This document shows, one piece after another, positions 1 through 64,000 of a DNA stretch of 64,000 bases. The notes beneath the pieces are model-generated. The model made no database searches. It was not told the origin of the DNA and worked only from the letters and a program-made list of their open reading frames with translations. Each line of letters starts with the position of its first letter. The first letter of the stretch is position 1. This DNA is from Candidatus Microgenomatus sp. (GTDB lineage: Bacteria > Patescibacteriota > Microgenomatia > UBA8517): contig DYGS01000001.1 in the NCBI GenBank assembly GCA_020724585.1, positions 422,002 through 486,001 of the forward strand. The letters are read 5' to 3'. The position numbers and the translations under genes are program-made.

Positions 1-7785: not shown

Positions 7786-9105
7786 TCAAAAACTAACTAT
7801 ACTTCCACTAAAAACATCCCCAATTTTCTCATCTGCTACAAATAAACCTAAATTGATGTCCTCCAGGGACTCCTGATCGGGATGTTTTAGCGTATAAACA
7901 ACCAATCCTGTCCTAAAAGGTTCCAGACTATTTAATGAAATATTTTGGATTTGGATGTTTTTGTTTGGGCCCTTTATTCTCAAGTCGTTTTCATACCAAA
8001 TTGCTTGACCAGTATTTTTGACCAAAACATAGCCTTTTTGTGACCTATTTTTAATCGTAAAAGGATTTAAAAAACTAAAAATAATTTTCCCATTAATTCT
8101 TTGTGTTGGTTTCCCTTCAACCTTTTTTAAATCTTTTATTTCTTGGTAAACTTTATAATAAGTATTTTCATCTTTCTTCCAAGAAAAATGATAGAATGGC
8201 TCGGTTAAATAATTTAGAATAAAAGGGGTAACAGCAACAATTTTATTATCGTTAGCCCAAACATTTTCAAAAGAATACTTAAAATTTTGAGAGATAGTGT
8301 CTTCGCTGTTTTGTTTATAAATCCAGCCCGTTTCTGTTATAAAAACTGGGAGTTCTTTTTTAACCCCCAAAGCAGATAAGTAGTCAAGCTCCCATTTGTA
8401 GCCTTTGATGCTTTTTCTTCCCGTATCTGTTGGCTTGCCCGAAAAGTTAGGATTGGGATACGAGTGTGAATTCCAACCATCAATGTAATTAAATAAATCG
8501 GGCTCTTTTTTAAGCATCCTCTTTAAAAATAGAGCCTCATCCATTGTTTTTGATGAATTTGGCGCAGATTGATCAAAACCCGCATTTAACACAAAGTAGT
8601 CTGAATTAGAATTTTTTAATTTGAGTGAAAACTCTTTTAAGAATGTTGCATATTCTTGAGGATTAATTTCCCCTCCCCATTCTTTAGAGTGGTTAGGTTC
8701 ATTAGCAATTATTATATATCTATTTAAAGTTACCCAGTTAAGAGAGTTTAAAAAAGATATCCAATTATCCATTTCTTCGTATTTTGGCTTTTCCCAATAA
8801 TTTTTGTCTTGATTATATTTTGTTGCTATTCTTAGTATTGGTATAAGTTTATTCCTTCTTAAATTATCAAAAAAATTCTGCAAAACTTCTTTGTCTCTGT
8901 CATTTTCAGTTAATACTATTTTTATATATCCCCATGAGCCATTGTTATTAACGATATCTGAAACATCCTTAAAATCAGATAAATTTACAACACCCATTCC
9001 ATAAATATTGTTGGGCACAGCCAAAGGGTTCGTGATAGCATGTGTCTCAAACGAGAAAATTATAAAAAGAAGAATAGCAATTATGATAATTAAAATTTTT
9101 TTCAT
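7786..9105 (-). CDS. secreted glycoside hydrolase, GH5-like TIM barrel
   Basis: Signal peptide; acid/base motif IIIANEPN and nucleophile motif FITETGW. Confidence 0.5.
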   Translation of the reverse strand: MKKILIIIIAILLFIIFSFETHAITNPLAVPNNIYGMGVVNLSDFKDVSDIVNNNGSWGYIKIVLTENDRDKEVLQNFFDNLRRNKLIPILRIATKYNQDKNYWEKPKYEEMDNWISFLNSLNWVTLNRYIIIANEPNHSKEWGGEINPQEYATFLKEFSLKLKNSNSDYFVLNAGFDQSAPNSSKTMDEALFLKRMLKKEPDLFNYIDGWNSHSYPNPNFSGKPTDTGRKSIKGYKWELDYLSALGVKKELPVFITETGWIYKQNSEDTISQNFKYSFENVWANDNKIVAVTPFILNYLTEPFYHFSWKKDENTYYKVYQEIKDLKKVEGKPTQRINGKIIFSFLNPFTIKNRSQKGYVLVKNTGQAIWYENDLRIKGPNKNIQIQNISLNSLEPFRTGLVVYTLKHPDQESLEDINLGLFVADEKIGDVFSGSIVSF

Positions 9106-9111
9106 AAAGAT

Positions 9112-10032
9112 TTAATTTAGCAAGGAAAGCAGCTTATCTATGCTTTCTGGGTCATAAATTGATATATTTAATGAATTTTTGAATTTTGTTTTACTTGACA
9201 GCAAATCGGATTTGGTGATTAGAATTAGTTCGGGTTTTTTATCAAGCTGTTTGCCGTAATTTTTTAGTTCATTTCTAACTATTTTATAATCTTTATCAAA
9301 ATCCTCGGATTCACTAGAGATGCAATGAATGAGAACTCTTACTTTTTCAATATGCTTGAGAAACTTCGTTCCAAGACCCTTTCCTTTTGAAGCCCCGTCA
9401 ATTAATCCTGGTATATCGGCAATTATTTTTTTAGTTTTTGAAACAACTCCGATGTTTGGTTCAAGTGTGGTAAAGGGGAAATTACCAACTTTAGCATTAG
9501 CCCCCGTTAATTCATTAAGAAGTGAGCTTTTTCCCGAATTGGGCAGACCTATCAGTCCATAATCTACTACTATTTTTAAATCAAGAGTTACTTCATATTT
9601 ATCACCAGGCAAACCACCTTGAGCCTTAAGTGGAGTTGTGTTTCTGGAGTTTTTAAAAAAAGCGTTCCCATGTCCGCCAAGCCCTCCCTTGCACATTAAC
9701 TTTTTAATAGAGGGATTAACAAAATCATTTATTACCCAACCAGTTTGCTTTTCAATAACCTGTGTTCCTGTGGGTATATAGATAGTTAAATCGTTACCGT
9801 TTTTACCAGTTTTATTTAATCTATCTCCGGGATATCCATCTTCAGCTCTGACATGTTTTTTGGTTAAAAATTGGTTAAGAAGTCTTAAATCATTAACTGA
9901 TTCGAAGTATAAATCTCCGCCCTTTCCACCATCGCCGCCATCAGGACCTGATTTTTTGGCTTTTCCAAACGAAACTTTACCAGCACCGCCATGTCCGCCC
10001 TCAATTATTATATCTACATTATCAATAAGCAT
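9112..10032 (-). CDS. obg: GTPase Obg (short form)
   Basis: Gly-rich Obg fold (GGHGGAGKVSFGKAKKSGPDGGDGGKGGD) plus G domain (GLPNSGKSSLLN, FPFTTLEPN). Confidence 0.8.
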   Translation of the reverse strand: MLIDNVDIIIEGGHGGAGKVSFGKAKKSGPDGGDGGKGGDLYFESVNDLRLLNQFLTKKHVRAEDGYPGDRLNKTGKNGNDLTIYIPTGTQVIEKQTGWVINDFVNPSIKKLMCKGGLGGHGNAFFKNSRNTTPLKAQGGLPGDKYEVTLDLKIVVDYGLIGLPNSGKSSLLNELTGANAKVGNFPFTTLEPNIGVVSKTKKIIADIPGLIDGASKGKGLGTKFLKHIEKVRVLIHCISSESEDFDKDYKIVRNELKNYGKQLDKKPELILITKSDLLSSKTKFKNSLNISIYDPESIDKLLSLLN

Positions 10033-10064
10033 TTTATGACTTGGAAAATAACGACATCACTATG

Positions 10065-10136
10065 TGTGTCCACCAGGAATCGAACCTGGAATTACTCCTT
10101 AGAAGGGAGTTGGTATATCCGTTTACCTATGGACAC
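10065..10136 (-). tRNA. tRNA-Arg (anticodon UCU)
   Basis: Acceptor GTGTCCA/TGGACAC, anticodon stem-loop ACTCC-CTTCTAA-GGAGT, T-arm CCAGG-TTCGATT-CCTGG. Confidence 0.7.
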
Positions 10137-10160
10137 AAATACCGAATTAAAGTTTAATAC

Positions 10161-11258
10161 TTGAATATTTTACCACATTATCTATATTTATTATGCATAT
10201 TTTTAATGAAAAATATCATAAACTCGCCCAATACAAGAGGTCTGATTGCCAAAATTAATCATAAAGGCGGTAGGCTCCCCAAAAAAGTAGCTATTTTGTA
10301 TAGCGATGCCAAAAGAAAATATTTTCCTACATACGAGCAATATTTAACAGAAAAAGAAGCTCGAAATGAAGCAGCGTCTTTTATACCCTATCTTAAAGAA
10401 CTAAATATAAAAACAGTATTGATTCCAGCCGATGCCAACATGGCAGAAAGAATTAAAAAAAGCAGATGTGATCTCGTCATTGATCTTGTTTGCAGCGTAA
10501 GAGGTTGTGAATATTTATCTACGACAGCTCCTGCCACTCTTGAGCTTTTGGAAATTCCTTTTACAGGAGCTTCAATGTTGGGATTTAACATCAGTATGAA
10601 TAAATATTTTACAAGAGAAATATTAGATTTAAATGGAATACCCGTGCCTAAATTTCAACTGTTTACATCTTGGAAACAAGAACTAAACAAGGATATGAAA
10701 TTCCCAATTATTTTAAAACTTAATGAGGCTCATGGATCACTAGAAATTACAAACGAGTCAATTATCAACGACTCAAAGGCTCTTAAAAAAAGGCTTAAAT
10801 ATTTAATGAAAACATACGATATGGATGTTTTGGCGGAAGAATTTATCAAAGGAAGAGAGATCGCGGCTTTTATATTCCAGTCCTATAACAAAAAGGTCTA
10901 TTTAATTGAAAGGGAGTTTGAAGGAGGAGAGAGTAGTTATTTGGATTTTCATACTGTTTGGGAAATTTCAGACGAAAATTATTTCAAAAAAGTAAAATTA
11001 AAAAAATATCACGATCCACTCCTTAACGCTCTGGTTAAGAGGGCTTTTTCTGTGGTTAAAATGGATGATTATGGAAAATTTGATATTCGAATGGATAAGT
11101 ACGGCAAATATTATTTTATAGACAGCAATCCAAATTGTTATTTTGCACCTCCAGAAATGCTTTCAGAAATTACTATGACTATGAAAATGTATGGGGTGCC
11201 TTTTAAACTGCTTCTAAAAAGACTTTTACAAAACACGATGAGGGAATGGGGCTATTAA
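10161..11258 (+). CDS. ATP-grasp enzyme (D-Ala-D-Ala ligase-like)
   Basis: ATP-grasp layout; EEFIKGREIAAFIF resembles the Ddl EEFIxGRE motif. Confidence 0.45.
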   Translation: MNILPHYLYLLCIFLMKNIINSPNTRGLIAKINHKGGRLPKKVAILYSDAKRKYFPTYEQYLTEKEARNEAASFIPYLKELNIKTVLIPADANMAERIKKSRCDLVIDLVCSVRGCEYLSTTAPATLELLEIPFTGASMLGFNISMNKYFTREILDLNGIPVPKFQLFTSWKQELNKDMKFPIILKLNEAHGSLEITNESIINDSKALKKRLKYLMKTYDMDVLAEEFIKGREIAAFIFQSYNKKVYLIEREFEGGESSYLDFHTVWEISDENYFKKVKLKKYHDPLLNALVKRAFSVVKMDDYGKFDIRMDKYGKYYFIDSNPNCYFAPPEMLSEITMTMKMYGVPFKLLLKRLLQNTMREWGY

Positions 11259-11453
11259 AAAAATGTTACCCCAGCATACAATCAAAATCGTTTTCATGGG
11301 TTTATTAATTTATCTCAAAATCAAATCCCTTTCCAAAATCAAAGGATTTTATACTTGGATCGAAATTTTTTCTTAGAAGCTCAGGTTCTTCAAAAAGAAT
11401 TTTTGCTTCTAAAAAAGTTTGAAAAATTTTTATGAAGAAACTATGACTGATAA

Positions 11454-11651
11454 TTATATAAGTACCTTCTGGCAGTTTTCTATCTGGCCAAGTACTTTTT
11501 CCATTCTTTCTTTGATACTATGTAATGGCTCATCTAACTCATCCTTTTCAAATGCCTGTATAAAACGTTCTCTGACTAGGTTGCTTCCCTCATGCTCGAA
11601 TTCCTCATATGTTAGAAGTTGTTTAAGGTCAAATTTTACTTCTCGTAACAA
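11454..11651 (-). CDS. small hypothetical protein (65 aa); an overlapping 60-aa minus-strand ORF 11636-11818 lies in a different frame, so a frameshifted gene is possible
   Basis: ORF only. Confidence 0.2.
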   Translation of the reverse strand: MLREVKFDLKQLLTYEEFEHEGSNLVRERFIQAFEKDELDEPLHSIKERMEKVLGQIENCQKVLI

Positions 11652-11899
11652 GCTAGTAGGAAAAATTTCCCGACCCCTATTATATCCGCGAATTTTTGTG
11701 CGGTGGCTAAGCCACGAGTTAAATCCGAAGACAAAATTAACTTAATATTCTCGTTTGGTGGAGTCTCTACTTTTTCAACCTCTGCAATTTTGGGATCTTC
11801 GATCTGAAGCGTTATCAAAGAATAACCCTCATATTTCGAAAATCTATCCTCAAGTGTGGGGGTCGTATTTGAATATTTTTCTAACCAAAACTTCTTTTG

Positions 11900-12619
11900 T
11901 CATTTAAAATTTATTACTAAAGTTTCGAGTCTTCTGAGCGGCTCTTTAGTTGGCTGAAACATCTTAAGCAGTTTTTGTTTAGTTTTAAACATTTCATTGC
12001 CTATTTTGTGATATATTGAAAAAAGTTTGATAATGTAGGCATGCGATACAACAACTACTGCTTGGTTTTTGTGGTTCTTTAAGATTTTACCTGTTAACCT
12101 TTCAAAGCGTTTTTTTATTTCTTTATTTTTGTCGATTAATTTGTCTTGGAAAAAGTTGTTTATGAATCTTACTCTCAAAACTTTAAATTTATTATCTCCT
12201 AAACTATTGAATTCTCGCTCTGTAATTAAATTTTTTAGATTAAACCTAAGCGGTAAAAGATTTTTTGATACCACCATTTTCAAACCCAATTCTTGTGCAA
12301 TTACTTTAGCAGTTTCATTTGTCTGATGGCTTGGAGCTGAAAATATGACAGAGGGTTGGTATTTTTTTAGTGCCTTCGTGATCTTTAAAACTTCTTTCTT
12401 GGCATTCTTGACTAAATGGGGAAAGCGTTCTCCACTTGCGGCTTTTTCTATGCTTTTGTAAAGCGAGTGACCAGGAAGCGTATAACTAATTTCTCCGCTA
12501 GTCATAAATATTATTTTTGTCATACTATCCCTTAGGCAATGTTGAGATATCCAGTTCGATAAGTGGTAATTTATCGAGGTAATTTCCACTTGCAAGTTGT
12601 CTGGGATCATTTGGTTCAC
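11900..12619 (-). CDS. histidine phosphatase (phosphoglycerate mutase-like) family protein, degenerate RHG motif
   Basis: SAPSHQTNETAKVIA and VVVSHAYIIK resemble PGM-family motifs; likely start at the internal MTKIIF. Confidence 0.35.
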   Translation of the reverse strand: MNQMIPDNLQVEITSINYHLSNWISQHCLRDSMTKIIFMTSGEISYTLPGHSLYKSIEKAASGERFPHLVKNAKKEVLKITKALKKYQPSVIFSAPSHQTNETAKVIAQELGLKMVVSKNLLPLRFNLKNLITEREFNSLGDNKFKVLRVRFINNFFQDKLIDKNKEIKKRFERLTGKILKNHKNQAVVVVSHAYIIKLFSIYHKIGNEMFKTKQKLLKMFQPTKEPLRRLETLVINFK

Positions 12620-13460
12620 GAGTGATTCTGTCGTTCATCCAAGAAAAATTTGGTGTCCTATGGTTTGCCACGACCAATCTTTTTCCAAATTTTTCTCTCA
12701 TTAAGGATGCAAATGCCATATATTGTGCCTTTTGTCTGGCGATATGTCTAATGCCTTCGTCTCTTGTGACTGAACCCAAAAGTTTTTCTATCAATATCTT
12801 CCTCTCCCTGTAGTCAAGGTCAAGACCCCTAGCTATCCTGCCTTGGGGTTCGTTTTGGGCTTCATGTGTTAATCTATTCAGAAAATGATTGTAACGGTTG
12901 TACCAGATATCGAAGCCAAAATAATTTAAAAATCTTGCTGCAGCAGGAGTATCTCGGTATATATCTTTACCATAATTATCCACTACTTTTTGTGCAATCA
13001 AATTAACGCTTTCTTGAGACCTCCTTGTGAATTCATTGGGAGATATATTTAATTTTTTTAGGAATGGCAAAAGATCAAGTTCTGTATCTGCCATAAGAAA
13101 AAAATGAATTATTGGAACGCCAGTTATCATTAGGTCTTTTACCGCAGGAACTAAGTGATCAAAATGCCTCTGAATATTTGGTGATATTCCCGTTTCTAAA
13201 TCTTCATAGGTTGGTACACCATCAGCGTCCGCGCTATATGACGGGCAGACAGTGGAAACTAAAACCAAGGGCAAATCCTCCCTTATTGAATAGGCAACCG
13301 CCTCTTTGAGTAGAGTGTCTGGATAGTTTTTAGATACCTTGGGTAAGGGTAGGGAATCAAGAAAGTGTTTTGTAACTTCATTTAACCGACGGTTATCAAA
13401 CCCTCTTTTTAACAGAAGGTTTTGTCTGTTTCCTAAGAACTTTTCATTTTCTCTTATCAT
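12525..13460 (-). CDS. hypothetical protein (311 aa)
   Basis: Long ORF with no recognised motif. Confidence 0.45.
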   Translation of the reverse strand: MIRENEKFLGNRQNLLLKRGFDNRRLNEVTKHFLDSLPLPKVSKNYPDTLLKEAVAYSIREDLPLVLVSTVCPSYSADADGVPTYEDLETGISPNIQRHFDHLVPAVKDLMITGVPIIHFFLMADTELDLLPFLKKLNISPNEFTRRSQESVNLIAQKVVDNYGKDIYRDTPAAARFLNYFGFDIWYNRYNHFLNRLTHEAQNEPQGRIARGLDLDYRERKILIEKLLGSVTRDEGIRHIARQKAQYMAFASLMREKFGKRLVVANHRTPNFSWMNDRITREPNDPRQLASGNYLDKLPLIELDISTLPKG

Positions 13461-13732
13461 TTTTATACAAAAACCTCGCCTTCACTCCGAAATACTCGGA
13501 ACAAGGGCAAGGTTTCTCGCTGTGCCACCTTGATCTTTACTAAATAATTACTTATTTAGTATCTGTAACCAACTTCGCCTAAGGCGACATTGGCCTAAAG
13601 TTTGATAACGATCTTTTTCCGGACTCGCTACTTTCCCTTGAAGGGATGATTCACGAGTCAGCTTCGATGAGTTCATTCCCTCATCTCAATCGCTTTTAAT
13701 TATTGGTATTTTATAGGCAATACAGTTAGTTG
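13461..13732 (-). ncRNA. structured GC-richer intergenic leader (candidate cis-regulatory RNA) upstream of 12525..13460
   Basis: 272 nt noncoding at about 45% GC with several imperfect hairpins (GGGATGATTCA...TGAGTTCATTCCC); class not recognised. Confidence 0.25.
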
Positions 13733-14194
13733 TCAAGGAATTGGGTTAACATTCTCAAAGTAGGTTGTAAAACTGGCGATTAATTCTGTATTGGTTGTTG
13801 TACAAAAAACCAAGCCTTGTCCAAAAAATAAATGTTTTTTGTCAACAAGTATCATTCTTCTGTATTTTTCCACATCGAGGCTATGAAGGAAAACATAATT
13901 CGGTAACGAAATGTCTAATCTTAATTTCATAGCTTCAAAGTCATCCTTGGATCCAAAACCCAACTTATAAAATTTAACTCCGTTGTTGAGCTTCTGCCTG
14001 ACAAGTTCATGATACTCTTTAGATAAAGGTTTCTGTAATTCTTCTTTTAAGTCCATTGTCGCTAAAATTTGCATCTCAGAATTCCGAATAGATTCCATAA
14101 CAAAGTATTGTATTTCCTCGCGTGGAATGATAACTACTTCAGTGTTTTTCGAGGGGTCCTCCGGGTATATTGGTTCTTTAAATTCTTTGGACAT
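13733..14194 (-). CDS. hypothetical protein (153 aa)
   Basis: ORF only. Confidence 0.4.
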   Translation of the reverse strand: MSKEFKEPIYPEDPSKNTEVVIIPREEIQYFVMESIRNSEMQILATMDLKEELQKPLSKEYHELVRQKLNNGVKFYKLGFGSKDDFEAMKLRLDISLPNYVFLHSLDVEKYRRMILVDKKHLFFGQGLVFCTTTNTELIASFTTYFENVNPIP

Positions 14195-14233
14195 TTGTTG
14201 GGTATATTAGCACTTGATAGTAAAGAAATAAAG

Positions 14234-14290
14234 AAGCCCCATTCTTAAAACATTTGGATTGTGATCCAAAAAAGAATGGGGCTTTTGTTT
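14234..14290. terminator. bidirectional rho-independent terminator (GAAGCCCCATTCTT ... AAGAATGGGGCTTTTGTTT) downstream of tRNA-Trp
   Basis: 13-bp stem with T-run on the plus strand and A-run upstream. Confidence 0.65.
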
Positions 14291-14291
14291 G

Positions 14292-14367
14292 TGGCAGGCG
14301 CGGCGAGATTTGAACTCGCAATTTCCGTTTTGGAGACGGACGGTTTGCCAGTTGCTCCTACGCGCCC
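14292..14367 (-). tRNA. tRNA-Trp (anticodon CCA), CCA encoded
   Basis: Anticodon stem-loop TCCGT-CTCCAAA-ACGGA, T-arm GCGAG-TTCAAAT-CTCGC, 3' ...CGCGCCT-G-CCA. Confidence 0.8.
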
Positions 14368-14448
14368 ACGCGACAAATTTTCAAATAACTCTAAAATTGC
14401 GCAAGTGCAAATTCGTTATTTGTAAATCTGTAAATACCCTATATTAAT

Positions 14449-14477
14449 TTGCTAAATCTAAGGCTGGGTGATATACT
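14449..14477 (+). promoter_or_regulatory. sigma70-like promoter (TTGCTA-17-TATACT), followed by a 130-nt leader with 11-bp long-range inverted repeat (14503-14513 pairs with 14569-14579)
   Basis: Motifs read in the sequence. Confidence 0.4.
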
Positions 14478-14609
14478 CCCACCAAGCACTTTTACATTCA
14501 AAGTTGGCAGCTTTTTGCCTTTGATAAGTCAGTACTTTAGCACATTTTTCTAAAATATCAAAGGTTGGAAGCTGCCAACAAAATCTGTTATCCTAAAAGG
14601 AGAAGAAGA

Positions 14610-15635
14610 ATGAACACAAAACGGGTTCTTACTGGTATGAGAACGACGGGTCAGTTGCATCTTGGGCACTATGTGGGCGCTCTGAAGCAATGGGTTGAAG
14701 TCCAAAACACAGGAGATTATGATTGCTATTTCCTGCTGGCGGACATCCAAGCTTTGACGACACACGCAGACCGTCCCGAGCTTTTGACCACATCTGTTCG
14801 TGATGTCGTTCTCGACTGGCTGGCTGTTGGACTTGATCCAACACGGCCAAACGTGCACTTCGTTCTTCAGAGCCAGGTATCCGAAAGGGCGGAACTTTCA
14901 ATTGCCCTCTCAATGATTGCCGGCTACAACGAAGTCACGCGAAATCCCACCCTGAAAGCGGAATTAAAAGATCTTGGCAAGGATGCCACGATTGGCTTCA
15001 TTGCCTATCCGGTGGACCAAGTTGCGGACATCTATATGGTGTCTCCAACTCCACCCGAATCTGGCGATAAGCTGTTGGTTCCGGTCGGGGAAGACCAAGT
15101 TCCTCACCTTGAGTACGCAAGGGTACTAGCACGCCGCTTCAATCAGAAGTACGGCAAAGTGTTTGTTCCCTGCGAAGCTCTGGTGGGCGAAGTTGGAAGA
15201 CTTGTGGGAACTGATGGTCAGGCAAAAATGAGCAAAAGTAAGGGGAATACCATCAATCTTGCTGATGATGCTAAGACTGTCGAGTCCCAAGTCATGAAGA
15301 TGTTCACTGACCCTAAGCGTATCCGTGCAGATATGCCGGGGGATACCGTGAACAATCCGGTGTTCATCTATCACCGCGCTTTCAATCCTGACAAAGACGA
15401 AGTTGCAGATCTTGCCGAAAGGTACAAGAAGGGCAGAGTCGGAGATGTGGAAGTAAAAAGTCGTCTGGCAGCCGTCTTAAACAACTTCCTCGATCCGATC
15501 CGTGAGCGCAGGGCAAAATTTGAGCGCGAAGATCTACGCGAACTTCTTGTCAAAGGGACAAAGGCCGCAAAAGAGGCTTGTGTTCCCGTCATGCAATCTG
15601 TTCGCGAAAAGATGCATCTCGTCTATCCTCAATAA
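14610..15635 (+). CDS. trpS: tryptophanyl-tRNA synthetase, GC-rich copy
   Basis: HIGH motif (GQLHLGHY) and KMSKS; RBS AAGGAG; about 50% GC. Confidence 0.85.
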   Translation: MNTKRVLTGMRTTGQLHLGHYVGALKQWVEVQNTGDYDCYFLLADIQALTTHADRPELLTTSVRDVVLDWLAVGLDPTRPNVHFVLQSQVSERAELSIALSMIAGYNEVTRNPTLKAELKDLGKDATIGFIAYPVDQVADIYMVSPTPPESGDKLLVPVGEDQVPHLEYARVLARRFNQKYGKVFVPCEALVGEVGRLVGTDGQAKMSKSKGNTINLADDAKTVESQVMKMFTDPKRIRADMPGDTVNNPVFIYHRAFNPDKDEVADLAERYKKGRVGDVEVKSRLAAVLNNFLDPIRERRAKFEREDLRELLVKGTKAAKEACVPVMQSVREKMHLVYPQ

Positions 15636-15653
15636 ATTTGAAAAGGAGAAAAA

Positions 15654-16640
15654 ATGAAGACGAAACCTTTATGGCGCACAGCATTTTCGCTTGCGCTCCT
15701 CGCGGCAATCTTCTCCGCCGTCTACAAGGCAATGGACAACATCACGGTTCACAATTTCATTGTCGCAGATGACGGATTGACGCAAGCCTTTTCTTACCTG
15801 ATTGTGGGAGGATGGACCGGCGTTGTTTTCGGTCTGATTTTCTCTCTACTTTTGGGTAAGAAAATCATTGACGATGATTTCAACGGGCTTGTTTTCAAAA
15901 ACAGCACCATGCACTGGCAGGCCATAATCGCCGGCGCGATCTCTGCAGGAAGTACACTTTTCCTGCTCTGGGGAAACCAACTTGGCGACCCCAGCATGCT
16001 GATTGCGTTAGGAAGTGGAACCATCCTGTTCACGTCTCTCTACGACGTAGCAAGCAAGCAGGCAAGAACTAGTAATCTTGTCTATCCTGCGCTGCTTGTC
16101 TTGATTGGCAGTGGACTAGCCGCCTTTGGAGGATCACTTGCAGTAACCCTCACGGGAATTCTGTTTGTGGTTTTCCTCTCAAACGGCCTGAATGCTCTTT
16201 CTGAGATAGTGGAGCAAAAGGGTGTGAGGGCGAGCGATGGAGTAAACTTCTTCCTCTGGCGATTCTTTTGGCTGGCAACTACAGGAACTGTCTTGGCGAT
16301 TGTTGTATCGGGGCTGCGAGGTTATTTGGAAATGCTTTGGAGCACAGTAGCCTCTGCACTGAAATATATCCCGTTCATTGCCCTGACAATGTTCTTCGTT
16401 TTCCTGGGGATCGGCCTGAAGCTGGTTGCCAAGAAAGTCAGTGCCGTATCGATGGTGCTCATTGTTCTATCCGCCCAAATAATTCTGGGGTATCCGATCA
16501 CTTTGCTCGGAAACTGGGTTTTCCCCGGACTATTTGGAGAGATTCCTACCGAACTTTGGATCTGGGTAATCCGGCTGTTAGGTGCGATACTCATCATCTG
16601 GGCTATCCAACTCTTGCGAAAGCAGGATTCAAAGAAGTAG
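15654..16640 (+). CDS. polytopic membrane protein, DMT/EamA-like transporter (about 10 TM helices)
   Basis: Two 5-TM repeats, RBS AAAGGAG, GC-rich like trpS. Confidence 0.5.
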   Translation: MKTKPLWRTAFSLALLAAIFSAVYKAMDNITVHNFIVADDGLTQAFSYLIVGGWTGVVFGLIFSLLLGKKIIDDDFNGLVFKNSTMHWQAIIAGAISAGSTLFLLWGNQLGDPSMLIALGSGTILFTSLYDVASKQARTSNLVYPALLVLIGSGLAAFGGSLAVTLTGILFVVFLSNGLNALSEIVEQKGVRASDGVNFFLWRFFWLATTGTVLAIVVSGLRGYLEMLWSTVASALKYIPFIALTMFFVFLGIGLKLVAKKVSAVSMVLIVLSAQIILGYPITLLGNWVFPGLFGEIPTELWIWVIRLLGAILIIWAIQLLRKQDSKK

Positions 16641-16702
16641 CGAATACAAGTTTAAGGCGTGCCTTTCAATTTGGAGAAATCCGAAGCGAGAGGTACGCCT
16701 TT

Positions 16703-17467
16703 TTAGTTTCCAAATCCAGGCTTAAAACTTGGTATAATTCTCTCTACATCTTCCCGTAGTTTATCCTCTGGATTAACATAACCAGCTAGTACAACAGAAT
16801 CTCCTTCTCTCCAATTCATGCCCGACATGTCATCTATTGCAATTTCTTCAAATTGAATTTGATCTTCGTATAAACTCTTACCTCCTTCAAACGAGTTTAC
16901 ATACAGCCCCTTAATTACATTACCGACTTTCATAAATTTTGAACCCTCAAATTTGTTCGCTGCCATTCTAACTGATAAATCATAGTTAATACTTGCAACT
17001 TTATGTAAAAGCCCTCGCATTCTTTTGCTTTGGGTACAAAGAGCGATAGCTTCTTGCTTGGCTTCAAGCAGGTCTGTAGCTAGCAGATAATGTCCAAGGC
17101 CAGATCCTCTAAAGTTGGGGTGTGTAATAATGCCACTTAGATAGTAAAAGTCTAAATCCAGGGCTCGAACTTTTTTGGAAGCTATAAAAGCAGCCGGAAA
17201 ATTGTCCATTAACCTTCTGGCTACAATTAGCCTTTCTGCACCAATTATATGGTCATTTACATCTTTCACAAACAGCGGGTCTTCAAAGTTGCTCCTGAGA
17301 AAACCAATTCCGGTGAGAGGTCTAAATTCTTCGGCAATAGAAGCATACTCTTGAGGGACTAACTCACCACAAGTGTATCTTTTAATTTCGACGGACATTC
17401 CGTTAAAAGTTCTGATTTCACTTCTTGGATAAAGTATTCTTTCCATAATCCAATAAAAAAGCGCCAC
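16703..17467 (-). CDS. GNAT-like acetyltransferase domain protein (weak call)
   Basis: HPNFRGSGLGHYLL resembles GNAT motif A. Confidence 0.3.
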   Translation of the reverse strand: MALFYWIMERILYPRSEIRTFNGMSVEIKRYTCGELVPQEYASIAEEFRPLTGIGFLRSNFEDPLFVKDVNDHIIGAERLIVARRLMDNFPAAFIASKKVRALDLDFYYLSGIITHPNFRGSGLGHYLLATDLLEAKQEAIALCTQSKRMRGLLHKVASINYDLSVRMAANKFEGSKFMKVGNVIKGLYVNSFEGGKSLYEDQIQFEEIAIDDMSGMNWREGDSVVLAGYVNPEDKLREDVERIIPSFKPGFGN

Positions 17468-17532
17468 GAAGGCGCTTTAAGTATTATTTCTTAAAACTTT
17501 CCACCAAATTTCAATTTTCATCATTTTCTATT

Positions 17533-18579
17533 TTACTTTAAATTTTCTAATTTTTCAATCGTGTAATGAAAAGCACCTTTTATGGCAGAAAGAATGTTTT
17601 TGACTGTTCCCCATGCTGCGACTGAAACTAAAGCTTCTCCAAATACTCCCCCTATTGTTCCAGTAACTACATTTTGTGCAAGCCAGGATTCAATTAGGGG
17701 GGACGAGGCTGCGATTTTGGTAAAAAGAATTATTGGTCCGGCAACAGCTCCACCAACGGCAACGATTGGTACTGTCTTATCTTCCGCCTCATCCATCCAT
17801 TTAGAAAGTCTGTCAACGGGAGCTTGAAGGAAAATAACGGATGCCTCAGCAATGGTAATAATTAGGGGAGTAGTCATGCCTCTAATTTTAGATGTTCTTA
17901 TTTCTCCTTTTACTTTTTCAGCTTTAACAAGAATCTCTCCTCTATTGGCAAGCTCCTGCGCAGTTTTTCCTTTTTCAGAGATGGTTAGTCTATTAAGCCC
18001 CTCTCTCAAAGCAACAAGAGCTGTTTCGGCTTCAATTTCAGCGGATTCACTGGCTATTTCAGAAGCAGAGAGAATTATTGTTGCCAATTCTTTGTGAAAT
18101 CTCAAAAAGTCAAAAAATCCTTGAGGATTAAGTTTACCTTCAGGACTTAAAATAGGCTGGTATTCAGAATTTTCTTCAGAAATATCTTTATATACCTTAA
18201 CAATTGTGGTTTCTTTCCCGAGCATGGCAGAAAATCCCTCGTTGACCATGCCCATTTGCTTCTTAAGATTATCTAATCTTGTCTGATCTGTTTTTATTGA
18301 AGCATCAAGATATTTCTCTTCTATTCCTTCCCTGAAGTAATCAAGAAGAAGCTTTTTGCTCTCGTCATCCCCCCTTACAAGCTGACCCATTAAAACTCTC
18401 AACTGAAGAATCCCTTCGCTTGTTCTTTGAGCTAATGACAAATCATTTTCAATGTTTCCACTCTCTACAATTTCATCTTCAACTGGTCCGACAGGTTCAT
18501 TTGGTCTTTCCTGGGGAACCCCCTGTATTAAACTTTGGAATCTGGTCAATTTTTCGTTCATTAACGCGTGTTTTATCAC
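17533..18579 (-). CDS. hypothetical protein with hydrophobic C-terminal region
   Basis: ORF; C-terminal GxxxG-rich helices. Confidence 0.4.
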   Translation of the reverse strand: MIKHALMNEKLTRFQSLIQGVPQERPNEPVGPVEDEIVESGNIENDLSLAQRTSEGILQLRVLMGQLVRGDDESKKLLLDYFREGIEEKYLDASIKTDQTRLDNLKKQMGMVNEGFSAMLGKETTIVKVYKDISEENSEYQPILSPEGKLNPQGFFDFLRFHKELATIILSASEIASESAEIEAETALVALREGLNRLTISEKGKTAQELANRGEILVKAEKVKGEIRTSKIRGMTTPLIITIAEASVIFLQAPVDRLSKWMDEAEDKTVPIVAVGGAVAGPIILFTKIAASSPLIESWLAQNVVTGTIGGVFGEALVSVAAWGTVKNILSAIKGAFHYTIEKLENLK

Positions 18580-18753
18580 AACCTATAGGCAAAAGTCAAC
18601 AAAAATATTAAAATTGGGAAAAATGACAAACTCATCGGTTTTCATCGGTCAGAAAAAAAGTATACTTTGAAACATGCTTGGGCTAATCAGATGCTATTAA
18701 AATTAAAACAAGAGTAATCTGACATAGCCCAATCTTCCCTTTCACCCATCTCC

Positions 18754-19080
18754 TTGAAAAGGAGAGAGATTGATAATTTGAACACAAAATTAAAAATTCT
18801 TTTAGGCACTTATTTTGATCAAGAAATAGATAGAGAAATATATAGACAAAAGAAGTTTGAACTTGTATCTAAAAGAAAAACAATTGAAGAACAAATTATC
18901 AATTTACAAAACAAGAAAGGGAGTTGGATCGAACCCATGAGGGAATGGATAAATGAAGCTACACAAGTACCTAAAACAGTATCATCCAACAATATGGATG
19001 ATAAAAAGGTTCTCACCAAAAAAATCTTTGGATCGAACCTTTTTTTAGAAAACAAAAAACTCCGAGGGGATGGGCAAAAG
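18754..19080 (+). pseudogene. gene fragment, possibly the C-terminal coiled-coil part of a large serine recombinase (very tentative)
   Basis: Starts at a TTG with no proper N-terminal domain; runs into tRNA-Gly; sequence flavour (WIEPMREWINEA, LENKKL) resembles recombinase C-terminal tails. Confidence 0.2.
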
Positions 19081-19123
19081 TCGTGGTCTTCGCTTCGCTC
19101 GACCTCGACAGATCGGTCATCGG

Positions 19124-19195
19124 AGCGGTGGAGCGGGCTTGAACCGCCGACCTCTTCCTTGGCAAGGAAGCATTCTACCACTGAACTACCACCGC
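19124..19195 (-). tRNA. tRNA-Gly (anticodon GCC)
   Basis: Acceptor GCGGTGG/CCACCGC, anticodon stem-loop CTTCC-TTGCCAA-GGAAG, T-arm GGCGG-TTCAAGC-CCGCT. Confidence 0.8.
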
Positions 19196-19250
19196 AAATT
19201 TCAAATATTCAGTGACCAAGCTTTGCTTACCACTGAACTACCACCGCAAA
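19176..19250. repeat. 23-bp direct repeat of the tRNA-Gly(GCC) 5' end plus 3-nt flank (19176-19198 and 19228-19250) around the spacer AGCAAAGCTTGGTCA...TATTTGAAATT
   Basis: Exact repeat; spacer shared with the tRNA-Leu(UAA) and tRNA-Leu(UAG) loci. Confidence 0.85.
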
Positions 19251-19396
19251 GATTTATTCGAGCAAATACGCAATCGCTCCCATGCTGTGCTGAGAGTTGG
19301 AGTTGCACCAACATCTGGGCTTCTTCAGAGCTCCGCCGTGACTACCTTGGCTATCTCAGCTAACTAAATGTATTATATCAAACTTATATATTTTTG

Positions 19397-19470
19397 TGGA
19401 TCCGGCAGGGATCGAACCTGCGGCCTTACGGATGTAAACCGTACGCTCTGACCAGCTGAGCTACGAATCC
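19397..19470 (-). tRNA. tRNA-Val (anticodon UAC)
   Basis: Acceptor GGATTCG/CGGATCC, anticodon stem-loop TACGG-TTTACAT-CCGTA. Confidence 0.8.
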
Positions 19471-19492
19471 ATATAACCTAACCTATAGTAAG

Positions 19493-19574
19493 TGCGCGGG
19501 ACTGGACTTGAACCAGCAAGGATTTCTCCATACGCACCTCAAGCGTACGCGTCTACCAATTTCGCCACCCGCGC
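19493..19574 (-). tRNA. tRNA-Leu (anticodon GAG), long variable arm
   Basis: Acceptor GCGCGGG/CCCGCGC, anticodon stem-loop TACGC-TTGAGGT-GCGTA. Confidence 0.8.
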
Positions 19575-19622
19575 CCATTTCATTTTATATTATATCTAAT
19601 AATCGATCTATTTGAAACAAAA

Positions 19623-19736
19623 GATGACATCCTCCCCGCCATACTGGCGGGGTATCCGTCTAAACGAGGATGACATATCAGCGTTCAATTCATCCACGGG
19701 CTTATCGCCCGTGGTTTTCTTGAATGCTGTTATAAA
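19623..19736. repeat. 114-bp hairpin-rich element, copy A (intergenic); inverted copy at 26031-26143
   Basis: Reverse complement matches 26031-26143 with 2 mismatches; internal palindromes CCCCGCCATACTGGCGGGG and CCACGGGCTTATCGCCCGTGG. Confidence 0.85.
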
Positions 19737-19746
19737 AATGCAATAT

Positions 19747-19857
19747 CAAAAGACATAAATTATTTTGAAATTAAAAATGCAGACCATAGTTACAGAAATG
19801 AATCAAGAGAGCCTGTTTTTGAAGATGAGATCATAGATATATTTAAGCGATTGTAGC
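19747..19857 (+). pseudogene. 3' fragment (about 110 bp) of an alpha/beta hydrolase gene; direct repeat of 21709-21818
   Basis: About 85% identical to the 3' end of CDS 21228..21818 (first 57 nt nearly identical); encodes ...KDINYFEIKNADHSYRNE... Confidence 0.7.
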
Positions 19858-20312
19858 GGTAACAAGAAAAATAATTTAAGATTTTGCATAGAAACTGCTG
19901 GTATTTCAGGCCTATTTATTAATTGACTTCTATTTTCTAAACAATCTTTAATCATCATTTTTCTGGTTGCAGTCATTTGTGGTGGTAAATTATTGATTTT
20001 GAACCATTTTCCCTCACATCGAGCGTACTCTGTTTTAAATGTTCCGGAAATGTATTTGCCTTCAAAAACATAAGAAGTTATTTTGTTTGAGTTAGAGTTA
20101 GTATATTCTGCAACTTTTCTTACAATCTTGATATGAAAGCCAGTTTCCTCATATGCTTCATGTATGGCTGTGGTTTCGGGAGTTTCATTTTTTTCAATTC
20201 CACCACCTTGAGGTTCCCAAACAGGAAAGTCTGATCTTTTAACTAAAAATACTTCTTTTTGATTATTTCTAGTTAAAACAACAAAAGAACCAACTGGTTT
20301 ATTAAATTTCAT
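19803..20312 (-). CDS. NUDIX hydrolase
   Basis: Nudix box GGGIEKNETPETTAIHEAYEETG. Confidence 0.75.
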   Translation of the reverse strand: MKFNKPVGSFVVLTRNNQKEVFLVKRSDFPVWEPQGGGIEKNETPETTAIHEAYEETGFHIKIVRKVAEYTNSNSNKITSYVFEGKYISGTFKTEYARCEGKWFKINNLPPQMTATRKMMIKDCLENRSQLINRPEIPAVSMQNLKLFFLLPLQSLKYIYDLIFKNRLS

Positions 20313-20706
20313 CTTTAATTTTAATTAAAAAGTTTCTATCTTCATCAACTGCCATTTTGTTAATAGCCTCATCAATATCAAACCAATCGTATTTTTCTTC
20401 CGCTTCTTTGTGGAAATCAGGCTTGTCAGTTTCCATTAGATACATATGAATATCTTTTGAAACAGGTGTTCCATCTCGTTCTGTAGCTATTTTTGAATAA
20501 CTCCCAAGTTTTTTAACTATTTTTAACTCTGTTAGTCCTGTTTCTTCAGTAACTTCTCGTATGGCAGTCTGCTCAAATGTTTCACCATCTTCAACATGAC
20601 CTTTAGGAAAGCCTAGACCTTTTATATGAGTGTAAATTGTTAAAAGAATTTGCTTATTTGGGTTGTTTCTAATTACTACTCCACCTGCTGATATAACTTT
20701 ATTCAT
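20302..20706 (-). CDS. NUDIX hydrolase
   Basis: Nudix box GHVEDGETFEQTAIREVTEETG. Confidence 0.75.
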   Translation of the reverse strand: MNKVISAGGVVIRNNPNKQILLTIYTHIKGLGFPKGHVEDGETFEQTAIREVTEETGLTELKIVKKLGSYSKIATERDGTPVSKDIHMYLMETDKPDFHKEAEEKYDWFDIDEAINKMAVDEDRNFLIKIKDEI

Positions 20707-20720
20707 ATTCTTGTATTATA

Positions 20721-21221
20721 ATGCTTGATATGACAATTAAACAAAATTTAAATTGGAGTGATGGAAAAGTATACAAGCTAGTTTGGCGTGATTGTGACTC
20801 TTTTGAAGAAATAAAAGACAAAAAATTACAGCAAAGTTACGGTGTTTGTTTTTACAAAAACAAACTGGTTATTGGAGGAAATGGTAATAATAAGTGGGGG
20901 TTAATTGGTGGACATATAGAAAATGGAGAAACACCAGAAGAAACTTTGATTAGAGAAGTACAGGAAGAATCAAATATGCGTGTAATAAAACAAATTCCTA
21001 TTGGGTATCAAGAAGTTATAAACCCAGACGGAGCCATTGACTACCAACTTCGCTCATTTTGTTTAGTTGAACCAATTGGACAATTTGTTTCCGATCCTGC
21101 GGGTAGTGTTACAGAAATTAAATTGATTGACCCAAAAGATTACAAAAAGTATTTTGATTGGGGTAAGATTGGAGATAGAATAATGAAAAGAGCAATGGAA
21201 ATTTTAAGAAAGCAAATATAA
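20721..21221 (+). CDS. NUDIX hydrolase
   Basis: Nudix box GGHIENGETPEETLIREVQEESN. Confidence 0.75.
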   Translation: MLDMTIKQNLNWSDGKVYKLVWRDCDSFEEIKDKKLQQSYGVCFYKNKLVIGGNGNNKWGLIGGHIENGETPEETLIREVQEESNMRVIKQIPIGYQEVINPDGAIDYQLRSFCLVEPIGQFVSDPAGSVTEIKLIDPKDYKKYFDWGKIGDRIMKRAMEILRKQI

Positions 21222-21227
21222 CTATAT

Positions 21228-21818
21228 ATGAATATTTCGAGTTTAAAATTTGTTGAAAATAAATCAGATACCTTAGATGTATTACTTCATGGTAGTAAAG
21301 GTGGAATGAATTATTCATTGATGCAAAAGATTGAGGATGTTTGTATAAAGCAAGGTCATTCGGTAGCTAATTTTAACTTCCCATATTTTGAAAGAGGAGA
21401 AGAACAATCTTCAGGACCAGAATTAAAGGAAGAATTAGAAACATTAAAATCAGTTTTAAATGAGTGTAATTCAAAAGAGTATAAGCATACAAGACTAATT
21501 GGAAAATCACTTGGTGCAATTATCGCTAGCTATTATCTAAAATCGTTACAAAAAGAAGAACAATCAAAATATTCTGTAGTAGTTTTTGGATATGTTACAG
21601 GAAGTATTGATTTAAAAAGTTTTGATGGAAAAATAGATATTATTCAAGGTGAGAAAGACAAGTTTGGAAGTATGGAAGTAGTTAAAAATGATTTAAAAAC
21701 GGCAGTTTCAAAAGATATTAATTATTTTGAAATTAAAAATGCAGACCATAGTTACAGAAATGAACTAAAAGAACCTATTTTTGAGGATGAGGCTATAGAA
21801 ATATTTAAAAATATATAA
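21228..21818 (+). CDS. alpha/beta hydrolase
   Basis: GxSxG (GKSLGA) and C-terminal His; the 3' end is duplicated at 19747-19857. Confidence 0.55.
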   Translation: MNISSLKFVENKSDTLDVLLHGSKGGMNYSLMQKIEDVCIKQGHSVANFNFPYFERGEEQSSGPELKEELETLKSVLNECNSKEYKHTRLIGKSLGAIIASYYLKSLQKEEQSKYSVVVFGYVTGSIDLKSFDGKIDIIQGEKDKFGSMEVVKNDLKTAVSKDINYFEIKNADHSYRNELKEPIFEDEAIEIFKNI

Positions 21819-22165
21819 TGGTAAATTCATTAACTTTCATTGGCCAAAAAGTAAATGTAGTAGTTGACAGACCATTAGGATCGAAACATCCAAAACATGG
21901 TTTTACATATGAAGTTAACTATGGCTATATTCCAAACACAAAATCTGCAGATGGAGAAGAACTAGATGCATATATTTTAGGAGTAGATAAACCAATTACA
22001 GAAACTAAAGGAATTTGCGTTGCAGTAATCAGAAGAACAGATGATGACGATGACAAATTAATTGTTACGCAAGATGGCCAAGACTTTTCAGATTCAGAAA
22101 TTGAAAAACTAACAGAATTTCAAGAAAAATGGTTTAAACACATTATCCTTCGAAAGAAGATTTAA
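21818..22165 (+). CDS. short inorganic pyrophosphatase-like protein (tentative)
   Basis: YGYIPNT...DGEELDAYIL resembles the family I PPase core (YGFIPQT...DGDPLDVLV); Asp-rich DDDDD run. Confidence 0.35.
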   Translation: MVNSLTFIGQKVNVVVDRPLGSKHPKHGFTYEVNYGYIPNTKSADGEELDAYILGVDKPITETKGICVAVIRRTDDDDDKLIVTQDGQDFSDSEIEKLTEFQEKWFKHIILRKKI

Positions 22166-22877
22166 TAATTGGCAATTCTACTTCAAAAACTTTTTGGGTG
22201 ATTTTGTGTTCCCATGAGCTATGATTTTGATTTGGCAGTATCATTACTTCTTGGTTTTTATTTTTAACAACATCAACTACTTGGCTTCTTAACTCCTCTG
22301 ATATATACATATCGTTTTCGCCGTACACGAGGTGTATTTTTCCATTATAGTTATTTAAACAGTCAAAAAAGTTAGATTCTTTTGCTTCCTGCCAGAATTT
22401 ATTACTATGTATTTGTCCACCTTCTTCTGCTATCTCATTAGGATTACCATCAAAAGTTGTTTTTGGATCAGGAACCCAGAGAATAATACATGGTATTTTT
22501 CCTTTTAATTCGTTTTTATTTGAAGCTATAACTGTGGTTGTTGCACCCATACTTTGACCAAGAAGAATTACCTTATATCCTAAATCTAAATATTTTTTAG
22601 CAAAGTAGGCAGTTGTATTCACCCATTCATTAAAAGATGAATTTAAAAAATCACCTTCAGAATTACCACAGTTTGGTTGATCAAATCTTAAAGTTGATAT
22701 TCCTTCTTTATTTAAAATTCTACTGAAATCAACAAAAGTTCTCGCTGGTCCAATTGTTGAGCTCCTAAATCCATGATTAAATATTACAATCTGTTTTTTA
22801 TTATCATCAGGTTCAGACAAAACACAAAAAACATTTTTGTTATTAATCTTTTCAAAAAAGACTTTGTCTTTAAACAT
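22143..22877 (-). CDS. alpha/beta hydrolase
   Basis: GxSxG (GQSMGA); HGF oxyanion motif. Confidence 0.55.
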   Translation of the reverse strand: MFKDKVFFEKINNKNVFCVLSEPDDNKKQIVIFNHGFRSSTIGPARTFVDFSRILNKEGISTLRFDQPNCGNSEGDFLNSSFNEWVNTTAYFAKKYLDLGYKVILLGQSMGATTTVIASNKNELKGKIPCIILWVPDPKTTFDGNPNEIAEEGGQIHSNKFWQEAKESNFFDCLNNYNGKIHLVYGENDMYISEELRSQVVDVVKNKNQEVMILPNQNHSSWEHKITQKVFEVELPIIKSSFEG

Positions 22878-23186
22878 TGTTTTAATTATAACTCAAATTG
22901 ATATAAATAAAATTACATTTTCAACTTTTAGAAGCACAAGAACAAGCAAAGAAACAAAAATTTGGAAAACGAGTATTTTAAGATTGTTCAAGAATTGAAC
23001 AATTTCAAGCTTGCTTATGTTATCAGTAAGCGTGAGCTAGGCATAACAAAACACAGTGGGTAAGCGGAAGGCCGAAACGAGCGAAGCGAGTGGATGACTG
23101 GAGCGCACACACGATATGGGTTAGCGAAGCTCCGCGAAGCGGAGCTGAGCGAGCAAACACGAGCTTCGCTACAAAATTAAAAATGG

Positions 23187-23270
23187 TGTCGAAGGAGAGA
23201 TTTGAACTCTCACGCTCGAATGAGCACACGCTCCTGAAGCGTGCCTGTCTACCAATTTCAGCACTTCGAC
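23187..23270 (-). tRNA. tRNA-Leu (anticodon CAG), long variable arm
   Basis: Acceptor GTCGAAG/CTTCGAC, anticodon stem-loop CACGC-TTCAGGA-GCGTG. Confidence 0.8.
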
Positions 23271-23334
23271 AATTTGCCTAATTATACCAAACTTGACTAA
23301 AGATTATTAATATGTCATCCTCATACTAAATGAT

Positions 23335-23955
23335 ATGTATATAACTCAACAAATAGATTTTGAGTCTTCATTCGGGTTTTGGAAAAATATGCTCTTCATG
23401 ATTATCTTCTTCACTGTTGCGCCTATTACCCTATTCATAAGTCTATTTTCACTTATTACTTTTTCGAAAAACGAAAAAGTTGAGCTGGTTCATTCACCAA
23501 CTACGGGTGTTCGTGTATATGCGTCTCTCCCTAGCGAATACCCTTCTATATCAGGCAAAGGTGAAGTATCTGATGCTAGACCCGAGATTATCAGAAACTA
23601 TTTAATTCGCTATAAATCTCCGCTTCTTGGACATGAAAGCTACTTAGTACAAAAGGCAGATGAATATGGTTTGGATTTTAGACTTTTAGTGGCAATTGCT
23701 CAACAAGAATCAAATTTGTGCAAAATTATCCCTGCAAATACTTATAACTGCTGGGGATGGGGAATACATAGCAGGGGAACTCTCGGTTTTGACTCATATA
23801 TAGAAGCAATTGATGCTGTTTCCAAGGGGCTAAAAACAGAATATATTGACAAAGGTTTAACTACTCCCGACACAATATGGAAAAAATATACTCCAGCTTC
23901 TCCTGATGGTGCCTGGGCAAAAGGGGTTAACCAGTTCTTGGCAGAGATGGAATGA
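23335..23955 (+). CDS. membrane-anchored peptidoglycan hydrolase-like protein (lysozyme-like fold)
   Basis: LLVAIAQQESN motif; N-terminal TM helix. Confidence 0.4.
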   Translation: MYITQQIDFESSFGFWKNMLFMIIFFTVAPITLFISLFSLITFSKNEKVELVHSPTTGVRVYASLPSEYPSISGKGEVSDARPEIIRNYLIRYKSPLLGHESYLVQKADEYGLDFRLLVAIAQQESNLCKIIPANTYNCWGWGIHSRGTLGFDSYIEAIDAVSKGLKTEYIDKGLTTPDTIWKKYTPASPDGAWAKGVNQFLAEME

Positions 23956-23978
23956 TTTGATATATAATACTTCTTACT

Positions 23979-24734
23979 ATGCCCGCCGCATACGACAATT
24001 ATGATTACCCATCCTATTGGAAAGGAAGGGAATATGAACACAAGGCTGAGGTGCTTGCTATTAAATCACTTATTTCCAAAATTCCCCATATTAAAAAATG
24101 TGTAGAAATTGGAGCTGGGTTTGCAAGGCTTTTGCCGGCTTATATCTTTAGGGCTAAATCTATAACTTTAACCGACCCATCTTCAAAACTTCTTTCAATT
24201 GCCAGAAAAAAATATAAACAAAATAAAAAAATTGAATTTACGCAAGCAAGTCTTGAGACTTTTTCTTCCACCACAACGAACAAATATGATCTATGCATAA
24301 TGGTCAGAGTCCTGCATCATATCCCAGACATAGATGAGGCACTGGATTGCGTTTATAAAATACTTCAAAAAAACGGCTACTTGATTCTGGAGTTTGCCAA
24401 CAAAAACAATCTAAAAGCTAGTATCAGACAATTTTTAAGGGGAAATTTCACTTATCCCATTGATATATTTCCCATCGATATTAGAAGTAAGAAAAACATC
24501 AAAAAAAATACTCTCCCTTTTGTTAATTTCCACCCTGATTTGATAAAAGAAAAATTAAAAATGAAAGGTTTTGAAATAATTGAAACACGGTCAGTATCAA
24601 ATATAAGATCAAGTTTTATTAAAAAACTTTTTCCAATGAATTTTTTGCTGGATCTGGAAAAAATACTACAGGTGCCACTTAGTAATATAAATTTTGGTCC
24701 TTCAATTTTTATACTTGCCAAAAAGACGGATTAA
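23979..24734 (+). CDS. class I SAM-dependent methyltransferase
   Basis: Motif I VEIGAGFARLL. Confidence 0.6.
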   Translation: MPAAYDNYDYPSYWKGREYEHKAEVLAIKSLISKIPHIKKCVEIGAGFARLLPAYIFRAKSITLTDPSSKLLSIARKKYKQNKKIEFTQASLETFSSTTTNKYDLCIMVRVLHHIPDIDEALDCVYKILQKNGYLILEFANKNNLKASIRQFLRGNFTYPIDIFPIDIRSKKNIKKNTLPFVNFHPDLIKEKLKMKGFEIIETRSVSNIRSSFIKKLFPMNFLLDLEKILQVPLSNINFGPSIFILAKKTD

Positions 24735-24910
24735 GTGATCACCATTTATAAACTTGACAAACCTATAGTCATATGCTATATTACCACTACATTCTGAGGC
24801 TGCTTTGATAATTATCAATGCCGGCGTTAGGATTTTACAGGTCCCGTCTACATGACGGGACTTTTTTTTCTAAATTTCTAGTATAATGTAAATTGATGCC
24901 GGAGTGGTTT

Positions 24911-24985
24911 AACAAGTCGGAGTGGCGAAATTGGTAAGCAAAGCTTGGCCAATTTCTTTAACAAGTCGGAGTGGCGAAATTGGTA
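24911..24985. repeat. 26-bp direct repeat of the tRNA-Leu(UAG) 5' end plus 5-nt flank (24911-24936 and 24960-24985) around the spacer AGCAAAGCTTGGCCAATTTCTTT
   Basis: Exact repeat. Confidence 0.85.
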
Positions 24986-25046
24986 GACGCGCAGGATTTA
25001 GGATCCTGTGGAGTAATCCTTGCAGGTTCGATTCCTGTCTCCGACA
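24965..25046 (+). tRNA. tRNA-Leu (anticodon UAG), long variable arm
   Basis: Acceptor GTCGGAG/CTCCGAC, anticodon stem-loop CAGGA-TTTAGGA-TCCTG. Confidence 0.8.
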
Positions 25047-25182
25047 CTTAAAGATTATGCAATTAATTCACAAACTTACAAGAAAAGAGAGAGATGTATT
25101 GTCAGTTTTTTTGATGTTTATACCCATTGTCATCTTTTTTAGTGTACTTGCATTATTTTTAATAATTGTTTAATATCTAATT

Positions 25183-25704
25183 ATGAGAAAACTAATTGCA
25201 GTTTTGATACTTAGCTTTCTAGTTTTTAACTTCAGTTCTTCTGTTTTAGCTCAATCTCCCAGCCCCAAATCACGCCAAACAGAAAAACGAGTTGAGAAAA
25301 TGGAAGAGGTAGGGGATAGATTTAGTGCAGTAAGAAGAGAAAGAATCGCCAATTTTTCAAATAGAATGGTTATAAAACTTGAAGCCTTGATTGAGAGGCT
25401 GGAAAAACTTATAGAAAGAATTGAAACACGAATTAAGAAAATTGAAGAGTCTAATTCTGATATTAATTTAACCGATGCAAAGGAGGACCTTGCATTAGCC
25501 AAAAAAGACTTAGAAGATACTAAGGCAGAGTTCACAGCACTTAAAGGTAAACTTGATGAAATTATAAATGAAGACAATCCAAAAGAAGCGTTTAAGCAGG
25601 TTCGCGTTCAATTCAGACTAGTTATGGAGAATCTACGCGGCGTTCACGCTAATCTAGTTAAATTGATTGGCGACATTAAAGGTTTAAGAGTAGGAAATAA
25701 ATAA
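25183..25704 (+). CDS. secreted coiled-coil protein
   Basis: Signal peptide; heptad-rich sequence. Confidence 0.45.
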   Translation: MRKLIAVLILSFLVFNFSSSVLAQSPSPKSRQTEKRVEKMEEVGDRFSAVRRERIANFSNRMVIKLEALIERLEKLIERIETRIKKIEESNSDINLTDAKEDLALAKKDLEDTKAEFTALKGKLDEIINEDNPKEAFKQVRVQFRLVMENLRGVHANLVKLIGDIKGLRVGNK

Positions 25705-25706
25705 AT

Positions 25707-25946
25707 ATGAAAAATAGGGCTGTTGTTGCACTACTTGCGATTTTGGTAATAATTATAGGTGTTTTAGCTTTCGTTATATCTGATTATGATTTTAGTCAAA
25801 CAAAAAAGTATAGAAATGAGTTAACAAAAATTGAAAGTACTTCTGAGTCTGATGAAATTGAGGATATTGAAAATGACTTAAATTCTACTAGTTTTGAAAA
25901 CATCGACTCTGAGCTTAATAGTCTTGAAGGTGAACTCTCTTACTAA
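25707..25946 (+). CDS. small membrane protein with acidic C-terminus
   Basis: One TM helix; translationally coupled to its neighbours. Confidence 0.4.
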   Translation: MKNRAVVALLAILVIIIGVLAFVISDYDFSQTKKYRNELTKIESTSESDEIEDIENDLNSTSFENIDSELNSLEGELSY

Positions 25947-26522
25947 ATGTTTAAGTCAATTTTAGCCCCCATTATTGGTGTTATATTGTTTATTGTTTTC
26001 GTCGGTCTTTTATATCAAGGCAAAATGCCGTTTATAACAGCATTCAAGAAAACCACGGGCGATAAGCCCGTGGATGAATTGAACGCTGATATGTCATCCT
26101 CGTTTAGACGGATACCCCGCCAGTATGGCAGGGAGGATGTCATTAATAATAATCAAAAGTCAGTTACTATAAACAACAAAGAAATTAAAGTAGAAGTCGC
26201 CAAAACAAATGAAGAAAGGGCAAAGGGCTTATCAGGTAGAGACTCTCTTGAAGCAGATTCAGGCATGCTCTTCATTTTTAATAATCAAAAGCCTATTTTT
26301 TGGATGAAAGATACAAAAGTCGCACTCGATATCATCTGGATTAACGATTTAAAAATTGTCGGGATTAATAAAGATGTCCAACCGGAGCCTGGCGTTTCGG
26401 AAGATAAATTAAAAAAGTATCCCGCCCCAGAAGAAATCGATTTAGTTTTAGAAGTTAGCGCAGGTTACTCAGACAAAAATAATATCAAAGTAGGTGACAA
26501 TGTAGAGCTTAATAATATCTAA
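25947..26522 (+). CDS. DUF192-family protein with an in-frame 114-bp repeat-element insertion in the linker
   Basis: DUF192-like core (GLSGRDSL...DSGMLFIF...FWMKDTKVALDIIWIN); residues encoded by 26031-26143 come from repeat copy B. Confidence 0.5.
   Translation: MFKSILAPIIGVILFIVFVGLLYQGKMPFITAFKKTTGDKPVDELNADMSSSFRRIPRQYGREDVINNNQKSVTINNKEIKVEVAKTNEERAKGLSGRDSLEADSGMLFIFNNQKPIFWMKDTKVALDIIWINDLKIVGINKDVQPEPGVSEDKLKKYPAPEEIDLVLEVSAGYSDKNNIKVGDNVELNNI
26031..26143. repeat. 114-bp hairpin-rich element, copy B (inside a CDS, in frame)
   Basis: Reverse complement of 19623-19736. Confidence 0.85.
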
Positions 26523-26523
26523 T

Positions 26524-27732
26524 TTATTTACCAAAGGCTATTCTATCTTTAATTAGATCATTTGTATTTGCCATTCTTGCAGGATAAATTGTATGTTCAC
26601 CAAATCTATTATTAATGCTATCTAAACTTTTATTTAGTTTGTCTTTTTTAACAATATCTTCAAAAACTTCAAGTTGAAGATTACTTTTGTCTTTAAGTCC
26701 AAATGTTGATATGGCTATATTTCTAAAATCATTTTTAATAGGACTTAAATTAAGTAACCTACTTATCTCAAAATATAAGTCATTAGAATCAAATATTTCT
26801 TTTTGAGTTTTTCTTCCCATATGCCAAGAATTATTACTTCTATCTTGAACATATAAATGAACCCCTGTTGCTTTTAAATTACTATTTCTAAGTCTCAAAC
26901 CTGTTTTTTGTACTAATTTAGTTATAATTTCTTTATACTTATTGCTATCACTTTTGGCTATAGCATATGAGTTACCATATGTTTTTTGTGGAGCTTGTGA
27001 ATAACTATCATCAACATCATAACCCCTTAAATTTAAAAACCAATAATAGCCATTTATGCCTCCAAAGGCTATTTTTAATTTAGATAGGGAAGAACTGTAA
27101 AAATCTAAAACTGTTTTAATACCTACTAAGTTTAGTCTTCTGCTATTACCTTCTTTGATACCAGTTAAATCAGTTAATTTAAGGCCGCCAAAGACATCTA
27201 GGAAGTTATCTTTGTCTATAACACTTAATCCATCAGGCTTTTTTAAATTACTTGCAATTTTGGCCAAATATTTATTTGTTGATATACCTATTGAAACAGT
27301 AATATATTCACCAATTTCTTTTTTAATTTTTTCTTTAATTTCAAGACCGACCTTTAAAGGTGTAACCCTTAAAGGTTCTCGAATTTTGAGTTTTAGTACA
27401 AACTCATCAATTGACTTAGGCAAAAGTGAACTTGAATATTTACTTAATATCTTTTTTATTTTTTTATGTACGCATCTATATTTATTAGGATCAGGCAAAA
27501 GAGTAATAATATCAGGAACTAATTTTTTAGCATCAATTAATCTCCTTCCTGTTTTTACTCCAAACTTTTTAGCAGAATATGAAGCTGCAAGAATACAACC
27601 ACTAGGATTGAGATAACTACAAACTGCAACAGGCCTATCTCTTAAAAAGGGATTAGCCTGTTGCTCTATAGTTGCAAAACAAGAATTAACATCAAGATGA
27701 ATTATATTTGGTATGCTTTGATTAAACTGCAT
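26524..27732 (-). CDS. dinB: Y-family DNA polymerase IV
   Basis: N-terminal HLDVNSCFATIEQ...RDRPVAV...AASYSAKKFGVKTG typical of ImpB/DinB. Confidence 0.75.
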   Translation of the reverse strand: MQFNQSIPNIIHLDVNSCFATIEQQANPFLRDRPVAVCSYLNPSGCILAASYSAKKFGVKTGRRLIDAKKLVPDIITLLPDPNKYRCVHKKIKKILSKYSSSLLPKSIDEFVLKLKIREPLRVTPLKVGLEIKEKIKKEIGEYITVSIGISTNKYLAKIASNLKKPDGLSVIDKDNFLDVFGGLKLTDLTGIKEGNSRRLNLVGIKTVLDFYSSSLSKLKIAFGGINGYYWFLNLRGYDVDDSYSQAPQKTYGNSYAIAKSDSNKYKEIITKLVQKTGLRLRNSNLKATGVHLYVQDRSNNSWHMGRKTQKEIFDSNDLYFEISRLLNLSPIKNDFRNIAISTFGLKDKSNLQLEVFEDIVKKDKLNKSLDSINNRFGEHTIYPARMANTNDLIKDRIAFGK

Positions 27733-27893
27733 ATAGAGATAATTGACAAGATTTGCTATAATACGCTTACTTGAAAAGTTTCCTTTGGGAAATTTCTTTT
27801 TAAGAGATAGAGTCAGCCAACCGTAGCCTCTAAACTATGCTTAAGTTGGGTTGCTAGGTCCAGACAGCCTAGCCCTTTAGATATATAGAAACT

Positions 27894-28130
27894 TTAATTT
27901 TTTTCATATATTTCCTCCAATTTCCATTGTAAATGCTTTGTATCTAATTGCAATTTCAAAAATAGACTATCTGAAACCACTGAAAAAACATGGTATAGGA
28001 TGTTTCCATTCTTAAAAGTATGATGAAGCCCTAATTTTTTAATTTCTATTTCTCTTCCTCTCCATTTAACAAGCTTTGGATATTTTTCAAAAACTACATC
28101 TACTACTTCGGATATTGTTAGTGCACTCAT
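27894..28130 (-). CDS. small hypothetical protein
   Basis: ORF. Confidence 0.35.
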   Translation of the reverse strand: MSALTISEVVDVVFEKYPKLVKWRGREIEIKKLGLHHTFKNGNILYHVFSVVSDSLFLKLQLDTKHLQWKLEEIYEKN

Positions 28131-28175
28131 AATTCATGTTAGTACCAAACAATCACCAAAGTCAATAAGTAAATA

Positions 28176-28658
28176 TTAAAGATTATGGTTAAAGTCTTCG
28201 TAATATGGATAATTATGGTCTGAGGATTCTTTTGGAATAACTTTTCCAAATTCTTTAACATCTTCAAATGTTCCGTGTGGGTCATTAATATTTTGAATAA
28301 TTGTTATCTTGTTTTTATAAAGACTGCAAACTTCTTTTATCTTGTCAAAATCCTCTTTGCTTATATCCCTTACTGGTACTCCGCAAAGGATTATTTTTGT
28401 TACTTGATCAGGAATTAAGGAAATTAGATTACAAGCAACAAGTGTTCCAATTGATTTGGCAATAATTCTTACATTATCATCTTTTAAATGTTTAACAATT
28501 AATTCTGCTTTTTCTTTTGGATCAAATCTAGAACTTTCATCACTCCAATGCATCCAATAAAAAGGTCTAATTATTCCATCCAGTTTTAAATTATTTGTAA
28601 CCTCATCAACCCAACTTTTGTTTATACTTGAGTATCCTGGTAGGATTAATGTTTGCAT
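28176..28658 (-). CDS. alpha/beta hydrolase-fold esterase (YdeN/RBBP9-like)
   Basis: ILPGYSS...W N-terminus; KSIG nucleophile elbow. Confidence 0.35.
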   Translation of the reverse strand: MQTLILPGYSSINKSWVDEVTNNLKLDGIIRPFYWMHWSDESSRFDPKEKAELIVKHLKDDNVRIIAKSIGTLVACNLISLIPDQVTKIILCGVPVRDISKEDFDKIKEVCSLYKNKITIIQNINDPHGTFEDVKEFGKVIPKESSDHNYPYYEDFNHNL

Positions 28659-29665
28659 ACCAATTATTATATAATATCTTTATGTACAAGAAACTATTAA
28701 TTACTATTTCTTCATTCTTAATTTTTACTCTTGGTTGGTTTCTTTCTGATAATTACAAAAGATTTTTAAATCCTGATACAAGTTTGCCATCATGGAACAA
28801 ACCAAAACCCTTGGAAAAATACACAATTGAAAATTTAAGAAACAAAAATTTTGAGGTATCTAATATTAAAATTGTAGATACTAATTTATTTGAATATAGC
28901 GTTGAAGGCAAAAAAGTTACTGGGTGTCTTAATATTCCTAAAGAAAAAGGTAGTTATCCATTAGCCATATTGGTTCGAGGCTATGTTGACCAAAAAGAGT
29001 ATAAAACATGTGACGGAAGTAAAAAAATTGGTGAGTATCTATCTAATAATGGATATATCACATTATCACCAGACTTTTTAGGCTATGGCGGATCTGATAA
29101 AGAAACGAATAATATTTTTGAATCAAGATTTCAAACATACGTAACACTAATTACATTAATTGAATCAATTAAAAATTCTAATACTAATAAAGTATTAATA
29201 GATGAAGGTTGGGATGGCAATAATATTTTCATCTGGGCACACAGCAACGGAGGTCAAATTGTATTAACAGCACTTACAATAAAAAATTATAACTATCCTA
29301 CAGTTTTGTGGGCACCTGTTGTTGAAAGTTTTCCATATAATGTTCTTTATTTTACAAATGAAGCTGAAGACAAGGGAAAGTTTATAAGACAAGAACTAGC
29401 AAAATTTGAAAAAGATTATGATACAGACAAATATTCATTCACAAACTACCTTGAAAGTATAAATGCTCCAATTGAACTACATTTAGGAACAAATGACGAT
29501 GCCATACCTCTTGAATGGGCAAATAGATTTGTTAAAAGTATGCAAAAACTTGATAAACCTATTAAATACTATAAACACCCCAATCTTGATCATAATATGA
29601 TGCCTAATTGGAGTGATATAGCACAAAAAACCTTACAGTTTTTTGATATAAACCTTAAACCATAA
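28628..29665 (+). CDS. membrane-anchored alpha/beta hydrolase (S9/dienelactone hydrolase-like)
   Basis: GxSxG-type elbow WAHSNGG; C-terminal HPNLDH. Confidence 0.45.
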   Translation: MSILVGLMFAYQLLYNIFMYKKLLITISSFLIFTLGWFLSDNYKRFLNPDTSLPSWNKPKPLEKYTIENLRNKNFEVSNIKIVDTNLFEYSVEGKKVTGCLNIPKEKGSYPLAILVRGYVDQKEYKTCDGSKKIGEYLSNNGYITLSPDFLGYGGSDKETNNIFESRFQTYVTLITLIESIKNSNTNKVLIDEGWDGNNIFIWAHSNGGQIVLTALTIKNYNYPTVLWAPVVESFPYNVLYFTNEAEDKGKFIRQELAKFEKDYDTDKYSFTNYLESINAPIELHLGTNDDAIPLEWANRFVKSMQKLDKPIKYYKHPNLDHNMMPNWSDIAQKTLQFFDINLKP

Positions 29666-29668
29666 AAC

Positions 29669-29920
29669 TTAACGGTTTTCTTGAGGCTTTGCCATGTTTA
29701 CATTCATAGCTCGACCATTAAGATCTTTACCGTTAGCTTCTAATGCTTTTTGAGCTTGTTCTTCTGTTTCCATTTCGACAAAACCGAATCCTCTTGACCT
29801 TCCGGTCATTCTATCCATTAGAACAACTGCGTCAACAACTGTACCGTATGCAGCAAAAAATGCTCTTAGGTCATCAGAAGTTGTAGCCCATGCTAAATTA
29901 CCAACAAACAATTTCTTCAT
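29669..29920 (-). CDS. RRM-type RNA-binding protein
   Basis: RNP-2 LFVGNL and RNP-1 RGFGFVEM. Confidence 0.75.
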   Translation of the reverse strand: MKKLFVGNLAWATTSDDLRAFFAAYGTVVDAVVLMDRMTGRSRGFGFVEMETEEQAQKALEANGKDLNGRAMNVNMAKPQENR

Positions 29921-30159
29921 AAATTATTAAAAATTAGTTTTTCACCTCTTTTCTAGGAGCCGACCTTGGGGACACTAACCTTACAGAGGGCAAATGTAGT
30001 ATAATACTATTATGGATAAAAAGCAAAAGCCAAAAGCGATAAAAACTGCAAAGCCGCCTACCAGCTTTCCCTTTGTGCGCAAAATTACTTATGGTACAAA
30101 CAAGGGCTTTGCTGTAAACTCTCCCCAATTTAGAATTAATCAACACAAGGGGGCATAGC

Positions 30160-30966
30160 ATGGACAAAATAACATCATCCATAAAAAAGCTTGAAAACGG
30201 CAATATAGAAATATTGTTTTCAATTCCAGCTGGTTTGGTTCTGTCAGAGAAGTCAAAAGTTTTGGCGGAGTTTGGCAATGACCTAACAATTGCAGGTTTT
30301 AGAAAAGGGAAAGCTCCCATTTCAAAAGTTGAAGAAAATATAAGCGACGAAAAAGTTGTAGAGCATATTTTAAACCACTTACTACCCCAAGCATTTGTTA
30401 ACGCTTGCGAGGAACACAAAATAAGGCCTGCGATCTATCCTAAATTTGAAGTTCTTAAAATCACTACAACTAAAGACCTAACAAAAGATGGAGTTTGGGA
30501 AATAAAAGCTGTTACGGCTGAGCTTCCTGAAGTTGTCTTGCCAAAAGATATTAAAGCAAAACTTAAAAAAACAAAGGATGAAAATCAGCTAATTAAAAAA
30601 TTAGTTGATTTGGTAGATATCAGAATTCCCGAAGTTTTAATTAATGAAGAAGTCAACATCAAGCTTTCACAGGTTTTAGAAAGAATCGAAAAACTAGGAT
30701 TAACTCTCGAAGGCTATCTTAAGTCAGTTGGTAAAGATTCCCAAAAACTTCGCCAGGAATACAAAGAACAAGCTGTAAACTCAATAAGTTTGGAGCTTAT
30801 CTTAAATAAAATTGCAGCGGATCATAAAATTGAGGTTAGCAACTTAGAAATTGATGAATTTATAAAAACTACTGGTGAGAAAAAAGAGAATGTAAACAAA
30901 GAAAAAAGAGAGTTATTGTCTAGAATCTTGATGAGGAAAAAGGCTTTGGAATTTTTAAAAAAATAG
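30160..30966 (+). CDS. tig: trigger factor, short form lacking the PPIase domain
   Basis: GFRKGKAP motif of the trigger factor N-domain. Confidence 0.6.
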   Translation: MDKITSSIKKLENGNIEILFSIPAGLVLSEKSKVLAEFGNDLTIAGFRKGKAPISKVEENISDEKVVEHILNHLLPQAFVNACEEHKIRPAIYPKFEVLKITTTKDLTKDGVWEIKAVTAELPEVVLPKDIKAKLKKTKDENQLIKKLVDLVDIRIPEVLINEEVNIKLSQVLERIEKLGLTLEGYLKSVGKDSQKLRQEYKEQAVNSISLELILNKIAADHKIEVSNLEIDEFIKTTGEKKENVNKEKRELLSRILMRKKALEFLKK

Positions 30967-30983
30967 GTGTACAATAGGCGCAT

Positions 30984-31619
30984 ATGAACGATAAAAGCAA
31001 TCAGAAATCAAAAACACAAAAACAGGTTTTAAATAAAAACATTTTGGAGTCTTTAAATACTATTGGTTCACAAGTAGTTGAGACTGCCAAAAATGAGACT
31101 AAAGCAATAAGTGATGAATTTATAAATCAACTTTTGGGTAGAAAACAAGCAGTTAAGAGGTCGGGTGAATTAACCGTGGGGCAAACGGTCGAGATGAATT
31201 CTCTAATCTCAGGAGAGGCTGAAAAACAAAAAAGATTATCCGAGCAGCTTTTCTTTGAACGGAGGCTTATCAATGAAGAAAAACAGGAAACAAGTAAAAA
31301 GTTGGGGGAGCTTCGTCTAAGACTTCAGGCAATCCAGACAGAAGCTGTCAAATTGGTTAATTCTACACAGAGTCTAACTGAAGAGGTAAAAACTGCAGTT
31401 TTTACGGGCAACACTCAACCAAGCGAATATCACATAGGCTTTTTTGAAAATATTATTCAAATGATCGTTTCATTTAGAAAGAAAATAGACAGTGCAATTA
31501 CTTGGCTTCAGGGAACAAATAAAAGAGCTGAAAAGAAAAATTATTGGGCTCAATATAAAAAGAAAGGGGCGAGTTTCCTGTTGTCTCCTGATCACTATTT
31601 ACAAAGATCTGCCGGTTGA
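30984..31619 (+). CDS. hypothetical coiled-coil protein
   Basis: ORF. Confidence 0.4.
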   Translation: MNDKSNQKSKTQKQVLNKNILESLNTIGSQVVETAKNETKAISDEFINQLLGRKQAVKRSGELTVGQTVEMNSLISGEAEKQKRLSEQLFFERRLINEEKQETSKKLGELRLRLQAIQTEAVKLVNSTQSLTEEVKTAVFTGNTQPSEYHIGFFENIIQMIVSFRKKIDSAITWLQGTNKRAEKKNYWAQYKKKGASFLLSPDHYLQRSAG

Positions 31620-31713
31620 CAAATTCCCCCTGATTTTATATTATCCTCAGTATGAATTTGATGTCTCACACACTTATCATTAGGTATCTTCCTTTTTGGA
31701 AGGCCTGATGTAT

Positions 31714-31786
31714 GTGGTGAGAAATTCGCTTTAAATAATTAAAATAAAAAATTTATCTCACCACAAAAGGTGAGATTTTTTATTTT
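31714..31786 (+). promoter_or_regulatory. candidate transcription attenuator: mutually exclusive antiterminator (GTGGTGAGA 31714-31722 pairs with TCTCACCAC 31756-31764) and terminator (ATCTCACC pairs with GGTGAGAT, then T-run 31777-31786)
   Basis: Overlapping complementary segments read in the sequence, immediately upstream of a strong SD (AAGGAGGTGAT) and an ATG. Confidence 0.45.
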
Positions 31787-31806
31787 TAAAAGGAGGTGAT
31801 CAAAAA

Positions 31807-32019
31807 ATGTCTAATGAAATAAACAATCCCAATACCAATAAAATACATGATGCAGATTCGCATCCTGTAATAATAGGACGGGATGCACAGCAAGTTCCGC
31901 AAAAAATAGGACAGGATGCACAGCAAGTTTCGGAAGATGGTAGGTATGGTTCATCCATGGTAACCGATGATGGCAAGGGCAAAGTGGAAGCCCCGCCTGC
32001 TCAAACGGATCAAGTTTAA
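31807..32019 (+). CDS. small hypothetical protein (70 aa) with internal repeat IGRDAQQVPQK/IGQDAQQVSED
   Basis: Strong RBS; ORF. Confidence 0.5.
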   Translation: MSNEINNPNTNKIHDADSHPVIIGRDAQQVPQKIGQDAQQVSEDGRYGSSMVTDDGKGKVEAPPAQTDQV

Positions 32020-32095
32020 TCTATAAAAAGATTAAAATTGAAGGAGAACTTGACCCTGTTAGGTTATAAGTTCTCCCTCAAGGGATATTATACGC

Positions 32096-33439
32096 TTGAA
32101 TTTACATATGACAACAAAATATAGAGAATATCAAAATTTACTATCAAAATTTGTTGGTTTTAAAAGCATTTCTACTGATCCTAAATATGTAGGTGAGATT
32201 GGAAAAACTGCTTTATGGCTAAAAGAATTGTTCAAAAAAAATAGTTTTAGTGTAAAACTTTTAAAATCCAAAAGTGCTAATCCTGTAGTTTTTGCAAGGT
32301 ATAATATTACAAATAATAGCCAGACAGTGCTTATCTATGGCCATTATGATGTTCAACCTGCTGACAAATCAGATGGCTGGAATTCTGACCCATTTAAACT
32401 TACTGAGTCTAAAAATAGGTTGTTTGGAAGGGGAGTGGTCGATAACAAAGGTCAAATCCTGATTCATATCTTCACAGCCATTAATTTAATAAAACAAGGT
32501 AAACTCAATTACAATATAAAATTTCTGATTGAAGGCAATGAAGAAACTGGAAATACAACACTATCAAACATAATTAAAAAATACAAAAAGGAAATGGCTT
32601 GCAATTTTGTATTAGTATCTGACGGTGAGCTTACAAATAATAATCCCACGATTGAAACTTCTCTTAGAGGAGGATTTAACTGTACTTTGGTATATAAAAC
32701 TGCTAAAAATAATGTGCACTCAGGAATTTTTGGCGGTGCAATACCTAATGCCTCTCACGAGTTAATCAAATTTCTAGATAAAATATACAATTCAGACAAT
32801 TCAGTCTCCATCAAAGATTTTTATAAAAATGTCGATAAAATCAGTCATGATGAATTCAAAAATAATATAAAACTTATATCTGAAGCAGGTAATATTTGTA
32901 AACTAGCCGGAGTTAAAAAATTATTAACAGAAAAGAAATATGATTTTTTTACACAAACAGGTCTTAGGCCAACCATTCAAATTACCGGCCTTAAATCTGG
33001 TTATATAACCGAAGGATATTCAAATATTGTGCCCAATGAGGCTATGGCGAAAATAAATTTTAGAATTGTTGCATCTCAAAAAGCTAAACAAATTGCAAAG
33101 TTATTCGAGATGTTTGTCAAAGAAAATACTCCCGATTATGTTGGGTATAAATTGTCCTTCAGTGGATTGCATGACCCTGTAAAAGTTAGTTTAAATAATG
33201 ATTATGTAAAAGAAGCTGAAAAAATTCTTGAGAATATATATGGCAAAAAAACTTCAAGAAAGAATGTTGGCGGTGCAATTCCTTTCGTAGGGGATGTTAA
33301 ATCAATTTTAGGAGTTGATACACTTTTAGTGCCGCTTTCAAATGAAGATTGCAATATGCACGGAGCCAATGAAAACTTTGACATCAAACTCATCGAAAAA
33401 GGGTTAGAATTTAGTAAAAGGCTTCTCCAAAAACATTAA
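32096..33439 (+). CDS. M20-family metallopeptidase/dipeptidase
   Basis: GHYDVQPAD and VDNKG motifs. Confidence 0.65.
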   Translation: MNLHMTTKYREYQNLLSKFVGFKSISTDPKYVGEIGKTALWLKELFKKNSFSVKLLKSKSANPVVFARYNITNNSQTVLIYGHYDVQPADKSDGWNSDPFKLTESKNRLFGRGVVDNKGQILIHIFTAINLIKQGKLNYNIKFLIEGNEETGNTTLSNIIKKYKKEMACNFVLVSDGELTNNNPTIETSLRGGFNCTLVYKTAKNNVHSGIFGGAIPNASHELIKFLDKIYNSDNSVSIKDFYKNVDKISHDEFKNNIKLISEAGNICKLAGVKKLLTEKKYDFFTQTGLRPTIQITGLKSGYITEGYSNIVPNEAMAKINFRIVASQKAKQIAKLFEMFVKENTPDYVGYKLSFSGLHDPVKVSLNNDYVKEAEKILENIYGKKTSRKNVGGAIPFVGDVKSILGVDTLLVPLSNEDCNMHGANENFDIKLIEKGLEFSKRLLQKH

Positions 33440-33507
33440 ATGAGATATAATTATAATATAGTACGAAAAATACTTGGATTCTTTCACTTTTGGTGTAAGA
33501 GTACTTT

Positions 33508-33584
33508 GGATTCTTAGCTCAGTTGGCTAGAGCGCTTTCTTGACGTGAAAGAGGTCGCAGGTTCAAGTCCTGCAGGATCCACCA
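33508..33584 (+). tRNA. tRNA-Val (anticodon GAC), CCA encoded
   Basis: Acceptor GGATTCT, anticodon stem-loop CTTTC-TTGACGT-GAAAG, T-arm CAGGTTCAAGTCCTG. Confidence 0.85.
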
Positions 33585-33591
33585 GCTTTTC

Positions 33592-33664
33592 GGGCCCGTG
33601 GTATACCGGTAACATGCTTCCATGGCATGGAAGAGTAGCGGGTTCAATTCCCGCCGGGTCCACC
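33592..33664 (+). tRNA. tRNA-Ala (anticodon GGC), G3:U70 present
   Basis: Acceptor GGGCCCG/CGGGTCC with G3-U70, anticodon stem-loop CTTCC-ATGGCAT-GGAAG. Confidence 0.75.
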
Positions 33665-33760
33665 TCATTTAATTAAAAGCAAGAAATTATAATATCTGGT
33701 ATAATACAATAACCGCCAAATCATTGGTAAATAGGGCGGTTATTTTTTGACCTAAAATAT

Positions 33761-35599
33761 ATGAATAACAATAAGAACACAACACTACATATAAAAAACA
33801 TTGCTATTATTGCCCATGTTGATCATGGAAAAACCACATTGGTTGATGCACTTTTGAGGCAATCTCATACTGAAATGAAAAAGGAAGTTGCAGATCTTGA
33901 GGCCATTATGGATAGCAATGATTTGGAACGAGAAAGAGGGATTACAATTTTTTCTAAAAATGCCTCTGTCAACTACAATGGTACAAAAATAAACATCATA
34001 GATACACCAGGTCATGCCGATTTCGGCGGAGAAGTGGAACGCGTTCTTTCTATGGCAGACGGGGCATTACTTTTAGTTGATGCAAAGGAAGGTCCAATGC
34101 CTCAAACAAGATTTGTATTAAAACATGCCCTTAAAATCGGCCTTAAAATAATAGTTGTTATTAATAAAATTGATAAAGACGGGGCAAGGCCTGATTGGGT
34201 TCAAGGCAAAACCTTTGATTTGTTTGTGGAATTAGGAGCAGACGAGAATACAGCCTTTTTCCCAACCATTTATGCCAGCGGAAGAGACGGCAAAGCCGGC
34301 TATACTCCAGACTTAAAGGCCATGAAGGACATAACTCCTCTTTTTGATGAAATAATAAAAGTTATACCGGCTCCAGGCGGAGATATTAATAAGCCCCTTC
34401 AAATGTTAGTTTCCGCAATTGGTAAAGATAATTACAAAGGCAGAATTGCAATTGGAAAAATATATAACGGAAAACTTTCTTTAAACCAAGAAGTTATGCA
34501 TATAAATAGAGATGGGCAAATGAAAAAATGTAAATTAACCTCGATCTCAACTTTTAAGGGCTTGGGTAAGCAGGAAGAACAAGAGGTTGTGGCAGGTGAT
34601 ATAGTTTCTTTAACAGGGATTGGAGATGTCACGATTGGAGAAACCATTGCAGATGTAAATAACCCGATTGCTTTGCCTCTCTTATCAATTGAGGAGCCTA
34701 CAGTAAAAATGGTTTTTATGGTCAATGACTCTCCTTTTGCAGGAAAAGAGGGTGAATTTAAAACCTCAAGCCAAATTAGAGAAAGACTATATAGAGAACT
34801 TGAAACAGATGTTGCTTTAAAAGTAGTTGATAATAGCGATGGATCATGGACTGTATCAGGTAGAGGGGAGCTTCACCTGGCAATTTTTATTGAAAGGATG
34901 AGAAGAGAAGGGTACGAGTTTGCAGTTTCAAGGCCTCATGTTATTAATAAAACAATTGATAACAAAACACTAACTCCATTTGAAAAAGTCTATATTGAAG
35001 TTCCAGAAGAATATTCAGGAATTGTTATTAAACACATGGGAGTTAGACACGCCAAAATGGATAATATGGTCAAAAACGAAGAAAATATAGTTTCACTTGA
35101 ATTTACAGTATCAACTAAAGAGCTTATTGGTTTTCGAAGTGAGTTTATAACAGATACTAAAGGTTTAGGAATAATTAATACTGCATTTTTTGACTATCTT
35201 CCTGATGATGGTTTTGAAAGGGTAAGAGAAAGAGGATCAATGGTAGCCCATGAAACAGGAGAAACAAGGCTGTATGGCCTAACAAATGTGCAAGATCAAG
35301 GACAACTATTTGTAGGACCGGGAGAATTAGTATATAAAGGCCAAGTTGTAGGGCAAAATTCAAGAAGCGGAGATCTTCATGTTAATGTTTGTAAAGAAAA
35401 AGCACTATCAAACATGAGAAGTAAAGGTGATGGCGCAGCAGAACATTTTAATACCCCTAAAAGAATGTCGCTTGATGATGCACTGGAATATATTGATGAT
35501 ACAGAACTTGTTGAGGTTACTCCATTAAACATTAGAATTAGAAAAATAGTATTAGATGAAGCAGAAGCCAGACGCAAAAAGGCAATGGGGATTAAGTAA
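33761..35599 (+). CDS. typA: translational GTPase TypA/BipA
   Basis: AIIAHVDHGKTTLVDALL, DTPGHADF; EF-G-like domain layout; 612 aa. Confidence 0.85.
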   Translation: MNNNKNTTLHIKNIAIIAHVDHGKTTLVDALLRQSHTEMKKEVADLEAIMDSNDLERERGITIFSKNASVNYNGTKINIIDTPGHADFGGEVERVLSMADGALLLVDAKEGPMPQTRFVLKHALKIGLKIIVVINKIDKDGARPDWVQGKTFDLFVELGADENTAFFPTIYASGRDGKAGYTPDLKAMKDITPLFDEIIKVIPAPGGDINKPLQMLVSAIGKDNYKGRIAIGKIYNGKLSLNQEVMHINRDGQMKKCKLTSISTFKGLGKQEEQEVVAGDIVSLTGIGDVTIGETIADVNNPIALPLLSIEEPTVKMVFMVNDSPFAGKEGEFKTSSQIRERLYRELETDVALKVVDNSDGSWTVSGRGELHLAIFIERMRREGYEFAVSRPHVINKTIDNKTLTPFEKVYIEVPEEYSGIVIKHMGVRHAKMDNMVKNEENIVSLEFTVSTKELIGFRSEFITDTKGLGIINTAFFDYLPDDGFERVRERGSMVAHETGETRLYGLTNVQDQGQLFVGPGELVYKGQVVGQNSRSGDLHVNVCKEKALSNMRSKGDGAAEHFNTPKRMSLDDALEYIDDTELVEVTPLNIRIRKIVLDEAEARRKKAMGIK

Positions 35600-35605
35600 T
35601 TAGAA

Positions 35606-35851
35606 TTACACATTTTGTTTCAACTCATCTCTTTTCTTCTCGCCAAATTTAGTTAATTCAATGCCATCCTTGTCTATATCAACCAAAAACATATTTTCCA
35701 TCCGAGTCAACTTTTGTTTAATTCCAAGAATCCTAGTTCCCTTTTTAACCAACAGGTCAGTCGGCACCGTGTTATCTCTAATTGTCGCTAGTAAACGCTG
35801 TGTAAGTTCTCCTAACGCCATAATGTGTGTATAATACTCTCTCTCTGTCAA
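35606..35851 (-). CDS. small hypothetical protein
   Basis: ORF. Confidence 0.35.
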   Translation of the reverse strand: MTEREYYTHIMALGELTQRLLATIRDNTVPTDLLVKKGTRILGIKQKLTRMENMFLVDIDKDGIELTKFGEKKRDELKQNV

Positions 35852-35881
35852 AATTGCAAATTTGGGGATATAATTATTTAT

Positions 35882-37138
35882 ATGAATTCAAAAAGTGATG
35901 AAATTCAAATGAAAACTAACGATCACAAAAAACTTGGTCGTGAGCTTGACTTGTTTACTTTTAGTGACACTGTTGGCAAAGGCTTACCTCTTTGGACACC
36001 AAAGGGAGCTAGTATTAGACGAGAACTTGAAAGATATATAGTTGATGAGGAAATAAAGCGTGGCTATTCACATGTTTATACTCCCGACATTGCAAAACTT
36101 GATTTATATAAAAAGTCTGGACATTACCCATATTATAAAGATAGTATGTATTCTCCAATTGAAATTGAGGATGAAGAATTCATGCTTCGCCCCATGACAT
36201 GCCCACATCATTTTGAATTATATTTAGACAAACCAAAATCCTATAGAGAACTCCCAGTAAGATATGCTGAACTTGCAAAATTATATAGGTTTGAAAAATC
36301 AGGCGAGCTTATGGGATTACAACGTGTTAGAAGTTTTTGTCTTGCTGATGCACATATTATTTGTATGAAAGATCAGGCAAAAGATGAAGTATCAAAAGTT
36401 TTAGATTTAATTGAGGACATTGCAAAAACTCTTGGACTTATAAAAGATAAAGATTATAGCTACAGGTTGTCTCTTGGGGACAGGAGTGATGACAAAAAGT
36501 ATTTCAAGGATGATGCTGCATGGGACAAGGCAGAGGAAGTGTTAAGAGAGGTTTTAATAAGTAGGGAGTCAAAGTTTAAAGAAGTAGATGGTGAAGCAGC
36601 TTTCTATGGCCCTAAAATTGATATTCAAATGGTTAACACAAACGGTAAAGAAGATACTGCATTTACTGTTCAATATGACTTTGTTATGCCAAAAAGATTT
36701 AGTCTTAAATATATTAACGAGAATAATGAGGAAATAGAACCAGTTGTAGTTCATAGATCATCAATTGGAGCAATTGAAAGAATAATTGCATTCTTAATTG
36801 AAAAATATGAAGGCTATTTTCCTACATGGTTAAATCCAGTACAAGTTAAAATTCTTCCTGTTTCAGAAAAACACAATCAATATGCCATGAAAGTGCTTTA
36901 CAAGCTAAAAGAAAAGAATATTAGAGTTGAAATTGATGAAAGAAATGAGACATTAGGAGCAAAAATTAGAAATTCACAGAATGAAAAAGTTTCATATATG
37001 GTAATTATTGGAGAAAAAGAAGAAACAAGTGAAACAATTAATGTTAGAAAACGAGGACAAAAAGAAAGCGTCGACATGAATATTTCTGATTTTATTCATG
37101 ATCTAAAAAAAGAGATTGAAGAAAAATCCATTAACTGA
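35882..37138 (+). CDS. thrS: threonyl-tRNA synthetase, truncated form (catalytic and anticodon-binding domains only)
   Basis: HKKLGRELDLF; class II motifs RPMTCPHH ... FEKSGELMGLQRVRSFCLADAHIIC. Confidence 0.8.
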   Translation: MNSKSDEIQMKTNDHKKLGRELDLFTFSDTVGKGLPLWTPKGASIRRELERYIVDEEIKRGYSHVYTPDIAKLDLYKKSGHYPYYKDSMYSPIEIEDEEFMLRPMTCPHHFELYLDKPKSYRELPVRYAELAKLYRFEKSGELMGLQRVRSFCLADAHIICMKDQAKDEVSKVLDLIEDIAKTLGLIKDKDYSYRLSLGDRSDDKKYFKDDAAWDKAEEVLREVLISRESKFKEVDGEAAFYGPKIDIQMVNTNGKEDTAFTVQYDFVMPKRFSLKYINENNEEIEPVVVHRSSIGAIERIIAFLIEKYEGYFPTWLNPVQVKILPVSEKHNQYAMKVLYKLKEKNIRVEIDERNETLGAKIRNSQNEKVSYMVIIGEKEETSETINVRKRGQKESVDMNISDFIHDLKKEIEEKSIN

Positions 37139-37149
37139 TACAATTCAAC

Positions 37150-37695
37150 TTGAAATTGAGAAATACCAATAACTATTGGCGAATAAATGAGAGAATTCCG
37201 GGTAACAGTTTCCGTGTCTTGGATGAGACGGGCAAACAAATTGGAATACTCTCTAAGATCGAGGCAATTTCCAAGGCAAAAGAGATGAAAGCCGATTTGG
37301 TAGAAATTGCTCCAACTGCTAATCCGCCAGTTGTTAAAATCATTGAGTTTGGCAAGTTTAAATATCAGGAAGAGAAAAAGGCTAGAGAGTCTCAAAAGAA
37401 AAGTAAACCGGGAGATTTGAAAGAAATCAGATTTACGCCTTTTATAGGTGAGGCTGATTATCAAACTCGTCTTAAAAGAATTGATGAGTTTTTAAGAGAC
37501 AAAAATAAAGTCAAGCTGACTGTTTATTTTCAGACCAAACAATTAGGATCAAAACAGTTTGGGTATAATATTTTACAAAGAATCTTAAAAGATTTGGGGC
37601 AGGGGATAAATATTGATATGAATGCTAAATTTTTAGGGAGAAACTTAATAATGATAATATCTCCCACAAACTTATATGGCAAAAGTAAAAGTTAA
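37150..37695 (+). CDS. infC: translation initiation factor IF-3 (start codon uncertain)
   Basis: RINERI...VRVLDETGKQIG...DLVEIAPTANPPVVKII. Confidence 0.8.
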   Translation: MKLRNTNNYWRINERIPGNSFRVLDETGKQIGILSKIEAISKAKEMKADLVEIAPTANPPVVKIIEFGKFKYQEEKKARESQKKSKPGDLKEIRFTPFIGEADYQTRLKRIDEFLRDKNKVKLTVYFQTKQLGSKQFGYNILQRILKDLGQGINIDMNAKFLGRNLIMIISPTNLYGKSKS

Positions 37696-37876
37696 ATCAA
37701 AAGCTAGAGTATTAAACAGAATAAAAGTTACCAAAAATGGTAAAGTCTTGAGAAGGCGTGCTTTTAAAAGGCATTTGAATGTCGCAAAAAGCAAGAAAAG
37801 ATTAAGAAGATTATCGCGAGTTGTTCCCGTCAAAAAAGCATTGGCTAAAAAGATAAGAAAGTTTCTGGGGAAATAA
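37676..37876 (+). CDS. rpmI: ribosomal protein L35
   Basis: MAKVKVKSKARVLNRIKVTKNGKVLRRRAFKRH. Confidence 0.85.
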   Translation: MAKVKVKSKARVLNRIKVTKNGKVLRRRAFKRHLNVAKSKKRLRRLSRVVPVKKALAKKIRKFLGK

Positions 37877-37879
37877 TAT

Positions 37880-38233
37880 ATGGCAAGAGTTAAATCAAAA
37901 GCAATTATTAAACATAGAAAAATAAGAAAACTTGCTAAGGGCTACCATAGTGCAAGAAGGAAAAGATTTAAAGCCGCTAATGAAGCGGTTATGCACGCAG
38001 GCCAATATGCTTATGTTGGAAGAAAACTAAAGAAAAGAGATTTAAGAAGCCTCTGGATAGTTAGAATTTCTGCGGCTGTTAAAAAATTGGGGCTTTCATA
38101 TTCAAAATTTGTTAAAGCATTAAAAGACAATAAAATTGAATTAGATAGAAAAATACTTTCAGAACTTGCAGCCAAAAATCTTTCCGTATTTGAAAAAGTA
38201 GTTGAAAAAGCAGGCTTTACTTCCAAAAAATAG
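37880..38233 (+). CDS. rplT: ribosomal protein L20
   Basis: MARVKSKAIIKHRKIRKLAKGY... Confidence 0.9.
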   Translation: MARVKSKAIIKHRKIRKLAKGYHSARRKRFKAANEAVMHAGQYAYVGRKLKKRDLRSLWIVRISAAVKKLGLSYSKFVKALKDNKIELDRKILSELAAKNLSVFEKVVEKAGFTSKK

Positions 38234-38282
38234 GAGGTTAAGTTTGTTTTATTTTTAACCTCCTAAATTAGGAGGTTTTTTG
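38232..38282 (+). terminator. hairpin(s) plus T-run after rplT
   Basis: GGAGGTTAA...TTAACCTCC and CCTCC-TAAATTA-GGAGG followed by TTTTTTG. Confidence 0.45.
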
Positions 38283-38295
38283 TTATCATTAAACA

Positions 38296-39324
38296 ATGAG
38301 AGAACTTGTTAATAATATTAAAAATCAGGCAATTGCATCGCTTTCTGATGCAAGCTCGCTTAGCGAGCTGGAGATTTTAAGAATTGACATTTTTGGCAGA
38401 AGTGGAAAATTTACTTTGGCTTCAAAAGAACTTAAAAACTTAAAGCCTGAAGAAAAAAAGGAAATAGGAATACTTATTAATGAAACTAAAAATACTTTAG
38501 AAACTTTGTTTATTGAAAAGAAAAATGAATTAGAATCTAATGTCAGGGTTTGGTTTGATCCAACTATTCCTGCTATCAAAAGGCCACAGGGGCGTCTTCA
38601 CATGATAACTCGTGCCATTGATGAAATATCATCTGTTTTTGAAAAAATTGGTTTTACAAGAACTAGATATCCTGAAGTCGAATGGGATTATTATGCATTT
38701 GGGGCACTAAATTTCCCCAAAAATCATCCTGCAAGAGACGACTGGGAAACATTTTTTATAGATGAAAAAGATTCACCTAAATACGGTCCAATGCTTTTAA
38801 CACCACACACATCTAGTGGTCAGATTCGGGAGATGGAAAGACTAAAAGGAAAACCTCCTATTAGAATGATTAATCTTGCAAAAACCTACAGAAGACAAAG
38901 TGATGCAAGTCATATACCAATGTTTCATCAATTTGAAGGTATGGTAGTTGATAAAGATATATCTGTAGTTAACCTTAAAGGTACACTTGATTACTTTGCA
39001 TCAAATTTCTTTGGAAAAGAAAGGGTAACAAGACTTAGGCCATATCACTTTCAGTTTACCGAACCTTCTTTTGAAGTTGATATAAGCTGCAATGTTTGCA
39101 AAGGCAGTGGGTGCAAGCTTTGTAAAGAGGGATGGTTGGAATTAGGGGGCGCGGGAATGATACATCCTAATGTCTTAAAAGCAGGTGGAATTGATCCAAA
39201 TGTCTATAGTGGTTTTGCATTTGGTTGGGGTGTTGAAAGAACTTACATGATGAAGGAAGGTTTAGCTGTTCCTGACATACGACTTTTATATAGTTCCGAT
39301 TTGCGTGTCCTATCGCAACTTTGA
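38296..39324 (+). CDS. pheS: phenylalanyl-tRNA synthetase alpha subunit (with Cys4 insertion CNVCKGSGCKLC)
   Basis: Class II core FEGMVVD...FTEPSFEVD...GWLELGGAGM. Confidence 0.85.
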   Translation: MRELVNNIKNQAIASLSDASSLSELEILRIDIFGRSGKFTLASKELKNLKPEEKKEIGILINETKNTLETLFIEKKNELESNVRVWFDPTIPAIKRPQGRLHMITRAIDEISSVFEKIGFTRTRYPEVEWDYYAFGALNFPKNHPARDDWETFFIDEKDSPKYGPMLLTPHTSSGQIREMERLKGKPPIRMINLAKTYRRQSDASHIPMFHQFEGMVVDKDISVVNLKGTLDYFASNFFGKERVTRLRPYHFQFTEPSFEVDISCNVCKGSGCKLCKEGWLELGGAGMIHPNVLKAGGIDPNVYSGFAFGWGVERTYMMKEGLAVPDIRLLYSSDLRVLSQL

Positions 39325-39355
39325 ACTTTGCACTAAGTACTATGTACTAATTATT

Positions 39356-41335
39356 ATGGATTTACTAATACCGGATTCATGGCTAAGAAAATATTTAGAT
39401 ACAAAGGCAGCTCCTGCTGATCTGGCCAAGTATCTATCCCTTTGCGGCCCTTCAATTGAAAGAATTAAAAAAACAGATGACGGAGATAGTGTTTATTCAA
39501 TTGAAGTGACATCAAATCGAGTGGATAGTGCATCAGTTGTTGGTATTGCAAGAGAAGCAGCAACAATTTTACCTAGATTTGGAATAAAAGCAGAATTCAA
39601 AAATTCCAAAAACCAAAAACTCAAAACAAATTATAAATTAAAAACAAAAGTGAATTATCTGGATGTAAAAGTCAATTCAAAATTATGTCCAAGGTTTACT
39701 GCAGTTTTGATTAAAAATGTAACCATTAAACCGTCAAATAAAGATATACAAAATCTATTAAAAAAGATAGGCATTCGGCCAATTAACAATATTGTTGACA
39801 TTAGTAATTTCGTTATGGTTGATACCGGTCAACCTGTCCATACTTTTGATTACGACAAAATCGCTGGACAAAAAATGATTTTGAGAGAATCAAATTTTGG
39901 GGAAAAAATAAAAACACTTGATGAAAAAGAATTTATATTAAAAGGCAAAGATATAGTAATTGAAGATGGAAGTGGCAAACTAATTGATTTATGCGGCATT
40001 ATGGGAGGAAATTCAAGTTGTATTGATCAAAATACTAAAAATGTTTTACTTTTTGTTCAAAACTATGACAAAGATCATATTAGAAAAACTTCGATGGAAC
40101 TACTTCAGCGAACCCAGGCTGCAACATTATTTGAAAAAGGGCTTGATAGCGAAAATGTGATTAACGGACTCAACCTCGCTCTTTTAATGCTTGAAAAAAT
40201 AAAAGGAGTCAAAATTGAAAAAGAAATATTGGACATTTACCCTAATCCATATAAAAATAAAATCGTCAAAATTTCAATCGGTGATATTAATAAAATAATT
40301 GGCATCAATCTTGCCGAAAAAGATATTATCAACATCACCACCAGTTTGGGATTTAATGTTGAACAGCAGGGTGCAACCCTGCTCTTGGGAGTTCCATCCT
40401 GGAGAGCTGAAGATATAAATATAAAAGAAGATATTGTTGAGGAAATTGCAAGAATCTATGGTTATCATAATTTACCAAGCGTTGTTATGAATGGCGATTT
40501 ATCAAAACAGACTGACGATAAATCCTACAAATATGAAAGTAAAATTAGAAATAAACTAAAAGAGCTTGCATATAACGAAGTTTATAATCTTTCACTGGTA
40601 CCAGTTGAGTATGTTGATACCAAAGTAGCCGTTAAATTAAAAAATCCATTAGGACTCGACACACTTTATTTAAGAACTAACTTAAAAAATGGTCTATTTA
40701 AATCAATGCAAGATAATTCCCACGAAAAAGGAGTTGTGAAACTATTTGAATTATCAAACATATATATAAAACAAAATAATAGTTTACCAAAAGAAGTACT
40801 AAAGCTTGTTGGAATTACCAAAAACAACAAATTTATAGAAAACAAAACTGATGTAATTGATTTATTAAACGAACTAGAAATTGAATATAGTGAAAAAATA
40901 GAGGATGGAATAGGGTTTAAGCCAAACCAAAGAATAGCAGTTTTTACCGAAGGTACAAAATCTTCTAATAAAGTAGAAATAGGAGAGTATGGAAACCTTG
41001 AAAATGGACTCTTTGCATTTGAATTTGATATTGATAAATTATTAAACTCTAAAACAATTTATAAAAAATATAAAGAAATCTCAAAATATCCAAGTCAAGT
41101 TGAAGATTTGACATTAACGATTCCTAAGAAAACATATATTGGCGAGGTTGTTGCAGAAATATATAGTATATCGAATATAGTACATAGCATCTCACTTAAT
41201 GATGTTTATAACAATAATTATACATTTAGAATAGAGTATCATTCTGATCAAAAAACATTAACCGATAGCGAAGTTGAAGAGATTCGGAAAAAAATAATCT
41301 CAAAATTATCTTCTAAATTTGGAATTAATACTTAA
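39356..41335 (+). CDS. pheT: phenylalanyl-tRNA synthetase beta subunit, short form
   Basis: B3/B4 and B5 regions; operon position after pheS; start at MDLLIP. Confidence 0.75.
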   Translation: MDLLIPDSWLRKYLDTKAAPADLAKYLSLCGPSIERIKKTDDGDSVYSIEVTSNRVDSASVVGIAREAATILPRFGIKAEFKNSKNQKLKTNYKLKTKVNYLDVKVNSKLCPRFTAVLIKNVTIKPSNKDIQNLLKKIGIRPINNIVDISNFVMVDTGQPVHTFDYDKIAGQKMILRESNFGEKIKTLDEKEFILKGKDIVIEDGSGKLIDLCGIMGGNSSCIDQNTKNVLLFVQNYDKDHIRKTSMELLQRTQAATLFEKGLDSENVINGLNLALLMLEKIKGVKIEKEILDIYPNPYKNKIVKISIGDINKIIGINLAEKDIINITTSLGFNVEQQGATLLLGVPSWRAEDINIKEDIVEEIARIYGYHNLPSVVMNGDLSKQTDDKSYKYESKIRNKLKELAYNEVYNLSLVPVEYVDTKVAVKLKNPLGLDTLYLRTNLKNGLFKSMQDNSHEKGVVKLFELSNIYIKQNNSLPKEVLKLVGITKNNKFIENKTDVIDLLNELEIEYSEKIEDGIGFKPNQRIAVFTEGTKSSNKVEIGEYGNLENGLFAFEFDIDKLLNSKTIYKKYKEISKYPSQVEDLTLTIPKKTYIGEVVAEIYSISNIVHSISLNDVYNNNYTFRIEYHSDQKTLTDSEVEEIRKKIISKLSSKFGINT

Positions 41336-43938
41336 GGTATAGGCGATGGAGTAGGGGTAGGTGAGGCGTCCCAATTAGTATTTACTCCTATGTCTATTAT
41401 TCTATCTGATATATTTCCATTTTTATCTTTGGCAATTGCTTTAAGTTTATGTGTCCCGTCTGAGAGCGTTAATTCATGCTTAAATGGCGGATTAGTAAAA
41501 GATCTAACTTTTAAGCCATCGGCCTCTAACTCAAGAGAAACTATATCAGTTACAGAAAACGCCTTGATCTCGACATTAAATGTATTAGGTAAATTAGATG
41601 TTCTATCTTTCGGATTTACAAATTCAATACTTAAGGGGTTACTCGTGCCGCAATAATCGCTCGGCGGTCTATATCTTGGGTCCAACTGTCCATTTATCCA
41701 GTTTAATATCGCTTCCATCCACCTGTTTTTACCGTCCGTTGATACCGGATCTTCTTCTTTAATTTTTATAAACTCTTTTTTTTCGTAATTTCCTGAAGCT
41801 ATATCTGCAGGTGTTGCTAATTTGCCGTCACTCTTGCAGATATCCAGATAAACATGAATATTATCATCCTCCGGCTCCATACCTTTAATAAATATTTCAG
41901 GTCGTGAAGGGAATCCGTCATGCGCCTTTTTGCCCGAAATTGCATCAACTTCATAAGCAACAATTCCTTCAGGTTTATTAAAATCAACAGCAGGAAGGCC
42001 GGATAAACTTTCTAAAATTATTCTTCTCCAAATAGGGGAAGCACCTGAAACACCCGAGGCTACATTTAACATTGGTGAATTATCATTGTTTCCAACCCAA
42101 ACACCGACTGTTCTCTGCGGCGTTCCTCCAACAGTCCAGTTGTCTCTTTTGTCATTAGTTGTACCGGTCTTGACTGCAACACGCCTCCCTGTGATATTTA
42201 ATAAAGAATTAGGGCCAAAAACATCTTTTCTCGCATTATTATCAGCCAAAATATCAGAAATTATGAAAGCCTGCTCCTCGCTTAGCACTCTTTTTCCTCT
42301 TTTAGGATTGATCTCCTCTAATTTTCGCCCCTTGCTATCCTCAACTTTTAATATTGCCAAAGGTTCAACTTTTGTTCCGCCATTGAAAAATGAGGAATAC
42401 CCGCCGGTTAATTCCAACAATTTAACTTCACCGCCGCCAAGAGTTAGCGAAAGTCCAACTCTAGAAAGAGTCTCTTTGGTTGGGGGAAGTGAATTAATCC
42501 CCATAGAATGGGCCGTTTCTAAAACATCCTTAATGCCAACCAATGCAATAAATTTAACTGCTGGAATATTTAAAGAGTTACCTAATGCATAACGCATTTG
42601 AACAGGACCTCTGTATTTACCATCATAATTGACAGGGTTGTAGTCGGGTTGTCCCGCCCCGCCGGGAAATGTTGTTGCAACATCCATAATCATATGCGAT
42701 GCGGTATAACCTTCTTTTAATGCAGTTACATAAGTGAAAGGCTTAAAAGATGATCCAGGCTGGCGAAGTGCTGTTACAACATTTACTTGGCCATCATAAT
42801 TAGGGTCATCAAATTGCTTGCTACCCACCATCGCCAATATTTCACCCGTCTCTGAATTTAAAACAACTGCGCCTCCATTAGTGATCCGCTGTGATTCAAC
42901 TTTAGCAATTTCCTCAAAAACAATATTCTGCGCTTTTTCCTGTAAGTCTAAATCAAGAGTTGTTGTAACTCTTAAACCCCCTTGTTCGATGACCCTTTCA
43001 CCATATCTTTCTTCCAATATTTTTTGTACATATTGAACAAAGTGGGGTGCTTTAAAAGTAGAGCCTTTGGGAGCAAATTTAAAATTAGAAAGTTCTGATA
43101 AGGCCGCTTCTTCCTGGTCCTTAGTTATGTGGCCGTCCTCTCTCATGCGTCTCAATACATTTTTAGTTCGTTCAATAAACGCCTCAGGAGTTGATGAGTA
43201 AGGCGAATATTTTGAAGGCAACTGCGGAATACCTGCTAAAATTGCAGATTCTATTAAATTTAAATCTTTCGTTTTTTTGCCAAAATAGGTTTCCGAGGCT
43301 GTTTCAACACCTCTCATATTTCCGCCGTAAGGAGCTTCATTTAAATACATCTGCAAAATTTGGTCCTTGCTATATTTTCTTTCAATTTGAACGGCCAAAA
43401 TAAATTCCTTTATCTTTCTGGTTACAGATCTTTCAGATGACAAAAGAACATTTTTGACCAATTGTTGCGTTAAAGTTGATCCGCCCTGAGCATAACCTCT
43501 TGTAAAGAGCCTTGATAAGCCTCTAATTGTTCCGAAAATATCAAAACCTGTATGCTTATAAAAATTTTTATCTTCTATTGCAATCGTTGCTTGTTTTAAA
43601 TAAAGAGGAACATCTTTTATATCAACGGGGGTCCTTCTTTCATCCTCAAAAATATCATATAAAGCCTTGCCGTTTCTGTCTAAAATTTTAGTTGAAAAAC
43701 CTTCTCTTCTTACAACCCTATCAGGAGAGGGTAATGTCAAAGCCATCAGGGGAAAAACAATTACTAAAAACAAAAATATAATTAAAATCCCAAGAAAAGC
43801 AAATTTTGCCAATTTAACCATTCTTTTGCTTTTATCAACTCCCAAAAGTCTTCTTCGCCTCTCCCTCCACATATACAAAAACATAATACCATAATTAATA
43901 CTACTTTTATATATTTCATAAGTTTCGCGGTTGATCAA
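41332..43938 (-). CDS. mrcA: class A penicillin-binding protein (PBP1A; glycosyltransferase plus transpeptidase) with C-terminal domain and Pro/Thr-rich tail
   Basis: GT51 EDKNFYKHTGFD; transpeptidase SFKP, SLN, KTGTT; tail ASPTPTPSPIP. Confidence 0.8.
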   Translation of the reverse strand: MINRETYEIYKSSINYGIMFLYMWRERRRRLLGVDKSKRMVKLAKFAFLGILIIFLFLVIVFPLMALTLPSPDRVVRREGFSTKILDRNGKALYDIFEDERRTPVDIKDVPLYLKQATIAIEDKNFYKHTGFDIFGTIRGLSRLFTRGYAQGGSTLTQQLVKNVLLSSERSVTRKIKEFILAVQIERKYSKDQILQMYLNEAPYGGNMRGVETASETYFGKKTKDLNLIESAILAGIPQLPSKYSPYSSTPEAFIERTKNVLRRMREDGHITKDQEEAALSELSNFKFAPKGSTFKAPHFVQYVQKILEERYGERVIEQGGLRVTTTLDLDLQEKAQNIVFEEIAKVESQRITNGGAVVLNSETGEILAMVGSKQFDDPNYDGQVNVVTALRQPGSSFKPFTYVTALKEGYTASHMIMDVATTFPGGAGQPDYNPVNYDGKYRGPVQMRYALGNSLNIPAVKFIALVGIKDVLETAHSMGINSLPPTKETLSRVGLSLTLGGGEVKLLELTGGYSSFFNGGTKVEPLAILKVEDSKGRKLEEINPKRGKRVLSEEQAFIISDILADNNARKDVFGPNSLLNITGRRVAVKTGTTNDKRDNWTVGGTPQRTVGVWVGNNDNSPMLNVASGVSGASPIWRRIILESLSGLPAVDFNKPEGIVAYEVDAISGKKAHDGFPSRPEIFIKGMEPEDDNIHVYLDICKSDGKLATPADIASGNYEKKEFIKIKEEDPVSTDGKNRWMEAILNWINGQLDPRYRPPSDYCGTSNPLSIEFVNPKDRTSNLPNTFNVEIKAFSVTDIVSLELEADGLKVRSFTNPPFKHELTLSDGTHKLKAIAKDKNGNISDRIIDIGVNTNWDASPTPTPSPIP

Positions 43939-44044
43939 AGTTTATGCTCTATGTCATTGCGAGGAAGTTTAAGGCGACACGGCAATCTGAGTTTGAGATT
44001 GCTTCACTATGTTCGCAATGACACTGGGTGCGAAACTTGTGTAT

Positions 44045-44074
44045 TTGACAAAATTTGTGGAACTCGACTATAAT
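44045..44074 (+). promoter_or_regulatory. strong sigma70-like promoter TTGACA-18-TATAAT
   Basis: Read in the sequence. Confidence 0.55.
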
Positions 44075-44080
44075 ACCACC

Positions 44081-44324
44081 ATTGACAAATAAAGACTTTG
44101 AAGCAGTGCAGTAGCTAACTTTAAGTTGACACAAGAGATTAGGCGGTTGGTGAAAGACCTAACGAATTAAATTTAGTGAATTACCCTGTGAAGTTGCGAG
44201 GACAAAATTCTCGACGGAACGTTAGCCGTAAAATTAACTAGAAAGTGTTGGAAACAAAGCTTTTGAAAAATAAGGATTATTCTTTATCGTTTCAATTCCG
44301 TTCCAACGGAATTTTTTGTTTTTT
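44081..44324 (+). ncRNA. candidate small RNA or leader (about 244 nt) from the promoter at 44045 to the intrinsic terminator at 44294-44324
   Basis: Promoter and terminator bracket a stop-codon-rich region; internal hairpins (TTAGG...CCTAA, CGAG...CTCG); not a T-box (no GGGTGGNACCGCG). Confidence 0.4.
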
Positions 44325-44433
44325 AAAGGATAATTAAAAAAGGGTGGTACCGTTCCTGAATTAAATTGAAGGAGCCCCTTTAGATACCAATATTATTTGG
44401 TGTTTAAAGGGGCTTTTTATATTAAAAAACAAT

Positions 44434-44673
44434 ATGAGTGTAGAACAAAGAGAGTTTAATTTGGGTTTAAAACCTGGAGAAATAGTTTTTATAGACAATA
44501 ACAATATCAGTTGGAGAGTTTTTGTTGACAAAGACGATTTTATAATACCAGATGATGCTATCGTGGGAGAAATTTTAGGTTATTCAAACTGCTCGTGTGA
44601 ACACGTCCACTCTGTAAAACTAAAAATGGAAAATGGTAGGATGGTAAAATATGTATCAACAGGGTATTATTAG
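44434..44673 (+). CDS. small hypothetical protein (79 aa)
   Basis: ORF. Confidence 0.4.
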   Translation: MSVEQREFNLGLKPGEIVFIDNNNISWRVFVDKDDFIIPDDAIVGEILGYSNCSCEHVHSVKLKMENGRMVKYVSTGYY

Positions 44674-44690
44674 ATTATTAAACAAGTAAT

Positions 44691-45854
44691 ATGGACTACA
44701 ATATTGATGAAGTATTAACAAGAAGAGTTACAAATGTAATCCCTGATAAGAATGCCCTAAAAAAACTTCTCGAATCGGGAAAAAAGCTTAATGTCTATTT
44801 TGGAATTGACCCAACAGCAACAAGAGTTCATATTGGCCATGCAGTAGCCATCCGAAAGCTTCAAGAGTTTGTCGATCTTGGCCATAATGTTACATTTTTA
44901 ATAGGCGATGCAACAGCTTTAATCGGCGATACCTCAGATAAAGATTCCGAGCGCCCGGTTTTAACAGCAGAGGAAATCAAAAATAACTTTAAAACTTACA
45001 AAAAACAAGCAAGCAAAATCCTCGATTTCTCAAAAGTTAAAATTAAATTTAACAGTAAGTGGCTGTCAAAACTAAGTTTTATAGACACAATAAAACTTGC
45101 CCAAAATTTTTCCTTTGGTGATTTTGCCAATAGAGAACTTATTAAAAAGAGACTTAATGATAAAAAGAAGGTTGGGCTTCATGAAGCTTTATATCCTGCA
45201 ATGCAGGCCTATGACAGTTATATTTTAGATACAGATATCCAAATAGGCGGCGCTGATCAAACATTTAATATGCAGGCAGGTAGACAACTTATAAAATCAA
45301 GGCTTAATAAAGAGTCATATATTGTTGTTACTCCTTATTTAACGGGCACCGATGGACGAAAAATGAGTAAAAGTTGGGGAAATGCAATTTGGTTAACCGA
45401 TAGCGCTGAAGAAATATTTGGCAAAGTAATGTCTCTTCCTGATGATCTTATCGTTGAATATTTTGAAAACGCAACCAAATTGGATCAAAAGACCATTGAT
45501 AATGCCAAAAAGGCCCTTAAAAACGGTGTTAACCCCATGCTTCTTAAAAAAGACCTGGCTTTCCAGATTGCTCTTGAATTTGCAGGCAAAAAAGCGGCAA
45601 ACAAGGCAAGAGTAAATTTTGAAAAAACTTTTTCAAAAAAAATGCCGGAGTTTAGCAGTCAAATCAAGTTAAAATCCTCTCTCCTTGAAACAGTTGCTCC
45701 TCATACAAAATTAAAATCACTTTCCGATGCAAAAAGATTGATAAGCCAAGGTGCAGTTCAAATAAATGGCGATATTGTAAGAGATATAAATTACAAAATT
45801 AAAAAAGGCGACAAAATAAAAATCGGAAAGAAAATATTTGGCAAATTAGTATGA
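44691..45854 (+). CDS. tyrS: tyrosyl-tRNA synthetase
   Basis: HIGH motif (TRVHIGHAV), KMSKS; C-terminal S4-like domain. Confidence 0.85.
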   Translation: MDYNIDEVLTRRVTNVIPDKNALKKLLESGKKLNVYFGIDPTATRVHIGHAVAIRKLQEFVDLGHNVTFLIGDATALIGDTSDKDSERPVLTAEEIKNNFKTYKKQASKILDFSKVKIKFNSKWLSKLSFIDTIKLAQNFSFGDFANRELIKKRLNDKKKVGLHEALYPAMQAYDSYILDTDIQIGGADQTFNMQAGRQLIKSRLNKESYIVVTPYLTGTDGRKMSKSWGNAIWLTDSAEEIFGKVMSLPDDLIVEYFENATKLDQKTIDNAKKALKNGVNPMLLKKDLAFQIALEFAGKKAANKARVNFEKTFSKKMPEFSSQIKLKSSLLETVAPHTKLKSLSDAKRLISQGAVQINGDIVRDINYKIKKGDKIKIGKKIFGKLV

Positions 45855-45952
45855 GTACAAAAAAACAGAAAAGAATTTTTAAAATTATTGTTATAATTTC
45901 AGGAATTGCCCTGCTTTTTGGAGCATTTGCTCCGTTTTTAATTTATTTGTAA
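45851..45952 (+). CDS. possible 33-aa single-TM micropeptide overlapping the tyrS stop (ATGA)
   Basis: MSTKKQKRIFKIIVIISGIALLFGAFAPFLIYL; below the ORF-track size cutoff. Confidence 0.25.
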   Translation: MSTKKQKRIFKIIVIISGIALLFGAFAPFLIYL

Positions 45953-45955
45953 ACT

Positions 45956-47890
45956 ATGAATCTTAATGATTCAGTTTCAATCTTACCATTTGTAGGTGAA
46001 AGCTATCGAAAAAAATTAGAGAGAGTTGGGATAAAAACAGTTTTCGATCTTCTTCATCATATACCGCATCGGTACATAGATTTTTCTAAATTTACCAAAA
46101 TCAAAGATATTAAAGAAGGTGAGTTAATTTCAGTCGCGGGAGAAATTATTTCTATCAAAAACCAACCCACAAAATCAGGAAAACTAATGCAAATAGGCAC
46201 TTTAAATGATGAAAGCGGTACTATTAGTTTAATTTGGTTTAACCAATTTTATTTAATTAAAGCTCTTCCTTCTGGAAGCCGTGTCATAATATCCGGCAAG
46301 GCTTCTTGGTTTAATAGAAAACTTGCTTTTTTTTCTCCTCAATACGAAAAAATGGACTATGACCATGAAACTGTTCACACCGGGAAGCTCATTGGAGTGT
46401 ATCCTTTAACTTCAGGCATTTCTAACAAATGGTTGAAAGCTAGAATCAATTTTGCCCTTAAAAAAATTAAAATTGATGATTTTTTGGGTAAAAAAACTTT
46501 AAAAAAATATAATTTATTAGATTTTAACGATTCAATTAATAAAATTCACTTTCCCAAAAGTTTAGAAGATATCGAAAAAGCCAAAGAAAGATTAAGTCTT
46601 AATGAATTTTATAATTTGCTTCTTGAGTCTAAAAAACGAAGGGAGAAATTGACCAAAAAGAAAAGTATTAGATTAACAGTTGATAATAAGCTACTCGATG
46701 AATTTATTAACTCACTGCCTTTTAAATTGACTTCTTCGCAGGAAAGAGCAGTTGCAGAAATACTTAGTGATTTGGACAAAAAAACACCAATGAATAGACT
46801 ACTGCAGGGTGATGTGGGCAGCGGTAAAACAATAGTCGCCGCAATTTCTGCATTTGTTGCATTTTTAAACGGCTATCAGACAGTTATAATGGCCCCAACA
46901 CAAATACTTGCCAATCAACACTACGAATTATTTAAAAAATTATTTCCAAAAATCGAAATTTCACTTGTAACTTCTAACAGCATAAAGCATACAGCATATA
47001 GCAATATCATAGTTGGCACGCATGCACTTTTAAATAAAGTCGATGAATTTAAGAAAATCGGCTTAATTGTAATTGACGAACAGCATAAATTTGGAGTTAA
47101 ACAAATAGAATTATTAACAAAATCTACAAAATTTCGTGCAAACAGGCTAACAATGACAGCAACGCCGATCCCGAGGACTATTGCTAAAACTTTGTTTTCT
47201 GATATGGATTTGTCTGTTCTTGACGAGATGCCTCAAAATAGAAGACAAGTTAAAACCTGGCTTGTACCAAATGAGAAGCGAGAAAAGGCTTACGAATGGA
47301 TTGGTTCACAAATCACAAATCATAAATCACAATGCTTTATCATATGTCCTTTAGTTGAAGAATCTGAAAGCGAGACTCTAAAAGACATAAAATCTGTAAA
47401 AAGTGAATTTATAAAACTAAAAACTGTTTTTAAAAATTTTAAATTAGGATTATTGCATGGAAAACTCAAAGAAAAAGAAAAAAACGCAGTCCTGAGCGAG
47501 TTTACGAGTCGAAGGATTGATATTTTGGTTTCAACTCCCGTGGTTGAAGTTGGCATTGATATTCCAAATGCAAATATAATATTGATTGAAGCAGCGGACA
47601 GATTTGGCCTGGCTGGACTTCATCAGCTTCGAGGTCGAGTGGGTAGGGGAGATAAAGAAAGTTATTGTTTGCTGTTTTCTGAAAATGAATCAGAAAAAGC
47701 CAGAAAGAGGCTTACAGCCTTAACTAAAATTAATTCCGGTTTCAAGCTTGCGGAGCTCGATTTAAAACTTCGAGGAGCCGGTGAAGTATTAGGCATTAAA
47801 CAGCACGGCGTGGGGGAGCTTAAAATTGCAGACTGGTCACAAACCAAATTAATTAATATTGCAAAAGAAATATTAGAATCCAGTAGCTAG
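45956..47890 (+). CDS. recG: ATP-dependent DNA helicase RecG
   Basis: Wedge/OB N-terminus; helicase motifs GDVGSGKT, DEQHKFGV, QLRGRVGRG. Confidence 0.85.
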   Translation: MNLNDSVSILPFVGESYRKKLERVGIKTVFDLLHHIPHRYIDFSKFTKIKDIKEGELISVAGEIISIKNQPTKSGKLMQIGTLNDESGTISLIWFNQFYLIKALPSGSRVIISGKASWFNRKLAFFSPQYEKMDYDHETVHTGKLIGVYPLTSGISNKWLKARINFALKKIKIDDFLGKKTLKKYNLLDFNDSINKIHFPKSLEDIEKAKERLSLNEFYNLLLESKKRREKLTKKKSIRLTVDNKLLDEFINSLPFKLTSSQERAVAEILSDLDKKTPMNRLLQGDVGSGKTIVAAISAFVAFLNGYQTVIMAPTQILANQHYELFKKLFPKIEISLVTSNSIKHTAYSNIIVGTHALLNKVDEFKKIGLIVIDEQHKFGVKQIELLTKSTKFRANRLTMTATPIPRTIAKTLFSDMDLSVLDEMPQNRRQVKTWLVPNEKREKAYEWIGSQITNHKSQCFIICPLVEESESETLKDIKSVKSEFIKLKTVFKNFKLGLLHGKLKEKEKNAVLSEFTSRRIDILVSTPVVEVGIDIPNANIILIEAADRFGLAGLHQLRGRVGRGDKESYCLLFSENESEKARKRLTALTKINSGFKLAELDLKLRGAGEVLGIKQHGVGELKIADWSQTKLINIAKEILESSS

Positions 47891-47957
47891 TACTGCTAAT
47901 TTAGCATTCGTTTTTTTAGCATTTGAATTTTCCGCAACTTTGCCTTAAAATTGCGTT

Positions 47958-48113
47958 ATGGCTCCGCTTCCTAAGAAAAAACATAGTCACGGCAGGACTG
48001 CCCGAAGAAGAAGTGTGTTCAAGGCTTTTGCTGTTGAATCATCGAAATGTCCGTCATGCGGTAAGCTAAAAGAACTTCACAAAGCATGCCCCCACTGTGG
48101 CTTCTACAAATAA
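47958..48113 (+). CDS. rpmF: ribosomal protein L32 (51 aa; not in the ORF track)
   Basis: MAPLPKKKHSHGRTARRR...CPSCGKLKELHKACPHCGFYK zinc-ribbon pattern typical of L32. Confidence 0.7.
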   Translation: MAPLPKKKHSHGRTARRRSVFKAFAVESSKCPSCGKLKELHKACPHCGFYK

Positions 48114-48154
48114 TGACTCATCACTTTTTCCTAATTTCCTAGTATACTTGTTTT

Positions 48155-48532
48155 ATGAAAACTGCAACTGATCCAAGACACTTGAAAAGAAGGGCTATTT
48201 TAAAATCTTTATTTGCTCAAAGTTTTACTAAACAAAATAATTTAGGAGAAGATGTTAAAAAAATTTTGAAAAAGACAAAAAAATTAAATAAAATTATTAC
48301 CGATTCTGCTCCAACTTGGCCGATTGAAAAAATAAACAAAATCGACCTTGCAATATTGCACTTGTCTATTTACGAACTCTTGGAGGGGAAAACTCCCCCT
48401 AAAGTAGTTATAGATGAAGCTGTTGAGCTGGGCAAGGAATTTGGGTCTGAATCATCGGGAGGTTTTGTAAATGGAGTCTTGGGAACGGTTTATGATACAT
48501 TAATTCAAAAGAAAGATGAAAAAAATAACTAA
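48155..48532 (+). CDS. nusB: transcription antitermination factor NusB
   Basis: NusB-like helical protein, RRAIL...LAILHLSIYELL. Confidence 0.7.
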   Translation: MKTATDPRHLKRRAILKSLFAQSFTKQNNLGEDVKKILKKTKKLNKIITDSAPTWPIEKINKIDLAILHLSIYELLEGKTPPKVVIDEAVELGKEFGSESSGGFVNGVLGTVYDTLIQKKDEKNN

Positions 48533-49208
48533 TATTGAGTCTACTTTTAAAAATAAAGCGTTATTTCTGCAAGCTTTGACTCATAGAAGCTGGGTTAACG
48601 AAAACGACAAAAAAAGAGGCACCAATGAGAGATTGGAATTTTTAGGAGATGCCATACTAGAATTTATCGTTTCAAAAAAGCTCTATTCTAAATTCCCTGA
48701 CAAAGAAGAGGGCTATTTAACCGCCCTTCGAGCCAATCTGGTAAACACCAAAAACTTATATGATGTTGCAGAAAAAATCGGGTTAGGAGAAAAAATATTT
48801 CTTTCCAAAGGTGAAGAAGATGGCGGAGGGAGAAATAACCCATCGCTGTTGGCCGACACGGTTGAGGCAATAATTGGGGCTTTATTTATAGATTCAGGGC
48901 TAACAAAAGCTGAGGAATTTATCAAAGAAAATATTTTAGTAGACCTTGATAAAAGAGCCAAAGCTCCTCTTAAAGACCCTAAAAGTCTTCTTCAAGAAGT
49001 GATTCAGGCTCAAAAATTGCCCGCACCAAAATATAGCGTGATAGATGAAATTGGACCGGATCACGACAAAAAGTTTACAGTTGAAGTAATAATCGATGAT
49101 AATAGACGGGCCAAAGGCGAGGGACGGAGTAAAAGTGAGGCAGAACAAATGGCAGCCAAAAACGCTCTATCTTCATATTGTGAAATCGAACTTGATAATA
49201 TAAAATAG
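48516..49208 (+). CDS. rnc: ribonuclease III
   Basis: Signature ERLEFLGDAILEFIVS plus C-terminal dsRBD. Confidence 0.9.
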   Translation: MKKITNIESTFKNKALFLQALTHRSWVNENDKKRGTNERLEFLGDAILEFIVSKKLYSKFPDKEEGYLTALRANLVNTKNLYDVAEKIGLGEKIFLSKGEEDGGGRNNPSLLADTVEAIIGALFIDSGLTKAEEFIKENILVDLDKRAKAPLKDPKSLLQEVIQAQKLPAPKYSVIDEIGPDHDKKFTVEVIIDDNRRAKGEGRSKSEAEQMAAKNALSSYCEIELDNIK

Positions 49209-49214
49209 CCATAT

Positions 49215-49442
49215 ATGTCAGTTAGTATTCGTCTTTCAAGAGTTGGTTCAAAAAATCATCCTTTTTACAGGGTAGTTGCTGTCACTACTAGGTCAAAAAG
49301 AGATGGTAAAAATCATGGAATTTTGGGCTCATATAACCCTAAAACCAAAAAATTGGAGCTTGACCAAAAACTCTATAGCGAGTGGGTTAAAAAAGGAGCA
49401 ATAGTTTCATCTGCTGTTTCTAAATTAATTAATCAAAAATGA
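49215..49442 (+). CDS. rpsP: ribosomal protein S16
   Basis: MSVSIRLSRVGSKNHPFYRVVA. Confidence 0.9.
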   Translation: MSVSIRLSRVGSKNHPFYRVVAVTTRSKRDGKNHGILGSYNPKTKKLELDQKLYSEWVKKGAIVSSAVSKLINQK

Positions 49443-49672
49443 AAGAACTACTGGAATTTATTATCAAAAACATTTTAGGTGAGGGAGTCAAGTTTGAAGT
49501 CTTGGAGGAAGATGACGGCAATCTAGTTAAATTGACTGTTAAAACTCCGCCGGATGCAGGTGGGTTAATAATTGGAAAGCAGGGCAAAATTATAAAAGCT
49601 ATAAAAAATATACTAAAAATTAAAGCCGTTCTTCTTAAGAGAAAATTGATTCTTGAAGTTAACCCTTCTTAA
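49439..49672 (+). CDS. KH-domain RNA-binding protein (YlqC-like)
   Basis: GLIIGKQGKIIKAIKNIL; position after rpsP. Confidence 0.7.
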   Translation: MKELLEFIIKNILGEGVKFEVLEEDDGNLVKLTVKTPPDAGGLIIGKQGKIIKAIKNILKIKAVLLKRKLILEVNPS

Positions 49673-50352
49673 ATCCCGAAAGGGTCACTGCGGCTTTCAA
49701 CATTACCTACATTACTAGACGGCTCAATAAAGGCAGGCAAGAAATAGCTACTAAGCTCTAAAAGCAAATCAATTTCAGCCTTGCTAAGCTCGCTAGGAGC
49801 AGAATTTAAAGACGGCAGTTTTTTAGGTAAATCAGCAGAATATATGTTAAGTGTTATATTAGCCAACAAAAAATCAGCGTTCTTACTCATACTGACCTTA
49901 TCTATACTCATGAGCGGCAAAGTTTTGGAAAACGACTCAAGCAAACTATAGATTCCTGCCTCGCTGCCTTGAGCATCAAAACTAACGGTATTTCTAAAGA
50001 CGCCATCATCAGGAACTTGTGTGCCGCTTTTGATATTTGTCAAAGAAACTCCATTTCTAGCCGCTTGCAATTTTATCTGACTAATTCCATAAAGAACGGG
50101 TGTCCGACTGGGCAGGGCAATGTCTATAAAAGTAATATCTCCAGGTAGAACATCAACGACTTTTTCCAATACTGTTATTTTTTGGGATAATATCCGATTG
50201 GTAGTTTCAATTTGTTGTATTTCCTCTCTAACTGACGATATCCGATTATAACTCGTCAAAAGGGCACCTATTAGTAGTGCCAAAAAAATAAGCACGATCA
50301 AAAGTGGCTTGGCAAGGTAGGTTAATTCCGTTTTTAGATTGTAATCTTTCAT
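49669..50352 (-). CDS. type IV pilus assembly protein PilO-like
   Basis: Short N-terminus, TM, coiled coil, periplasmic domain; follows the pilM/pilN-like genes. Confidence 0.4.
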   Translation of the reverse strand: MKDYNLKTELTYLAKPLLIVLIFLALLIGALLTSYNRISSVREEIQQIETTNRILSQKITVLEKVVDVLPGDITFIDIALPSRTPVLYGISQIKLQAARNGVSLTNIKSGTQVPDDGVFRNTVSFDAQGSEAGIYSLLESFSKTLPLMSIDKVSMSKNADFLLANITLNIYSADLPKKLPSLNSAPSELSKAEIDLLLELSSYFLPAFIEPSSNVGNVESRSDPFGI

Positions 50353-50367
50353 ATTTTTTAGTTAAAA

Positions 50368-50898
50368 CTATTCAAATAATAAACTTAAAATATATCCGCT
50401 TCCAGGATTAAATCCAAGCGAAGAAAGTGATATATTTTCATAAGTCTTGGTGGCTTTTAAAAAAGAGAATATTAAAGATAGGGCATTTGTAGTGCGTGAA
50501 ATAAGTGATATTTCGGATGATTTTGAGTCCAAGCTTATTTCTGAAAAACTAACATCAGGGTTGCCCGCCATTGCATCCGAAAATTTTCTAAATTCCAAAA
50601 CATCGTCTGAAAGAGACTCATTTGCTCTTATCTTTGTTATTTTGGCTATCCTGTCTTTAGCTAAAAACAATCTCTGCTCGCTCTGTTGTAGACTGCCAAC
50701 TCTCTGCTTTAAATTATTCTCGGCAAATTTTAGGTCGTTTAGCTTAAATGAATAAAAAATCAATATTCCAATTGTTGTAAGTATCGTAATAACCAATAAA
50801 ATGCCCAAAAAAATTGAAATTTTCGAAATTATAGCAGAAGTTTTTACAATCTGTGGAGGAACTGATAACTCTTTGGGAATTAAATTTATCTTCCTCAT
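50368..50898 (-). CDS. type IV pilus assembly protein PilN-like
   Basis: Single TM plus coiled coil; position after pilM. Confidence 0.4.
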   Translation of the reverse strand: MRKINLIPKELSVPPQIVKTSAIISKISIFLGILLVITILTTIGILIFYSFKLNDLKFAENNLKQRVGSLQQSEQRLFLAKDRIAKITKIRANESLSDDVLEFRKFSDAMAGNPDVSFSEISLDSKSSEISLISRTTNALSLIFSFLKATKTYENISLSSLGFNPGSGYILSLLFE

Positions 50899-50901
50899 AA
50901 T

Positions 50902-51909
50902 TTATTCCTCCCTCATGGCAAGCCCAACCGCAGTTGAATAAAGCGATAGATACGGTGCCATTGCTTTAACGGTTTCGGGGTCTAGAGACACCTTGGCAAA
51001 AGGATTCCCAAAAATGGTTTCGATGCCCAATTTTTCGGTTAAATAGGGAACTATATCTGGCATTGTTGAAGCACCACCGGTAATCAAAATTGAACTCGGC
51101 AATTCGCCTTTTTCCTCTGTCTGATAAAAATGTATAGCCTTTTTGACTTCATCTACAACCAAAGAAAATACAGGATCCAGCGCGGCCTTAACTTTCCCCT
51201 CAAGTTGAGTTGAAGATAATCCATATGTCTTTTTATATCCCTCGGCCTGCCCAAGGTTGATATTTAATCCTTGAGCAACAGCTCGAGTAAAGGCATCTCC
51301 GGCAACTGGGATTGATCTTGTAAACACCAGCATTCCATTTTTAACAATTGACATATCGGTTGCAGACGATCCTAAATCAAGAATCAAAAAAATCCCATCA
51401 TTTGACGCCAAAGCCCTGGCCGTTGCCGTTAACTCCGTTTCGGCGAAAACAGGTGTTAGGTCCGCAAGGCGCATAACCTTTACATATTTTTCAACGACTG
51501 CCTTGGGCGCAGCCATTAATAATACTGAAGTTGAATTTGTTTTGTCATTTTTTTCTAAGATCATGTATTCGACCACAGCCTCATTTATTGGTATGGGAAC
51601 ATATTGCTCGGCTTCCCATTTGACGGCTGCAGAAACCTCTTCATCTGAAAGTAGAGGGAATTTGATAACTCTAGTAAAAACACTTGATTCGGGAAGAGAT
51701 AAATTAACTTCTTTTGAAGATATCCCGATTTGTTTTACCATCTTAGCAAGAACATCAGATATTGCTTGAAGTTCCTTCTCATCAGTTGCCTTATCTGGGG
51801 AAATCCCAACAAAACCAACAGCGCCTGAGGCTTTTAAAACCCAAGCCTCGCCTGATCTTGCAAGTTCAATAACTTTTATACTCTTAGTTCCTATATCTAT
51901 TCCAACCAT
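50902..51909 (-). CDS. pilM: type IV pilus assembly ATPase-fold protein PilM
   Basis: Actin-like fold; N-terminus GIDIGTKSIKVIEL. Confidence 0.65.
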   Translation of the reverse strand: MVGIDIGTKSIKVIELARSGEAWVLKASGAVGFVGISPDKATDEKELQAISDVLAKMVKQIGISSKEVNLSLPESSVFTRVIKFPLLSDEEVSAAVKWEAEQYVPIPINEAVVEYMILEKNDKTNSTSVLLMAAPKAVVEKYVKVMRLADLTPVFAETELTATARALASNDGIFLILDLGSSATDMSIVKNGMLVFTRSIPVAGDAFTRAVAQGLNINLGQAEGYKKTYGLSSTQLEGKVKAALDPVFSLVVDEVKKAIHFYQTEEKGELPSSILITGGASTMPDIVPYLTEKLGIETIFGNPFAKVSLDPETVKAMAPYLSLYSTAVGLAMREE

Positions 51910-51956
51910 ATGAGCAGTTTACCTAACACCTGACACTTGATACATGATACATGATA

Positions 51957-52796
51957 CTATTTAGTTATTCCACCCGAACTAAATATTACATTTTCAAAAA
52001 TCGGTGGGGCTACAGGGTGGAGTTCGTAAAGCTCAATTCGCCTATTGGCCGATCCAAAAGACCCTTGTGAATCAACCAAAAATCCTTGAGAGGGTAGCAC
52101 TGAACCTGAAGCAGAGACATCTATACCAACCTTGTGGGTAGCATCTGTGTTATAAACTAATCTAGCTTTGGCATATTGCAGCTGCCCTGTAAATGAACTA
52201 AAGGAAATATTTGAAAAAAATTGAAAATCCTCACCACCAACGCTGCAGCCTGTTGTTTGGGCTGAATTAAAATTGTTCTGCAGGATTCTTGCCGAATTTG
52301 GGTCAAGAGTCGCTCTTGCAATCCTTAAAGTTGAAAGATCATTTGGGGAGACAGCATAAACAATTGTCAGTTCAAGTGCGGGGGTTTGAGAATCACCATT
52401 TGGGCTACCCGAATTGCCCCAACAAATTTTCATTTGATCTCCGGTGAAATCAGGTTCATTTGGCCTGGCAAACCAAAAGGTTGCAGACTGGCCGGACTTT
52501 AAAGCTATTGGGTAGGTAACCTCCGTTTCACCTTGGGCAAAAGAACTTATTTTTGCATTAAAACTGGCATCTCCAACCGTTACATTTCCCGTATCGCTTC
52601 CAATAATTAATGCTCTTTCAATGCCTGCCTCGGCCGCCGAAAAAGCTCTTAGGGCCTCCTCATCCTTTGTTGAAAGAGAAATATCTGTTATTGATCTTGA
52701 TACTATATACAAAACAATAATTAAAACAACAGAAAGAGATAAAAGAACAACTAAAAGCGCCTGCCCCCTAATCAGTTTTTCATTCTTTTTATTCAT
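51957..52796 (-). CDS. PilX-like minor pilin / pilus-associated protein
   Basis: N-terminus LIRGQALLVVLLSLSVVLIIV...AFSAAEAGIERAL resembles the PilX_N domain. Confidence 0.4.
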   Translation of the reverse strand: MNKKNEKLIRGQALLVVLLSLSVVLIIVLYIVSRSITDISLSTKDEEALRAFSAAEAGIERALIIGSDTGNVTVGDASFNAKISSFAQGETEVTYPIALKSGQSATFWFARPNEPDFTGDQMKICWGNSGSPNGDSQTPALELTIVYAVSPNDLSTLRIARATLDPNSARILQNNFNSAQTTGCSVGGEDFQFFSNISFSSFTGQLQYAKARLVYNTDATHKVGIDVSASGSVLPSQGFLVDSQGSFGSANRRIELYELHPVAPPIFENVIFSSGGITK

Positions 52797-53039
52797 TAAT
52801 TAATAGTAGCAAATTACAAATTATTTAACAAATGATAACTTTACAAAATATAATATACTTAAATTAAATGAAAACTAAAGTATTAAAAGATACAAAAATT
52901 ACAGTTGAAGAGCTGAAATAACATCCCAACAAGGGAGGTTTTTTCTTTAAATGTGATATAATTTATAATAGAAGTACTAAACTAGAAGGCGAGAAGATAA
53001 CTAGAAAGCAAGTTTTATCCATATTTAAAAATAGAATTA

Positions 53040-53591
53040 ATGAAAAAAGGAGCAACATCCTTCAAAGATACCAAGTCTAGAAGTTTGACTTCTAAAACAT
53101 ATGCTTTCATCGACGCCTCAAATATTATTTATGGAGCAAAAGATGAAGGTTGGCTGATTGATCAGAAAAAACTAATTAAATATTTAAGATCTAAATTTAA
53201 TATTTCGAAGGCATTTTTCTATTTTGGAAAAGATAGCAAAAATGAGAAACAAACCAAATTTTTAAAAATTCTAGGACAATTTGGATACACACTCAGAGTT
53301 AAAGAAATAAAAAGATATTATAAAAAAACTAAAGCCAATTGTGATGTTGACCTTACAATGGACATGTTGATACTAAAAAACGAATACTCTGGTGCAGTTG
53401 TACTTTCAGGAGATGGCGATTTTTTACCATTATTTAAGTATTTAGAGAGTAGGAAGAAGAAAATTATCATCATTGCCTTTTCCAGAAAAACATCAAGGGA
53501 TATTAAACGCTTTGCAAAAACTAACTTTATTGCACTTGAAAACCAAAGATATTTAATTGAAAGGAAACCAAAAAAATGGGGAGGACCCTAA
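53040..53591 (+). CDS. NYN-domain (LabA/DUF88-like, PIN-like fold) protein
   Basis: AFIDASN...CDVDLTMDML...VVLSGDGDF. Confidence 0.6.
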   Translation: MKKGATSFKDTKSRSLTSKTYAFIDASNIIYGAKDEGWLIDQKKLIKYLRSKFNISKAFFYFGKDSKNEKQTKFLKILGQFGYTLRVKEIKRYYKKTKANCDVDLTMDMLILKNEYSGAVVLSGDGDFLPLFKYLESRKKKIIIIAFSRKTSRDIKRFAKTNFIALENQRYLIERKPKKWGGP

Positions 53592-53798
53592 ATTAGGATT
53601 TCTCCCCGATGTTATGAGTATAAGTATATAACTAAGAATGAAGATTGTCAACATAGCCTATAATTATATAAAATACTTCAGAGTCTTATTAATTCCTACA
53701 CCCCATAATCTCTTGACAAATCAAAATATATCCTATATTATAATGCATGAGATATATTAATGTGTTTATTGACCGAATAGTTACAAACCTATAAAATT

Positions 53799-56210
53799 AT
53801 GGGCTTAGAAGTAATGAGAATTGAATCCAACATTAGGAAAAAGGGGAATCTTGAGCCAAACCTAAAAGGTTTTGGGAAAGATATTGCTTTGATTCAAAAA
53901 TATCTTACTCCAGAAGAAGCAACAGACTTGGTTTGGCACGCAAGAATTGCAAACGAAGTTGCCAGCAGAACAGTTAATGTTAGATTCCCCAAATCAATAC
54001 ATCCAAATGTCCATCTATTCAGTGTTATAAAAAATCTCGGCAATGAAGCAAAAGGATACGCAGTGCCAACTGATGAATTAGTCCCAAGAGTGATTTCTAA
54101 ATTAGCATTTCCAAATATAAACATAGACCCACCCGATGGTGTAGATAAACATGTCTTTAAAGCCAAGGCAACCGAAATAATTGATACAGCTAAGCGTTTT
54201 TATTACCTACAAGCATTGAGAGCTGTGCTTAAAAAAACTGGCAAACAAAGTGTGTTTGATGGAATGGGTACACAGTTAGAATTAAGCGAAACAGATCTTA
54301 ATACTCTAATTCAAGAAACTGAAAATGCAATACAAACAAAATTTAATGCCTTAGCGTCTATTTCTTCTGGTTTAACCCCAGTAAAAATTGTCAACGACGA
54401 TGAGTTTACGCGAAAAGCACTTAAGCAGATAGGGGGATTGCCTAAATTACAAAAAGTTGAGGGGACTCGGACTAAAACACACGTCTTCCAATTTTCAAAC
54501 AGCGGGTTAGAGGATGTAAGAAGTGCAATCATTACTAGACACCAAAGAAATAGAAATATTAAGATTGGTGTTGGTGTTGCTGTGCCAGCTGGTGCGGTGG
54601 CTATATGTGCAATTGGCAACCTAAGACCACCCGAAATAACACCAGCCCCACGAGCCACAACAACCTCAGAAGAAGAAAATGGGAATAATTATCCACAAGT
54701 TGAAGCTGCTTCAACAGAAAATGGGCAATTATTACTTGATTATTGTAATACAGCTTATGCAAACTATTGTACAGAAAACGGTATTACATTGGAAAACACT
54801 AAAGGCGCTTACTTTGGAGACGGTAACTTTTTATTTAATCTTGTTGATAATCAAAGTAGAAATTATTTTTGGTACATAACTGGCTATTCTGAAATTCAAC
54901 CGCTAGATTTTGGCATTGATATAGAAGGAAATTTCTATTTAGGGCCAAAATTAAACACTTATGGGTCAATTAAACCAAGACCTGATCAGATTCTGAAATA
55001 TTTCACCTGGAATCCAAATCAAACAGATAAAAATGGGGGGATCATCATTATTTATCAGCCAAGTGGTACACCAACCGACGCTAGGTATTTTATTTTACCC
55101 AAGGAAAGTAATATCCATGGGGTGATCAAAAACGCATCTTTAATTCCAATACAAACACCGGAATCTTCGATTATCACAGAAATCAAATCAAAACTTGAGG
55201 AAAATGAGACCTTCACCTTAAACGCCGATGGGCAGATCGAAATGCAAACCCCCGAAGGGATAGTCATCCTCCCTGGCATCACAATTTCCCCAGATGGCAA
55301 AATGACCGTTACCCATGATAACCAAACCTTTGAAGCCGACCCGCAGACTATTGAAATAGAAGGTCAAACCCTCTCCTTCAAATCTTTAGATGGCAAAACA
55401 TGGGTTTGGGACGGGGAGAGTTTGAAACAAACCCTTCTATCAAAAGAGATGTTGGACAGCGCAAAGAATTTTTTTGGTGAAGGCTTTGGGATAACCCCTG
55501 ATGGAAAAGTAATTGACAAAAATCTAGGTACCGAGATTCAAGGATTTACTATTGTCCCATTCAATGAACAAACAATGATACCTCCATATGGAAAAGAAGT
55601 TACTTGGGGCTGGCAAAGAGTTTATGAATTTGAAGGTAATCCTGATTTTACAGTTGTAGGAACTGAAGCGGATATTACCATTACTGAAGATGGAGGTCTT
55701 GACATGTATGCATGGGAATATAAAGATGGGGAATTTGCTAGACAAAAGGTTGAATTTGCAGCACCAAACAATGGAACAGTTGAACTAGAGGGCTTTTCAC
55801 CACATGAAGTACAATATATGATAATAAATAATAGCAGTGATGATCCAAAATACAAAGTTAATAGTTTTCAAGCCAGAAGGAGCCTAGGATTTAACATCCA
55901 ATCAGAAGTTGTAAATAGAACTATATATATCACACACAAAGGGATGTGGGAATCAATAGATGACTATTATAATTGGTACGGCAATAATTTTATACCAGTT
56001 TTAGATACTAACGGTAATTGGTCAAAAGTTGAAACAACAGAGTTTATGGTGTTTCCCGAATTTAAAGATAGAGGTAAAGCACTAGTTGTTTGGATGGGTA
56101 AAGATAACAAGCCTATTGTAGTTGTAATGGAAGGAAAATATTTAGAAATGCCTGAATATTTTAATCCATACTGGAAAAATCATGACATTGAAGATCCCTT
56201 CACCCCTTGA
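53799..56210 (+). CDS. large hypothetical protein (803 aa): about 240-aa N-terminal region, one predicted TM helix (IKIGVGVAVPAGAVAICAIGNL), about 530-aa C-terminal region rich in beta-type repeats
   Basis: Long uninterrupted ORF; no recognised motif. Confidence 0.5.
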   Translation: MGLEVMRIESNIRKKGNLEPNLKGFGKDIALIQKYLTPEEATDLVWHARIANEVASRTVNVRFPKSIHPNVHLFSVIKNLGNEAKGYAVPTDELVPRVISKLAFPNINIDPPDGVDKHVFKAKATEIIDTAKRFYYLQALRAVLKKTGKQSVFDGMGTQLELSETDLNTLIQETENAIQTKFNALASISSGLTPVKIVNDDEFTRKALKQIGGLPKLQKVEGTRTKTHVFQFSNSGLEDVRSAIITRHQRNRNIKIGVGVAVPAGAVAICAIGNLRPPEITPAPRATTTSEEENGNNYPQVEAASTENGQLLLDYCNTAYANYCTENGITLENTKGAYFGDGNFLFNLVDNQSRNYFWYITGYSEIQPLDFGIDIEGNFYLGPKLNTYGSIKPRPDQILKYFTWNPNQTDKNGGIIIIYQPSGTPTDARYFILPKESNIHGVIKNASLIPIQTPESSIITEIKSKLEENETFTLNADGQIEMQTPEGIVILPGITISPDGKMTVTHDNQTFEADPQTIEIEGQTLSFKSLDGKTWVWDGESLKQTLLSKEMLDSAKNFFGEGFGITPDGKVIDKNLGTEIQGFTIVPFNEQTMIPPYGKEVTWGWQRVYEFEGNPDFTVVGTEADITITEDGGLDMYAWEYKDGEFARQKVEFAAPNNGTVELEGFSPHEVQYMIINNSSDDPKYKVNSFQARRSLGFNIQSEVVNRTIYITHKGMWESIDDYYNWYGNNFIPVLDTNGNWSKVETTEFMVFPEFKDRGKALVVWMGKDNKPIVVVMEGKYLEMPEYFNPYWKNHDIEDPFTP

Positions 56211-56475
56211 CCTTTTGCAAAAAGTTCCGATAGTTCTTGACTTCATATATGTAGCTGCGCTAAACTACCTCAAGGCACCTTTATAGCGAGGCGCTGGCAA
56301 CGCAAAAGGCAAATCCTTAAAAATCTGTTTGCAGGGAGTTCTTCTTAGTTCTCAAAATCAGACTCTATCTCGTTTTTTTCCTCAACAGCGAGGAAACAAA
56401 CCAAACTTTTTAAGAAGGGCTGAGAAACCATGAGAAAAGAAGATCACACCACAAATTGATTTTTAAGCACAACAG

Positions 56476-56502
56476 ACCGCATGCAAGCGGTTTCCTTTTT
56501 TT
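56476..56502 (+). terminator. intrinsic terminator ACCGC-ATGCAA-GCGGT plus T-run
   Basis: Read in the sequence. Confidence 0.55.
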
Positions 56503-56518
56503 AAAAAAAGGAGAGTTA

Positions 56519-56734
56519 ATGCCCAATTCGCTCGGTGGTGGATCAGCTTTGAATCAGTTGTTGCAAGACAACCTTCCACAGCAGGTTGGTGTTCAAGCCA
56601 CGGTAATCACCCCTGTTCACAAGCAAGGAACAGAGGTGGATGCACAGCTTTACACCAAGCTCGACAACGGAAGATTCCAACTGACAGAGCACATTCACCT
56701 CAACACGGACCTTACACCCAAGCAAGTTCCGTAA
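56519..56734 (+). CDS. small GC-rich hypothetical protein (71 aa), MPNSLGGGSALNQLL...
   Basis: Strong RBS AAAGGAGAG; GC about 50%; followed by a nested-hairpin 3' region 56760-56835. Confidence 0.45.
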   Translation: MPNSLGGGSALNQLLQDNLPQQVGVQATVITPVHKQGTEVDAQLYTKLDNGRFQLTEHIHLNTDLTPKQVP

Positions 56735-56876
56735 AACAATAAAGTGACCACATAAAAAGGAAAATCACTGTCAAAGACAGTAAAATCTCAGGTCACGAGA
56801 TTTGGCAACAGCCTGATTTTCCTTTTAGTTTTTGACATATCCGTATTTGATGGATAGATAGTAAGTAAATTGCAAA

Positions 56877-57179
56877 ATGAAAAAGAAAATTATATTTCAG
56901 ACAGACTTTGATCAAAATCTCGAAAATCATATTCTTTTGATCTTGTCTGGCACCGATTATGACAACTTTACCTTGAACAACATTGCTTTAGCCCTGGGGA
57001 AAAAATACAAAGAGGGATCCAAAGATTGGAACAAACTAAAACTTCATCTGATGGATATGGAAAGGAAGGGGCTGATTGAAGAAAGGCATTTTGGAAAAGA
57101 GGCTGGAAATTGGGAGGGAATTGTTGACTATGTACTAAAAAACAAGGGGATCAAACGAGTTGGGCAAGTAACAACATAA
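56877..57179 (+). CDS. hypothetical protein (100 aa)
   Basis: ORF. Confidence 0.4.
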   Translation: MKKKIIFQTDFDQNLENHILLILSGTDYDNFTLNNIALALGKKYKEGSKDWNKLKLHLMDMERKGLIEERHFGKEAGNWEGIVDYVLKNKGIKRVGQVTT

Positions 57180-57240
57180 AGCCCGTCCCCCTCTTGACCT
57201 ACGCCTTCAAAAAGTCAATAATAAATAAAGGGGGTTATCA

Positions 57241-57855
57241 ATGGAAAATAAATACAAGTTTTGGCTGTCTGTATTTCTTCTGAGTTTATGCTTCTTGGTT
57301 GTTACACTTTTCTTTTTGATATTTTCCACATATGCGGCAGGGCTTAAACCTGCAATAAGTCTCCGCGACAGATATGTTTCTGTAGTATTTAACATTAGAA
57401 AAGCAATTGGCTATCACGAGGCGGATTTTTGTTGGTATTTTAGAAATCCCATTAGCCCATTAAGGAAAAATGACGATGGTACTTATAATTATGCTCTAAT
57501 GGGCAAGTTGGTAGCAATAGACGCCAATAGCAGTACAATCTCACTTCTTTGCAGTGACGATAAAACTTATAGTTTGTTTCTTCCCCTTGAAAAAACGGAA
57601 TTTGACGGTTGGGTTACAACAAAAGTGGGAGTGAATACCAAATCTCCCAAGCCCAAGGGAAGCCCGTTCATGTTTAATACCCAGGATATAAAGGCAAGCG
57701 TGGATTTTGATCGTTATTTCAAGGAAGATCAGCTATACATGGCGATATGGGTTGACAAAAGAAGCCCCCACGAGATAAACAGGCAGGCAAAATCAAATCC
57801 CAAAAAAACGATAAATACGGCTGAAAATTTTGTTGTGTCTTTGTTGCGCTATTAA
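57241..57855 (+). CDS. membrane-anchored hypothetical protein
   Basis: N-terminal TM helix; ORF. Confidence 0.45.
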   Translation: MENKYKFWLSVFLLSLCFLVVTLFFLIFSTYAAGLKPAISLRDRYVSVVFNIRKAIGYHEADFCWYFRNPISPLRKNDDGTYNYALMGKLVAIDANSSTISLLCSDDKTYSLFLPLEKTEFDGWVTTKVGVNTKSPKPKGSPFMFNTQDIKASVDFDRYFKEDQLYMAIWVDKRSPHEINRQAKSNPKKTINTAENFVVSLLRY

Positions 57856-57860
57856 TAGCC

Positions 57861-59588
57861 ATGAGAAAAACCATTTTGACACTCGTCTTTCTGTTTTTAA
57901 TTATTGTAGTTGGTGCTCTTGTGCCAAAATCTGTCTTTGCTCAACAATACTGCCCAGATGAAAATGCCTGTTTATGTCAACAAATTGGTTACCCAGCCTG
58001 TTGTGAGATTGAAGGTCCAGGGGGATATAACTGTGGTGGGGGTGGTGGGGGAGAACAGTGTGAATGTGGGGTGAATGCGCAGGGGAATTGTAAGCCTTGT
58101 GGTGGGTTTCAATGTCCAACCCCTGTAAATTGTAGTCCTGCGGAAAGGGTGATGACTTATGACATAACCAACATTGATGAGGATTGGAACCCGCGTTGTC
58201 CTGTTGGAACAAGTCAAAGCTATCAATGCACGGATTATGGAACAGATGAAGATGGTAACGAGGTTTGCACTGACGGGAGAGCCATTACTTATGGCTGTTG
58301 CCCAACGGGGACGCAATACCAGTGTCAGGTTGTTGATACGGGCAATAATTACACGATCTATAATTCCTGCCGCAATCCGACAAGATGTTCTGAAGATATT
58401 GATGTCTATCTTTATCATTACGAGGCTCCCAATACTGTTGCAAACAGATGCTATAGCGGGGAAAACGAATCGGGATTTTACTGGGTCTATAATGTGTACA
58501 CCGTCTGTAGGGATTATCAAAGGGTCTGCAACTGCGTGGCAACATGCAATGCCCAGGCTCCTTCAACCCCAATTCTAACAAGCCCCGTTGACGGCGCCAG
58601 CCTGTCAACCACTCCCGTCTCCTTGAATTGGAATGCCGTCTCATCCTGGGGCTTGGCTTGTGCAAACCAGGTAAACAGTTACTCCGTTTATGTGGGGACG
58701 ACCAATCCTCCCATTCCCTATACCAATGTGGGGACGGCAACAAATTACAGTTTTTCAGGCGCTCTCGGAAACACCTACTACTGGTTTGTAAGAGCAAGCA
58801 ACGGTCAGCTTTATACCGATAGTGAGGTAAGAAGTTTTACCATAACCCAGGGTCCCTGGTGGCAGGTCAAAGACGGCGATGTGACGGCAAACGGCGCATT
58901 GGGATCAGATGTACCTGACGGCTCTGTCTTTGCAGATAACGGAGCAGGGGGCTACCCCGGTCTTCCTGTTTATAGCGATTCGTTTAACCTTTCATCAAAT
59001 CCCGCCAAAATTTCAACAACCGGCTGGCAGGCGAATAGCTTAAGCTTTGTCCAAAGACTTTTTAACTTTGACTATTTTGCTAACTTAATTCCTCAAAGTA
59101 TTGTTGTAAACCCTATTGGGGATTTGGCAGGTGGCGGCGTTTCCGATGAAAATGGATATGAATGGTATCGGGTCAACGGCAACTTGGATATCGCATCAAG
59201 CATCAATTTTGGAAACCGTAAGGTTATCGTATTTGTCGAAAACGGCAGTTTGAATTTGGCTGGAAACATCAACTTAAACGACGGAGTTGGCTTTGCGGGA
59301 TTTTTTGTTGAAGGAGGAATAAATATTGATCCCAACATGGCTCAAGTTGCAGGTCCCGAGCTTGAAGGGGTGTATTTAACAAGCGGGCTATTTTCAACCG
59401 GCGCAGGGGATAGCCAGCTTCATATCAGGGGTTCCGTTGCCTCCTATGGAGGTTTTTCCTTGCAAAGAGATTTGATAAACGATTCAGCCGCTCCGGCAGA
59501 ATTGTTTGAATACGGACCGGATCAAATTTTGCTCTTTCCCAACAAGCTTGCCTTTAGACAAAGCAGATGGGTTGAAGTAGCTCCGTGA
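57861..59588 (+). CDS. secreted Cys-rich protein with FN3-like middle domain, GC-rich
   Basis: Signal peptide; about 40 Cys in the first 230 aa (CPDENACLCQQ...CGGGGGGEQCECG); FN3-like TPVSLNWNAV...YYWFVRASNG; GC about 48%. Confidence 0.55.
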   Translation: MRKTILTLVFLFLIIVVGALVPKSVFAQQYCPDENACLCQQIGYPACCEIEGPGGYNCGGGGGGEQCECGVNAQGNCKPCGGFQCPTPVNCSPAERVMTYDITNIDEDWNPRCPVGTSQSYQCTDYGTDEDGNEVCTDGRAITYGCCPTGTQYQCQVVDTGNNYTIYNSCRNPTRCSEDIDVYLYHYEAPNTVANRCYSGENESGFYWVYNVYTVCRDYQRVCNCVATCNAQAPSTPILTSPVDGASLSTTPVSLNWNAVSSWGLACANQVNSYSVYVGTTNPPIPYTNVGTATNYSFSGALGNTYYWFVRASNGQLYTDSEVRSFTITQGPWWQVKDGDVTANGALGSDVPDGSVFADNGAGGYPGLPVYSDSFNLSSNPAKISTTGWQANSLSFVQRLFNFDYFANLIPQSIVVNPIGDLAGGGVSDENGYEWYRVNGNLDIASSINFGNRKVIVFVENGSLNLAGNINLNDGVGFAGFFVEGGINIDPNMAQVAGPELEGVYLTSGLFSTGAGDSQLHIRGSVASYGGFSLQRDLINDSAAPAELFEYGPDQILLFPNKLAFRQSRWVEVAP

Positions 59589-59608
59589 TATAATGTATTA
59601 CTTAAAGT

Positions 59609-59995
59609 ATGAATATAAAACTTGAAAGTCAGGATATTTTAAAATTATCTTCGTCTGATATAAATGGGGTCATTTTGTTTGGATCACAAGCACAAGGCCT
59701 AGCAAATCAAAATAGTGATTTAGATATATTTATTTTAGGCAAAAGAAGCAATACCAAATACGACCTTATTTATGATATCTTTTCCAATAAAGCCGGCAGA
59801 CTTATCAATATCGATATTGTTTTTGAAGACATGGCCACCATGGAATTAATGGTACATGTTGCAAGGCACGGCAAGGTTTTATATCAAAAAAATATAAATG
59901 ATTTTGCAAATTTCAAGGCCAAAGTTATGATCCTTGCCTCGGATTTTGACTATCACAAACAAATTTATACAAAAGAAATCTTTAATAAAATTTGA
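59609..59995 (+). CDS. minimal nucleotidyltransferase (MNT), antitoxin-like
   Basis: GSQAQG...DLDIFIL nucleotidyltransferase motif. Confidence 0.55.
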   Translation: MNIKLESQDILKLSSSDINGVILFGSQAQGLANQNSDLDIFILGKRSNTKYDLIYDIFSNKAGRLINIDIVFEDMATMELMVHVARHGKVLYQKNINDFANFKAKVMILASDFDYHKQIYTKEIFNKI

Positions 59996-60459
59996 AAATG
60001 ACAACATCAACCATAGAAAAAGATATTGTAACCAAACGAATTGCAGGAATTGAGGCAGAAATTTTTGAGCTTCAAAAATTGGCGAGGCAAAAGAAAGAGG
60101 AATTTTCAACCGGACAAGGTTGGAAGCTAGCTCAATTTCATTTGCACAGAGCTCTAGAAGGCGTCTTTAATATTAGTACCCATATTTTATCAAGATTTCC
60201 AGGAACATCGCCGACTCAATATGCCGAAATAGCTAGAAAAATGGGAGAATATGGAATTGTTGATAAAAACTTTGCCGAGGAAAAACTGGTTAAAATGGCA
60301 AAATATAGAAATAGACTTGTACATTTTTATTCGGAAATTAGTGCAAGTGAGTTATACCAGATAATTAATAATAATTTGGCTGATTTTGAAACATTTTTAA
60401 AAGGAATTAAAAAGCTCTTGGAAAATCCAAAAGAATTTGGCTTGGATATAGAGTCTTAG
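59992..60459 (+). CDS. HEPN-domain protein, toxin-like
   Basis: Rx4HxY motif (KYRNRLVHFY); overlaps the MNT gene at ATGA. Confidence 0.55.
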   Translation: MKMTTSTIEKDIVTKRIAGIEAEIFELQKLARQKKEEFSTGQGWKLAQFHLHRALEGVFNISTHILSRFPGTSPTQYAEIARKMGEYGIVDKNFAEEKLVKMAKYRNRLVHFYSEISASELYQIINNNLADFETFLKGIKKLLENPKEFGLDIES

Positions 60460-60953
60460 TAATTTCTTAGACTTATTTCTGTTTGAATTGTAACTTGTGA
60501 ACCCTCTGCTTGTTGATTTAAGGCGTCTCGAGCAGCTATATTTATAATAACCGTCGGCGGATCATTTAAATCCTCCTGCTGGCACGCAAAATTACAACTG
60601 GTAATCAAAATCTGCTCAGATGTTAATCTTGCCGAACCTGAAGCTATATATCCATCTTGACCCAAAAACTGGCAAGAAAACGAAGTTGATATACGATCGC
60701 TTGAAACATAATTTAAAACCTGATTTGATGTATTAGGACAAGGAGAGACACTTTCTGCCCCTCTTAACTGTCTTTCAATCACGGAGACTGCATAGTTCAA
60801 ATTCTCCCGAACCCCTATTTGAGCTTCACTTTTTCTGGCACTTTTTAGAGTTGAAATAATTGAAACAGAAACAATCATTCCAAGAATGGCAAAAACAGAA
60901 ACAACTATTAAAATCTCAATTAAACTCATCCCTGATTTATAATTTTTTGCCAT
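60456..60953 (-). CDS. type IV pilin-like / pseudopilin (SGMSLIEILIV N-terminus)
   Basis: Class III signal-like N-terminus. Confidence 0.5.
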   Translation of the reverse strand: MAKNYKSGMSLIEILIVVSVFAILGMIVSVSIISTLKSARKSEAQIGVRENLNYAVSVIERQLRGAESVSPCPNTSNQVLNYVSSDRISTSFSCQFLGQDGYIASGSARLTSEQILITSCNFACQQEDLNDPPTVIINIAARDALNQQAEGSQVTIQTEISLRNY

Positions 60954-60955
60954 AA

Positions 60956-61432
60956 TTATCTTTCTCTTATATCTGAAAATGTCGTCGTACTTCTGGATTC
61001 GTGGTACCCTTGGGCATCAGTCCAAGAAACTATAACTGTTGCAGATATTTCACTTTTACCTGATATTAAAGCCGTTTCAAGCCTCAAATTCCTTAAAAAA
61101 ATACTTTCTGAAATAAATTCATTTGAAGAGCATGCGCCAACATTTGTCCAGGTCAAGCTATCAAGACAATAAAGAGGGTTTGCCGCATTATTAACAAAGC
61201 TGTTTATATTTTTATCCCTCTCGCTTCTTATCCATTCAATCGCCTCTAAAGCATATTTAGAAGCAAGATTTTTATTTCTTGAAAAGGAAGAATTCCTGAC
61301 CGTATGGGTCGTTAATATAACAATGCCAACAGTTATCAAAGTCATTACACCGAGGGCTAAAACGACCTCAAAAAGACTCCCTCCGGAATACAAATCATAA
61401 ATTTTAAATTTCAAATTTTTAATCAATTTCAA
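60956..61432 (-). CDS. type IV pilin-like protein (GGSLFEVVLAL N-terminus)
   Basis: Prepilin-like cleavage motif with Glu at +5. Confidence 0.5.
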   Translation of the reverse strand: MKLIKNLKFKIYDLYSGGSLFEVVLALGVMTLITVGIVILTTHTVRNSSFSRNKNLASKYALEAIEWIRSERDKNINSFVNNAANPLYCLDSLTWTNVGACSSNEFISESIFLRNLRLETALISGKSEISATVIVSWTDAQGYHESRSTTTFSDIRER

Positions 61433-61433
61433 T

Positions 61434-61901
61434 TTATTTTATTTCCCCTCCAACTCCTATTGTTACCGTAGCTGTATTTCCCGTTGCCTCGGATGTCAAT
61501 GTTATTTGATTACTGGAAGATAAATCAGTGCCAAGGCCTAAAACTTTAAACCTTGTTGAAGAAGTGGTCGAAGATATGCTTATATTGTCATAATTTACGG
61601 TTTTTATTATTCTCACGCCTTCTTGGCAATTTGCCTGAAGTTGATAACTTGAGCTGGAATTTCTGAAAAAGGTATAACCATCAAGCCGAGAGCACAGACC
61701 AAGAGATGGATCCGGTTTTTCCCCAGAAAGAGCCAGTTGTTGTATTCTTCGCAAATCCGAAGTTAATGATTTTAAATAACCCTGAAGTTCTTGTCTTCTT
61801 GAAAATTCACGATAACTTGCGACACCGATTAAAAAAACGATTGCAATAATTGTTGCCCCAACTAAAAGTTCAACTAAAGTAAAGGCCCTCTGCTTGTACA
61901 T
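61434..61901 (-). CDS. type IV pilin/pseudopilin (RAFTLVELLV)
   Basis: Prepilin N-methylation motif. Confidence 0.65.
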   Translation of the reverse strand: MYKQRAFTLVELLVGATIIAIVFLIGVASYREFSRRQELQGYLKSLTSDLRRIQQLALSGEKPDPSLGLCSRLDGYTFFRNSSSSYQLQANCQEGVRIIKTVNYDNISISSTTSSTRFKVLGLGTDLSSSNQITLTSEATGNTATVTIGVGGEIK

Positions 61902-61908
61902 AGATTCA

Positions 61909-62352
61909 TTATGGATTTGTTACTTTATAATTGCAAGTCGTGCCGCAATTTGAAGAACCGCCACAGGTCACACTTCCTGATCCCTGTTCAAGTGAAGCAC
62001 AAAGTTCATATCCACTTCCCGACACGGAGTACCTATAATTTCTGATAGCAGATATCGGGTCTTGCGGAATTAACGATATGTAAGTATTGGAAGCGCTGCA
62101 AGAAGTTGGAGAACCTGATCCTACCAAGTTTCCACCAAATGTTAAACTTGAGGGATAAACATTGCAGTCCGCTCTGTAAAGTTCCAAACCAGATCTGATA
62201 AGCTCAAGGTCGGACTTTCTTCGAGCGTCTCTTGAGGATTCTCGGGCGCCGGCAAGGCCAAAAATCGAAACAGCAACTATTACACCGATTATGGATATTA
62301 CCACCAAAAGTTCAATTAAGGTAAAGGCCTTTAGCATTTGTCTTTTTAGCAT
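61909..62352 (-). CDS. type IV pilin (KAFTLIELLVV; Cys-rich C-terminus)
   Basis: Prepilin motif. Confidence 0.7.
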   Translation of the reverse strand: MLKRQMLKAFTLIELLVVISIIGVIVAVSIFGLAGARESSRDARRKSDLELIRSGLELYRADCNVYPSSLTFGGNLVGSGSPTSCSASNTYISLIPQDPISAIRNYRYSVSGSGYELCASLEQGSGSVTCGGSSNCGTTCNYKVTNP

Positions 62353-62370
62353 TTGTCTTTTTAATTTAAG

Positions 62371-62889
62371 TTATATTGGACAAGTTGATGAACTTGGCGC
62401 TGTTGTTGCTTGCCCGGTCTTGCCATTTGAACATATTATGAAATACTCTGTTGCTGAAACATTTTCAAGTTTGGCCCAAAGAACATAATTTGTTGCAGTT
62501 GCCGTTCCGTTTGAACCGTTACTTATATATCTATAATCAAAAGACGAGTCGGCTGTATTTTTAGAGTCTTGACTGCAGGAAATATCGGGTTCAAGCCTTA
62601 AATTCAAGTCTGAACAAAGAGTTGAGAAAGCAGAAACCGACGATGTCCTTGAAGGAAATAGCCCGTTTGCCAAATTAGCATAAGCCTCTAGGGCATTTTG
62701 GTACTGCCTTAAATCTGATTTTCTGTTTGCGTCTCTTGCCTGTTTTTGCGCACTTGAAAAAGATATCAGAGCCAAAGCCGCCAGAATACCAATTAATGAT
62801 ATTACAACAAGCATTTCTATGAGAGTAAACCCACGCTTAGTATGTTGTATGTTGTATATTGTATATTGGTTTAATTTAGAATTTAGCAT
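62371..62889 (-). CDS. type IV pilin with extended leader ([12 protein letters not shown])
   Basis: Prepilin motif. Confidence 0.7.
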
Positions 62890-62908
62890 TTGTCTTTTTT
62901 AGCATTTG

Positions 62909-63355
62909 TCAGGGACTGACAGTATATTTCCATCCACTAGGACACCAAGTTAAATCGGTTGTTGAAACTCCCTTGTCATCGCTTTTGTTTTCAAGACAAG
63001 CCTCCAGTGTATAATCATCCGAACCTGCACCAGATGAAGTATACCTATACGATTGACCTGTTAATGGATCGTCAGGAAGAGTGTTCATATAAGTAATATT
63101 ATCATTAACCCAGGCCCCACCCCACAAACAGGATCCATCACAGCCCACGATGTTACCCGAACTTGAAGCCGGATAACCGCCATTATCATTATAATAAAGT
63201 CTTAAAGCTGTTTGAATGTTCCTTAGGTCAGATTTTCGTTGCGTATCCCTGGCTCTTTCCCTTGCAGAGTTTAAATTAGCGATAACCAAAGTCGCCAACA
63301 CGCCAATTAAGGAAACGACTACCAGTAGCTCAATCAAAGTAAATGCTTTTTTCAT
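62909..63355 (-). CDS. type IV pilin (KKAFTLIELLVV)
   Basis: Prepilin motif. Confidence 0.7.
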   Translation of the reverse strand: MKKAFTLIELLVVVSLIGVLATLVIANLNSARERARDTQRKSDLRNIQTALRLYYNDNGGYPASSSGNIVGCDGSCLWGGAWVNDNITYMNTLPDDPLTGQSYRYTSSGAGSDDYTLEACLENKSDDKGVSTTDLTWCPSGWKYTVSP

Positions 63356-63801
63356 CTTGACCCCACCTTATATACTAAACCATTTTTGCACCAACGGGTA
63401 TTATCAGTTTTTATTCCGCTTCTATCTTTCAAATTCTCAAGACAAGCTTCAATCGTGTATGATTTTGTTTGCTCATCGTATGAATATAAATAGCTTTGAG
63501 ACGATAGGGGATCATAGGGCATTTTTTCCAAATATCTGATATTTCCATCATCCCAAGGATAACCCCAAATACAGGCCTCTCCGCCACATCCAACAATTCT
63601 ACCAACGCTTGATTTTGGATAAGAATAATTGTTTTTGTAATATTCTGCAAGTCCTTTTTGGATAATAACTAGATCATCTTTTCTCTGACGGTCGCGAAGA
63701 AGCATATCGTTTTTAGGATTAATTTTTTTCCACACAAAAACTGTTGTAAAAATTAAGGATAAAACAGCTATCAAAAATATATACTTTTTATTCATAAACA
63801 T
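63352..63801 (-). CDS. pilin-like paralog with non-canonical N-terminus (signal-anchor)
   Basis: Body homologous to neighbouring pilins (RDRQRKDDLVIIQKGLAEYY versus RDTQRKSDLRNIQTALRLYY). Confidence 0.5.
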   Translation of the reverse strand: MFMNKKYIFLIAVLSLIFTTVFVWKKINPKNDMLLRDRQRKDDLVIIQKGLAEYYKNNYSYPKSSVGRIVGCGGEACIWGYPWDDGNIRYLEKMPYDPLSSQSYLYSYDEQTKSYTIEACLENLKDRSGIKTDNTRWCKNGLVYKVGSR

Positions 63802-64000
63802 CCGTATTTGTACTTGTTACACCAAAATTGGGATTTTGCTCACAATTGCCATCTATGCAGTCTTGGTCTTCAGGATTTTCAAGTTTGGCAAAAAGTTGAA
63901 ATTTTTGATTTGATGAATTGGGTACAATTCTATACTCATAACTATCGTTATTGGCAACAGGATCCGTGGGCATGGTTTTAAAATAAACTGTTTTGCCGTC
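63788..64000 (-). CDS. pilin-like paralog, C-terminal part (N-terminus beyond the window end)
   Basis: Open to the window edge; C-terminal sequence similar to the pilin paralogs. Confidence 0.4.
   Translation of the reverse strand, partial: DGKTVYFKTMPTDPVANNDSYEYRIVPNSSNQKFQLFAKLENPEDQDCIDGNCEQNPNFGVTSTNTDVYE

Follow-up and report, generated by a model that had tools for sequence, protein, structure and literature searches.

YddG is the best-known aromatic transporter of the DMT superfamily, which contains importers as well as exporters. It has been described as an exporter of aromatic amino acids, and ycbK as a member of the TRAP tryptophan regulon of B. subtilis (PMC13170310). We compared these systems with a locus in a 64-kb stretch of DNA (the window, i.e., the whole stretch analysed) in which a membrane protein gene follows trpS. 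Its product resembles YddG/EamA (PDB 5i20) in its predicted 10-helix DMT fold (TM about 0.55–0.6), and distant members of its family match EamA weakly; as with ycbK, the gene belongs to a tryptophan-related gene set. However, the protein has no Pfam or NCBIfam match, shares 12–16% sequence identity with solved DMT structures and belongs to a small family (178 clusters among 1.84 billion representatives). Unlike YddG/EamA, its gene is physically coupled to trpS and tRNA-Trp, and some members of the family carry RAM or PLD-like cytosolic domains.

TrpRS1 of Streptomyces coelicolor is given as an auxiliary or inhibitor-resistant TrpRS copy in the passage of PMC7916415 that cites Kitabatake 2002. 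The window TrpRS falls in the same sub-branch as TrpRS II of D. radiodurans (PDB 1yi8 and 2a4m), and its gene, like those of such auxiliary copies, has an anomalous composition in its host genome. In contrast to auxiliary copies, the enzyme is typical of Microgenomates and sits with a tRNA-Trp gene, and the 64-kb window contains neither a second copy nor an antibiotic gene cluster.

T-box leaders have a conserved bulge, alternative antiterminator and terminator structures, and a Stem I whose loop displays a codon (PMC7583486). The leaders found beside the trpS–transporter cassette have all of these, and the genes under their control lie close to that of the cognate synthetase, as in the T-box regulons of Firmicutes, where synthetase, transporter and biosynthesis genes for a single amino acid are grouped; the short-Stem-I T-boxes of Actinobacteria served as a further comparison system. 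At 40–50 bits, however, the cassette leaders scored far below the Rfam gathering threshold of 93, since all that is left of Stem I is a 6–7 bp hairpin with an 8-nt loop. The regulons also differ from those of Firmicutes in that the regulated genes are non-canonical (a TrpD-like gene of ~490 aa, BtpA, GNAT, or p311 and a phosphatase), the leader of trpS is of another kind and the hosts are CPR bacteria.

The trpS operon and its composition

The locus comprises the following features, with coordinates given as positions in the window.

11900–12523, minus strand: histidine-phosphatase-family gene, 207 aa (JGI), second in the T-box operon (PF00300, E 3e-10)
12525–13460, minus strand: p311, 311 aa, first gene behind the T-box leader, no family match
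13500–13699, minus strand: T-box-like leader whose Stem I is very short (RF00230, 42.8 bits, E 2.5e-8 over 401 nt)
13733–14194, minus strand: p153, predicted PLD-like fold without the HKD catalytic residues (identity, AF2, Foldseek)
14234–14284, no strand assigned: terminator hairpin downstream of tRNA-Trp (−24.8 kcal/mol, z −5.4; flanked by an A-run and a T-run)
14292–14367, minus strand: tRNA-Trp, anticodon CCA, discriminator G, CCA encoded (ARAGORN; Rfam tRNA, 48.9 bits)
14449–14477, plus strand: promoter-like site for trpS (TTGCTA, 17-nt spacer, TATACT, extended −10 TG; consensus scan)
14503–14579, plus strand: long trpS leader hairpin between promoter and ribosome-binding site (z −3.9; 173-nt leader)
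14610–15635, plus strand: trpS, tryptophanyl-tRNA synthetase of the Deinococcus TrpRS II, Thermotoga and 6ncr type
15654–16640, plus strand: predicted DMT-fold 10-helix transporter (AF2 and Foldseek; 18-nt spacer after trpS)
16654–16701, plus strand: terminator of the trpS–transporter operon (−31.8 kcal/mol, z −6.1, then UUUUU)
16703–17467, minus strand: GNAT-like gene, 254 aa, convergent with the operon, recurrent cassette neighbour (PF00583, E 3.5e-4)

The first-pass annotation had described a trpS gene with HIGH and KMSKS motifs, its promoter, ribosome-binding sites of the same type on both genes and a nearby tRNA-Trp gene with its own bidirectional terminator, and all of these held. Both motifs of the class Ib catalytic domain were visible in the trpS translation (HLGH as the HIGH-like motif), and the protein matched PF00579 (E 4.6e-58) and TIGR00233 (251 bits), the latter above the cutoff of 176.75 for a TrpRS equivalog. 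The promoter-like site was conserved at loci L005, L038 and L046 of relatives, AAAGGAG preceded trpS as well as the transporter gene, and the tRNA-Trp gene lay upstream of trpS on the opposite strand at a distance of 242 bp, followed by a terminator hairpin with an equivalent in L046. We therefore read trpS and the transporter gene, from these signals, as a co-transcribed operon next to tRNA-Trp.

An inverted repeat in the trpS leader had been proposed as a possible attenuator. Its arms, GTTGGCAGCT (14504–14513) and AGCTGCCAAC (14570–14579), form the base of the long leader hairpin, which was kept in four distinct lineages with compensatory changes. The leader is accordingly structured, but the attenuator label was dropped: the leader is not a T-box, and neither a U-tract nor a leader peptide with Trp codons was seen. 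As the hairpin has no U-tract, it is not an intrinsic terminator either, and comparison of the leader with Rfam returned no family at E ≤ 1.

The GC content of the whole window was 35.8%. The proposed check of GC and codon composition, conducted against the remaining 57 ORFs of the window (mean GC 0.348 ± 0.040; GC3 0.277 ± 0.062), returned trpS (50.1% GC, GC1 0.63, GC3 0.51) and the membrane ORF (49.1% GC, GC3 0.56) as compositional outliers, with GC3 z-scores of about +3.7 and +4.6, respectively; two genes of about 50% GC thus stand in AT-rich surroundings, as first described. The GC step begins at the start codon of trpS and ends at the stop codon of the membrane gene.

The TrpRS phylogeny, suggested as a means of identifying a donor lineage, led to no foreign one. 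The closest relatives (60–90% identity) were enzymes of Woesebacteria, Blackburnbacteria, Cerribacteria and other Microgenomates, and by its sequence the window TrpRS groups with Microgenomates, the host's own group. The sub-branch also holds D. radiodurans TrpRS II (257 bits) and the 6ncr, Thermotoga (2g36) and Thermus (2el7) enzymes, the latter three of which we take to be sole-copy TrpRS. A scan of the 64-kb window, which is part of a contig of ~0.65–0.75 Mb, found no other TrpRS, and the sole other gene of the PF00579 family in the window was a TyrRS-like ORF (44691–45854). We consider trpS to be the TrpRS type of the lineage itself, most likely a working enzyme and probably the sole one.

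A transporter of predicted DMT fold beside TrpRS genes

The AF2 model of the transporter (pLDDT 86.5, pTM 0.85) contained 10 long helices. The 37 best Foldseek matches in the PDB were all DMT proteins, with TM values of 0.50–0.65 over the full length; those between 0.55 and 0.65 included TPT, nucleotide-sugar transporters, LicB, SLC35B1, YddG and PfCRT. Searches of Pfam, even at E 10, and of NCBIfam gave no match, and neither EamA (PF00892) nor any other DMT family model matched the sequence of the window protein; among distant family members, P0280 reached EamA weakly (28.3 bits versus a cutoff of 28.2). Comparison of N-half and C-half profiles by hhalign gave a probability of 0.2% for a 5-helix internal duplication, and a 5+5 duplication is visible in the model through the fold alone. 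The earlier call of a DMT-type 10-TM transporter is therefore supported by the predicted fold and by no sequence model. A C-terminal Lrp/AsnC (RAM) domain that binds amino acids occurs in distant family members, and in cyanobacterial transporters a PLD-like domain is fused C-terminally as a cytosolic tail, whereas it is a separate gene in the window. No relatives of the transporter were found in IMG/VR viral contigs or PLSDB plasmids.

Some 30 independent contigs had the transporter gene next to a TrpRS gene, following or facing it in the window, L005, L007, L009, L011, L013, L015, L017 and L018, with the same adjacency in L020, L021, L023–L025, L027–L029, L031–L039 and L041–L046. Three TrpRS types were paired with it: the CPR type, a cyanobacterial 478-aa paralogue (30% identical) and the type of L026, a locus that also carries a chorismate-mutase fusion gene. 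In the tree, the cyanobacterial and L007 transporters nested within those of CPR bacteria, indicating that the association with TrpRS holds across non-orthologous partners. At least 12 lineages had tRNA-Trp no more than a few hundred bp from trpS, and the order tRNA-Trp, trpS, transporter was conserved across deep branches; relatives had TrpD-like and BtpA genes beside the cassette.

The cyanobacterial transporter cluster contained a second TrpRS, an M14 peptidase, a glutamine amidotransferase-like gene and a STAND NTPase, and looks more like specialised metabolism or conflict than tryptophan supply; cyanobacteria make their own tryptophan. In cyanobacteria and in a 3.6-Mb genome, the cassette adjoins STAND NTPases and transposases and looks accessory.

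The T-box-like operon and other neighbours

The leader at 13500–13699 scored below the RF00230 gathering score of 93 because 75 Stem I positions of the model are replaced by 11 nt. It contained the T-box bulge GGUGGC and was followed by a terminator with a U-run; the UGGC of AAGGUGGCACAGCG fits the GCCA terminus of the tRNA-Trp encoded next to it, as expected of a T-box bulge. The Stem I loop was GGAAUGAA (UGA) in the window leader and in four assemblies of the window, GGAAUGGA (UGG) in the near-identical leaders of L021, L028 and L046, and AGAAUGGG in L017. T-box Stem I loops of relatives read GAA-UGG, with a Trp specifier; in most of these leaders the bulge reads UGGC, in keeping with the G discriminator of tRNA-Trp, and the genes behind them were TrpD-like and BtpA genes, or p311. 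We found no paper on T-boxes in CPR bacteria or Patescibacteria in the literature searched.

Searches of Pfam and NCBIfam with p311 gave no match. Its homologues adjoin the cassette in L005 (24% identity) and in L043 (27%, likewise behind a T-box), and a syntenic homologue of the histidine-phosphatase-family gene was found in L005. The possibility that p311 is a diverged TrpD-like protein was rejected, as no homology links it to the TrpD-like gene found at this position in L046.

p153 (AF2 pLDDT 76.5) shared 34% identity (E 1e-19) with residues 338–455 of the fused cyanobacterial transporter P0160, and its Foldseek matches were NucT, Zucchini and TrmBL2 (TM 0.55–0.66). It has Y111-x-R113-x4-D118 where H-x-K-x4-D is expected. 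A homologue search of a 5.8-billion-protein set returned p153 itself alone; relatives were recovered from the fused cyanobacterial proteins and by tblastn on other cassette loci. Homologues of the GNAT-like gene stood beside the cassette in L005 (41%), L025 (62%), L046 and L017 (28%, co-directional), and L044 likewise has a GNAT gene. A link between the 254-aa GNAT-like protein of the window and a 239-aa gene of Microcoleus was tried; direct comparison was not significant, and the two were weakly bridged through L017.

Origin and function of the cassette

We favour, somewhat above even chances, the reading that CPR bacteria of the Microgenomates group share a conserved tryptophan-supply module, of which this locus is a copy. 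In such a module, trpS would be transcribed from its own promoter through the structured leader together with the DMT-fold transporter, which would carry tryptophan or a close indole/aromatic precursor. The T-box-controlled operon (p311 and the histidine phosphatase) would sit across the divergent tRNA-Trp gene, the small PLD-like protein, fused to the transporter in cyanobacteria, would be encoded in the module as well, and the GNAT-like gene would close it. The linkage to tRNA-Trp, to Trp T-box operons and to amino-acid-sensor domains points to tryptophan supply and not to drug efflux. Tryptophan or a close indole/aromatic precursor is the probable substrate, and transport would most plausibly be inward in an organism dependent on outside amino acids. 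The exporter role of YddG counts against import, as does the absence of a T-box upstream of the transporter gene itself; tryptophan importers of Firmicutes are often located behind a T-box.

The GC excess is a property of the cassette lineage in several AT-rich hosts, and most likely arose because CPR lineages exchanged the cassette laterally. Comparison with relatives, which the first-pass annotation had recommended, showed that all close relatives (L046, L025 and L005) share both the context and the GC excess of this locus, and GC3 was 0.15–0.35 above the flanks in every member of the window's clade; the excess therefore does not reflect a recent insertion into the window genome. The earlier proposal of horizontal acquisition thus stands in part: a foreign origin of the two genes at some depth is plausible, whereas recent acquisition by the window genome is not. 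The first-pass annotation had named a context and composition shared by relatives, together with core genes of similar GC, as grounds against it; the former was observed, but core genes are much lower in GC. Insertion next to tRNA-Trp, also proposed, is doubtful, as the arrangement is conserved across deep branches and aligned tRNA-Trp genes of different loci are lineage-specific in sequence, which also rules out that tRNA-Trp moved recently as part of the cassette. Between relatives, pS was 0.63–0.86, i.e., synonymous sites are saturated. A GC3 offset persisting at saturated sites is not well explained by transfer followed by simple amelioration, which weakens a single ancestral transfer; the excess may stem from older or repeated exchange among CPR lineages, or from a gene-specific compositional bias.

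The alternative that no transfer took place, and that a vertically inherited cassette maintains an intrinsically high GC through conserved GC-rich amino-acid composition together with codon or recombination bias, appears rather unlikely. GC1 of this TrpRS type was about 0.58–0.66 in CPR copies whatever the host GC (about 0.51 in the deeper-branching L044 and L045), trees of the cassette genes within the window's clade are congruent with one another and with the synteny of the flanks, and a GC3 excess of this size at saturated sites resembles an equilibrium more than a relic. However, no known mechanism doubles the GC3 of two ordinary genes over that of the genome, and the deeper-branching copies L021, L044, L045 and L007 have native composition. 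Moreover, identities between the window and L005 (80% for TrpRS, 73% for the transporter) exceed those of all other shared genes (24–68%), and the transporter has clearly crossed phyla.

It is unlikely that the transporter works outward, releasing tryptophan or a toxic aromatic by-product as a safety valve or to cross-feed a host cell, with co-expression of trpS balancing the intracellular pool. The structural matches do include an aromatic amino-acid exporter, YddG (5i20; PMC13170310), activation by substrate in excess would fit with a cytosolic RAM or PLD-like sensor domain, and prototrophic cyanobacteria carry the transporter; however, an organism with a genome of ~0.7 Mb would gain little from exporting the costliest amino acid, uncharged tRNA-Trp, i.e., starvation, turns on the neighbouring operons, and the transporter is coupled to an enzyme that consumes tryptophan.

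The first-pass annotation had read the locus as a resistance module, in which an acquired inhibitor-insensitive TrpRS would act with an efflux pump for a tryptophan mimic resembling indolmycin or chuangxinmycin. The window TrpRS, on its Deinococcus TrpRS II-like branch, has Q in ADIQALT at what is presumably the position of the indolmycin-contacting H43 in the Bacillus stearothermophilus enzyme, but the same Q occurs in the aligned D. radiodurans TrpRS II. Although both genes are compositional outliers, extra synthetase copies are a documented means of self-protection (PMC7916415), the DMT proteins include the exporters YddG and PfCRT, and the cassette looks accessory beside the STAND NTPases and transposases of the 3.6-Mb genome and cyanobacteria, this reading is quite improbable, given a TrpRS of the host's own group, no biosynthetic genes near the locus (the neighbours being the T-box operon, the PLD-like gene, tRNA-Trp and the GNAT-like gene), ties to tRNA-Trp and Trp T-box operons in many lineages, amino-acid-sensing domains fused to family members, no cassette among PLSDB plasmids and IMG/VR viral contigs, and a locus common to relatives.

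CPR bacteria are usually regarded as tryptophan auxotrophs. A bolder form of the supply module, to which we assign a low probability, is an undescribed compact system for tryptophan salvage and uptake in CPR bacteria, exchanged laterally as a cassette that leaves a GC signature. Its parts would be a new transporter of the DMT family (some members of which have RAM or PLD-like sensor domains), tRNA-Trp, trpS and a GNAT-like protein. A minimal Trp T-box would switch on one of two interchangeable, non-homologous enzyme pairs, either a TrpD-like phosphoribosyltransferase and a BtpA TIM-barrel protein or p311 and a histidine phosphatase, and the specifier of the window T-box would have mutated to UGA. 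If this were true, the UGA specifier would offer a natural experiment on how much change a specifier tolerates.

The position of an aminoacyl-tRNA synthetase gene in a sharply bounded GC island is, taken alone, evidence neither for a resistance gene nor for a recent insertion. For a membrane family with no Pfam or NCBIfam match, the supply module yields a testable prediction, transport of tryptophan or an indole compound, which rests on gene linkage that is unusually consistent among CPR bacteria, cyanobacteria and one or more further lineages. The genes under Trp T-box control (TrpD-like, BtpA, p311 and GNAT) could show how tryptophan, among the scarcest of amino acids, is obtained by ultra-small, host-dependent bacteria.

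A GC-rich gene pair beside tRNA-Trp

The trpS gene and the transporter gene that follows it stood out in base composition from the rest of the window (35.8% GC overall). The 57 remaining ORFs had a mean GC of 0.348 ± 0.040 and a GC3 of 0.277 ± 0.062, compared with about 50% GC in the pair; hence, the two-gene GC island described in the first-pass annotation was evident in both GC content and codon usage. In a 300-nt sliding profile, GC stepped up at the trpS start codon and down at the transporter stop codon. The features of the locus were as follows.

12525-13460, minus strand: 311-aa protein (p311)
13500-13699, minus strand: T-box-like leader of p311
13733-14194, minus strand: 153-aa ORF (p153), encoded apart from the transporter
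14234-14284: hairpin terminator after tRNA-Trp (z -5.4)
14292-14367, minus strand: tRNA-Trp(CCA)
14503-14579, plus strand: trpS leader hairpin, its base formed by an inverted repeat
14610-15635, plus strand: trpS; GC 50.1%, GC1 0.63, GC3 0.51
15654-16640, plus strand: transporter ORF; GC 49.1%, GC3 0.56
16654-16701: strong terminator hairpin closing the pair (z -6.1)

The tRNA-Trp gene with its own terminator adjoins the pair, and the predicted AAGGAG-type ribosome-binding sites were found as AAAGGAG ahead of both genes, which are separated by 18 nt. The contig bearing the window runs past the end of a 644-kb JGI contig, which places the window in another assembly of the same organism. The window holds 16 tRNA genes, in several small clusters (594-937, 19122-19574 and 33508-33664), and its housekeeping genes include those for BipA, a class II synthetase, PheT, a class A penicillin-binding protein, RecG and DinB. 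Two more GC-rich ORFs had no Pfam match, 6407-6868 (GC3 0.49) and 57861-59588 (GC3 0.43); a small ORF just past the former (about 6962-7207) carries the JGI annotation PF25186 (Tad4).

The first gene of the pair is unambiguously predicted by profile matches to encode TrpRS (PF00579, E 4.6e-58; TIGR00233, 251 bits versus a cutoff of 177). The nearest solved structures were 6ncr, Deinococcus radiodurans TrpRS II and the Thermotoga and Thermus enzymes (190-273 bits), and the Bacillus/E. coli type was far more distant (about 110-140 bits). The glutamine in its ADIQALT motif, also present in Deinococcus TrpRS II, lies at what we take to be the position of His43, the presumed indolmycin contact in the Bacillus enzyme; as a sign of resistance, we regard it as a lead and not as evidence.

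The fold of the trpS leader beat 199 of 200 shuffles. The hairpin was kept in four distinct lineages (the window and the compared loci L046, L005 and L038), with paired changes on both sides at several pairs, e.g., the third pair of the outer stem, where U-A becomes C-G (four sequences). The inverted repeat noted earlier is real, as the base of a long hairpin; however, its proposed role as an attenuator was not established, since no U-tract lay 3' of the hairpin and no Rfam family matched. A protein-binding or stabilising function of the hairpin is possible.

The transporter and its linkage to TrpRS

No Pfam or NCBIfam model matched the transporter protein, even at E = 10. Its AlphaFold model, built with 46 homologues (pLDDT 86.5, pTM 0.85), had ten long helices, and the best 37 PDB matches were all DMT-superfamily proteins (TM 0.50-0.65, identity 12-16%), including the triose-phosphate translocator, nucleotide-sugar transporters, LicB, SLC35B1, YddG and PfCRT, indicating that the DMT-type, 10-TM assignment was right at the level of the fold. 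The family is a small branch of its own: of 1.84 billion representative proteins, its profile recovered just 178 clusters, and it made no direct connection to the very large EamA family. The invariant residues, polar (D28, N29, D40, R203 and R307) and aromatic (Y48, W54, F76 and W202), appear compatible with a zwitterionic aromatic substrate.

Distant family members (about 410-425 aa) end in an Lrp/AsnC "RAM" ligand-binding domain and match EamA weakly, and some cyanobacterial members (469 aa) carry another C-terminal domain, homologous to p153 (34% identity, E 1e-19). The p153 model had a PLD-like fold resembling NucT, Zucchini and the sensor domains of TrmB and TrmBL2. An invariant Y-x-R-x4-D takes the place of the catalytic H-x-K-x4-D, which makes a binding role for p153 more likely than an enzymatic one. 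Cytosolic tails that sense small molecules suit a metabolite transporter under the control of its substrate pool better than they suit a drug pump.

TrpRS and transporter homologues were found together on contigs, and we retrieved approximately 30 independent loci. The transporter gene almost always lay directly 3' of a TrpRS gene; the exceptions were convergent genes (L043), a broken TrpRS remnant (L014) and a lone transporter next to assembly gaps (L019). The tRNA-Trp gene was no more than a few hundred bases from trpS in at least 12 lineages, and in a 3.6-Mb genome it lay 38 bp upstream on the same strand. The tRNA-Trp sequences were lineage-specific, indicating a resident partner and ruling out a recent passenger or integration scar.

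The transporter's partner in contigs of the Candidate Phyla Radiation (CPR) was the window-type TrpRS. In cyanobacteria (Microcoleus, Phormidium, Floridaenema and Desertifilum), it was a 478-aa TrpRS paralogue, only 30% identical and with a 150-residue N-terminal extension, and in locus L026 a third TrpRS type. In neighbour-joining trees, the transporters of the cyanobacteria and the 3.6-Mb genome nested within those of CPR, and their TrpRS partners fell outside the window-type CPR clade. Because the association persists across non-orthologous TrpRS partners, these gene-order and tree comparisons argue for a functional link and not merely an inherited gene order.

Several further observations were made in these loci. 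Filamentous cyanobacteria (L009 7809-13098, L023 6565-12741, L024 6565-12413, L031, L033 and L034) have a conserved cluster in which the TrpRS paralogue and the DMT transporter, whose PLD-like domain is not always present, occur together with genes for an M14 carboxypeptidase and a glutamine-amidotransferase/C26-like protein; next to this cluster, L009, L023 and L024 have a STAND NTPase or its VMAP-M9 HTH domain. The 3.6-Mb, 39% GC genome (assemblies L007/L008, 5282-11008) has a tRNA-Trp/TrpS/transporter unit of native composition next to a 1093-aa RelA_SpoT-TGS-ATPase fusion, with a transposase nearby in L007 alone. A CPR contig whose TrpRS has no transporter partner (L022, 9061-10725) has a convergent neighbour with PF27054 (Beta_methylindole_red_C), an indole-related annotation. 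The MAG labels of L018 and L019 (ENA, Gammaproteobacteria) and of P0011 (Anaerolineales) look wrong, their TrpRS being 72-79% identical to that of the window; the L018 cluster includes a Blackburnbacteria protein, and its transporter is apparently frameshifted.

Origin of the GC excess

Composition of the trpS-transporter cassette and its flanks in related loci (identities are to the window's proteins)
L046: TrpRS 90%; cassette GC3 0.36; flank GC3 0.12-0.26
L025: TrpRS 89%, transporter 88%; cassette GC3 0.34-0.36; flank GC3 0.19-0.23
L005: TrpRS 80%, transporter 73%; cassette GC3 0.62-0.69; flank GC3 about 0.32
L011, L018, L019 and L035 (other contexts): cassette GC3 0.47-0.69; flank GC3 about 0.26-0.46

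The close relatives thus have the same GC excess, whereas deeper-branching copies (L021, L044, L045, L007 and the cyanobacteria) have the composition of their hosts. Amino-acid composition accounts for part of the excess: GC1 of window-type TrpRS in CPR copies was steady at about 0.58-0.66 irrespective of host GC, and R/(R+K) was 0.5, compared with 0.19-0.43 in the other window genes examined.

Within the window's clade, the TrpRS tree, the transporter tree and flank synteny agreed. No other gene shared by the window and L005 reached the protein identity of the cassette pair (TyrRS 42%, RecG 55%, RNase III 64%, PBP 68% and flanking genes 24-41%). Synonymous divergence was saturated or nearly so, even for the window against L025 (pS 0.63-0.75); therefore, the trace of a single transfer before the lineages split should be largely erased, yet all members keep the offset. 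In one candidate explanation, cassette alleles have been swapped repeatedly between CPR lineages, GC-richer ones among them; the others are an old transfer with unusually slow amelioration and a maintained gene-specific bias, e.g., GC-biased repair after frequent recombination. Lateral exchange within CPR is the explanation we prefer, since the transporter has demonstrably moved between phyla; a maintained bias is a less likely alternative. The data do exclude that a foreign gene pair was inserted recently into this particular genome. The earlier term "horizontally acquired" is plausible only for an older or recurrent process shared with relatives. No transporter relatives were found on viral contigs or plasmids.

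T-box leaders and the proposed role of the locus

T-box leaders adjoin the cassette in the window and in L017, L021, L028, L039, L043, L044 and L046. Their Rfam scores (40-50 bits) were well under the gathering score because Stem I has shrunk to a 6-7 bp hairpin with an 8-nt loop. With leader anatomy taken from a review (PMC7583486), the loop, GGAAUGGA or AGAAUGGG, reads GAA-UGG-purine, with the tryptophan codon at the specifier position, and the bulge in most of these leaders is UGGC, complementary to the G-CCA end common to all these tRNA-Trp genes; the L021 bulge is UGGU. In the window leader, the specifier reads UGA (loop GGAAUGAA), and near-identical leaders in L046 (9330-9510), L021 (4914-5140) and L028 (1360-1560) have UGG (GGAAUGGA). 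The A of this UGA was present in four independent assemblies of the organism; tRNA-Trp with anticodon CCA was the only one seen, and the window ORFs read normally with UGA as stop.

The genes behind the leaders in most lineages (L046 7802-9271, L021 3397-4884, L028, L017, L039 and L044) encode an approximately 490-aa distant TrpD relative (PF00591; TIGR01245 45 bits, below cutoff) and a BtpA-family protein, the two genes being separated in some cases by a GNAT gene. This position is held in the window, L005 and L043 by p311, which belongs to no known family and is unrelated to the TrpD-like protein; a histidine phosphatase then follows in the window and L005. L011 (11046-12551) was a further locus compared with p311, beside L046 and L021. 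Stem I and the helix next to it hardly differ between the leaders of the window and its close relative L046, yet the downstream genes are non-homologous; the two gene pairs may represent non-homologous replacement within one regulon. Neither pair is known to act in tryptophan metabolism. The window, L005, L025, L046, L017 and L044 each have a GNAT-like gene alongside the cassette.

The host group is generally regarded as dependent on external amino acids. In the best-supported reading of these sequence data, trpS would be the lineage's normal TrpRS and would share its transcript with the gene of a transporter that carries tryptophan or an aromatic compound close to it, and the T-box operon beside it would respond to uncharged tRNA-Trp. 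Substrate and direction are read from the context; import would be the more economical direction in a genome of ~0.7 Mb.

The first-pass annotation had instead proposed a horizontally acquired resistance module of TrpRS and exporter. With the resistance model of an extra synthetase and a pump (PMC7916415), the window locus shares a TrpRS II-like branch and an odd composition; however, no foreign phylogenetic origin of the TrpRS was found, no biosynthetic cluster lies near the cassette and the regulatory context is tryptophan starvation, which makes this explanation improbable.

The nearest functional precedents are the DMT amino-acid transporters YddG and ycbK, the latter belonging to the TRAP regulon (PMC13170310). 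T-box regulons in which a synthetase is grouped with genes for supply are a further precedent. Unlike these, the transporter family here is rare, has no sequence model, is fixed beside trpS and tRNA-Trp and bears RAM or PLD-like tails on some members. It is best filed as an uncharacterised DMT subfamily, a predicted tryptophan carrier within a conserved CPR tryptophan module. The T-box-controlled genes of no known function around the cassette are the part most worth following.

Follow-up and report, generated by a model that had tools for sequence, protein, structure and literature searches.

Positions 19199 to 19250 of the window, the 64,000-nt stretch of DNA that was analyzed, hold one member of a lineage-specific family of short hairpin cassettes found in Woesebacteria/Microgenomates-like genomes. 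We read these cassettes as a REP/MITE-like family, previously undescribed; a literature search covering the core sequence, tRNA D-loop insertions and partial duplications, and Patescibacteria REPs returned no description of the cassette. Insertions in tRNA genes appear to survive through re-duplication of the tRNA 5′ part: when a second 5′ copy follows the cassette in the D loop, a complete tRNA gene persists downstream. The explanation that we put forward, and to which we give an even chance, combines a lineage-specific cassette family, a nearly neutral hairpin, local insertion-duplication, and a separate recombinase event. Mobile DNA classically lands in tRNA genes, and the known pattern is a 3′ fragment parted from its gene by a whole island; a 20-40 nt cassette at the D-loop position of many tRNAs, with the gene kept via a second 5′ end, would be a different route to tRNA fragments.

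Sequences of the tRNA-Gly locus are written here in tRNA orientation (minus strand). The first-pass annotation described CTTTGCGGTGGTAGTTCAGTGGTA followed by AGCAAAGCTTGGTCACTGAATATTTGAAA and then by TTTGCGGTGGTAGTTCAGTGGTAGAATGC..., and the locus reads as claimed. The 23-bp duplicate that it reported, inclusive of 3 nt of flank, was recovered in a repeat search as an exact 23-nt direct repeat (19176-19198 and 19228-19250; offset 52 nt, with a 29-nt spacer between) composed of 3 leader nt (TTT) and nt 1-20 of tRNA-Gly(GCC). What it called a shared spacer is indeed shared, and resolves into a conserved hairpin core of 12-14 nt (UAAGC-AAA-GCUUG) and, behind it, a short stretch in which the tRNA D-arm is copied in inverse. 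The parts of the locus, in order of transcription of the tRNA, are as follows.

19228 to 19250, minus strand: upstream non-functional copy X1, made of 3 leader nt and tRNA-Gly nt 1-20 and ending in the D-loop ...GGTA
19216 to 19229, minus strand: cassette core TAAGCAAAGCTTGG, with a 5-bp stem and an AAA triloop; the core overlaps GGTA by two bases, its initial TA
19208 to 19215, minus strand: X′, the short inverted D-arm copy, TCACTGAA; the perfect complement would be CCACTGAA
19199 to 19207, minus strand: filler TATTTGAAA, between X′ and the second copy
19122 to 19198, minus strand: intact tRNA-Gly(GCC) together with the 3 leader nt of the second repeat copy (ARAGORN; Rfam)

X1 comes directly after the native Phe-Gly spacer. 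The promoter-proximal copy at 19228-19250 is a native but dead fragment with the intact gene downstream, at 19122/19124-19195 by ARAGORN and Rfam (Rfam tRNA score 67.2 bits). Because an uninterrupted tRNA-Gly lies downstream in the window, a tRNA intron, whether group I or of the archaeal bulge-helix-bulge type, was rejected. X′ lengthens the core hairpin to ~13 bp, and the hairpin has a predicted energy of -14.6 kcal/mol (RNAfold; z = -2.4 versus shuffles). A promoter/terminator scan found promoter-like sites upstream of Phe and Leu and nothing resembling a promoter or a terminator between Phe and Gly; it likewise reported no promoter-like site inside the cassette and no intrinsic terminator at 19196-19250, and the hairpin is not terminator-like. 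Among Rfam covariance models, tRNAs alone reach threshold in the window, and on five array-bearing loci matches at E <= 0.1 are limited to tRNAs and the glmS ribozyme.

Three canonical cassettes (Gly-GCC, Leu-TAA, and Leu-TAG) and one variant at tRNA-His make up the window's complement, so that three to four of its 16 tRNAs carry a cassette. The sister structures are these.

3179 to 3238, minus strand: sister at tRNA-Leu(TAA), a 20-nt copy of tRNA nt 1-20 (3219-3238) and a 40-nt cassette/filler (3179-3218)
24898 to 24964, plus strand: sister at tRNA-Leu(TAG), a 29-nt copy (24908-24936) and a 20-nt cassette (24937-24956)
659 to 717, minus strand: variant at tRNA-His, a 17-nt repeat GTTACTCGGTGATTGTA (701-717 and 659-675) around AGGGAAACCTTAGC...

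The flanking direct repeats of the canonical structures thus measure 20, 23, and 29 nt. At tRNA-Leu(TAG), 8 leader nt (24957-24964) open the second copy, and an older 10-nt remnant, GCCGGAGTGG, lies at 24898-24907; at tRNA-His the insertion follows TGTA at tRNA position 9. The 14-nt core occurs exactly three times in the window (3207-3220, 19216-19229, and 24935-24948), each time directly after the ...GGTA of a 5′ tRNA copy, which gives a cassette junction of GGTA followed by AGCAAAGC. The full 31-nt tRNA-Gly spacer, in contrast to this core, is found once in the window, and 0 of 100 shuffles matched it. That last result speaks against a chance repeat, as the presence of the same architecture in dozens of independent assemblies speaks against an assembly artefact, a reading with nothing in its favor beyond the general hazard that repeats pose to metagenome assembly. 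An independent Logan assembly, from run SRR5011273 (L072), which matches the tRNA-Leu(TAG) sister structure base for base, also argues against an artefact, and we regard chance or misassembly as having a negligible probability.

Relatives define the general form of the cassette. It starts right after (G)GTA, the tRNA D-loop GGTA being by far the commonest site, and consists of the core hairpin flanked by GG...CC, then 5-10 nt of inverted pre-GGTA sequence, then 0-30 nt of filler. Seventy-nine copies of the core were counted across the loci examined. Its variants, some of which sit in D loops of tRNAs (L022 tRNA-His, L075, and the window tRNA-His), include compensatory stem changes (AAGG-AAA-CCTT and AAGG-GAAA-CCTT) and variable loops. 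X′ is tailored to the local tRNA elsewhere too, as in CCAATTTC, CCATTTTCAC, and CCGCTGAG. Exact TATTTGAAAT has two occurrences in the window, each within a cassette spacer (Gly and Leu-TAA), and the tRNA-Gly filler aligns, across an 11-nt gap, with those of L025, L030, and L045. Three origins for the filler were considered and rejected: a decayed full-length inverted 5′ part (no overall similarity signal), a duplicate of the leader upstream (which was seen at Leu-TAG alone), and a remnant of the tRNA 3′ part, for which two isolated short matches were regarded as chance.

The sequence GGTAAGCAAAGCTTGGYC is present in 57 genome loci, ~45 of them in Woesebacteria/Microgenomates/Patescibacteria bins; bins titled "Gammaproteobacteria" that have the window's gene order are evidently mislabelled. 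In about two thirds of the ~45 the core comes directly behind the GGTA in the D loop of a tRNA gene, with at least 15 anticodon types represented, and the remaining third are tandem cassette arrays, some abutting TGGTA(A/T)AAT promoter boxes. The 31 cassette-bearing tRNAs in these loci (30 of which were counted directly in the tally) belong to Leu, Gly, Met, Thr, Lys, Ile, Gln, Ala, Pro, Trp, His, Tyr, and Glu. In most loci the duplication starts within 0-4 nt of the tRNA +1; upstream copies lie 11-25 nt behind TATAAT boxes, and carry mismatches in L045, L049, L061, and L027, which marks the upstream copy as native and dead. Matches to the core 16-mer in viral contigs number six, none with tRNA context, and so give no sign of a phage origin.

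Comparing the locus in related genomes, a check proposed in the first-pass annotation, revealed both persistence and turnover. The tRNA-Gly insertion is common to three distant genomes, which carry a homologous insertion at the same tRNA-Gly type (L025, L030, and L045), and is therefore old or has travelled with the tRNA; two loci syntenic with the window (L066 and L070) have no core there. In L066 the Leu-TAG site is empty; L070 has another variant of the core there, located identically in the D loop. In three pairs of loci (L013/L064, L019/L046, and L025/L045), flanks are ~68% identical, cassette regions align at 86-93%, and the upstream copy follows each genome's own tRNA. At the other extreme, the 99% identical strains represented by L078 and L082 differ in the number of units and in the presence of the second copy. 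An apparent D-loop "intron" in the tRNA-Thr of L015 was downgraded on the same ground, as the 99%-identical L082 has an intact gene and a longer array; the interrupted tRNA-Thr of L015/L078 would thus be a recent deletion. Annotation of candidate-phyla-radiation (CPR) genomes should take these cassettes into account wherever a tRNA copy is partial or a tRNA looks "split".

How do these cassettes compare with known small repeats? REPs are short palindromes with a conserved 5′-foot GTAG, present in hundreds of copies and served by RAYT (Y1/HUH) transposases. Like REPs and BIMEs, the cassettes are short, imperfect, non-coding, lineage-specific palindromes with a stable predicted hairpin, occur as singletons and in arrays, and follow a 5′-foot motif, (G)GTA; unlike them, they strongly prefer tRNA D loops, and their flank is duplicated and partly inverted locally. 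Nor do they reach the tens to hundreds of extragenic copies of a REP family: there are three canonical cassettes in 64 kb and few per genome, with ~3-10 exact core copies (for example, two loci in the 983-kb chromosome OY970314.1, by a GTDB scan). With MITEs, Correia, RUP, ERIC, and Rickettsia palindromic elements they share small size, non-autonomy, structure formation, and tolerance in transcribed regions, but at 20-40 nt they are far shorter, and part of their interior is specific to the site; terminal inverted repeats are not present, and instead of a short duplication of fixed length there are repeats of 20-29 nt that vary. Spacer integration by Cas1-Cas2 at CRISPR loci also places a 20-40 nt insert between duplicated segments of 20-30 nt. 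This is a resemblance only, as the cassettes share a core, the duplicated sequence differs from site to site, and no leader or cas context was seen.

These likenesses raise the prospect of a non-autonomous transposable element moved in trans by an HUH/Y1 transposase (IS200 or RAYT-like) or by another nuclease acting on single-stranded DNA hairpins, inserted 3′ of GTA and leaving a long, variable target duplication. The insertion site, always after (G)GTA or (A/T)TA, accords with this idea, as do the small, imperfect, REP-like palindrome of the core, the self-contained units of mosaic arrays (a-b-b-a-c in L037), and the presence of IS200-type Y1 transposases in the lineage (L073). On the other side, IS200/IS605 and REP systems are not known to duplicate their target, the hairpins of the L073 IS are unlike the core, copy number is low, and the tRNA-specific inverted segment must arise locally. 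A tblastn search of the window and of the loci other than L078-L095 detected no IS200-type Y1 transposase, and the 25 most frequent of 70 Pfam families matched by the 56 window ORFs are housekeeping families only, with no transposase or reverse transcriptase among them. We consider mobilization in trans rather unlikely.

We favor instead a local origin, probably by hairpin-seeded template switching. The core would be copied in at GGTA and snap back on itself; a few flank bases would then be copied inversely, as in quasipalindrome template switching; and synthesis would return to the original template upstream of the tRNA start. A working essential tRNA would be left solely where the whole 5′ part was regenerated, which is why such events are the ones seen. 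With the downstream copy under selection, short-tract conversion could keep the direct copies identical. The direct-inverted-direct order of quasipalindromes and inverted triplications is made by replication template switches and arises as sporadic mutations. The cassettes resemble these by description, with the same upstream copy, inverted segment, and downstream copy; the inverted segment adjoins a hairpin that was already there, the junctions have hardly any homology or none, and the fillers are short. They differ in that one conserved core recurs at dozens of sites with a stereotyped outcome, which implies a templated or enzyme-guided step. Counting against this origin, the analysis turned up no enzyme or template for the core, and the fillers lack significant similarity to the inverted 5′ part, to the leader (Leu-TAG excepted), and to the tRNA 3′ part. 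In many array units, too, the inverted segment pairs with downstream GGTA-proximal sequence instead of the upstream flank. The sharp boundary of the duplication is also not obviously predicted by random re-priming plus selection; it could instead trace back to where the mature RNA begins, to the foot of the acceptor stem in single-stranded DNA that has folded, or to conversion that stays within the conserved part. Whatever their origin, the loci offer cases from nature, in reduced genomes, of direct-inverted-direct rearrangement associated with hairpins.

Once in place, the structure would do little. tRNA-Phe and tRNA-Gly probably share a transcript, in which the dead copy, core, and inverted segment would form the ~13-bp hairpin within the Phe-Gly spacer; an RNase P cut at the true +1 would discard that hairpin, making the structure nearly neutral. 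The minimum-free-energy folds computed by RNAfold complicate this picture: in all three window precursors the acceptor stem is built with the upstream copy, a pairing that would be costly if it occurred in vivo. Persistence across very divergent genomes, along with perfect upstream copies, could likewise mean function rather than neutrality. In that event the decoy 5′ copy, the hairpin, and the anti-D-arm would form a selected, functional RNA leader module. It could work as a switch for folding or processing, the anti-D-arm pairing with either the decoy or the real D-arm; as a 5′ hairpin that confers stability; or as the precursor from which RNase P frees a stable small RNA similar to a tRNA 5′ half. 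The conserved core with its compensatory stem variants, a hairpin stability above that of shuffles, the retention of the insertion despite ~68% identical flanks, with a decoy that changes in step with the tRNA, and a three-segment direct-inverted-direct layout that recalls attenuator logic all fit such a module. Several observations do not. Cassettes of the same kind occur in non-tRNA arrays, some next to the promoter boxes, close relatives lack the cassette at the same tRNAs, copy number and presence differ between the 99%-identical strains, and most tRNAs of the window do without one. The inverted segment, moreover, is often imperfect and drifts while the decoy stays perfect; over all sites its pairing with the flank is only modestly above control. 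A selected leader module is unlikely, though, if functional, it would open a new aspect of how tRNA precursors work in an uncultured phylum. We are similarly doubtful of the broader proposition that either a functional tRNA-precursor module of Microgenomates or an undescribed mechanism is at work, the latter recognizing folded tRNA-gene DNA or the tRNA, inserting at the D-loop GGTA, and remaking the 5′ part from +1.

The nearly neutral, locally generated cassette that we prefer leaves the neighboring recombinase to be explained. The ORF at 18754-19080 exists as described in the first-pass annotation, and its frame extends upstream to ~18646 through an in-frame TAA at 18715-18717.

18646 to 19121, plus strand: C-terminal remnant of a large serine recombinase (LSR), ~150 codons, converging on the tRNA 3′ end, with no catalytic domain left

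Pfam gave no recombinase match for the ORF fragment, and homology was therefore established through relatives, which bear out the suggestion of a serine recombinase tail. In L075, a homologue (P0001) with 66% identity to the fragment follows a Resolvase+Recombinase N-terminal part, the two being split by an IS30-like insertion; in L002, a Zn_ribbon_recom domain is directly upstream of the tail homologue; and full-length recombinases of L066, L029, and L049 match window positions 18646-19200 by tblastn (E = 1e-13 to 1e-16). The N-terminal parts, with the catalytic resolvase domain, have no match anywhere in the window. Judged from its sequence, 18646-19121 is a pseudogene remnant of an LSR, and the presence of such a tail at the tRNA 3′ end indicates that an integrative element was once located there. 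A tiny recombinase-end remnant also lies 3′ of tRNA-Leu(TAA), at 3041-3093.

The first-pass annotation had further suggested that such a tail would link the 5′ duplications to past integration. The recombinase tail is real, as is the past integration at the tRNA 3′ end, but the 5′ duplication does not appear to be its product. In att duplications the duplicated portion is normally the 3′ part of the tRNA. Integrative elements are reportedly known to leave partial tRNA gene copies of this kind, as described by Williams in 2002 and Reiter in 1989. The two tRNA copies flank an element of kilobase scale (PMC9897764). A recombinase gene remnant adjoins the tRNA here as well; in contrast to att duplications, the 5′ 20 nt are duplicated, the copies lie 29 nt apart around a conserved hairpin, and the recombinase remnant sits outside the repeats, at the other, 3′ end of the tRNA. 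The copies are thus not at opposite ends of an element, nothing between them has coding capacity, and no second tRNA-Gly 3′ part that could be a displaced att fragment was found elsewhere in the window.

Were the 5′ duplication and spacer nevertheless att scars of the neighboring serine recombinase or a similar integrase, the spacer being what remains of the element or an attP arm, an intact element would end in GGTA followed by AGCAAAGCTTGG... and in ...filler plus the tRNA 5′ part. The recombinase tail that abuts tRNA-Gly and the remnant 3′ of tRNA-Leu(TAA) suggest such a connection, as do the dyad symmetry of the core plus flanks, expected of a recombinase site, and a recombinase-bearing element in L068 that adjoins a tRNA-Leu with a 5′ remnant upstream. 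Yet serine recombinases make no target duplication, and the end of the element (GATGACCGAYCTGTCG...) is found at the 3′ end of the tRNA, where it begins immediately past the discriminator and ~55 nt away from the D-loop junction. Each tRNA has an inverted segment of its own, so that a shared att arm was rejected, and arrays of the core occur away from tRNAs. In L066, L045, L049, L002, and L073, recombinase-adjacent tRNAs have no 5′ duplication; in L026 and L030, the cassette-bearing tRNA-Gly sits in a tight cluster with the next tRNA within ~20 nt, leaving no room for an element. Recombinases are not enriched at cassette-bearing tRNAs, being adjacent to one of 31 versus two of 72 other tRNAs among loci found through the core. 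The att-scar reading is largely refuted already, and we hold it to be very improbable.

The separation of INDEPENDENCE from the recombinase is argued from the tRNA clusters, the position of the element end, and the recombinase counts at tRNAs, and the adjacent tail appears to record an integration event separate from the cassette. Recombinase-end remnants at two of the four cassette-bearing tRNAs of the window (a hand Fisher estimate gives ~0.14), together with the co-occurrence of both features on one tRNA in L075 and L029, leave room for a weak association between cassette and recombinase.

As a side observation on the recombinases themselves, the elements that encode serine recombinases in these bacteria are consistently found directly against the 3′ end of a tRNA, and the recombinase is read antisense into that tRNA.

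The first-pass annotation described tRNA-Gly(GCC), which both ARAGORN and Rfam place at 19122-19195 on the minus strand, as an intact gene preceded by a spacer and a duplicate of its own 5' end. A repeat search of the window bears this out, giving an exact 23-nt direct repeat (19176-19198 = 19228-19250) that comprises, as claimed, 3 nt of upstream leader together with tRNA nt 1-20 and terminates at the GGTA of the D loop. Read in tRNA orientation, the locus is CTTTGCGGTGGTAGTTCAGTGGTA / AGCAAAGCTTGGTCACTGAATATTTGAAA / TTTGCGGTGGTAGTTCAGTGGTAGAATGC..., and the 31-nt spacer found 0 matches in 100 shuffles. The core of the spacer is indeed shared with other tRNAs: the 14-mer TAAGCAAAGCTTGG has exactly three copies in the window, each directly after the copied 5' part of a tRNA gene, and a fourth gene carries a variant.

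tRNA-Gly(GCC): 23-nt copy, 29-nt spacer
tRNA-Leu(TAA): 20-nt copy, 40-nt spacer
tRNA-Leu(TAG): 29-nt copy (8 nt of it leader), 20-nt spacer
tRNA-His variant: 659-717, minus strand (tRNA at 594-667), 17-nt repeat GTTACTCGGTGATTGTA present twice, around the variant core AGGGAAACCTTAGC

By our reading, all three canonical insertions are in tRNAs with GGTA in the D loop; the tRNA-His variant, whose core has an AAGG/CCTT stem and a GAAA loop, is inserted after TGTA at tRNA position 9, not in the D loop. The segments that follow the core (TCACTGAA, CCATTTTCAC and CCAATTTC) are each a short inverted copy of the D-arm of their own tRNA, so that dead copy, core and inverted segment are predicted by RNAfold to form a hairpin of 13-15 bp closed by an AAA triloop (~-15 kcal/mol, z -1.7 to -2.4). 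A single mismatch to C at position 4-5 is frequent in inverted segments. Two of the window fillers, which complete the cassette ahead of the second 5' copy, have an exact TATTTGAAAT in common. Upstream of tRNA-Val(GAC) at 33508, the beginning of that tRNA is partly duplicated on the plus strand at ~33470-33520 (TACTTGGATTCTT ... TACTTTGGATTCTTAGCTC). No canonical core is present there, though GGTGTAAGAGTACTTTGG, which lies in between, may be a degenerate version. tRNA-Leu(CAG), 23184-23270 on the minus strand, is an ARAGORN call whose score in the Rfam scan of the whole window stays below the tRNA gathering threshold.

A scan of GTDB for GGTAAGCAAAGCTTGGYC, with each species represented by one genome, returned 57 loci (L-numbers below denote loci fetched from other genomes). 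Eleven are isolated matches that lie in unrelated phyla, away from any tRNA, and we regard these as chance; the remainder come from Woesebacteria/Microgenomates/Patescibacteria bins, making the cassette a repeat family of a CPR lineage. Several MAG records are titled "uncultured Gammaproteobacteria" (L011, L014, L016, L020, L024, L025, L027, L030, L032, L038, L039, L044, L050, L056, L059 and L061), but these carry Woesebacteria-like genes in the window gene order at 45-75% protein identity, and their titles look wrong; for such bins among the scan loci the identity is 45-60%, a range shared by the named Woesebacteria loci. About two-thirds of the lineage loci have the same architecture at tRNA genes, with 31 cassette-bearing tRNAs that span Leu (4 anticodons), Gly, Met, Thr (3), Lys (2), Ile, Gln (2), Ala (2), Pro, Trp, His, Tyr and Glu. 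Among core variants, compensatory changes (AAGC..GCTT to AAGG..CCTT) preserve the stem, and the loop varies between AAA, ATA, GTA, ACA and GAAA. The other lineage loci are tandem arrays of self-contained units, one a 30-mer, AGCAAAGCTTGGCC-AGTCAAAGCC-CTGGTA, and another a 23-mer, AAGCAAAGCTTGGCCTTCGGCTA. Some arrays terminate in ...AAATGGTA immediately before AAAT or TAAT and thus adjoin boxes of the form TGGTAAAAT or TGGTATAAT, similar to extended -10 promoter elements; the start of a pilin gene follows shortly after one array. At L060 (~5960-6000), a tRNA-Gln 5' fragment (TGCGGGATCGTCTAATGGTA) continues directly into TAATTAATTG to give a TGGTATAAT-like box, a junction suggesting that the TGGTA of D loops and that of -10 boxes can be joined by rearrangement. 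Rfam holds no family matching the cassette in the window or the array-bearing loci, the core was not found in any tRNA context in viral contigs, and a literature search found no description of the cassette; the Microgenomates family, of which the tRNA-Gly site is one instance, is apparently undescribed.

Two syntenic relatives, L066 and L070, found through the neighboring methyltransferase (62-66% protein identity), have no core at tRNA-Gly; L025, L030 and L045, which share the tRNA-Gly sequence type of the window, carry cassettes homologous to that of the window, with an 11-nt gap. At tRNA-Leu(TAG), the L066 site is empty and L070 carries another core variant at the identical D-loop position. 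The window also holds, at 24898-24907 on the plus strand, a 10-nt remnant, GCCGGAGTGG, of the ancestral tRNA 5' end; it equals the tRNA-Leu(TAG) 5' end of L066 and L070, unlike the working window gene (GTCGGAG/CTCCGAC). It appears to be an older 5' remnant, the second at this locus and lacking a core, and indicates repeated events at one site. L078 and L082, strains 99% identical over 8 kb, have sharply unlike cassette regions: in L082 (1000-1250), an intact tRNA-Thr(GGT) is preceded by a remnant, then five units of 23 nt and a final cassette, whereas in L078 (6900-7100; similarly L015, 300-480) four units are joined directly to tRNA nt 22-76, leaving a tRNA-Thr that is perfect apart from a 91-nt D-loop insertion, a state we interpret as a recent deletion. 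The cassette regions of L013/L064, L019/L046 and L025/L045 align at 86-93% between flanks only ~68% identical, and the remnant tracks the tRNA in each genome, a D-loop C/T difference between L013 and L064 being found in both copies. Because near-identical strains differ while divergent pairs retain their cassettes, the structure is dynamic at fine scale yet long-lived at some tRNAs.

The upstream copy occupies the native 5'-end position, 11-25 nt behind TATAAT boxes or, at tRNA-Gly, behind the Phe-Gly spacer. Since the upstream copy has mismatches in L045, L049, L061 and L027 and the downstream copy remains complementary to the 3' acceptor strand, we take the downstream copy to be the working gene and the upstream copy a remnant. 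Our window scan for promoters and terminators placed promoter-like sites upstream of tRNA-Leu(GAG) and tRNA-Phe and found neither a promoter-like site between Phe and Gly nor a terminator-like site; a polycistronic precursor therefore probably contains both the remnant and the hairpin, which RNase P would cut off. In the RNAfold minimum free energy structures of all three precursors (19122-19255, 3094-3240 and 24905-25047), the 3' acceptor strand pairs with the upstream dead copy, not with the true 5' end; were cells to form this pairing in vivo, correct folding of the tRNA would face competition from the remnant.

The product is stereotyped: a flank with terminal GGTA, the conserved core, a short inverted copy, filler, and a direct copy of the flank. 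Such a direct-inverted-direct order is what would be expected if synthesis snapped back and switched template at a hairpin. Away from tRNAs, inverted and direct copies are short, at 4-9 nt, and are separated by loops of 1-8 nt. A short-copy event at a tRNA would yield an interrupted gene, the L015/L078 state; only events resuming at or before +1 would restore the tRNA, and these selection would retain. The duplication boundary is sharp at +1. The Gly alignment suggests that the leader may have been part of the ancestral duplication and that the tRNA part alone was kept identical later, in which case the apparent +1 boundary would reflect conversion, not mechanism.

ORF 18754-19080, offered in the first-pass annotation as a possible serine recombinase tail, is indeed one. 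Its frame runs from ~18646 to the tRNA, crossing an in-frame TAA at 18715-18717, and the full-length recombinases of L066, L029 and L049 match 18646-19200 (E = 1e-13 to 1e-16). The 15 database homologues of the tail are all short (85-174 aa), many of them reading antisense into tRNA genes of various kinds past a conserved ...GDGQKSWSSLRSTPTGRS. What precedes the tail is an N-terminal Resolvase+Recombinase part in L075, with an IS30-like gene as interruption, an IS200-type transposase gene in L073 and a Zn_ribbon_recom domain in L002. The recombinase gene converges on the tRNA 3' end in all cases seen:

tRNA-Leu(TAG): L045, L066, L068
tRNA-Leu(TAA): L049, L002
tRNA-Lys(CTT): L029
tRNA-Phe: L073
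tRNA-Thr(CGT): L075

Within the tail subfamily, element sequence GATGACCGAYCTGTCG starts directly after the discriminator. The window tail is thus a real remnant of an integrative element that had its junction at the 3' end of the tRNA. Full-length serine recombinases also match briefly, by their extreme C-termini, at 3041-3093, immediately 3' of tRNA-Leu(TAA), and at 7600-7695, immediately 3' of tRNA-Lys(CTT); part of each match is the antisense tRNA itself, and the two suggest more decayed element ends. When the 3-kb L066 element was compared with the empty L070 site, its far end showed no displaced piece of the tRNA.

Serine recombinase genes are themselves disrupted by insertion sequences, at L073 3580-3996 by the gene of an IS200-type Y1 transposase that contains an in-frame TGA, and at L075 1252-2229 by an IS30-like HTH_38 gene. 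L068 (8900-16700) holds an island of conjugative type: a complete serine recombinase of 571 aa runs antisense into tRNA-Leu(TAG), and behind it come DUF87/TraG-like, NlpC/P60 and Replic_Relax genes. The acceptor stem of this tRNA differs (GCGCGGG/CCCGCGC), and upstream lies a 5' remnant, GCCGGGTGGTGATAGAC, that lacks a hairpin core. The window segment from tRNA-Trp to tRNA-Gly (~14400-19120), with the recombinase tail at its end, has a G+C content of 0.42-0.46 vs ~0.33 elsewhere, and the syntenic relatives lack counterparts of its ORFs 16703-17467 and 17533-18579; it may be the decayed body of the integrated element.

The recombinase identification is confirmed, but a causal link between past integration and the duplication is not supported. 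Among loci found through the core, a recombinase adjoins 1 of 31 cassette-bearing and 2 of 72 other tRNAs, and five recombinase-adjacent tRNAs have no 5' duplication; serine recombinases are not known to duplicate DNA. Cassette and recombinase are combined at L075 and L029, and the cassette by recombinase-end table for the 16 window tRNAs is 2/2/1/11 (one-sided Fisher p ~0.14, by hand). Recombinase and 5' duplication are mostly not linked, with at best a weak association, e.g., through shared hot spots. At L026 and L030, a tRNA-Arg lies within ~20 nt after the cassette-bearing tRNA-Gly.

The nearest analogues are integrative-element tRNA fragments (PMC9897764), REP/BIME elements, MITE-like repeats and quasipalindrome template-switch rearrangements. 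The cassette shares aspects of all four but lacks, as tested, the defining features of each, and we therefore file it with small palindromic repeat elements, as one with a tRNA D-loop preference and a compensating 5' duplication. An att scar was rejected as the class of the tRNA-Gly structure.

A 113-nt inverted repeat (19624-19736 / 26031-26143, 99% complementary) has one arm next to the tRNA cluster and its second arm within the DUF192 gene (25947-26522). It is abutted by a 113-nt direct repeat (19734-19846 vs 21696-21808, 86% identical) in which the end of ORF 21228-21818 is copied. Taken with the NUDIX block, which lies elsewhere in L066, these repeats point to a rearrangement between tRNA-Leu(GAG) and tRNA-Leu(CAG).

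Follow-up and report, generated by a model that had tools for sequence, protein, structure and literature searches.

A gene-less 108-nt hairpin element of Microgenomates, probably a palindrome-associated transposable element of the IS200/IS605 family

Two hairpin-rich segments lie in inverted orientation in the window (the whole 64-kb stretch of DNA analysed here), and between them are three NUDIX genes, an Abhydrolase_11 gene, a pyrophosphatase-like gene, an alpha/beta hydrolase gene, tRNA-Leu(cag) and tRNA-Leu(tag), as the initial annotation had noted. What are these segments, and do they mark two insertions of a small mobile repeat or a recombination substrate that inverts the genes between them? 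We argue that each is probably a palindrome-associated transposable element (PATE), i.e. a non-autonomous, gene-less element made of the fused left and right ends of an IS200/IS605 element. This assignment is based on an IS608-like geometry and guide/cleavage-site pattern, on features shared with IS200-type elements of Woesebacteria, and on a weak resemblance to the HgcC RNA.

The two copies and their host genes

A repeat search of the window gave inverted arms at 19624-19736 and 26031-26143 that are 113 nt long, 99% complementary and 6294 nt apart, and blastn of the unit against the window recovered the second copy with E=5.8e-54. The inverted pair described in the initial annotation is therefore real, and so are its two internal palindromes, CCCCGCCATACTGGCGGGG at 19634-19652 and CCACGGGCTTATCGCCCGTGG at 19694-19714. 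There is one mismatch within the 113 nt, C19637 versus A26130 (plus strand); two had been counted over 114 nt because position 19623 mismatches too. In the blastn comparison, the identity between the copies ends exactly at the element and its target motif (TAM), and the flanks of the two copies are unrelated. The 113-nt unit most likely consists of a 108-nt inserted element and a 5-nt target motif, and there is a good case that the two copies are independent insertions at two TTTAT sites. The features are as follows.

3393 to 3441, minus strand: third copy, degenerate and partial, with the central box and left-end hairpin region only (blastn 81% over 48 nt, E=3e-6; nhmmer E=1e-4)
19624 to 19731, minus strand: copy A, 108-nt inserted segment (repeat arm; boundaries from the filled/empty-site rule; nhmmer E=4.8e-31 against the family profile)
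19634 to 19652, minus strand: copy A right-end hairpin, CCCCGCC-ATAC-TGGCGGGG as read on the plus strand (all helix pairs covary across the family)
19694 to 19714, minus strand: copy A left-end hairpin, CCACGGGC-TTAT-CGCCCGTGG on the plus strand (fold; covariation)
19732 to 19736, minus strand: copy A TAM, TTTAT on the minus strand (ATAAA on the plus strand), kept beside the left end (sequence; empty-site rule; flank statistics)
19737 to 19846, plus strand: decayed remnant, the 3' end of a paralogue of the hydrolase gene at 21228-21818, in which copy A is inserted (direct repeat D1, 86% identity)
25947 to 26522, plus strand: DUF192 gene hosting copy B (Pfam DUF192 E=1.6e-28; alignment with 13 homologues)
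26031 to 26035, plus strand: copy B TAM, TTTAT, within the DUF192 coding sequence (sequence; empty-site rule)
26036 to 26143, plus strand: copy B, 108-nt inserted segment (36 codons), terminating in GTCAT (repeat search; blastn; family profile)
26053 to 26073, plus strand: copy B left-end hairpin (fold)
26115 to 26133, plus strand: copy B right-end hairpin (sequence; blastn)

The top strand of copy A is the minus strand of the window, so that its right end (RE) is on the 19624 side and its left end (LE) on the 19731 side; its right-end hairpin is 10 nt from the right boundary and its left-end hairpin 17 nt from the left boundary. Compared with shuffles, the folding of copy A has z = -8.2 on the plus strand and z = -6.2 on the minus strand. 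The left-end hairpin of copy A is terminator-like on the plus strand because TTTTCTT comes next. For copy B the top strand is the plus strand of the window, and the sole difference between the two copies, A26130, lies in its right-end hairpin, where one pair is weakened by it. Neither the position of copy B inside the DUF192 open reading frame nor the third, partial copy had been picked up in the initial annotation.

Judged from the sequence, copy B occupies the linker of a gene for a DUF192 membrane protein without breaking the gene. The encoded protein has an N-terminal membrane helix (aa 1-26), followed by the insertion and then by the DUF192 domain (aa 80-187). With copy B the gene is longer by 36 codons, in frame, and the reading frame stays open; its excision in silico gives an intact 155-aa open reading frame that resembles the homologues, and the 13 aligned homologues are without this stretch. 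The NCBI start of the protein is M27, past the membrane anchor. PATE copies can lead to annotation differences of this kind.

Copy A is located in the remnant of the dead hydrolase gene, upstream of a promoter-like site ahead of the tRNA cluster. As the hydrolase homology seemed to end at copy A, we considered that the copy could mark an element-mediated deletion. We dropped this idea: after removal of copy A in silico, the homology extends ~22 nt further left, at lower identity.

Target site, conserved structure and spread of the family

Further copies, which the initial annotation had proposed to count by BLASTN, are plentiful in other assemblies. Among the matches listed, the central 20-mer of the element was found in more than 120 metagenome stretches, and in 48 stretches from about 22-23 reference genomes. 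One chance match aside, the hosts are Woesebacteria, Microgenomates, Patescibacteria, or MAGs mislabelled as other taxa. We recovered 157 copies with both ends, 82 of them full-length (100 nt or more), which represent 133 distinct flank contexts (insertion sites) and 99 distinct sequences. In viral contigs (IMG/VR), the element was not found: a scan with the left-end 19-mer gave 12 matches, all in unrelated coding sequence without hairpins.

Comparison of filled and empty orthologous sites in four near-identical pairs (L051 versus L099/L048, L014 versus L036, L088 versus L035, and L158 versus L112), together with weaker ones, shows that the filled sites have a net 108 nt more, placed exactly 3' of the top-strand TTAT, and that nothing is duplicated. 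TTAT is preceded by T at 64% of the sites and by A at 25%, giving a left-flank motif of (T/A)TTAT, usually TTTAT; the flank at the right end is variable and has no fixed motif. The termini have a weak inverted match only, TTATGACA versus TTATAACA (7/8). Together, the hundreds of copies in Microgenomates, the empty orthologous sites and the unrelated flanks support the earlier reading of a small mobile repeat that inserted twice.

The two ends of the element are structured and asymmetric. On the left, 17 nt separate the boundary from the 5' side of the hairpin; on the right, 10 nt separate the 3' side of the hairpin from the boundary. The spacings of IS608 are similar, at about 19 nt on the left and about 10 nt on the right. 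On its 5' side the left hairpin is preceded by the tetranucleotide AANA, versus the target TTAT, and the right hairpin by GA(T/A)A, versus the terminal TCAT. Across the family, 96.6% of cells are paired, versus 84.6% in shuffles and about 40% in slid controls. Double-sided changes in the helices number 267 against 71 expected, and every pair of both hairpins covaries. The hairpin sequences themselves vary widely among copies, even within one MAG.

The consensus has no open reading frame of its own and one open frame per orientation, and the net length is a multiple of 3 in 54 of the 99 distinct elements. Unrelated coding sequences contain copies in either orientation. Related copies that stay in frame have Pfam domains to their left and right in TsaD, Dtd, BacA/UppP, a P-type ATPase, a Mur ligase and Fmt. 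The top strand has the same orientation as the local genes at 70 sites and the opposite one at 34, the sites not being phylogenetically independent, and both window copies are co-oriented with local genes. A strand bias would be expected of an element that enters the lagging-strand template. However, the terminator-like hairpin is found on the bottom strand alone, and selection against it could be an alternative cause of this bias.

Mode of movement and alternative readings

How could a gene-less element be moved? Related elements that carry a transposase do exist in the same lineage. Woesebacterial IS200-type elements with a Y1_Tnp gene, P0220 (L184-L189) and P0198 (L190-L194), are present in two or more contexts, and the NCBI name of P0220 is IS200/IS605 transposase, from Candidatus Woesebacteria. 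In these elements the TAM is TTTAT, the left spacer is 15-17 nt long and ends in AAAA or AATA, the left hairpin is followed by GATGAAT, and the right hairpin has a TTTA loop. The family HMM matches the left ends of P0220/P0198-type elements on the top strand with E of 0.002-0.03, and the right end terminates in AGATTGTTCAC in the P0220 element versus AGGATGTCAT in the PATE.

Our search for an autonomous element with the same ends found none; the IS200-type relatives are alike in architecture and motifs, but their full end sequences are different. Among the fetched loci, about 1.1 Mb in all, a search for the unpaired left or right ends that would flank a full-length parent gave short or variant derivatives only. 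Searches by tblastn with an approximate IS608 TnpA query and with the L112 TnpA yielded one Y1 transposase, that of L112, and no Y1 transposase was detected in the 64-kb window. The L112 Y1 transposase was rejected as the parent; its ends differ, and an IS481-like transposase gene surrounds it.

By analogy with IS608 and ISGst, a Y1 (HUH) TnpA supplied in trans, plausibly one of the Woesebacterial type, would bind both subterminal hairpins on the single-stranded top strand and locate the cleavage sites via short guide tetranucleotides just 5' of each hairpin. TnpA would then excise the top strand as a circle and join it to single-stranded DNA on the 3' side of TTTAT, so that the target is not duplicated. 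The family may still be moving in this way. The diversity of the hairpins is unusual if one TnpA must recognise all copies, and this counts against the PATE assignment.

We also considered that the element is a structured non-coding RNA gene (an HgcC- or omega-RNA-type sRNA) or a cis-regulatory cassette (a portable terminator, promoter or ribosome-binding-site module) that is kept by the host, its mobility being secondary. The strong covariation, a conserved G-U pair on the bottom strand, the weak HgcC similarity and the terminator-like hairpin followed by TTTTCTT are consistent with such a role. So is the right end, GGAGGATGTCAT and then G, which provides a Shine-Dalgarno-like box and ATG and adjoins a gene start at 10 sites, and so is the left end, which restores TGTTATAAT, with an ATG 6 nt downstream in several loci. 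Moreover, a PATE RNA and a sotRNA improved the growth of Halobacterium (PMC4615843). However, copies inside unrelated coding sequences in both orientations, and orthologous sites without them, argue against retention for a host function, and covariation is equally expected of DNA hairpins that are bound by TnpA. The 'healing' of an ATG or a -10 box is automatic because the TAM TTTAT and the TEM GTCAT share AT. We regard an RNA gene or cassette as unlikely.

That the pair forms an invertible switch flipping the 6.3-kb NUDIX/hydrolase/tRNA segment, as had also been proposed, is very unlikely. Inverted arms of 113 bp at 99% identity are long enough for homologous recombination, but both JGI contigs covering the copies have the arrangement of the window and gave no evidence of inversion. 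Moreover, inversion would split the DUF192 gene and part the membrane anchor from the domain, and two ordinary insertions account for the flanks.

The initial annotation gave the element a 'MITE-like' character, but we find a classical MITE most improbable. Such an element would be a deletion derivative of an IS with a DDE transposase (e.g. IS630/Tc1-like) that moves by cut-and-paste, ends in inverted repeats and duplicates a TA or other target. Although the element is small, gene-less, multi-copy and hairpin-rich, and its termini have weak inverted similarity, the empty sites reveal no duplication, and the L014 versus L036 pair is incompatible with TA-duplicating (IS630-type) insertion, which is thus ruled out. 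In addition, the motif is fixed on one flank and free on the other, and the distances to the hairpins are unequal at the two ends. PATE is the better label because insertion occurs 3' of TTTAT, in the fashion of IS200/IS605, without target duplication. Finally, a one-off local duplication or an assembly artefact, which only two full copies in the window might have suggested, has next to no probability given hundreds of copies across independent assemblies and studies and an identity that ceases exactly at the element and its TAM.

The family occurs widely among the Microgenomates of groundwater and lakes. In these very small genomes, core genes (TsaD, Fmt, Dtd, UppP, Mur ligase) are interrupted with the reading frame kept, so PATEs may explain some lineage-specific protein insertions. 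In CPR metagenome assemblies, the 113-nt repeats probably also give rise to contig breaks and chimeric joins. For work on transposons, the family offers a compact natural PATE that targets TTTAT and has candidate cognate Y1 transposases. A more speculative reading, which we consider doubtful, is that the family has evolved to be 'harmless by design' and is a source of novelty in the proteins and regulation of CPR bacteria. Being 108 nt long, with one open frame per orientation, the element would persist within essential genes as 36 added residues. An ATG or TATAAT struck by insertion would be rebuilt through the AT shared by TAM and TEM, where the element may supply a GGAGGA box or a TGn motif. 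Since the right end is like HgcC/omega-RNA scaffolds, transcribed copies could even be guide RNAs, with guides derived from the flank, for a TnpB- or IscB-type nuclease acting in trans.

Comparison with known systems

IS608 and ISGst elements, which move as single strands by 'peel and paste' with a Y1 HUH TnpA, likewise insert 3' of a tetra- or pentanucleotide. In IS608 the guide and cleavage sequences are GL AAAG/CL TTAC and GR GAAT/CR TCAA (PMC5934647), and the tetranucleotides of the PATE follow the same pattern position by position. Position 4 covaries across IS608, the PATE and IS(P0220). The proposed pairing is an argument by analogy from three data points. For ISGst2 the TAM is TTTAT and the TEM is given as TTCAC (PMC10055086). 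The PATE differs from IS608 and ISGst in having no tnpA or tnpB inside and a left spacer of 17 nt, and its chemistry would be theirs by analogy. The P0220 and P0198 elements share its TAM, a left spacer ending in AA(A/T)A, the GATGAAT box and hairpins of 8 bp whose loops are of the TTTA/TTAA type, and their right end is similar. In contrast to the PATE, they carry a Y1 transposase of 133-138 aa, their spacer and internal sequences differ, and the TEM is TTCAC in P0220 versus GTCAT.

At gathering thresholds, Rfam detected only tRNAs in the whole window, and the element falls under none of the curated families. With 20.4-31.2 bits, less than the gathering score of 50, the top strand matches HgcC (RF00062) in the window and in 7 of the 12 loci tested. 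The similarity runs over the whole HgcC model, including GAUGA..UGAAC and CCCCGC-UUUA-GCGGGG-AGGAnGUCA, and HgcC, sotRNA and omega-RNA scaffolds share with the PATE an 8-bp stem with a UUUA/UUCA tetraloop. HgcC itself has a tetraloop like that of the right ends of IS1341-type tnpB and of a PATE RNA (PMC4615843). HgcC is archaeal, and we take the match as a distant resemblance of right ends rather than as membership.

In behaviour, the PATE is like the Rickettsia palindromic elements (RPEs), reportedly described by Ogata et al. in Science in 2000 as palindromic repeats of roughly 100-150 nt. RPEs are said to lie in frame in protein-coding genes of a reduced-genome bacterium, where they are tolerated as extra peptide segments. 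The likeness, in-frame insertion in conserved genes, is one of behaviour and not of homology; there is no sequence relationship, and for the PATE we can propose both a target motif and a mechanism of the IS200/IS605 type. REP/REPIN elements with RAYT transposases are hairpin repeats tied, as the PATE is, to the world of IS200 Y1 transposases. In REPINs, one REP hairpin with a GTAG-type head is present twice in inverted orientation, whereas the PATE has two different ends in one orientation and a TAM/TEM pair. REP/REPIN elements are mentioned in PMC4615843.

Known PATEs are fused left and right IS200/IS605 ends; they have been described from haloarchaea, and from Geobacillus stearothermophilus under the name 'PATE-like' (PMC4615843, PMC10055086). 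In the searchable literature we came across no account of such repeats in CPR/Patescibacteria. The element described here has in common with known PATEs that it is gene-less, about 100 nt long, without inverted termini, with a left-end and a right-end hairpin, without target duplication, and with a fixed motif at the left flank only. Its host lineage, the Microgenomates (CPR), and its end sequences differ from those of the described PATEs. It also differs in that many of its copies are inserted in frame in conserved genes and that its consensus is open in one reading frame per orientation.

The inverted pair and its insertion sites

Repeat search, blastn and folding recovered the inverted, hairpin-rich pair 6.3 kb apart that the initial annotation had described, and the genes it listed between the copies are present. 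Two arms of 113 nt (19624-19736 and 26031-26143) are 99% complementary across a spacer of 6294 nt, and the second copy matches the unit with E=5.8e-54. The inverted near-identity therefore stands, but the 114 bp with two mismatches first reported become 113 nt with a single internal mismatch (C19637 vs A26130). The repeat has this length because a 108-nt element adjoins a 5-nt target, TTTAT, at both copies:

19624-19731, minus strand: copy A
26036-26143, plus strand: copy B
3393-3441, minus strand: degenerate partial copy, found by nhmmer with the family profile, the sole extra copy in the window

Identity between the copies breaks off sharply at both ends in blastn. The unit is G+C-rich, the nearby window having ~31-38% G+C, and folds into two long stem-loops whose stability far exceeds that of shuffles (z = -8.2 on one strand, -6.2 on the other). 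We consider it probable that the pair arose by two independent insertions of a palindrome-associated transposable element (PATE), a gene-less fusion of a left and a right end of IS200/IS605 type. As far as the literature on CPR repeats that we searched shows, this PATE family of Microgenomates was previously undescribed.

Copy B lies in a protein-coding gene:

25947-26522, plus strand: DUF192 gene hosting copy B (Pfam E=1.6e-28, domain at residues 80-187)

The insert separates the conserved N-terminal membrane helix from the DUF192 domain and leaves the reading frame open. Thirteen homologues (~50-64% identity) keep the helix and are without the ~28 residues at the copy B site. Deleting 26036-26143 in silico gives an intact 155-aa ORF, a length inside the homologue range, and the empty site would read CCGTTTAT^TAATAATAAT (^, element boundary). 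The insertion is also why the annotated starts disagree: the JGI gene has 191 aa with the membrane anchor, and the NCBI protein, at 165 aa, begins with M27 directly ahead of the element and lacks the anchor.

That the copies are mainly a recombination substrate inverting the segment between them is very unlikely, since inversion would break up the DUF192 gene and the JGI contigs carrying the copies, Ga0246236_1000003 and Ga0246236_1000115, have the flanks seen in the window. Comparison of these two contigs with the window gave no positive evidence for inversion, which may still occur as a rare event. The JGI assembly, which is from the same population, breaks at ~21903-22064, in a pyrophosphatase-like gene (21818-22165) where Ga0246236_1000003 starts (~21903) and Ga0246236_1000115 ends (~22064), and at neither repeat copy.

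Copy A occupies the intergenic space that separates the NUDIX operon from a tRNA cluster, immediately upstream of a promoter-like site (TTCAAA-16-TATAAT) on the minus strand. It is embedded in a remnant of the 3' end of the hydrolase gene at 21228-21818 (86% identical). As excising copy A in silico extends the hydrolase homology by ~22 nt more, simple insertion into a decayed gene remnant suffices. Between the copies, gene orientation flips from minus to plus near 20.7 kb, and cumulative GC skew (window ~18000-30000) has shallow minima at ~18-20 kb and 28-30 kb and then rises. This region could be a replication origin; if so, the lagging-strand template would carry the top (transposon) strand of both copies.

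A second, tiny repeat with the core AGCAAAGCTTGG, following a ...GGTA or ...TA site, gave 29 matches in ~1.1 Mb of loci and the window, among them:

~3190-3240, minus strand: tiny repeat at tRNA-Leu(taa)
19176-19250, minus strand: tiny repeat at tRNA-Gly(gcc)
24908-24985: tiny repeat at tRNA-Leu(tag)

At three tRNA genes of the window, a duplicate of the gene's own first 20-29 nt (to the D-loop GGTA) is followed by the repeat, bases complementary to the D-arm and the intact tRNA. Two fetched loci, L112 (~4195-4245) and L143 (~4500-4560), have a 28-29-nt version interrupting the D-loop of a tRNA, and in a third, L170 (~100-190), the tiny repeat sits within the loop of a PATE hairpin. This repeat resembles a further micro mobile element, or else an intron-like insertion, that targets GGTA.

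Family size, anatomy and mobility

The search for further copies proposed initially was run on public collections with the 20-mer ATGACATATCAGCRTTCAAT, which is common to the full copies and the degenerate one. Among the matches listed it occurs in more than 120 metagenome stretches, and it occurs in 48 stretches of 23 species-representative genomes, so the pair is not a one-off duplication. Hosts among the matches listed are almost all Candidatus Woesebacteria, Shapirobacteria, Blackburnbacteria, Microgenomates or unclassified Patescibacteria, sampled from aquifers, groundwater wells and lakes; one genome locus (L154) and one metagenome locus (L042) were judged chance matches. Three single MAGs hold at least 10, 8 and 5 copies. 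We extracted 157 elements with both ends (99 distinct), the commonest sequence being identical at 22 loci. Shorter derivatives of ~80 nt are without the first hairpin, and a few copies have small internal insertions.

In the orientation of copy A, plus strand, the consensus is ATGACATCCTCC-[hairpin 1]-GT(A/T)TCC-CTCCAAAGGAGG-ATGACATATCAGCGTTCAATTCATC-[hairpin 2]-T(G/T)TTCTTGAATGCTGTTATAA. Blocks outside the hairpins are nearly invariant, the search pattern biasing this conservation in the central block only. The hairpins are free to vary in sequence yet remain paired, with compensatory changes at every pair of both: pairing is kept in 96.6% of cells, compared with 84.6% after column shuffling and 36-45% with slid partners, and double-sided changes number 267 where 71 are expected. 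A subfamily at L019 (~10300-10430, minus strand) and L047 (~7800-7940, minus strand) has a long outer left-end stem CAGTTTCAA...TTGAAATCTG, which elsewhere is CAGCGTTCAA...TTGAATGCTG; these compensatory changes suggest that the outer stem may also be structurally constrained.

The earlier proposal of a small mobile repeat that inserted twice is borne out by empty orthologous sites in other loci and by 133 distinct flank contexts. When the flanks of each copy were joined and searched against other loci, four near-identical filled/empty pairs were obtained (L051 vs L099/L048, L014 vs L036, L088 vs L035, L158 vs L112), each with a gain of 108 nt. On the top strand, filled sites read TTAT^AACAGC...GGATGTCAT^NN and empty sites TTAT^NN, with no duplication; L014 vs L036 rules out a TA duplication. 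The base before TTAT is T at 64% and A at 25% of the 133 sites, and the opposite flank is variable.

At 70 sites the top strand runs in the direction of the local genes and at 34 it runs against them (binomial p ~5e-4, sites not being independent); both window copies show the commoner orientation. A terminator-like hairpin followed by TTTTCTT is present on the bottom strand only. The bias fits insertion into the lagging-strand template and, equally well, selection against the bottom-strand terminator-like hairpin.

Other arrangements were also observed. In L108 (~60-160) the right end is joined straight to the left end (GGATGTCAT^AACAGCATTC) and TTAT is absent from the joint, which is either a tandem or something like a circle junction. 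L064 (~4380-4500) contains tandem mini-derivatives with the left-end outer stem only, adjoining a GCGAAGCTTGC palindrome. Some loci match at one flank only: the left flank of L020 recurs in L047 and its right flank in L045, and flanks of an IS200 element are exchanged between L185 and L186. Such mixed flanks reflect either recombination at repeats or chimeric metagenome assemblies.

Insertions in genes and at start sites

About one in eight sites falls within a long ORF that continues across the element, both orientations being represented. Real genes, with Pfam domains flanking the insert, were confirmed in these cases:

TsaD: domain split into two stretches
D-Tyr-tRNA deacylase: domain likewise split
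BacA/UppP: domain matches on both sides
P-type ATPase: insert in the HAD domain
Mur ligase: insert separates the middle from the C-terminal domain
Methionyl-tRNA formyltransferase: domain matches on both sides

In each orientation the consensus leaves exactly one frame open. The top-strand frame is open in 62 of the 82 distinct full-length elements, compared with 33% of shuffles, and net length is divisible by three in 54 of the 99 distinct elements. In-frame colonisation of core genes within very small genomes is, to us, the most interesting property of the family.

Start sites are affected as well. Since the target motif at the left flank (TAM, TTTAT) and the motif at the right terminus (TEM, GTCAT) both hold AT, an ATG start overlapping the target (TTTAT^G) is rebuilt as GGAGGATGTCAT^G, which was seen at 10 sites. 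On the other strand TATAAT is rebuilt as TGTTATAAT, and the rebuilt box is followed at several loci by an ATG 6 nt further on or by a tRNA gene. These restorations are either adaptations or side effects.

Transposase-bearing relatives and comparison with IS200/IS605 systems

The PATE shares the typical features of IS200/IS605 elements: a motif fixed at a single flank, subterminal hairpins at both ends, and neither target duplication nor inverted termini. Such elements are mobilised in single-stranded form by a Y1 HUH transposase. By analogy, the PATE would be moved in the same way. A Y1_Tnp gene (Pfam E=3.7e-38) is found 330 nt from the PATE copy of L112, in an element whose ends differ:

L112, 2353-3930: IS200-type element with Y1_Tnp gene 3290-3709 (minus strand), inside an IS481-like integrase-core transposase gene

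Here, in a Microgenomates contig, one mobile element is nested within another. Homology search with the L112 Y1 protein returned 904 proteins, including P0220, named by NCBI as an IS200/IS605 transposase of Candidatus Woesebacteria bacterium. The ends of the P0220 element, defined by at least two contexts among its contigs, are TTTAT^TCTTCCTTTGCAGAAAA-CCCCAGTTTT-TTAA-AACTGGGG-ATGAATGGCAGCGG ... tnpA ... GATG-CTCCGGCT-TTTA-AGCCGGAG-AGATTGTTCAC^, and one of the insertions interrupts a gene for dehydroquinate synthase, at GACTTTAT^TCAC. For a second Y1 transposase, P0198, the left side is TTTAT^TAAAAGTCGAGAATA-hairpin-ATGAATCGAC, and the right hairpin, CCACGGGC-TTTA-GCCCGTGG, has the stem of the left-end hairpin of the window copies. 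Both woesebacterial elements resemble the PATE in target, spacing, putative AA(A/T)A guide, GATGAAT box and a similar right end. Judged by these features, Microgenomates appear to house active IS200-type elements with PATE-like target, spacing and boxes. The exact PATE parent was not found among the fetched loci and viral contigs or by tblastn with the transposases.

The only responding Rfam family was HgcC (RF00062), always on the top strand and over the full model. Its score is 21.8 bits for the window and 20-31 bits for 7 of the 12 other loci, all below the gathering score of 50. Common parts are GAUGA..UGAAC and a hairpin CCCCGC-UUUA-GCGGGG followed by AGGAnGUCA. HgcC holds an 'RE-like tetraloop', in which UUCA or UUUA caps a stem of 8 bp, that also occurs in right ends of IS1341-type tnpB elements and in a PATE-derived RNA (Gomes-Filho et al., PMC4615843). 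We read the matches as a probable distant right-end resemblance, not membership.

On the top strand, the left boundary is 17 nt 5' of the left hairpin and the right boundary 10 nt 3' of the right hairpin. The tetranucleotide 5' of the left hairpin is AANA, opposite the target TTAT, and that 5' of the right hairpin is GA(T/A)A, opposite the terminal TCAT. In IS608, GL AAAG is published with CL TTAC and GR GAAT with CR TCAA (PMC5934647), so that the guide/cleavage relation would be alike position by position. Position 4 differs in a compensatory manner among three elements, by analogy: T/A in IS608, A/T in the PATE and G/C in the P0220 element. Geobacillus ISGst2 has the same TAM as the PATE, TTTAT, with a reported transposon-end motif TTCAC, and ISGst elements are likewise accompanied by PATE-like gene-less derivatives (PMC10055086).

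Follow-up and report, generated by a model that had tools for sequence, protein, structure and literature searches.

A putative palindromic mini-element of about 30 nt behind the duplicated 5' end of a tRNA-Leu(UAG) gene in Woesebacteria/Microgenomates

The duplication at the 5' end of the tRNA-Leu(UAG) gene analyzed here is probably, although by no means certainly, one copy of a tiny palindromic insertion element, not described before, which Woesebacteria/Microgenomates carry and which acts at the DNA level, a reading in which we include its retention in tRNA genes, its expression and a HUH-type insertion. The gene lies in a stretch of 64,000 nucleotides from Candidatus Microgenomatus sp. (GCA_020724585.1, DYGS01000001.1:422002-486001), hereafter the window, whose host is bacterial (PBP1, RecG, BipA, IF3 and RNase III are encoded, the last at 48516-49208). 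The basic unit consists of a first hairpin, hp1, of the form (A)AGC-NNA-GCTT-GG, followed by a variable, self-complementary second hairpin closed by CC...GG, and then by TA. It lies directly 3' of (G)GTA and itself ends in GGTA; its right end thus equals its own target, which makes tandem stacking possible. Copies in coding sequences, promoters and arrays point to a copy-and-paste mobile element at the level of DNA and not to a tRNA-specific RNA device. If this is true, a mobile element of only ~30 nt is very abundant in the sub-1-Mb genomes of CPR bacteria and hits the four most conserved bases of the D-loop, yet leaves no broken gene behind.

According to the original prediction, AACAAGTCGGAGTGGCGAAATTGGTA occurs twice at this locus, and exactly two copies are indeed present on the plus strand (24911-24936 and 24960-24985), with none elsewhere in the window and 0 expected from shuffles, which rules out a chance repeat. 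The length of 26 nt was correct as far as it went, but the true exact direct repeat, TTTAACAAGTCGGAGTGGCGAAATTGGTA, measures 29 nt (24908-24936 and 24957-24985). With this boundary the non-repeated spacer is the 20-nt sequence AGCAAAGCTTGGCCAATTTC (24937-24956), made up of the constant hairpin core AGCAAAGCTTGG and of CCAATTTC, whose reverse complement is found, base for base, in the D-loop sequence that precedes the core. The second copy was rightly taken as the start of an intact tRNA-Leu(UAG), which is recognized by ARAGORN and by the Rfam tRNA model (58.2 bits). In the predicted fold of the precursor, the 30-nt hairpin is dominant and the downstream copy forms the cloverleaf; the terminator of the upstream gene lies at 24839-24863. 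The window itself derives from JGI metagenome 3300029893. An identical 449-nt intergenic region is found in two further independent assemblies of the same strain, three contigs in all, and the repeat is therefore no accident of assembly; an artifact is also excluded by the presence of the core in many unrelated projects. When an empty-site allele of this locus was sought at strain level, only identical copies were recovered. The parts of the locus are listed in Table 1.

Table 1. Positions of the parts of the tRNA-Leu(UAG) unit and of the other modules of the window.
Feature	Position	Strand	Detail	Basis
-10 box of the tRNA-Leu(UAG) unit	24882-24887	+	TATAAT; 10 nt before the relic copy	direct reading
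Relic of an older tRNA 5' copy	24898-24907	+	GCCGGAGTGG; tRNA nt 1-10	motif match
Leader octamer, copy 1	24908-24915	+	TTTAACAA; within the 29-nt repeat	repeat search
Dead 5' stub	24916-24936	+	exact tRNA-Leu(UAG) nt 1-21; ends in GGTA (G18 G19 U20 A21)	
Constant core hp1	24937-24948	+	AGCAAAGCTTGG; stem AAGC/GCTT, loop AAA	identical 16- to 18-mer in public loci
Arm X'	24949-24956	+	CCAATTTC; reverse complement of stub GAAATTGG (24927-24934)	fold, covariation
Complete 30-nt hairpin	24927-24956	+	D-loop bases, core, complementary arm	minimum-free-energy fold, covariation
Leader octamer, copy 2	24957-24964	+	TTTAACAA	repeat search
Intact tRNA-Leu(UAG)	24965-25047	+	nt 1-21 are the second copy of the repeat	ARAGORN, Rfam, fold
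Sister module, tRNA-Leu(UAA)	3179-3238	-	gene 3094-3178; stub 3238-3219, core 3218-3207, X' CCATTTTCAC 3206-3197, linker 3196-3179	
Sister module, tRNA-Gly(GCC)	19196-19247	-	gene 19122-19195; stub 19247-19228, core 19227-19216, X' TCACTGAA 19215-19208, linker 19207-19196	
Variant module, tRNA-His	668-721	-	gene 594-667; leader and stub 721-701, ending TGTA (tRNA nt 9); variant core AGGGAAACCTTAGC 700-687, X' ACTCACC 686-680; second leader copy and G-1 679-668	

The motif recurs within the window, as had been proposed. The three instances listed earlier are all present, on the strands assigned to them (plus for Leu(UAG), minus for Leu-UAA and Gly-GCC), but the total comes to four modules and one relic. 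The spacer that they were said to share is common to them only in its core (GGTAAGCAAAGCTTGG, three matches in the window versus 0.03 expected), the rest being a tRNA-specific inverted copy of the D-loop. In the Leu-UAA and Gly-GCC modules an identical core follows a copy of nt 1-20/21 of the respective tRNA, and the complementarity is specific to each: GTGAAATGG pairs with CCATTTTCAC in the former and TTCAGTGG with TCACTGAA in the latter. In the tRNA-His module, where GGTGA pairs with TCACC, the variant core has the stem AAGG/CCTT and is placed after tRNA nt 9. A D-loop GGTA is found in 9 of the 16 tRNA genes of the window, three of which bear the canonical insert. The relic at the Leu(UAG) locus is a third, truncated tRNA-Leu start (GYCGGAGTGG has three matches in the window versus 0.02 expected) and implies that the process has taken place here at least twice. 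It has C2, like the tRNA-Leu genes of relatives, which start with GCCGGGG or GCCGAGG, while the present gene has U2:A71. The tRNA-Leu(UAG) genes of four relatives lack the insert; their TATAAT lies 9-14 nt before +1, exactly where the relic sits here. Three of them (L023, L043, L047) have GGCA in the D-loop, while L019 has GGTA and is still empty.

The motif search that had been called for extends the family well beyond this genome and also outside tRNA genes. Among species-representative genomes, 57 stretches match the 18-mer GGTAAGCAAAGCTTGGYC exactly (~45 in context), and an exact-pattern scan for GGTAAGCAAAGCTTGGCC returned at least 120 metagenome stretches. The number of public loci with the exact core is at least 160, almost without exception from Woesebacteria/Microgenomates (CPR). 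Organism labels stem from the genome scan only, as the metagenome loci are unlabeled; the contextual genome matches are labeled Woesebacteria, Microgenomates or Patescibacteria, or are mislabeled relatives. A scan of viral contigs for the core gave only six matches, at chance level and none in a tRNA context, and a phage origin was rejected on these grounds. In about 1.2 Mb of fetched loci, 255 core copies were counted. Their loop varies (AAA, ATA, ACA, GGA, GTA) while the stem is kept, and in one compensated variant both strands have changed, from AAGC/GCTT to AAGG/CCTT. Modules are found in ~20 tRNA species, including Met, three Thr, two Lys, Ile, four Leu, Gly, two Gln, two Ala, two Pro, Trp and Asn, and some are stacked two or three deep. 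A few lie antisense at tRNA 3' ends (TACC in the acceptor or T-arm), and the duplicate then restores the 3' end. One count of the fetched loci gave a module in 31 of 116 tRNA genes; among 254 distinct genes, a sample biased by the way the loci were found, stub modules were present in 59 of 120 genes with a D-loop GGTA versus 22 of 134 without.

Away from tRNA genes the element takes a compact form, GGTA / AGCAAAGCTTGG / CC-stem-loop-stem-GG / TA. The 88 compact units, every one of which follows (G)GTA, measure 23-36 nt (mode 30). Their second hairpins come in 47 versions, each of them self-complementary, and certain units recur unchanged at loci that are otherwise unrelated. They are single or form tandem arrays of up to five units, and are located in intergenic DNA, in extended -10 promoter elements (TGGTA/AAAT) and in coding sequences. 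Coding copies have a length that is a multiple of three and always use one reading frame, encoding G-K-Q-S-L-A: in-frame copies in six loci (L010, L022, L035, L071, L073, L163) all read (G)KQSLA, the one in L073 lying in UDP-glucose dehydrogenase. In the MurC of L035, the core copy results in a 7-residue insertion that is missing from 11 homologs and from solved MurC structures. A mobile element of this kind would account both for "pseudo-tRNA" fragments and for the odd 10-residue inserts (GKQSLA...) in proteins.

The tRNA modules are strikingly regular. In all 49 distinct modules the junction comes after GGTA, 48 times at nt 20/21 and once at nt 9. Pairing between the last bases of the stub (X) and the arm (X') holds in 83% of cells (39 modules) versus 70.7% after shuffling, a value reached by 0 of 500 shuffles, and drops to 18-44% when the register is slid. 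It weakens away from the core, and 10 of 16 X:X' pairs have changed on both sides. G:T and A:C mismatches are about equally frequent (20 versus 18), which gives no indication that the hairpin is kept specifically as RNA, and selection on the stem as an RNA structure was rejected for want of a wobble bias. The repeat starts at the tRNA +1 or within a few nt of it: in 14 of the 49 modules exactly at +1 and in 18 at 1-8 nt upstream, while six are inner array units and 11 have mismatches between stub and gene. The modal repeat is 20 nt for inserts at nt 21 and 9 nt for those at nt 9, which indicates that the boundary tracks the end of the gene and not a fixed length; a fixed target duplication of ~21 nt, which would explain why inserts at nt 21 are viable, is ruled out by the 9-nt repeats. 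In antisense inserts the edge of the duplicate is placed at the tRNA 3' end. The 22 mismatches between stubs and genes all fall in nt 1-7, the acceptor part, while nt 8-21 never differ, and some stubs are chimeric, resembling the start of a different tRNA whose D-arm is identical. For instance, the ortholog of the tRNA-Leu(UAG) locus in one relative (L090) has a stub with the sequence of tRNA-Leu(GAG). Such acceptor-only decay and chimerism fit non-functional, recombining stubs. A strong -10 box (at least 5/6) precedes the stub in 28 of 42 modules, whereas the linker contains one in just 5 of 42. The stub is therefore in its native position, and the added DNA consists of core, X', linker and new nt 1-21.

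A Gly-GCC module that looks orthologous is common to several species, with linkers that are homologous but diverged at roughly a third of positions (estimated by eye) and with core and stub unchanged; in the Gly-GCC module of L185, tRNA, stub and X' have changed together. Unit number varies between assemblies of the tRNA-Thr locus. Every tRNA module is accompanied by an intact downstream gene, except in one assembly of tRNA-Thr(GGU) (L013, the same as L070), in which four units interrupt the gene, the exons are intact and no restoring copy is present. In L084, a larger assembly of the same organism, core, X', linker and an intact tRNA-Thr(GGU) come after the array, so that the interrupted form must be either a deletion variant or a collapsed assembly. 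If the element is what we propose, this also serves as a warning that assemblers may collapse such loci into seemingly interrupted tRNA genes.

The known systems that the element brings to mind each share part of these features. RAYTs are domesticated HUH Y1 transposases of the IS200/IS605 type that mobilize REP/REPIN sequences. REPs themselves are imperfect palindromes of 20-40 nt with GTAG directly 5', present in many copies that are single, paired or clustered, and lineage-specific in sequence, with a conserved stem and a variable loop (Nunvar 2010; Ton-Hoang 2012; Bertels & Rainey 2011). The element is likewise a short imperfect palindrome with GGTA 5' of its AAGC-NNA-GCTT hairpin, has many copies and keeps its stem while varying its loop. 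Yet REPs are extragenic, whereas copies here sit within tRNA transcription units or are read in frame as part of ORFs, and no RAYT-like gene was found here, in a search confined to the window ORFs and 1.24 Mb of loci. We know of no REPs in tRNA genes or ORFs, nor of any with a target-complementary arm or a duplicated target. Members of the IS200/IS605 family (IS608, ISDra2) insert 3' of a specific 4-5-nt target, have hairpin ends, use single-stranded DNA and keep a fixed orientation. The element resembles them in its position 3' of a fixed (G)GTA without a fixed-length duplication (so that this criterion is met), in its hairpin ends, in a substrate that is likely single-stranded DNA, and in an orientation fixed to the target strand. 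It differs in that the target serves as the template for part of its sequence; moreover, the derivatives of this family (PATEs) measure 100-400 nt and have distinct left and right ends, whereas the element measures 18-36 nt and its right end equals its own target. Rickettsia palindromic elements, as Ogata and colleagues are said to have described them in 2000, reportedly lie in frame in protein genes, and also in RNA genes, of one small-genome lineage. Selfish palindromic DNA in frame in conserved proteins of one small-genome lineage is also what we see here (the MurC of L035 meets this criterion), but the Rickettsia elements are 100-150 nt long and have no GTA target, no duplication of tRNA starts and no tandem 30-nt arrays. 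The criterion for classical MITEs is not met: the two ends of the unit, AGCAAAGC... and ...GCCCTGG, do not form inverted repeats, and the flanking repeat is either GGTA/TA or a variable 9-29 nt. Nor is that for a CRISPR array, as 18 nt of the ~30-nt period are constant and the other 12 usually do not differ from one unit to the next. On this comparison, the element most resembles REP/REPIN and miniature IS200/IS605 elements by its size, GTA target, two hairpins and a core that is invariant yet restricted to one lineage, and the Rickettsia elements by its tolerance in genes. We regard it as miniature palindromic mobile DNA with unusual and unexplained traits, namely a size of 18-36 nt, targeting of the D-loop, an arm complementary to the target and a duplicate that restores the gene.

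The enzyme behind it has not been identified, and the origin of the linker is likewise unresolved; both count against our preferred reading. Pfam detected no transposase, reverse transcriptase or integrase domain in window ORFs of at least 150 aa, and a crude regular expression for HUH/Y1 motifs had no match in 1.24 Mb of related loci, whole genomes being outside its scope. All-against-all clustering of ORFs near the elements, in search of a conserved neighbor gene, yielded only syntenic housekeeping genes and translations of the repeats. Although two hairpins are present in the unit, no autonomous copy with TnpA was found in the loci examined. At Rfam gathering scores only tRNAs were detected, and the leader had no match even at E <=10, so that a known RNA family was rejected. 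No description of the element was found in the full-text literature searched, whether by core sequence or by descriptive terms.

We propose the following course of events for the mini-element. G18-G19-U20-A21 of the D-loop, and U8-A9, would supply a target in most tRNA genes, and insertion there alone would, as we partly infer, destroy the gene. An enzyme of the REP/RAYT or IS200/IS605 (HUH) type, recognizing hairpins and specific for single strands, is inferred to cut after GTA; fold-back or template-switch synthesis might then copy the bases of the target itself and so produce both X' and the re-created 5' part. This chemistry is the one we favor, but with low confidence. The order read in the modules is native promoter, dead stub (nt 1-21 or 1-9), hp1, X', a short linker, and a new copy of the 5' part that runs on into the remainder of the original gene; X' is complementary to the last 4-13 nt of the stub and would act, together with the D-loop bases of the fresh copy, as a second hairpin with a large loop. 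In tRNA genes, presumably only arrangements with a complete gene are retained, an inference that would explain the intact gene in every module. Transcription is inferred to start from the promoter upstream of the stub, and stub, hairpin and linker to form a long 5' leader that RNase P removes; neither step has been observed. Together they would deliver a normal tRNA-Leu(UAG) and leave the insert neutral for the cell. Slippage and recombination between short repeats might later expand, contract and homogenize the modules, which could account for arrays, varying unit numbers, chimeric stubs and the concerted change in L185, while template switching at quasi-palindromes could account for X' and for many perfect second hairpins. 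A duplicate whose edge lies at the tRNA +1, or at the 3' end in antisense copies, is not predicted by a simple transposase with fixed duplication and also stands against this explanation. That folded single strands of the tRNA gene set the boundary of template switching is mere speculation. The mature tRNA as repair template, an attractive idea in view of the +1 boundary, was not adopted, since antisense 3'-end inserts are without CCA (0 of 4).

It is unlikely, although we would not dismiss it, that we are dealing with a new kind of DNA transaction, in which a hairpin seed of 12-18 nt is installed after GTA and the gene is rebuilt by target-templated synthesis. The complementary arm would then be the fold-back copy, the fresh copy would start exactly at the first (or last) nucleotide of the gene, and the template might be the folded tRNA gene or the tRNA itself. 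Were this so, no smaller site-specific mobile element would be known, and a step that repairs the host gene would be built into it. Under the preferred reading too, a sharp mechanistic question would arise, namely how a target-complementary arm and a duplicate starting at the tRNA +1 come about, and solving it might bring to light a novel nuclease or polymerase activity guided by hairpins, possibly of use as a tool.

The stub and hairpin might instead be selected as an RNA or DNA element for the expression or processing of the downstream tRNA, be it as a decoy 5' strand that competes for the acceptor, as a signal for RNase III or RNase P, or as an attenuator, with spread reflecting recruitment and not selfishness. 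The frequency of modules, between roughly one quarter and one half of the tRNA genes in these loci by the counts above, is in line with this, as are the encoded RNase III, the ability of either copy to fold as the acceptor strand in the precursor, and the use of unrelated apical hairpins in the same architecture, at tRNA nt 9, 14 or 21 (one other family, ACAACC-hairpin-GAACGTTG, is recurrent). The conservation of the Gly-GCC module across species despite divergence of its linker, with stub, X' and tRNA co-varying in L185, requires concerted evolution or selection, and selection would favor a function; together with the invariant nt 8-21 of the stubs, it keeps this explanation possible. But the same unit lies in coding sequences, promoters and intergenic arrays, where a role as tRNA leader is impossible, its presence among orthologous tRNAs and genomes is patchy, the stem shows no preference for G:U over A:C, the acceptor part of the stub is decayed or chimeric in 11 of 49 modules, and nothing reaches the Rfam threshold. 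We therefore hold such a function to be improbable, while a weaker variant, in which the stub-hairpin of the mini-element was secondarily co-opted as a tRNA-specific leader RNA, could apply. A dedicated element or enzyme might be dispensed with altogether if quasi-palindrome template switching and slippage, that is, replication errors alone, had produced these structures. X' is the exact product expected of fold-back copying at a hairpin, and perfect second hairpins, variation in unit number and tandem repeats of full units are products of slippage. What makes this hard to believe is the identical core of 12-18 nt across genomes whose proteins are only 50-60% identical: such a sequence cannot be a repeated error but was copied from existing copies, probably under constraint by a factor that recognizes it, and the stem-conserving loop variants and the compensated AAGG/CCTT also point to recognition of the hairpin.

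Partial tRNA duplicates around an insert are the classic signature of integration, and the modules could be the scars of a plasmid or virus that entered the 5' part of tRNA genes, brought its own copy and a promoter, and was later mostly deleted. A precedent exists in Caldiarchaeum, where a 1.8-kb insert with a recombinase gene separates a dead 5' fragment from the tRNA-Thr(GGU) gene downstream (PMC3293823). As in that case, we find a dead tRNA 5' fragment upstream and a functional gene with a replaced 5' part; weak -10-like motifs are often seen in the linkers, and a longer upstream copy at three tRNA-Ile loci (nt 1-38) could stem from integration. The insert of the element, however, measures 20-60 nt and has no ORF, the distance from stub to intact copy is below 130 nt in all ~70 tRNA modules, among which no long (kilobase) form was seen, and no integrase is encoded nearby, whether in the window ORFs or in the neighborhoods of the elements. 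The criterion for an integrase-type element is hence not met: ~20 tRNAs would each need a matching element, yet one 12-nt end is common to all, and the X' arm and the 30-nt units in ORFs and arrays would be left unexplained. We regard such an origin as very doubtful. Hardly tenable at all is an intron-like element, in which the GGUA-bounded unit would be removed from the pre-tRNA, the upstream copy would be exon 1 and the duplication incidental. In folds, both 5' copies are equivalent partners for the 3' strand of the acceptor, and the tRNA-Thr(GGU) interrupted by four units seemed to speak for splicing; the restoring copy after the array in L084 overturned this, and with it the only support. 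Fujishima and colleagues reportedly described, in 2010, short introns of ~12-30 nt in many tRNA genes of archaea (Thermoproteales), at non-anticodon positions including the D-arm, and related short sequences in many tRNA genes, D-arm included, are found here as well. Archaeal tRNA introns are cut from the RNA by the splicing endonuclease via a bulge-helix-bulge, and need no restoring duplicate. Our host, by contrast, is bacterial, the junction flanks are direct repeats without a bulge-helix-bulge (checked by hand), an intact gene copy accompanies every other tRNA module, and the coding copies are translated in frame; an intron of the archaeal type was rejected accordingly. Group I introns of bacterial tRNA genes usually lie in the anticodon loop. 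A 20-nt insert in the D-loop is far too small for their ribozyme core of about 200-300 nt and has no Rfam match at E <=10. The nearest published analogs are nevertheless archaeal, namely the elements that leave tRNA 5' fragments (PMC3293823) and the mobile archaeal tRNA introns.

Provided that the mini-element is confirmed as such, its signature GGTA-AGCAAAGCTTGG-CC would trace a single Woesebacteria lineage and flag mislabeled genomes. Several MAGs labeled "Gammaproteobacteria" carry the core, and their loci have the gene order of Woesebacteria and 50-70% protein identity to Woesebacteria loci and to the window; they evidently belong to the same lineage.

The stub-hairpin phenomenon is, judging from sequence, one that extends beyond the canonical core (the 12-nt hairpin with the stem AAGC/GCTT that follows the D-loop GGTA). 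The module at tRNA-His has the same architecture as the canonical ones, yet its hairpin differs from theirs in a compensated manner (AAGG-GAAA-CCTT). Among the public loci fetched around copies of the core (L-numbers), other families of apical hairpins likewise occupy the order of tRNA 5' stub, hairpin, complementary arm, linker and tRNA gene, and one form of them, ACAACC-(GC hairpin)-GAACGTTG, is recurrent. The tRNA-His module was missing from the original prediction, which had listed three instances.

In insert-free genes (tRNA-Leu(UAG) in L043, L023 and L047), or in the intact copies adjoining a stub (L052, L096), the D-loop often reads GGCA, GGCTA or TGTA instead of GGTA, and loss of the target site, amounting to immunity, could be a cause of this.

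At the tRNA-Leu(UAG) of the window, a relic of an earlier tRNA-Leu 5' copy (GCCGGAGTGG) keeps the native spacing to the TATAAT box. The relic has kept the ancestral C2, whereas the present tRNA has U2:A71, from which we infer that the acceptor stem underwent a compensated base-pair change later than the first duplication.

Two further tRNAs show other arrangements. A tRNA-Thr(GGU) gene is split by four 23-nt units without any restoring copy (L013, L070; published MAG LCET01000005), whereas L084, a 708-kb contig from the same organism as L013, carries five units and an intact tRNA-Thr(GGU) gene. The interrupted gene is either a variant that arose by deletion or the result of a collapsed repeat; the discrepancy calls for caution when annotating tRNA genes in CPR genomes. 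At the tRNA-Ile loci (L087, L103, L174), the upstream pseudo-copy reaches tRNA nt ~38 and contains at nt 21/22 a complete compact unit (the ~30-nt two-hairpin form); it is followed by ~35 nt with TTGACA...AAAAT and then by the intact gene. As far as the sequences allow, the duplication of the 5' half seems here to be an event separate from the insertion of the element.

Features of the window and of public loci
Feature	Location	Strand	Details
tRNA-His module	window 668-721	-	insert at nt 9 (TGTA)
GC-rich inverted repeats	window 3040-3090, 23130-23180, 19640-19720	-	
Relic of tRNA-Leu 5' copy	window 24898-24907		10 nt
Tandem duplication	window 31869-31934		33 nt, 88% identity, AATAATAGGACGGGATGCACAGCAAGTTCCGCA; downstream of DUF5660 gene
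RNase III gene	window 48516-49208	+	
NYN-domain (PIN-like nuclease) protein gene	window 53040-53591	+	
Other apical hairpin families	L025 ~60-132; L037 1460-1528; L116; L134; L068; L095		
Split tRNA-Thr(GGU)	L013 316-487		

The long leader hairpins could be a substrate of the RNase III or of the NYN-domain protein encoded in the window, with no evidence for or against it. Conspicuous GC-rich inverted repeats also lie close to tRNA genes, downstream or upstream, in this genome of 35% GC, such as GCTCGCGTCCGGCGCGGGTGTCGCGAGC past the end of tRNA-Leu(UAA) and GTAGCGAAGCTC...GAGCTTCGCTA past that of tRNA-Leu(CAG). These repeats may act as terminators or belong to a further family of repeats.

Several element-bearing MAGs were deposited as 'uncultured Gammaproteobacteria' (L009, L018, L023, L028, L030, L036, L037, L042, L057, L059 and others). 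They have the order of the tRNA cluster and the element in common with Woesebacteria loci, with proteins 50-70% identical, and their labels look wrong. In the window, the tRNA genes switch strand: the 13 located before 23.3 kb all lie on the minus strand, the three located after 24.9 kb all on the plus strand. Cumulative GC skew is lowest near 18-20 kb and climbs beyond ~30 kb, and this region may contain an origin of replication.
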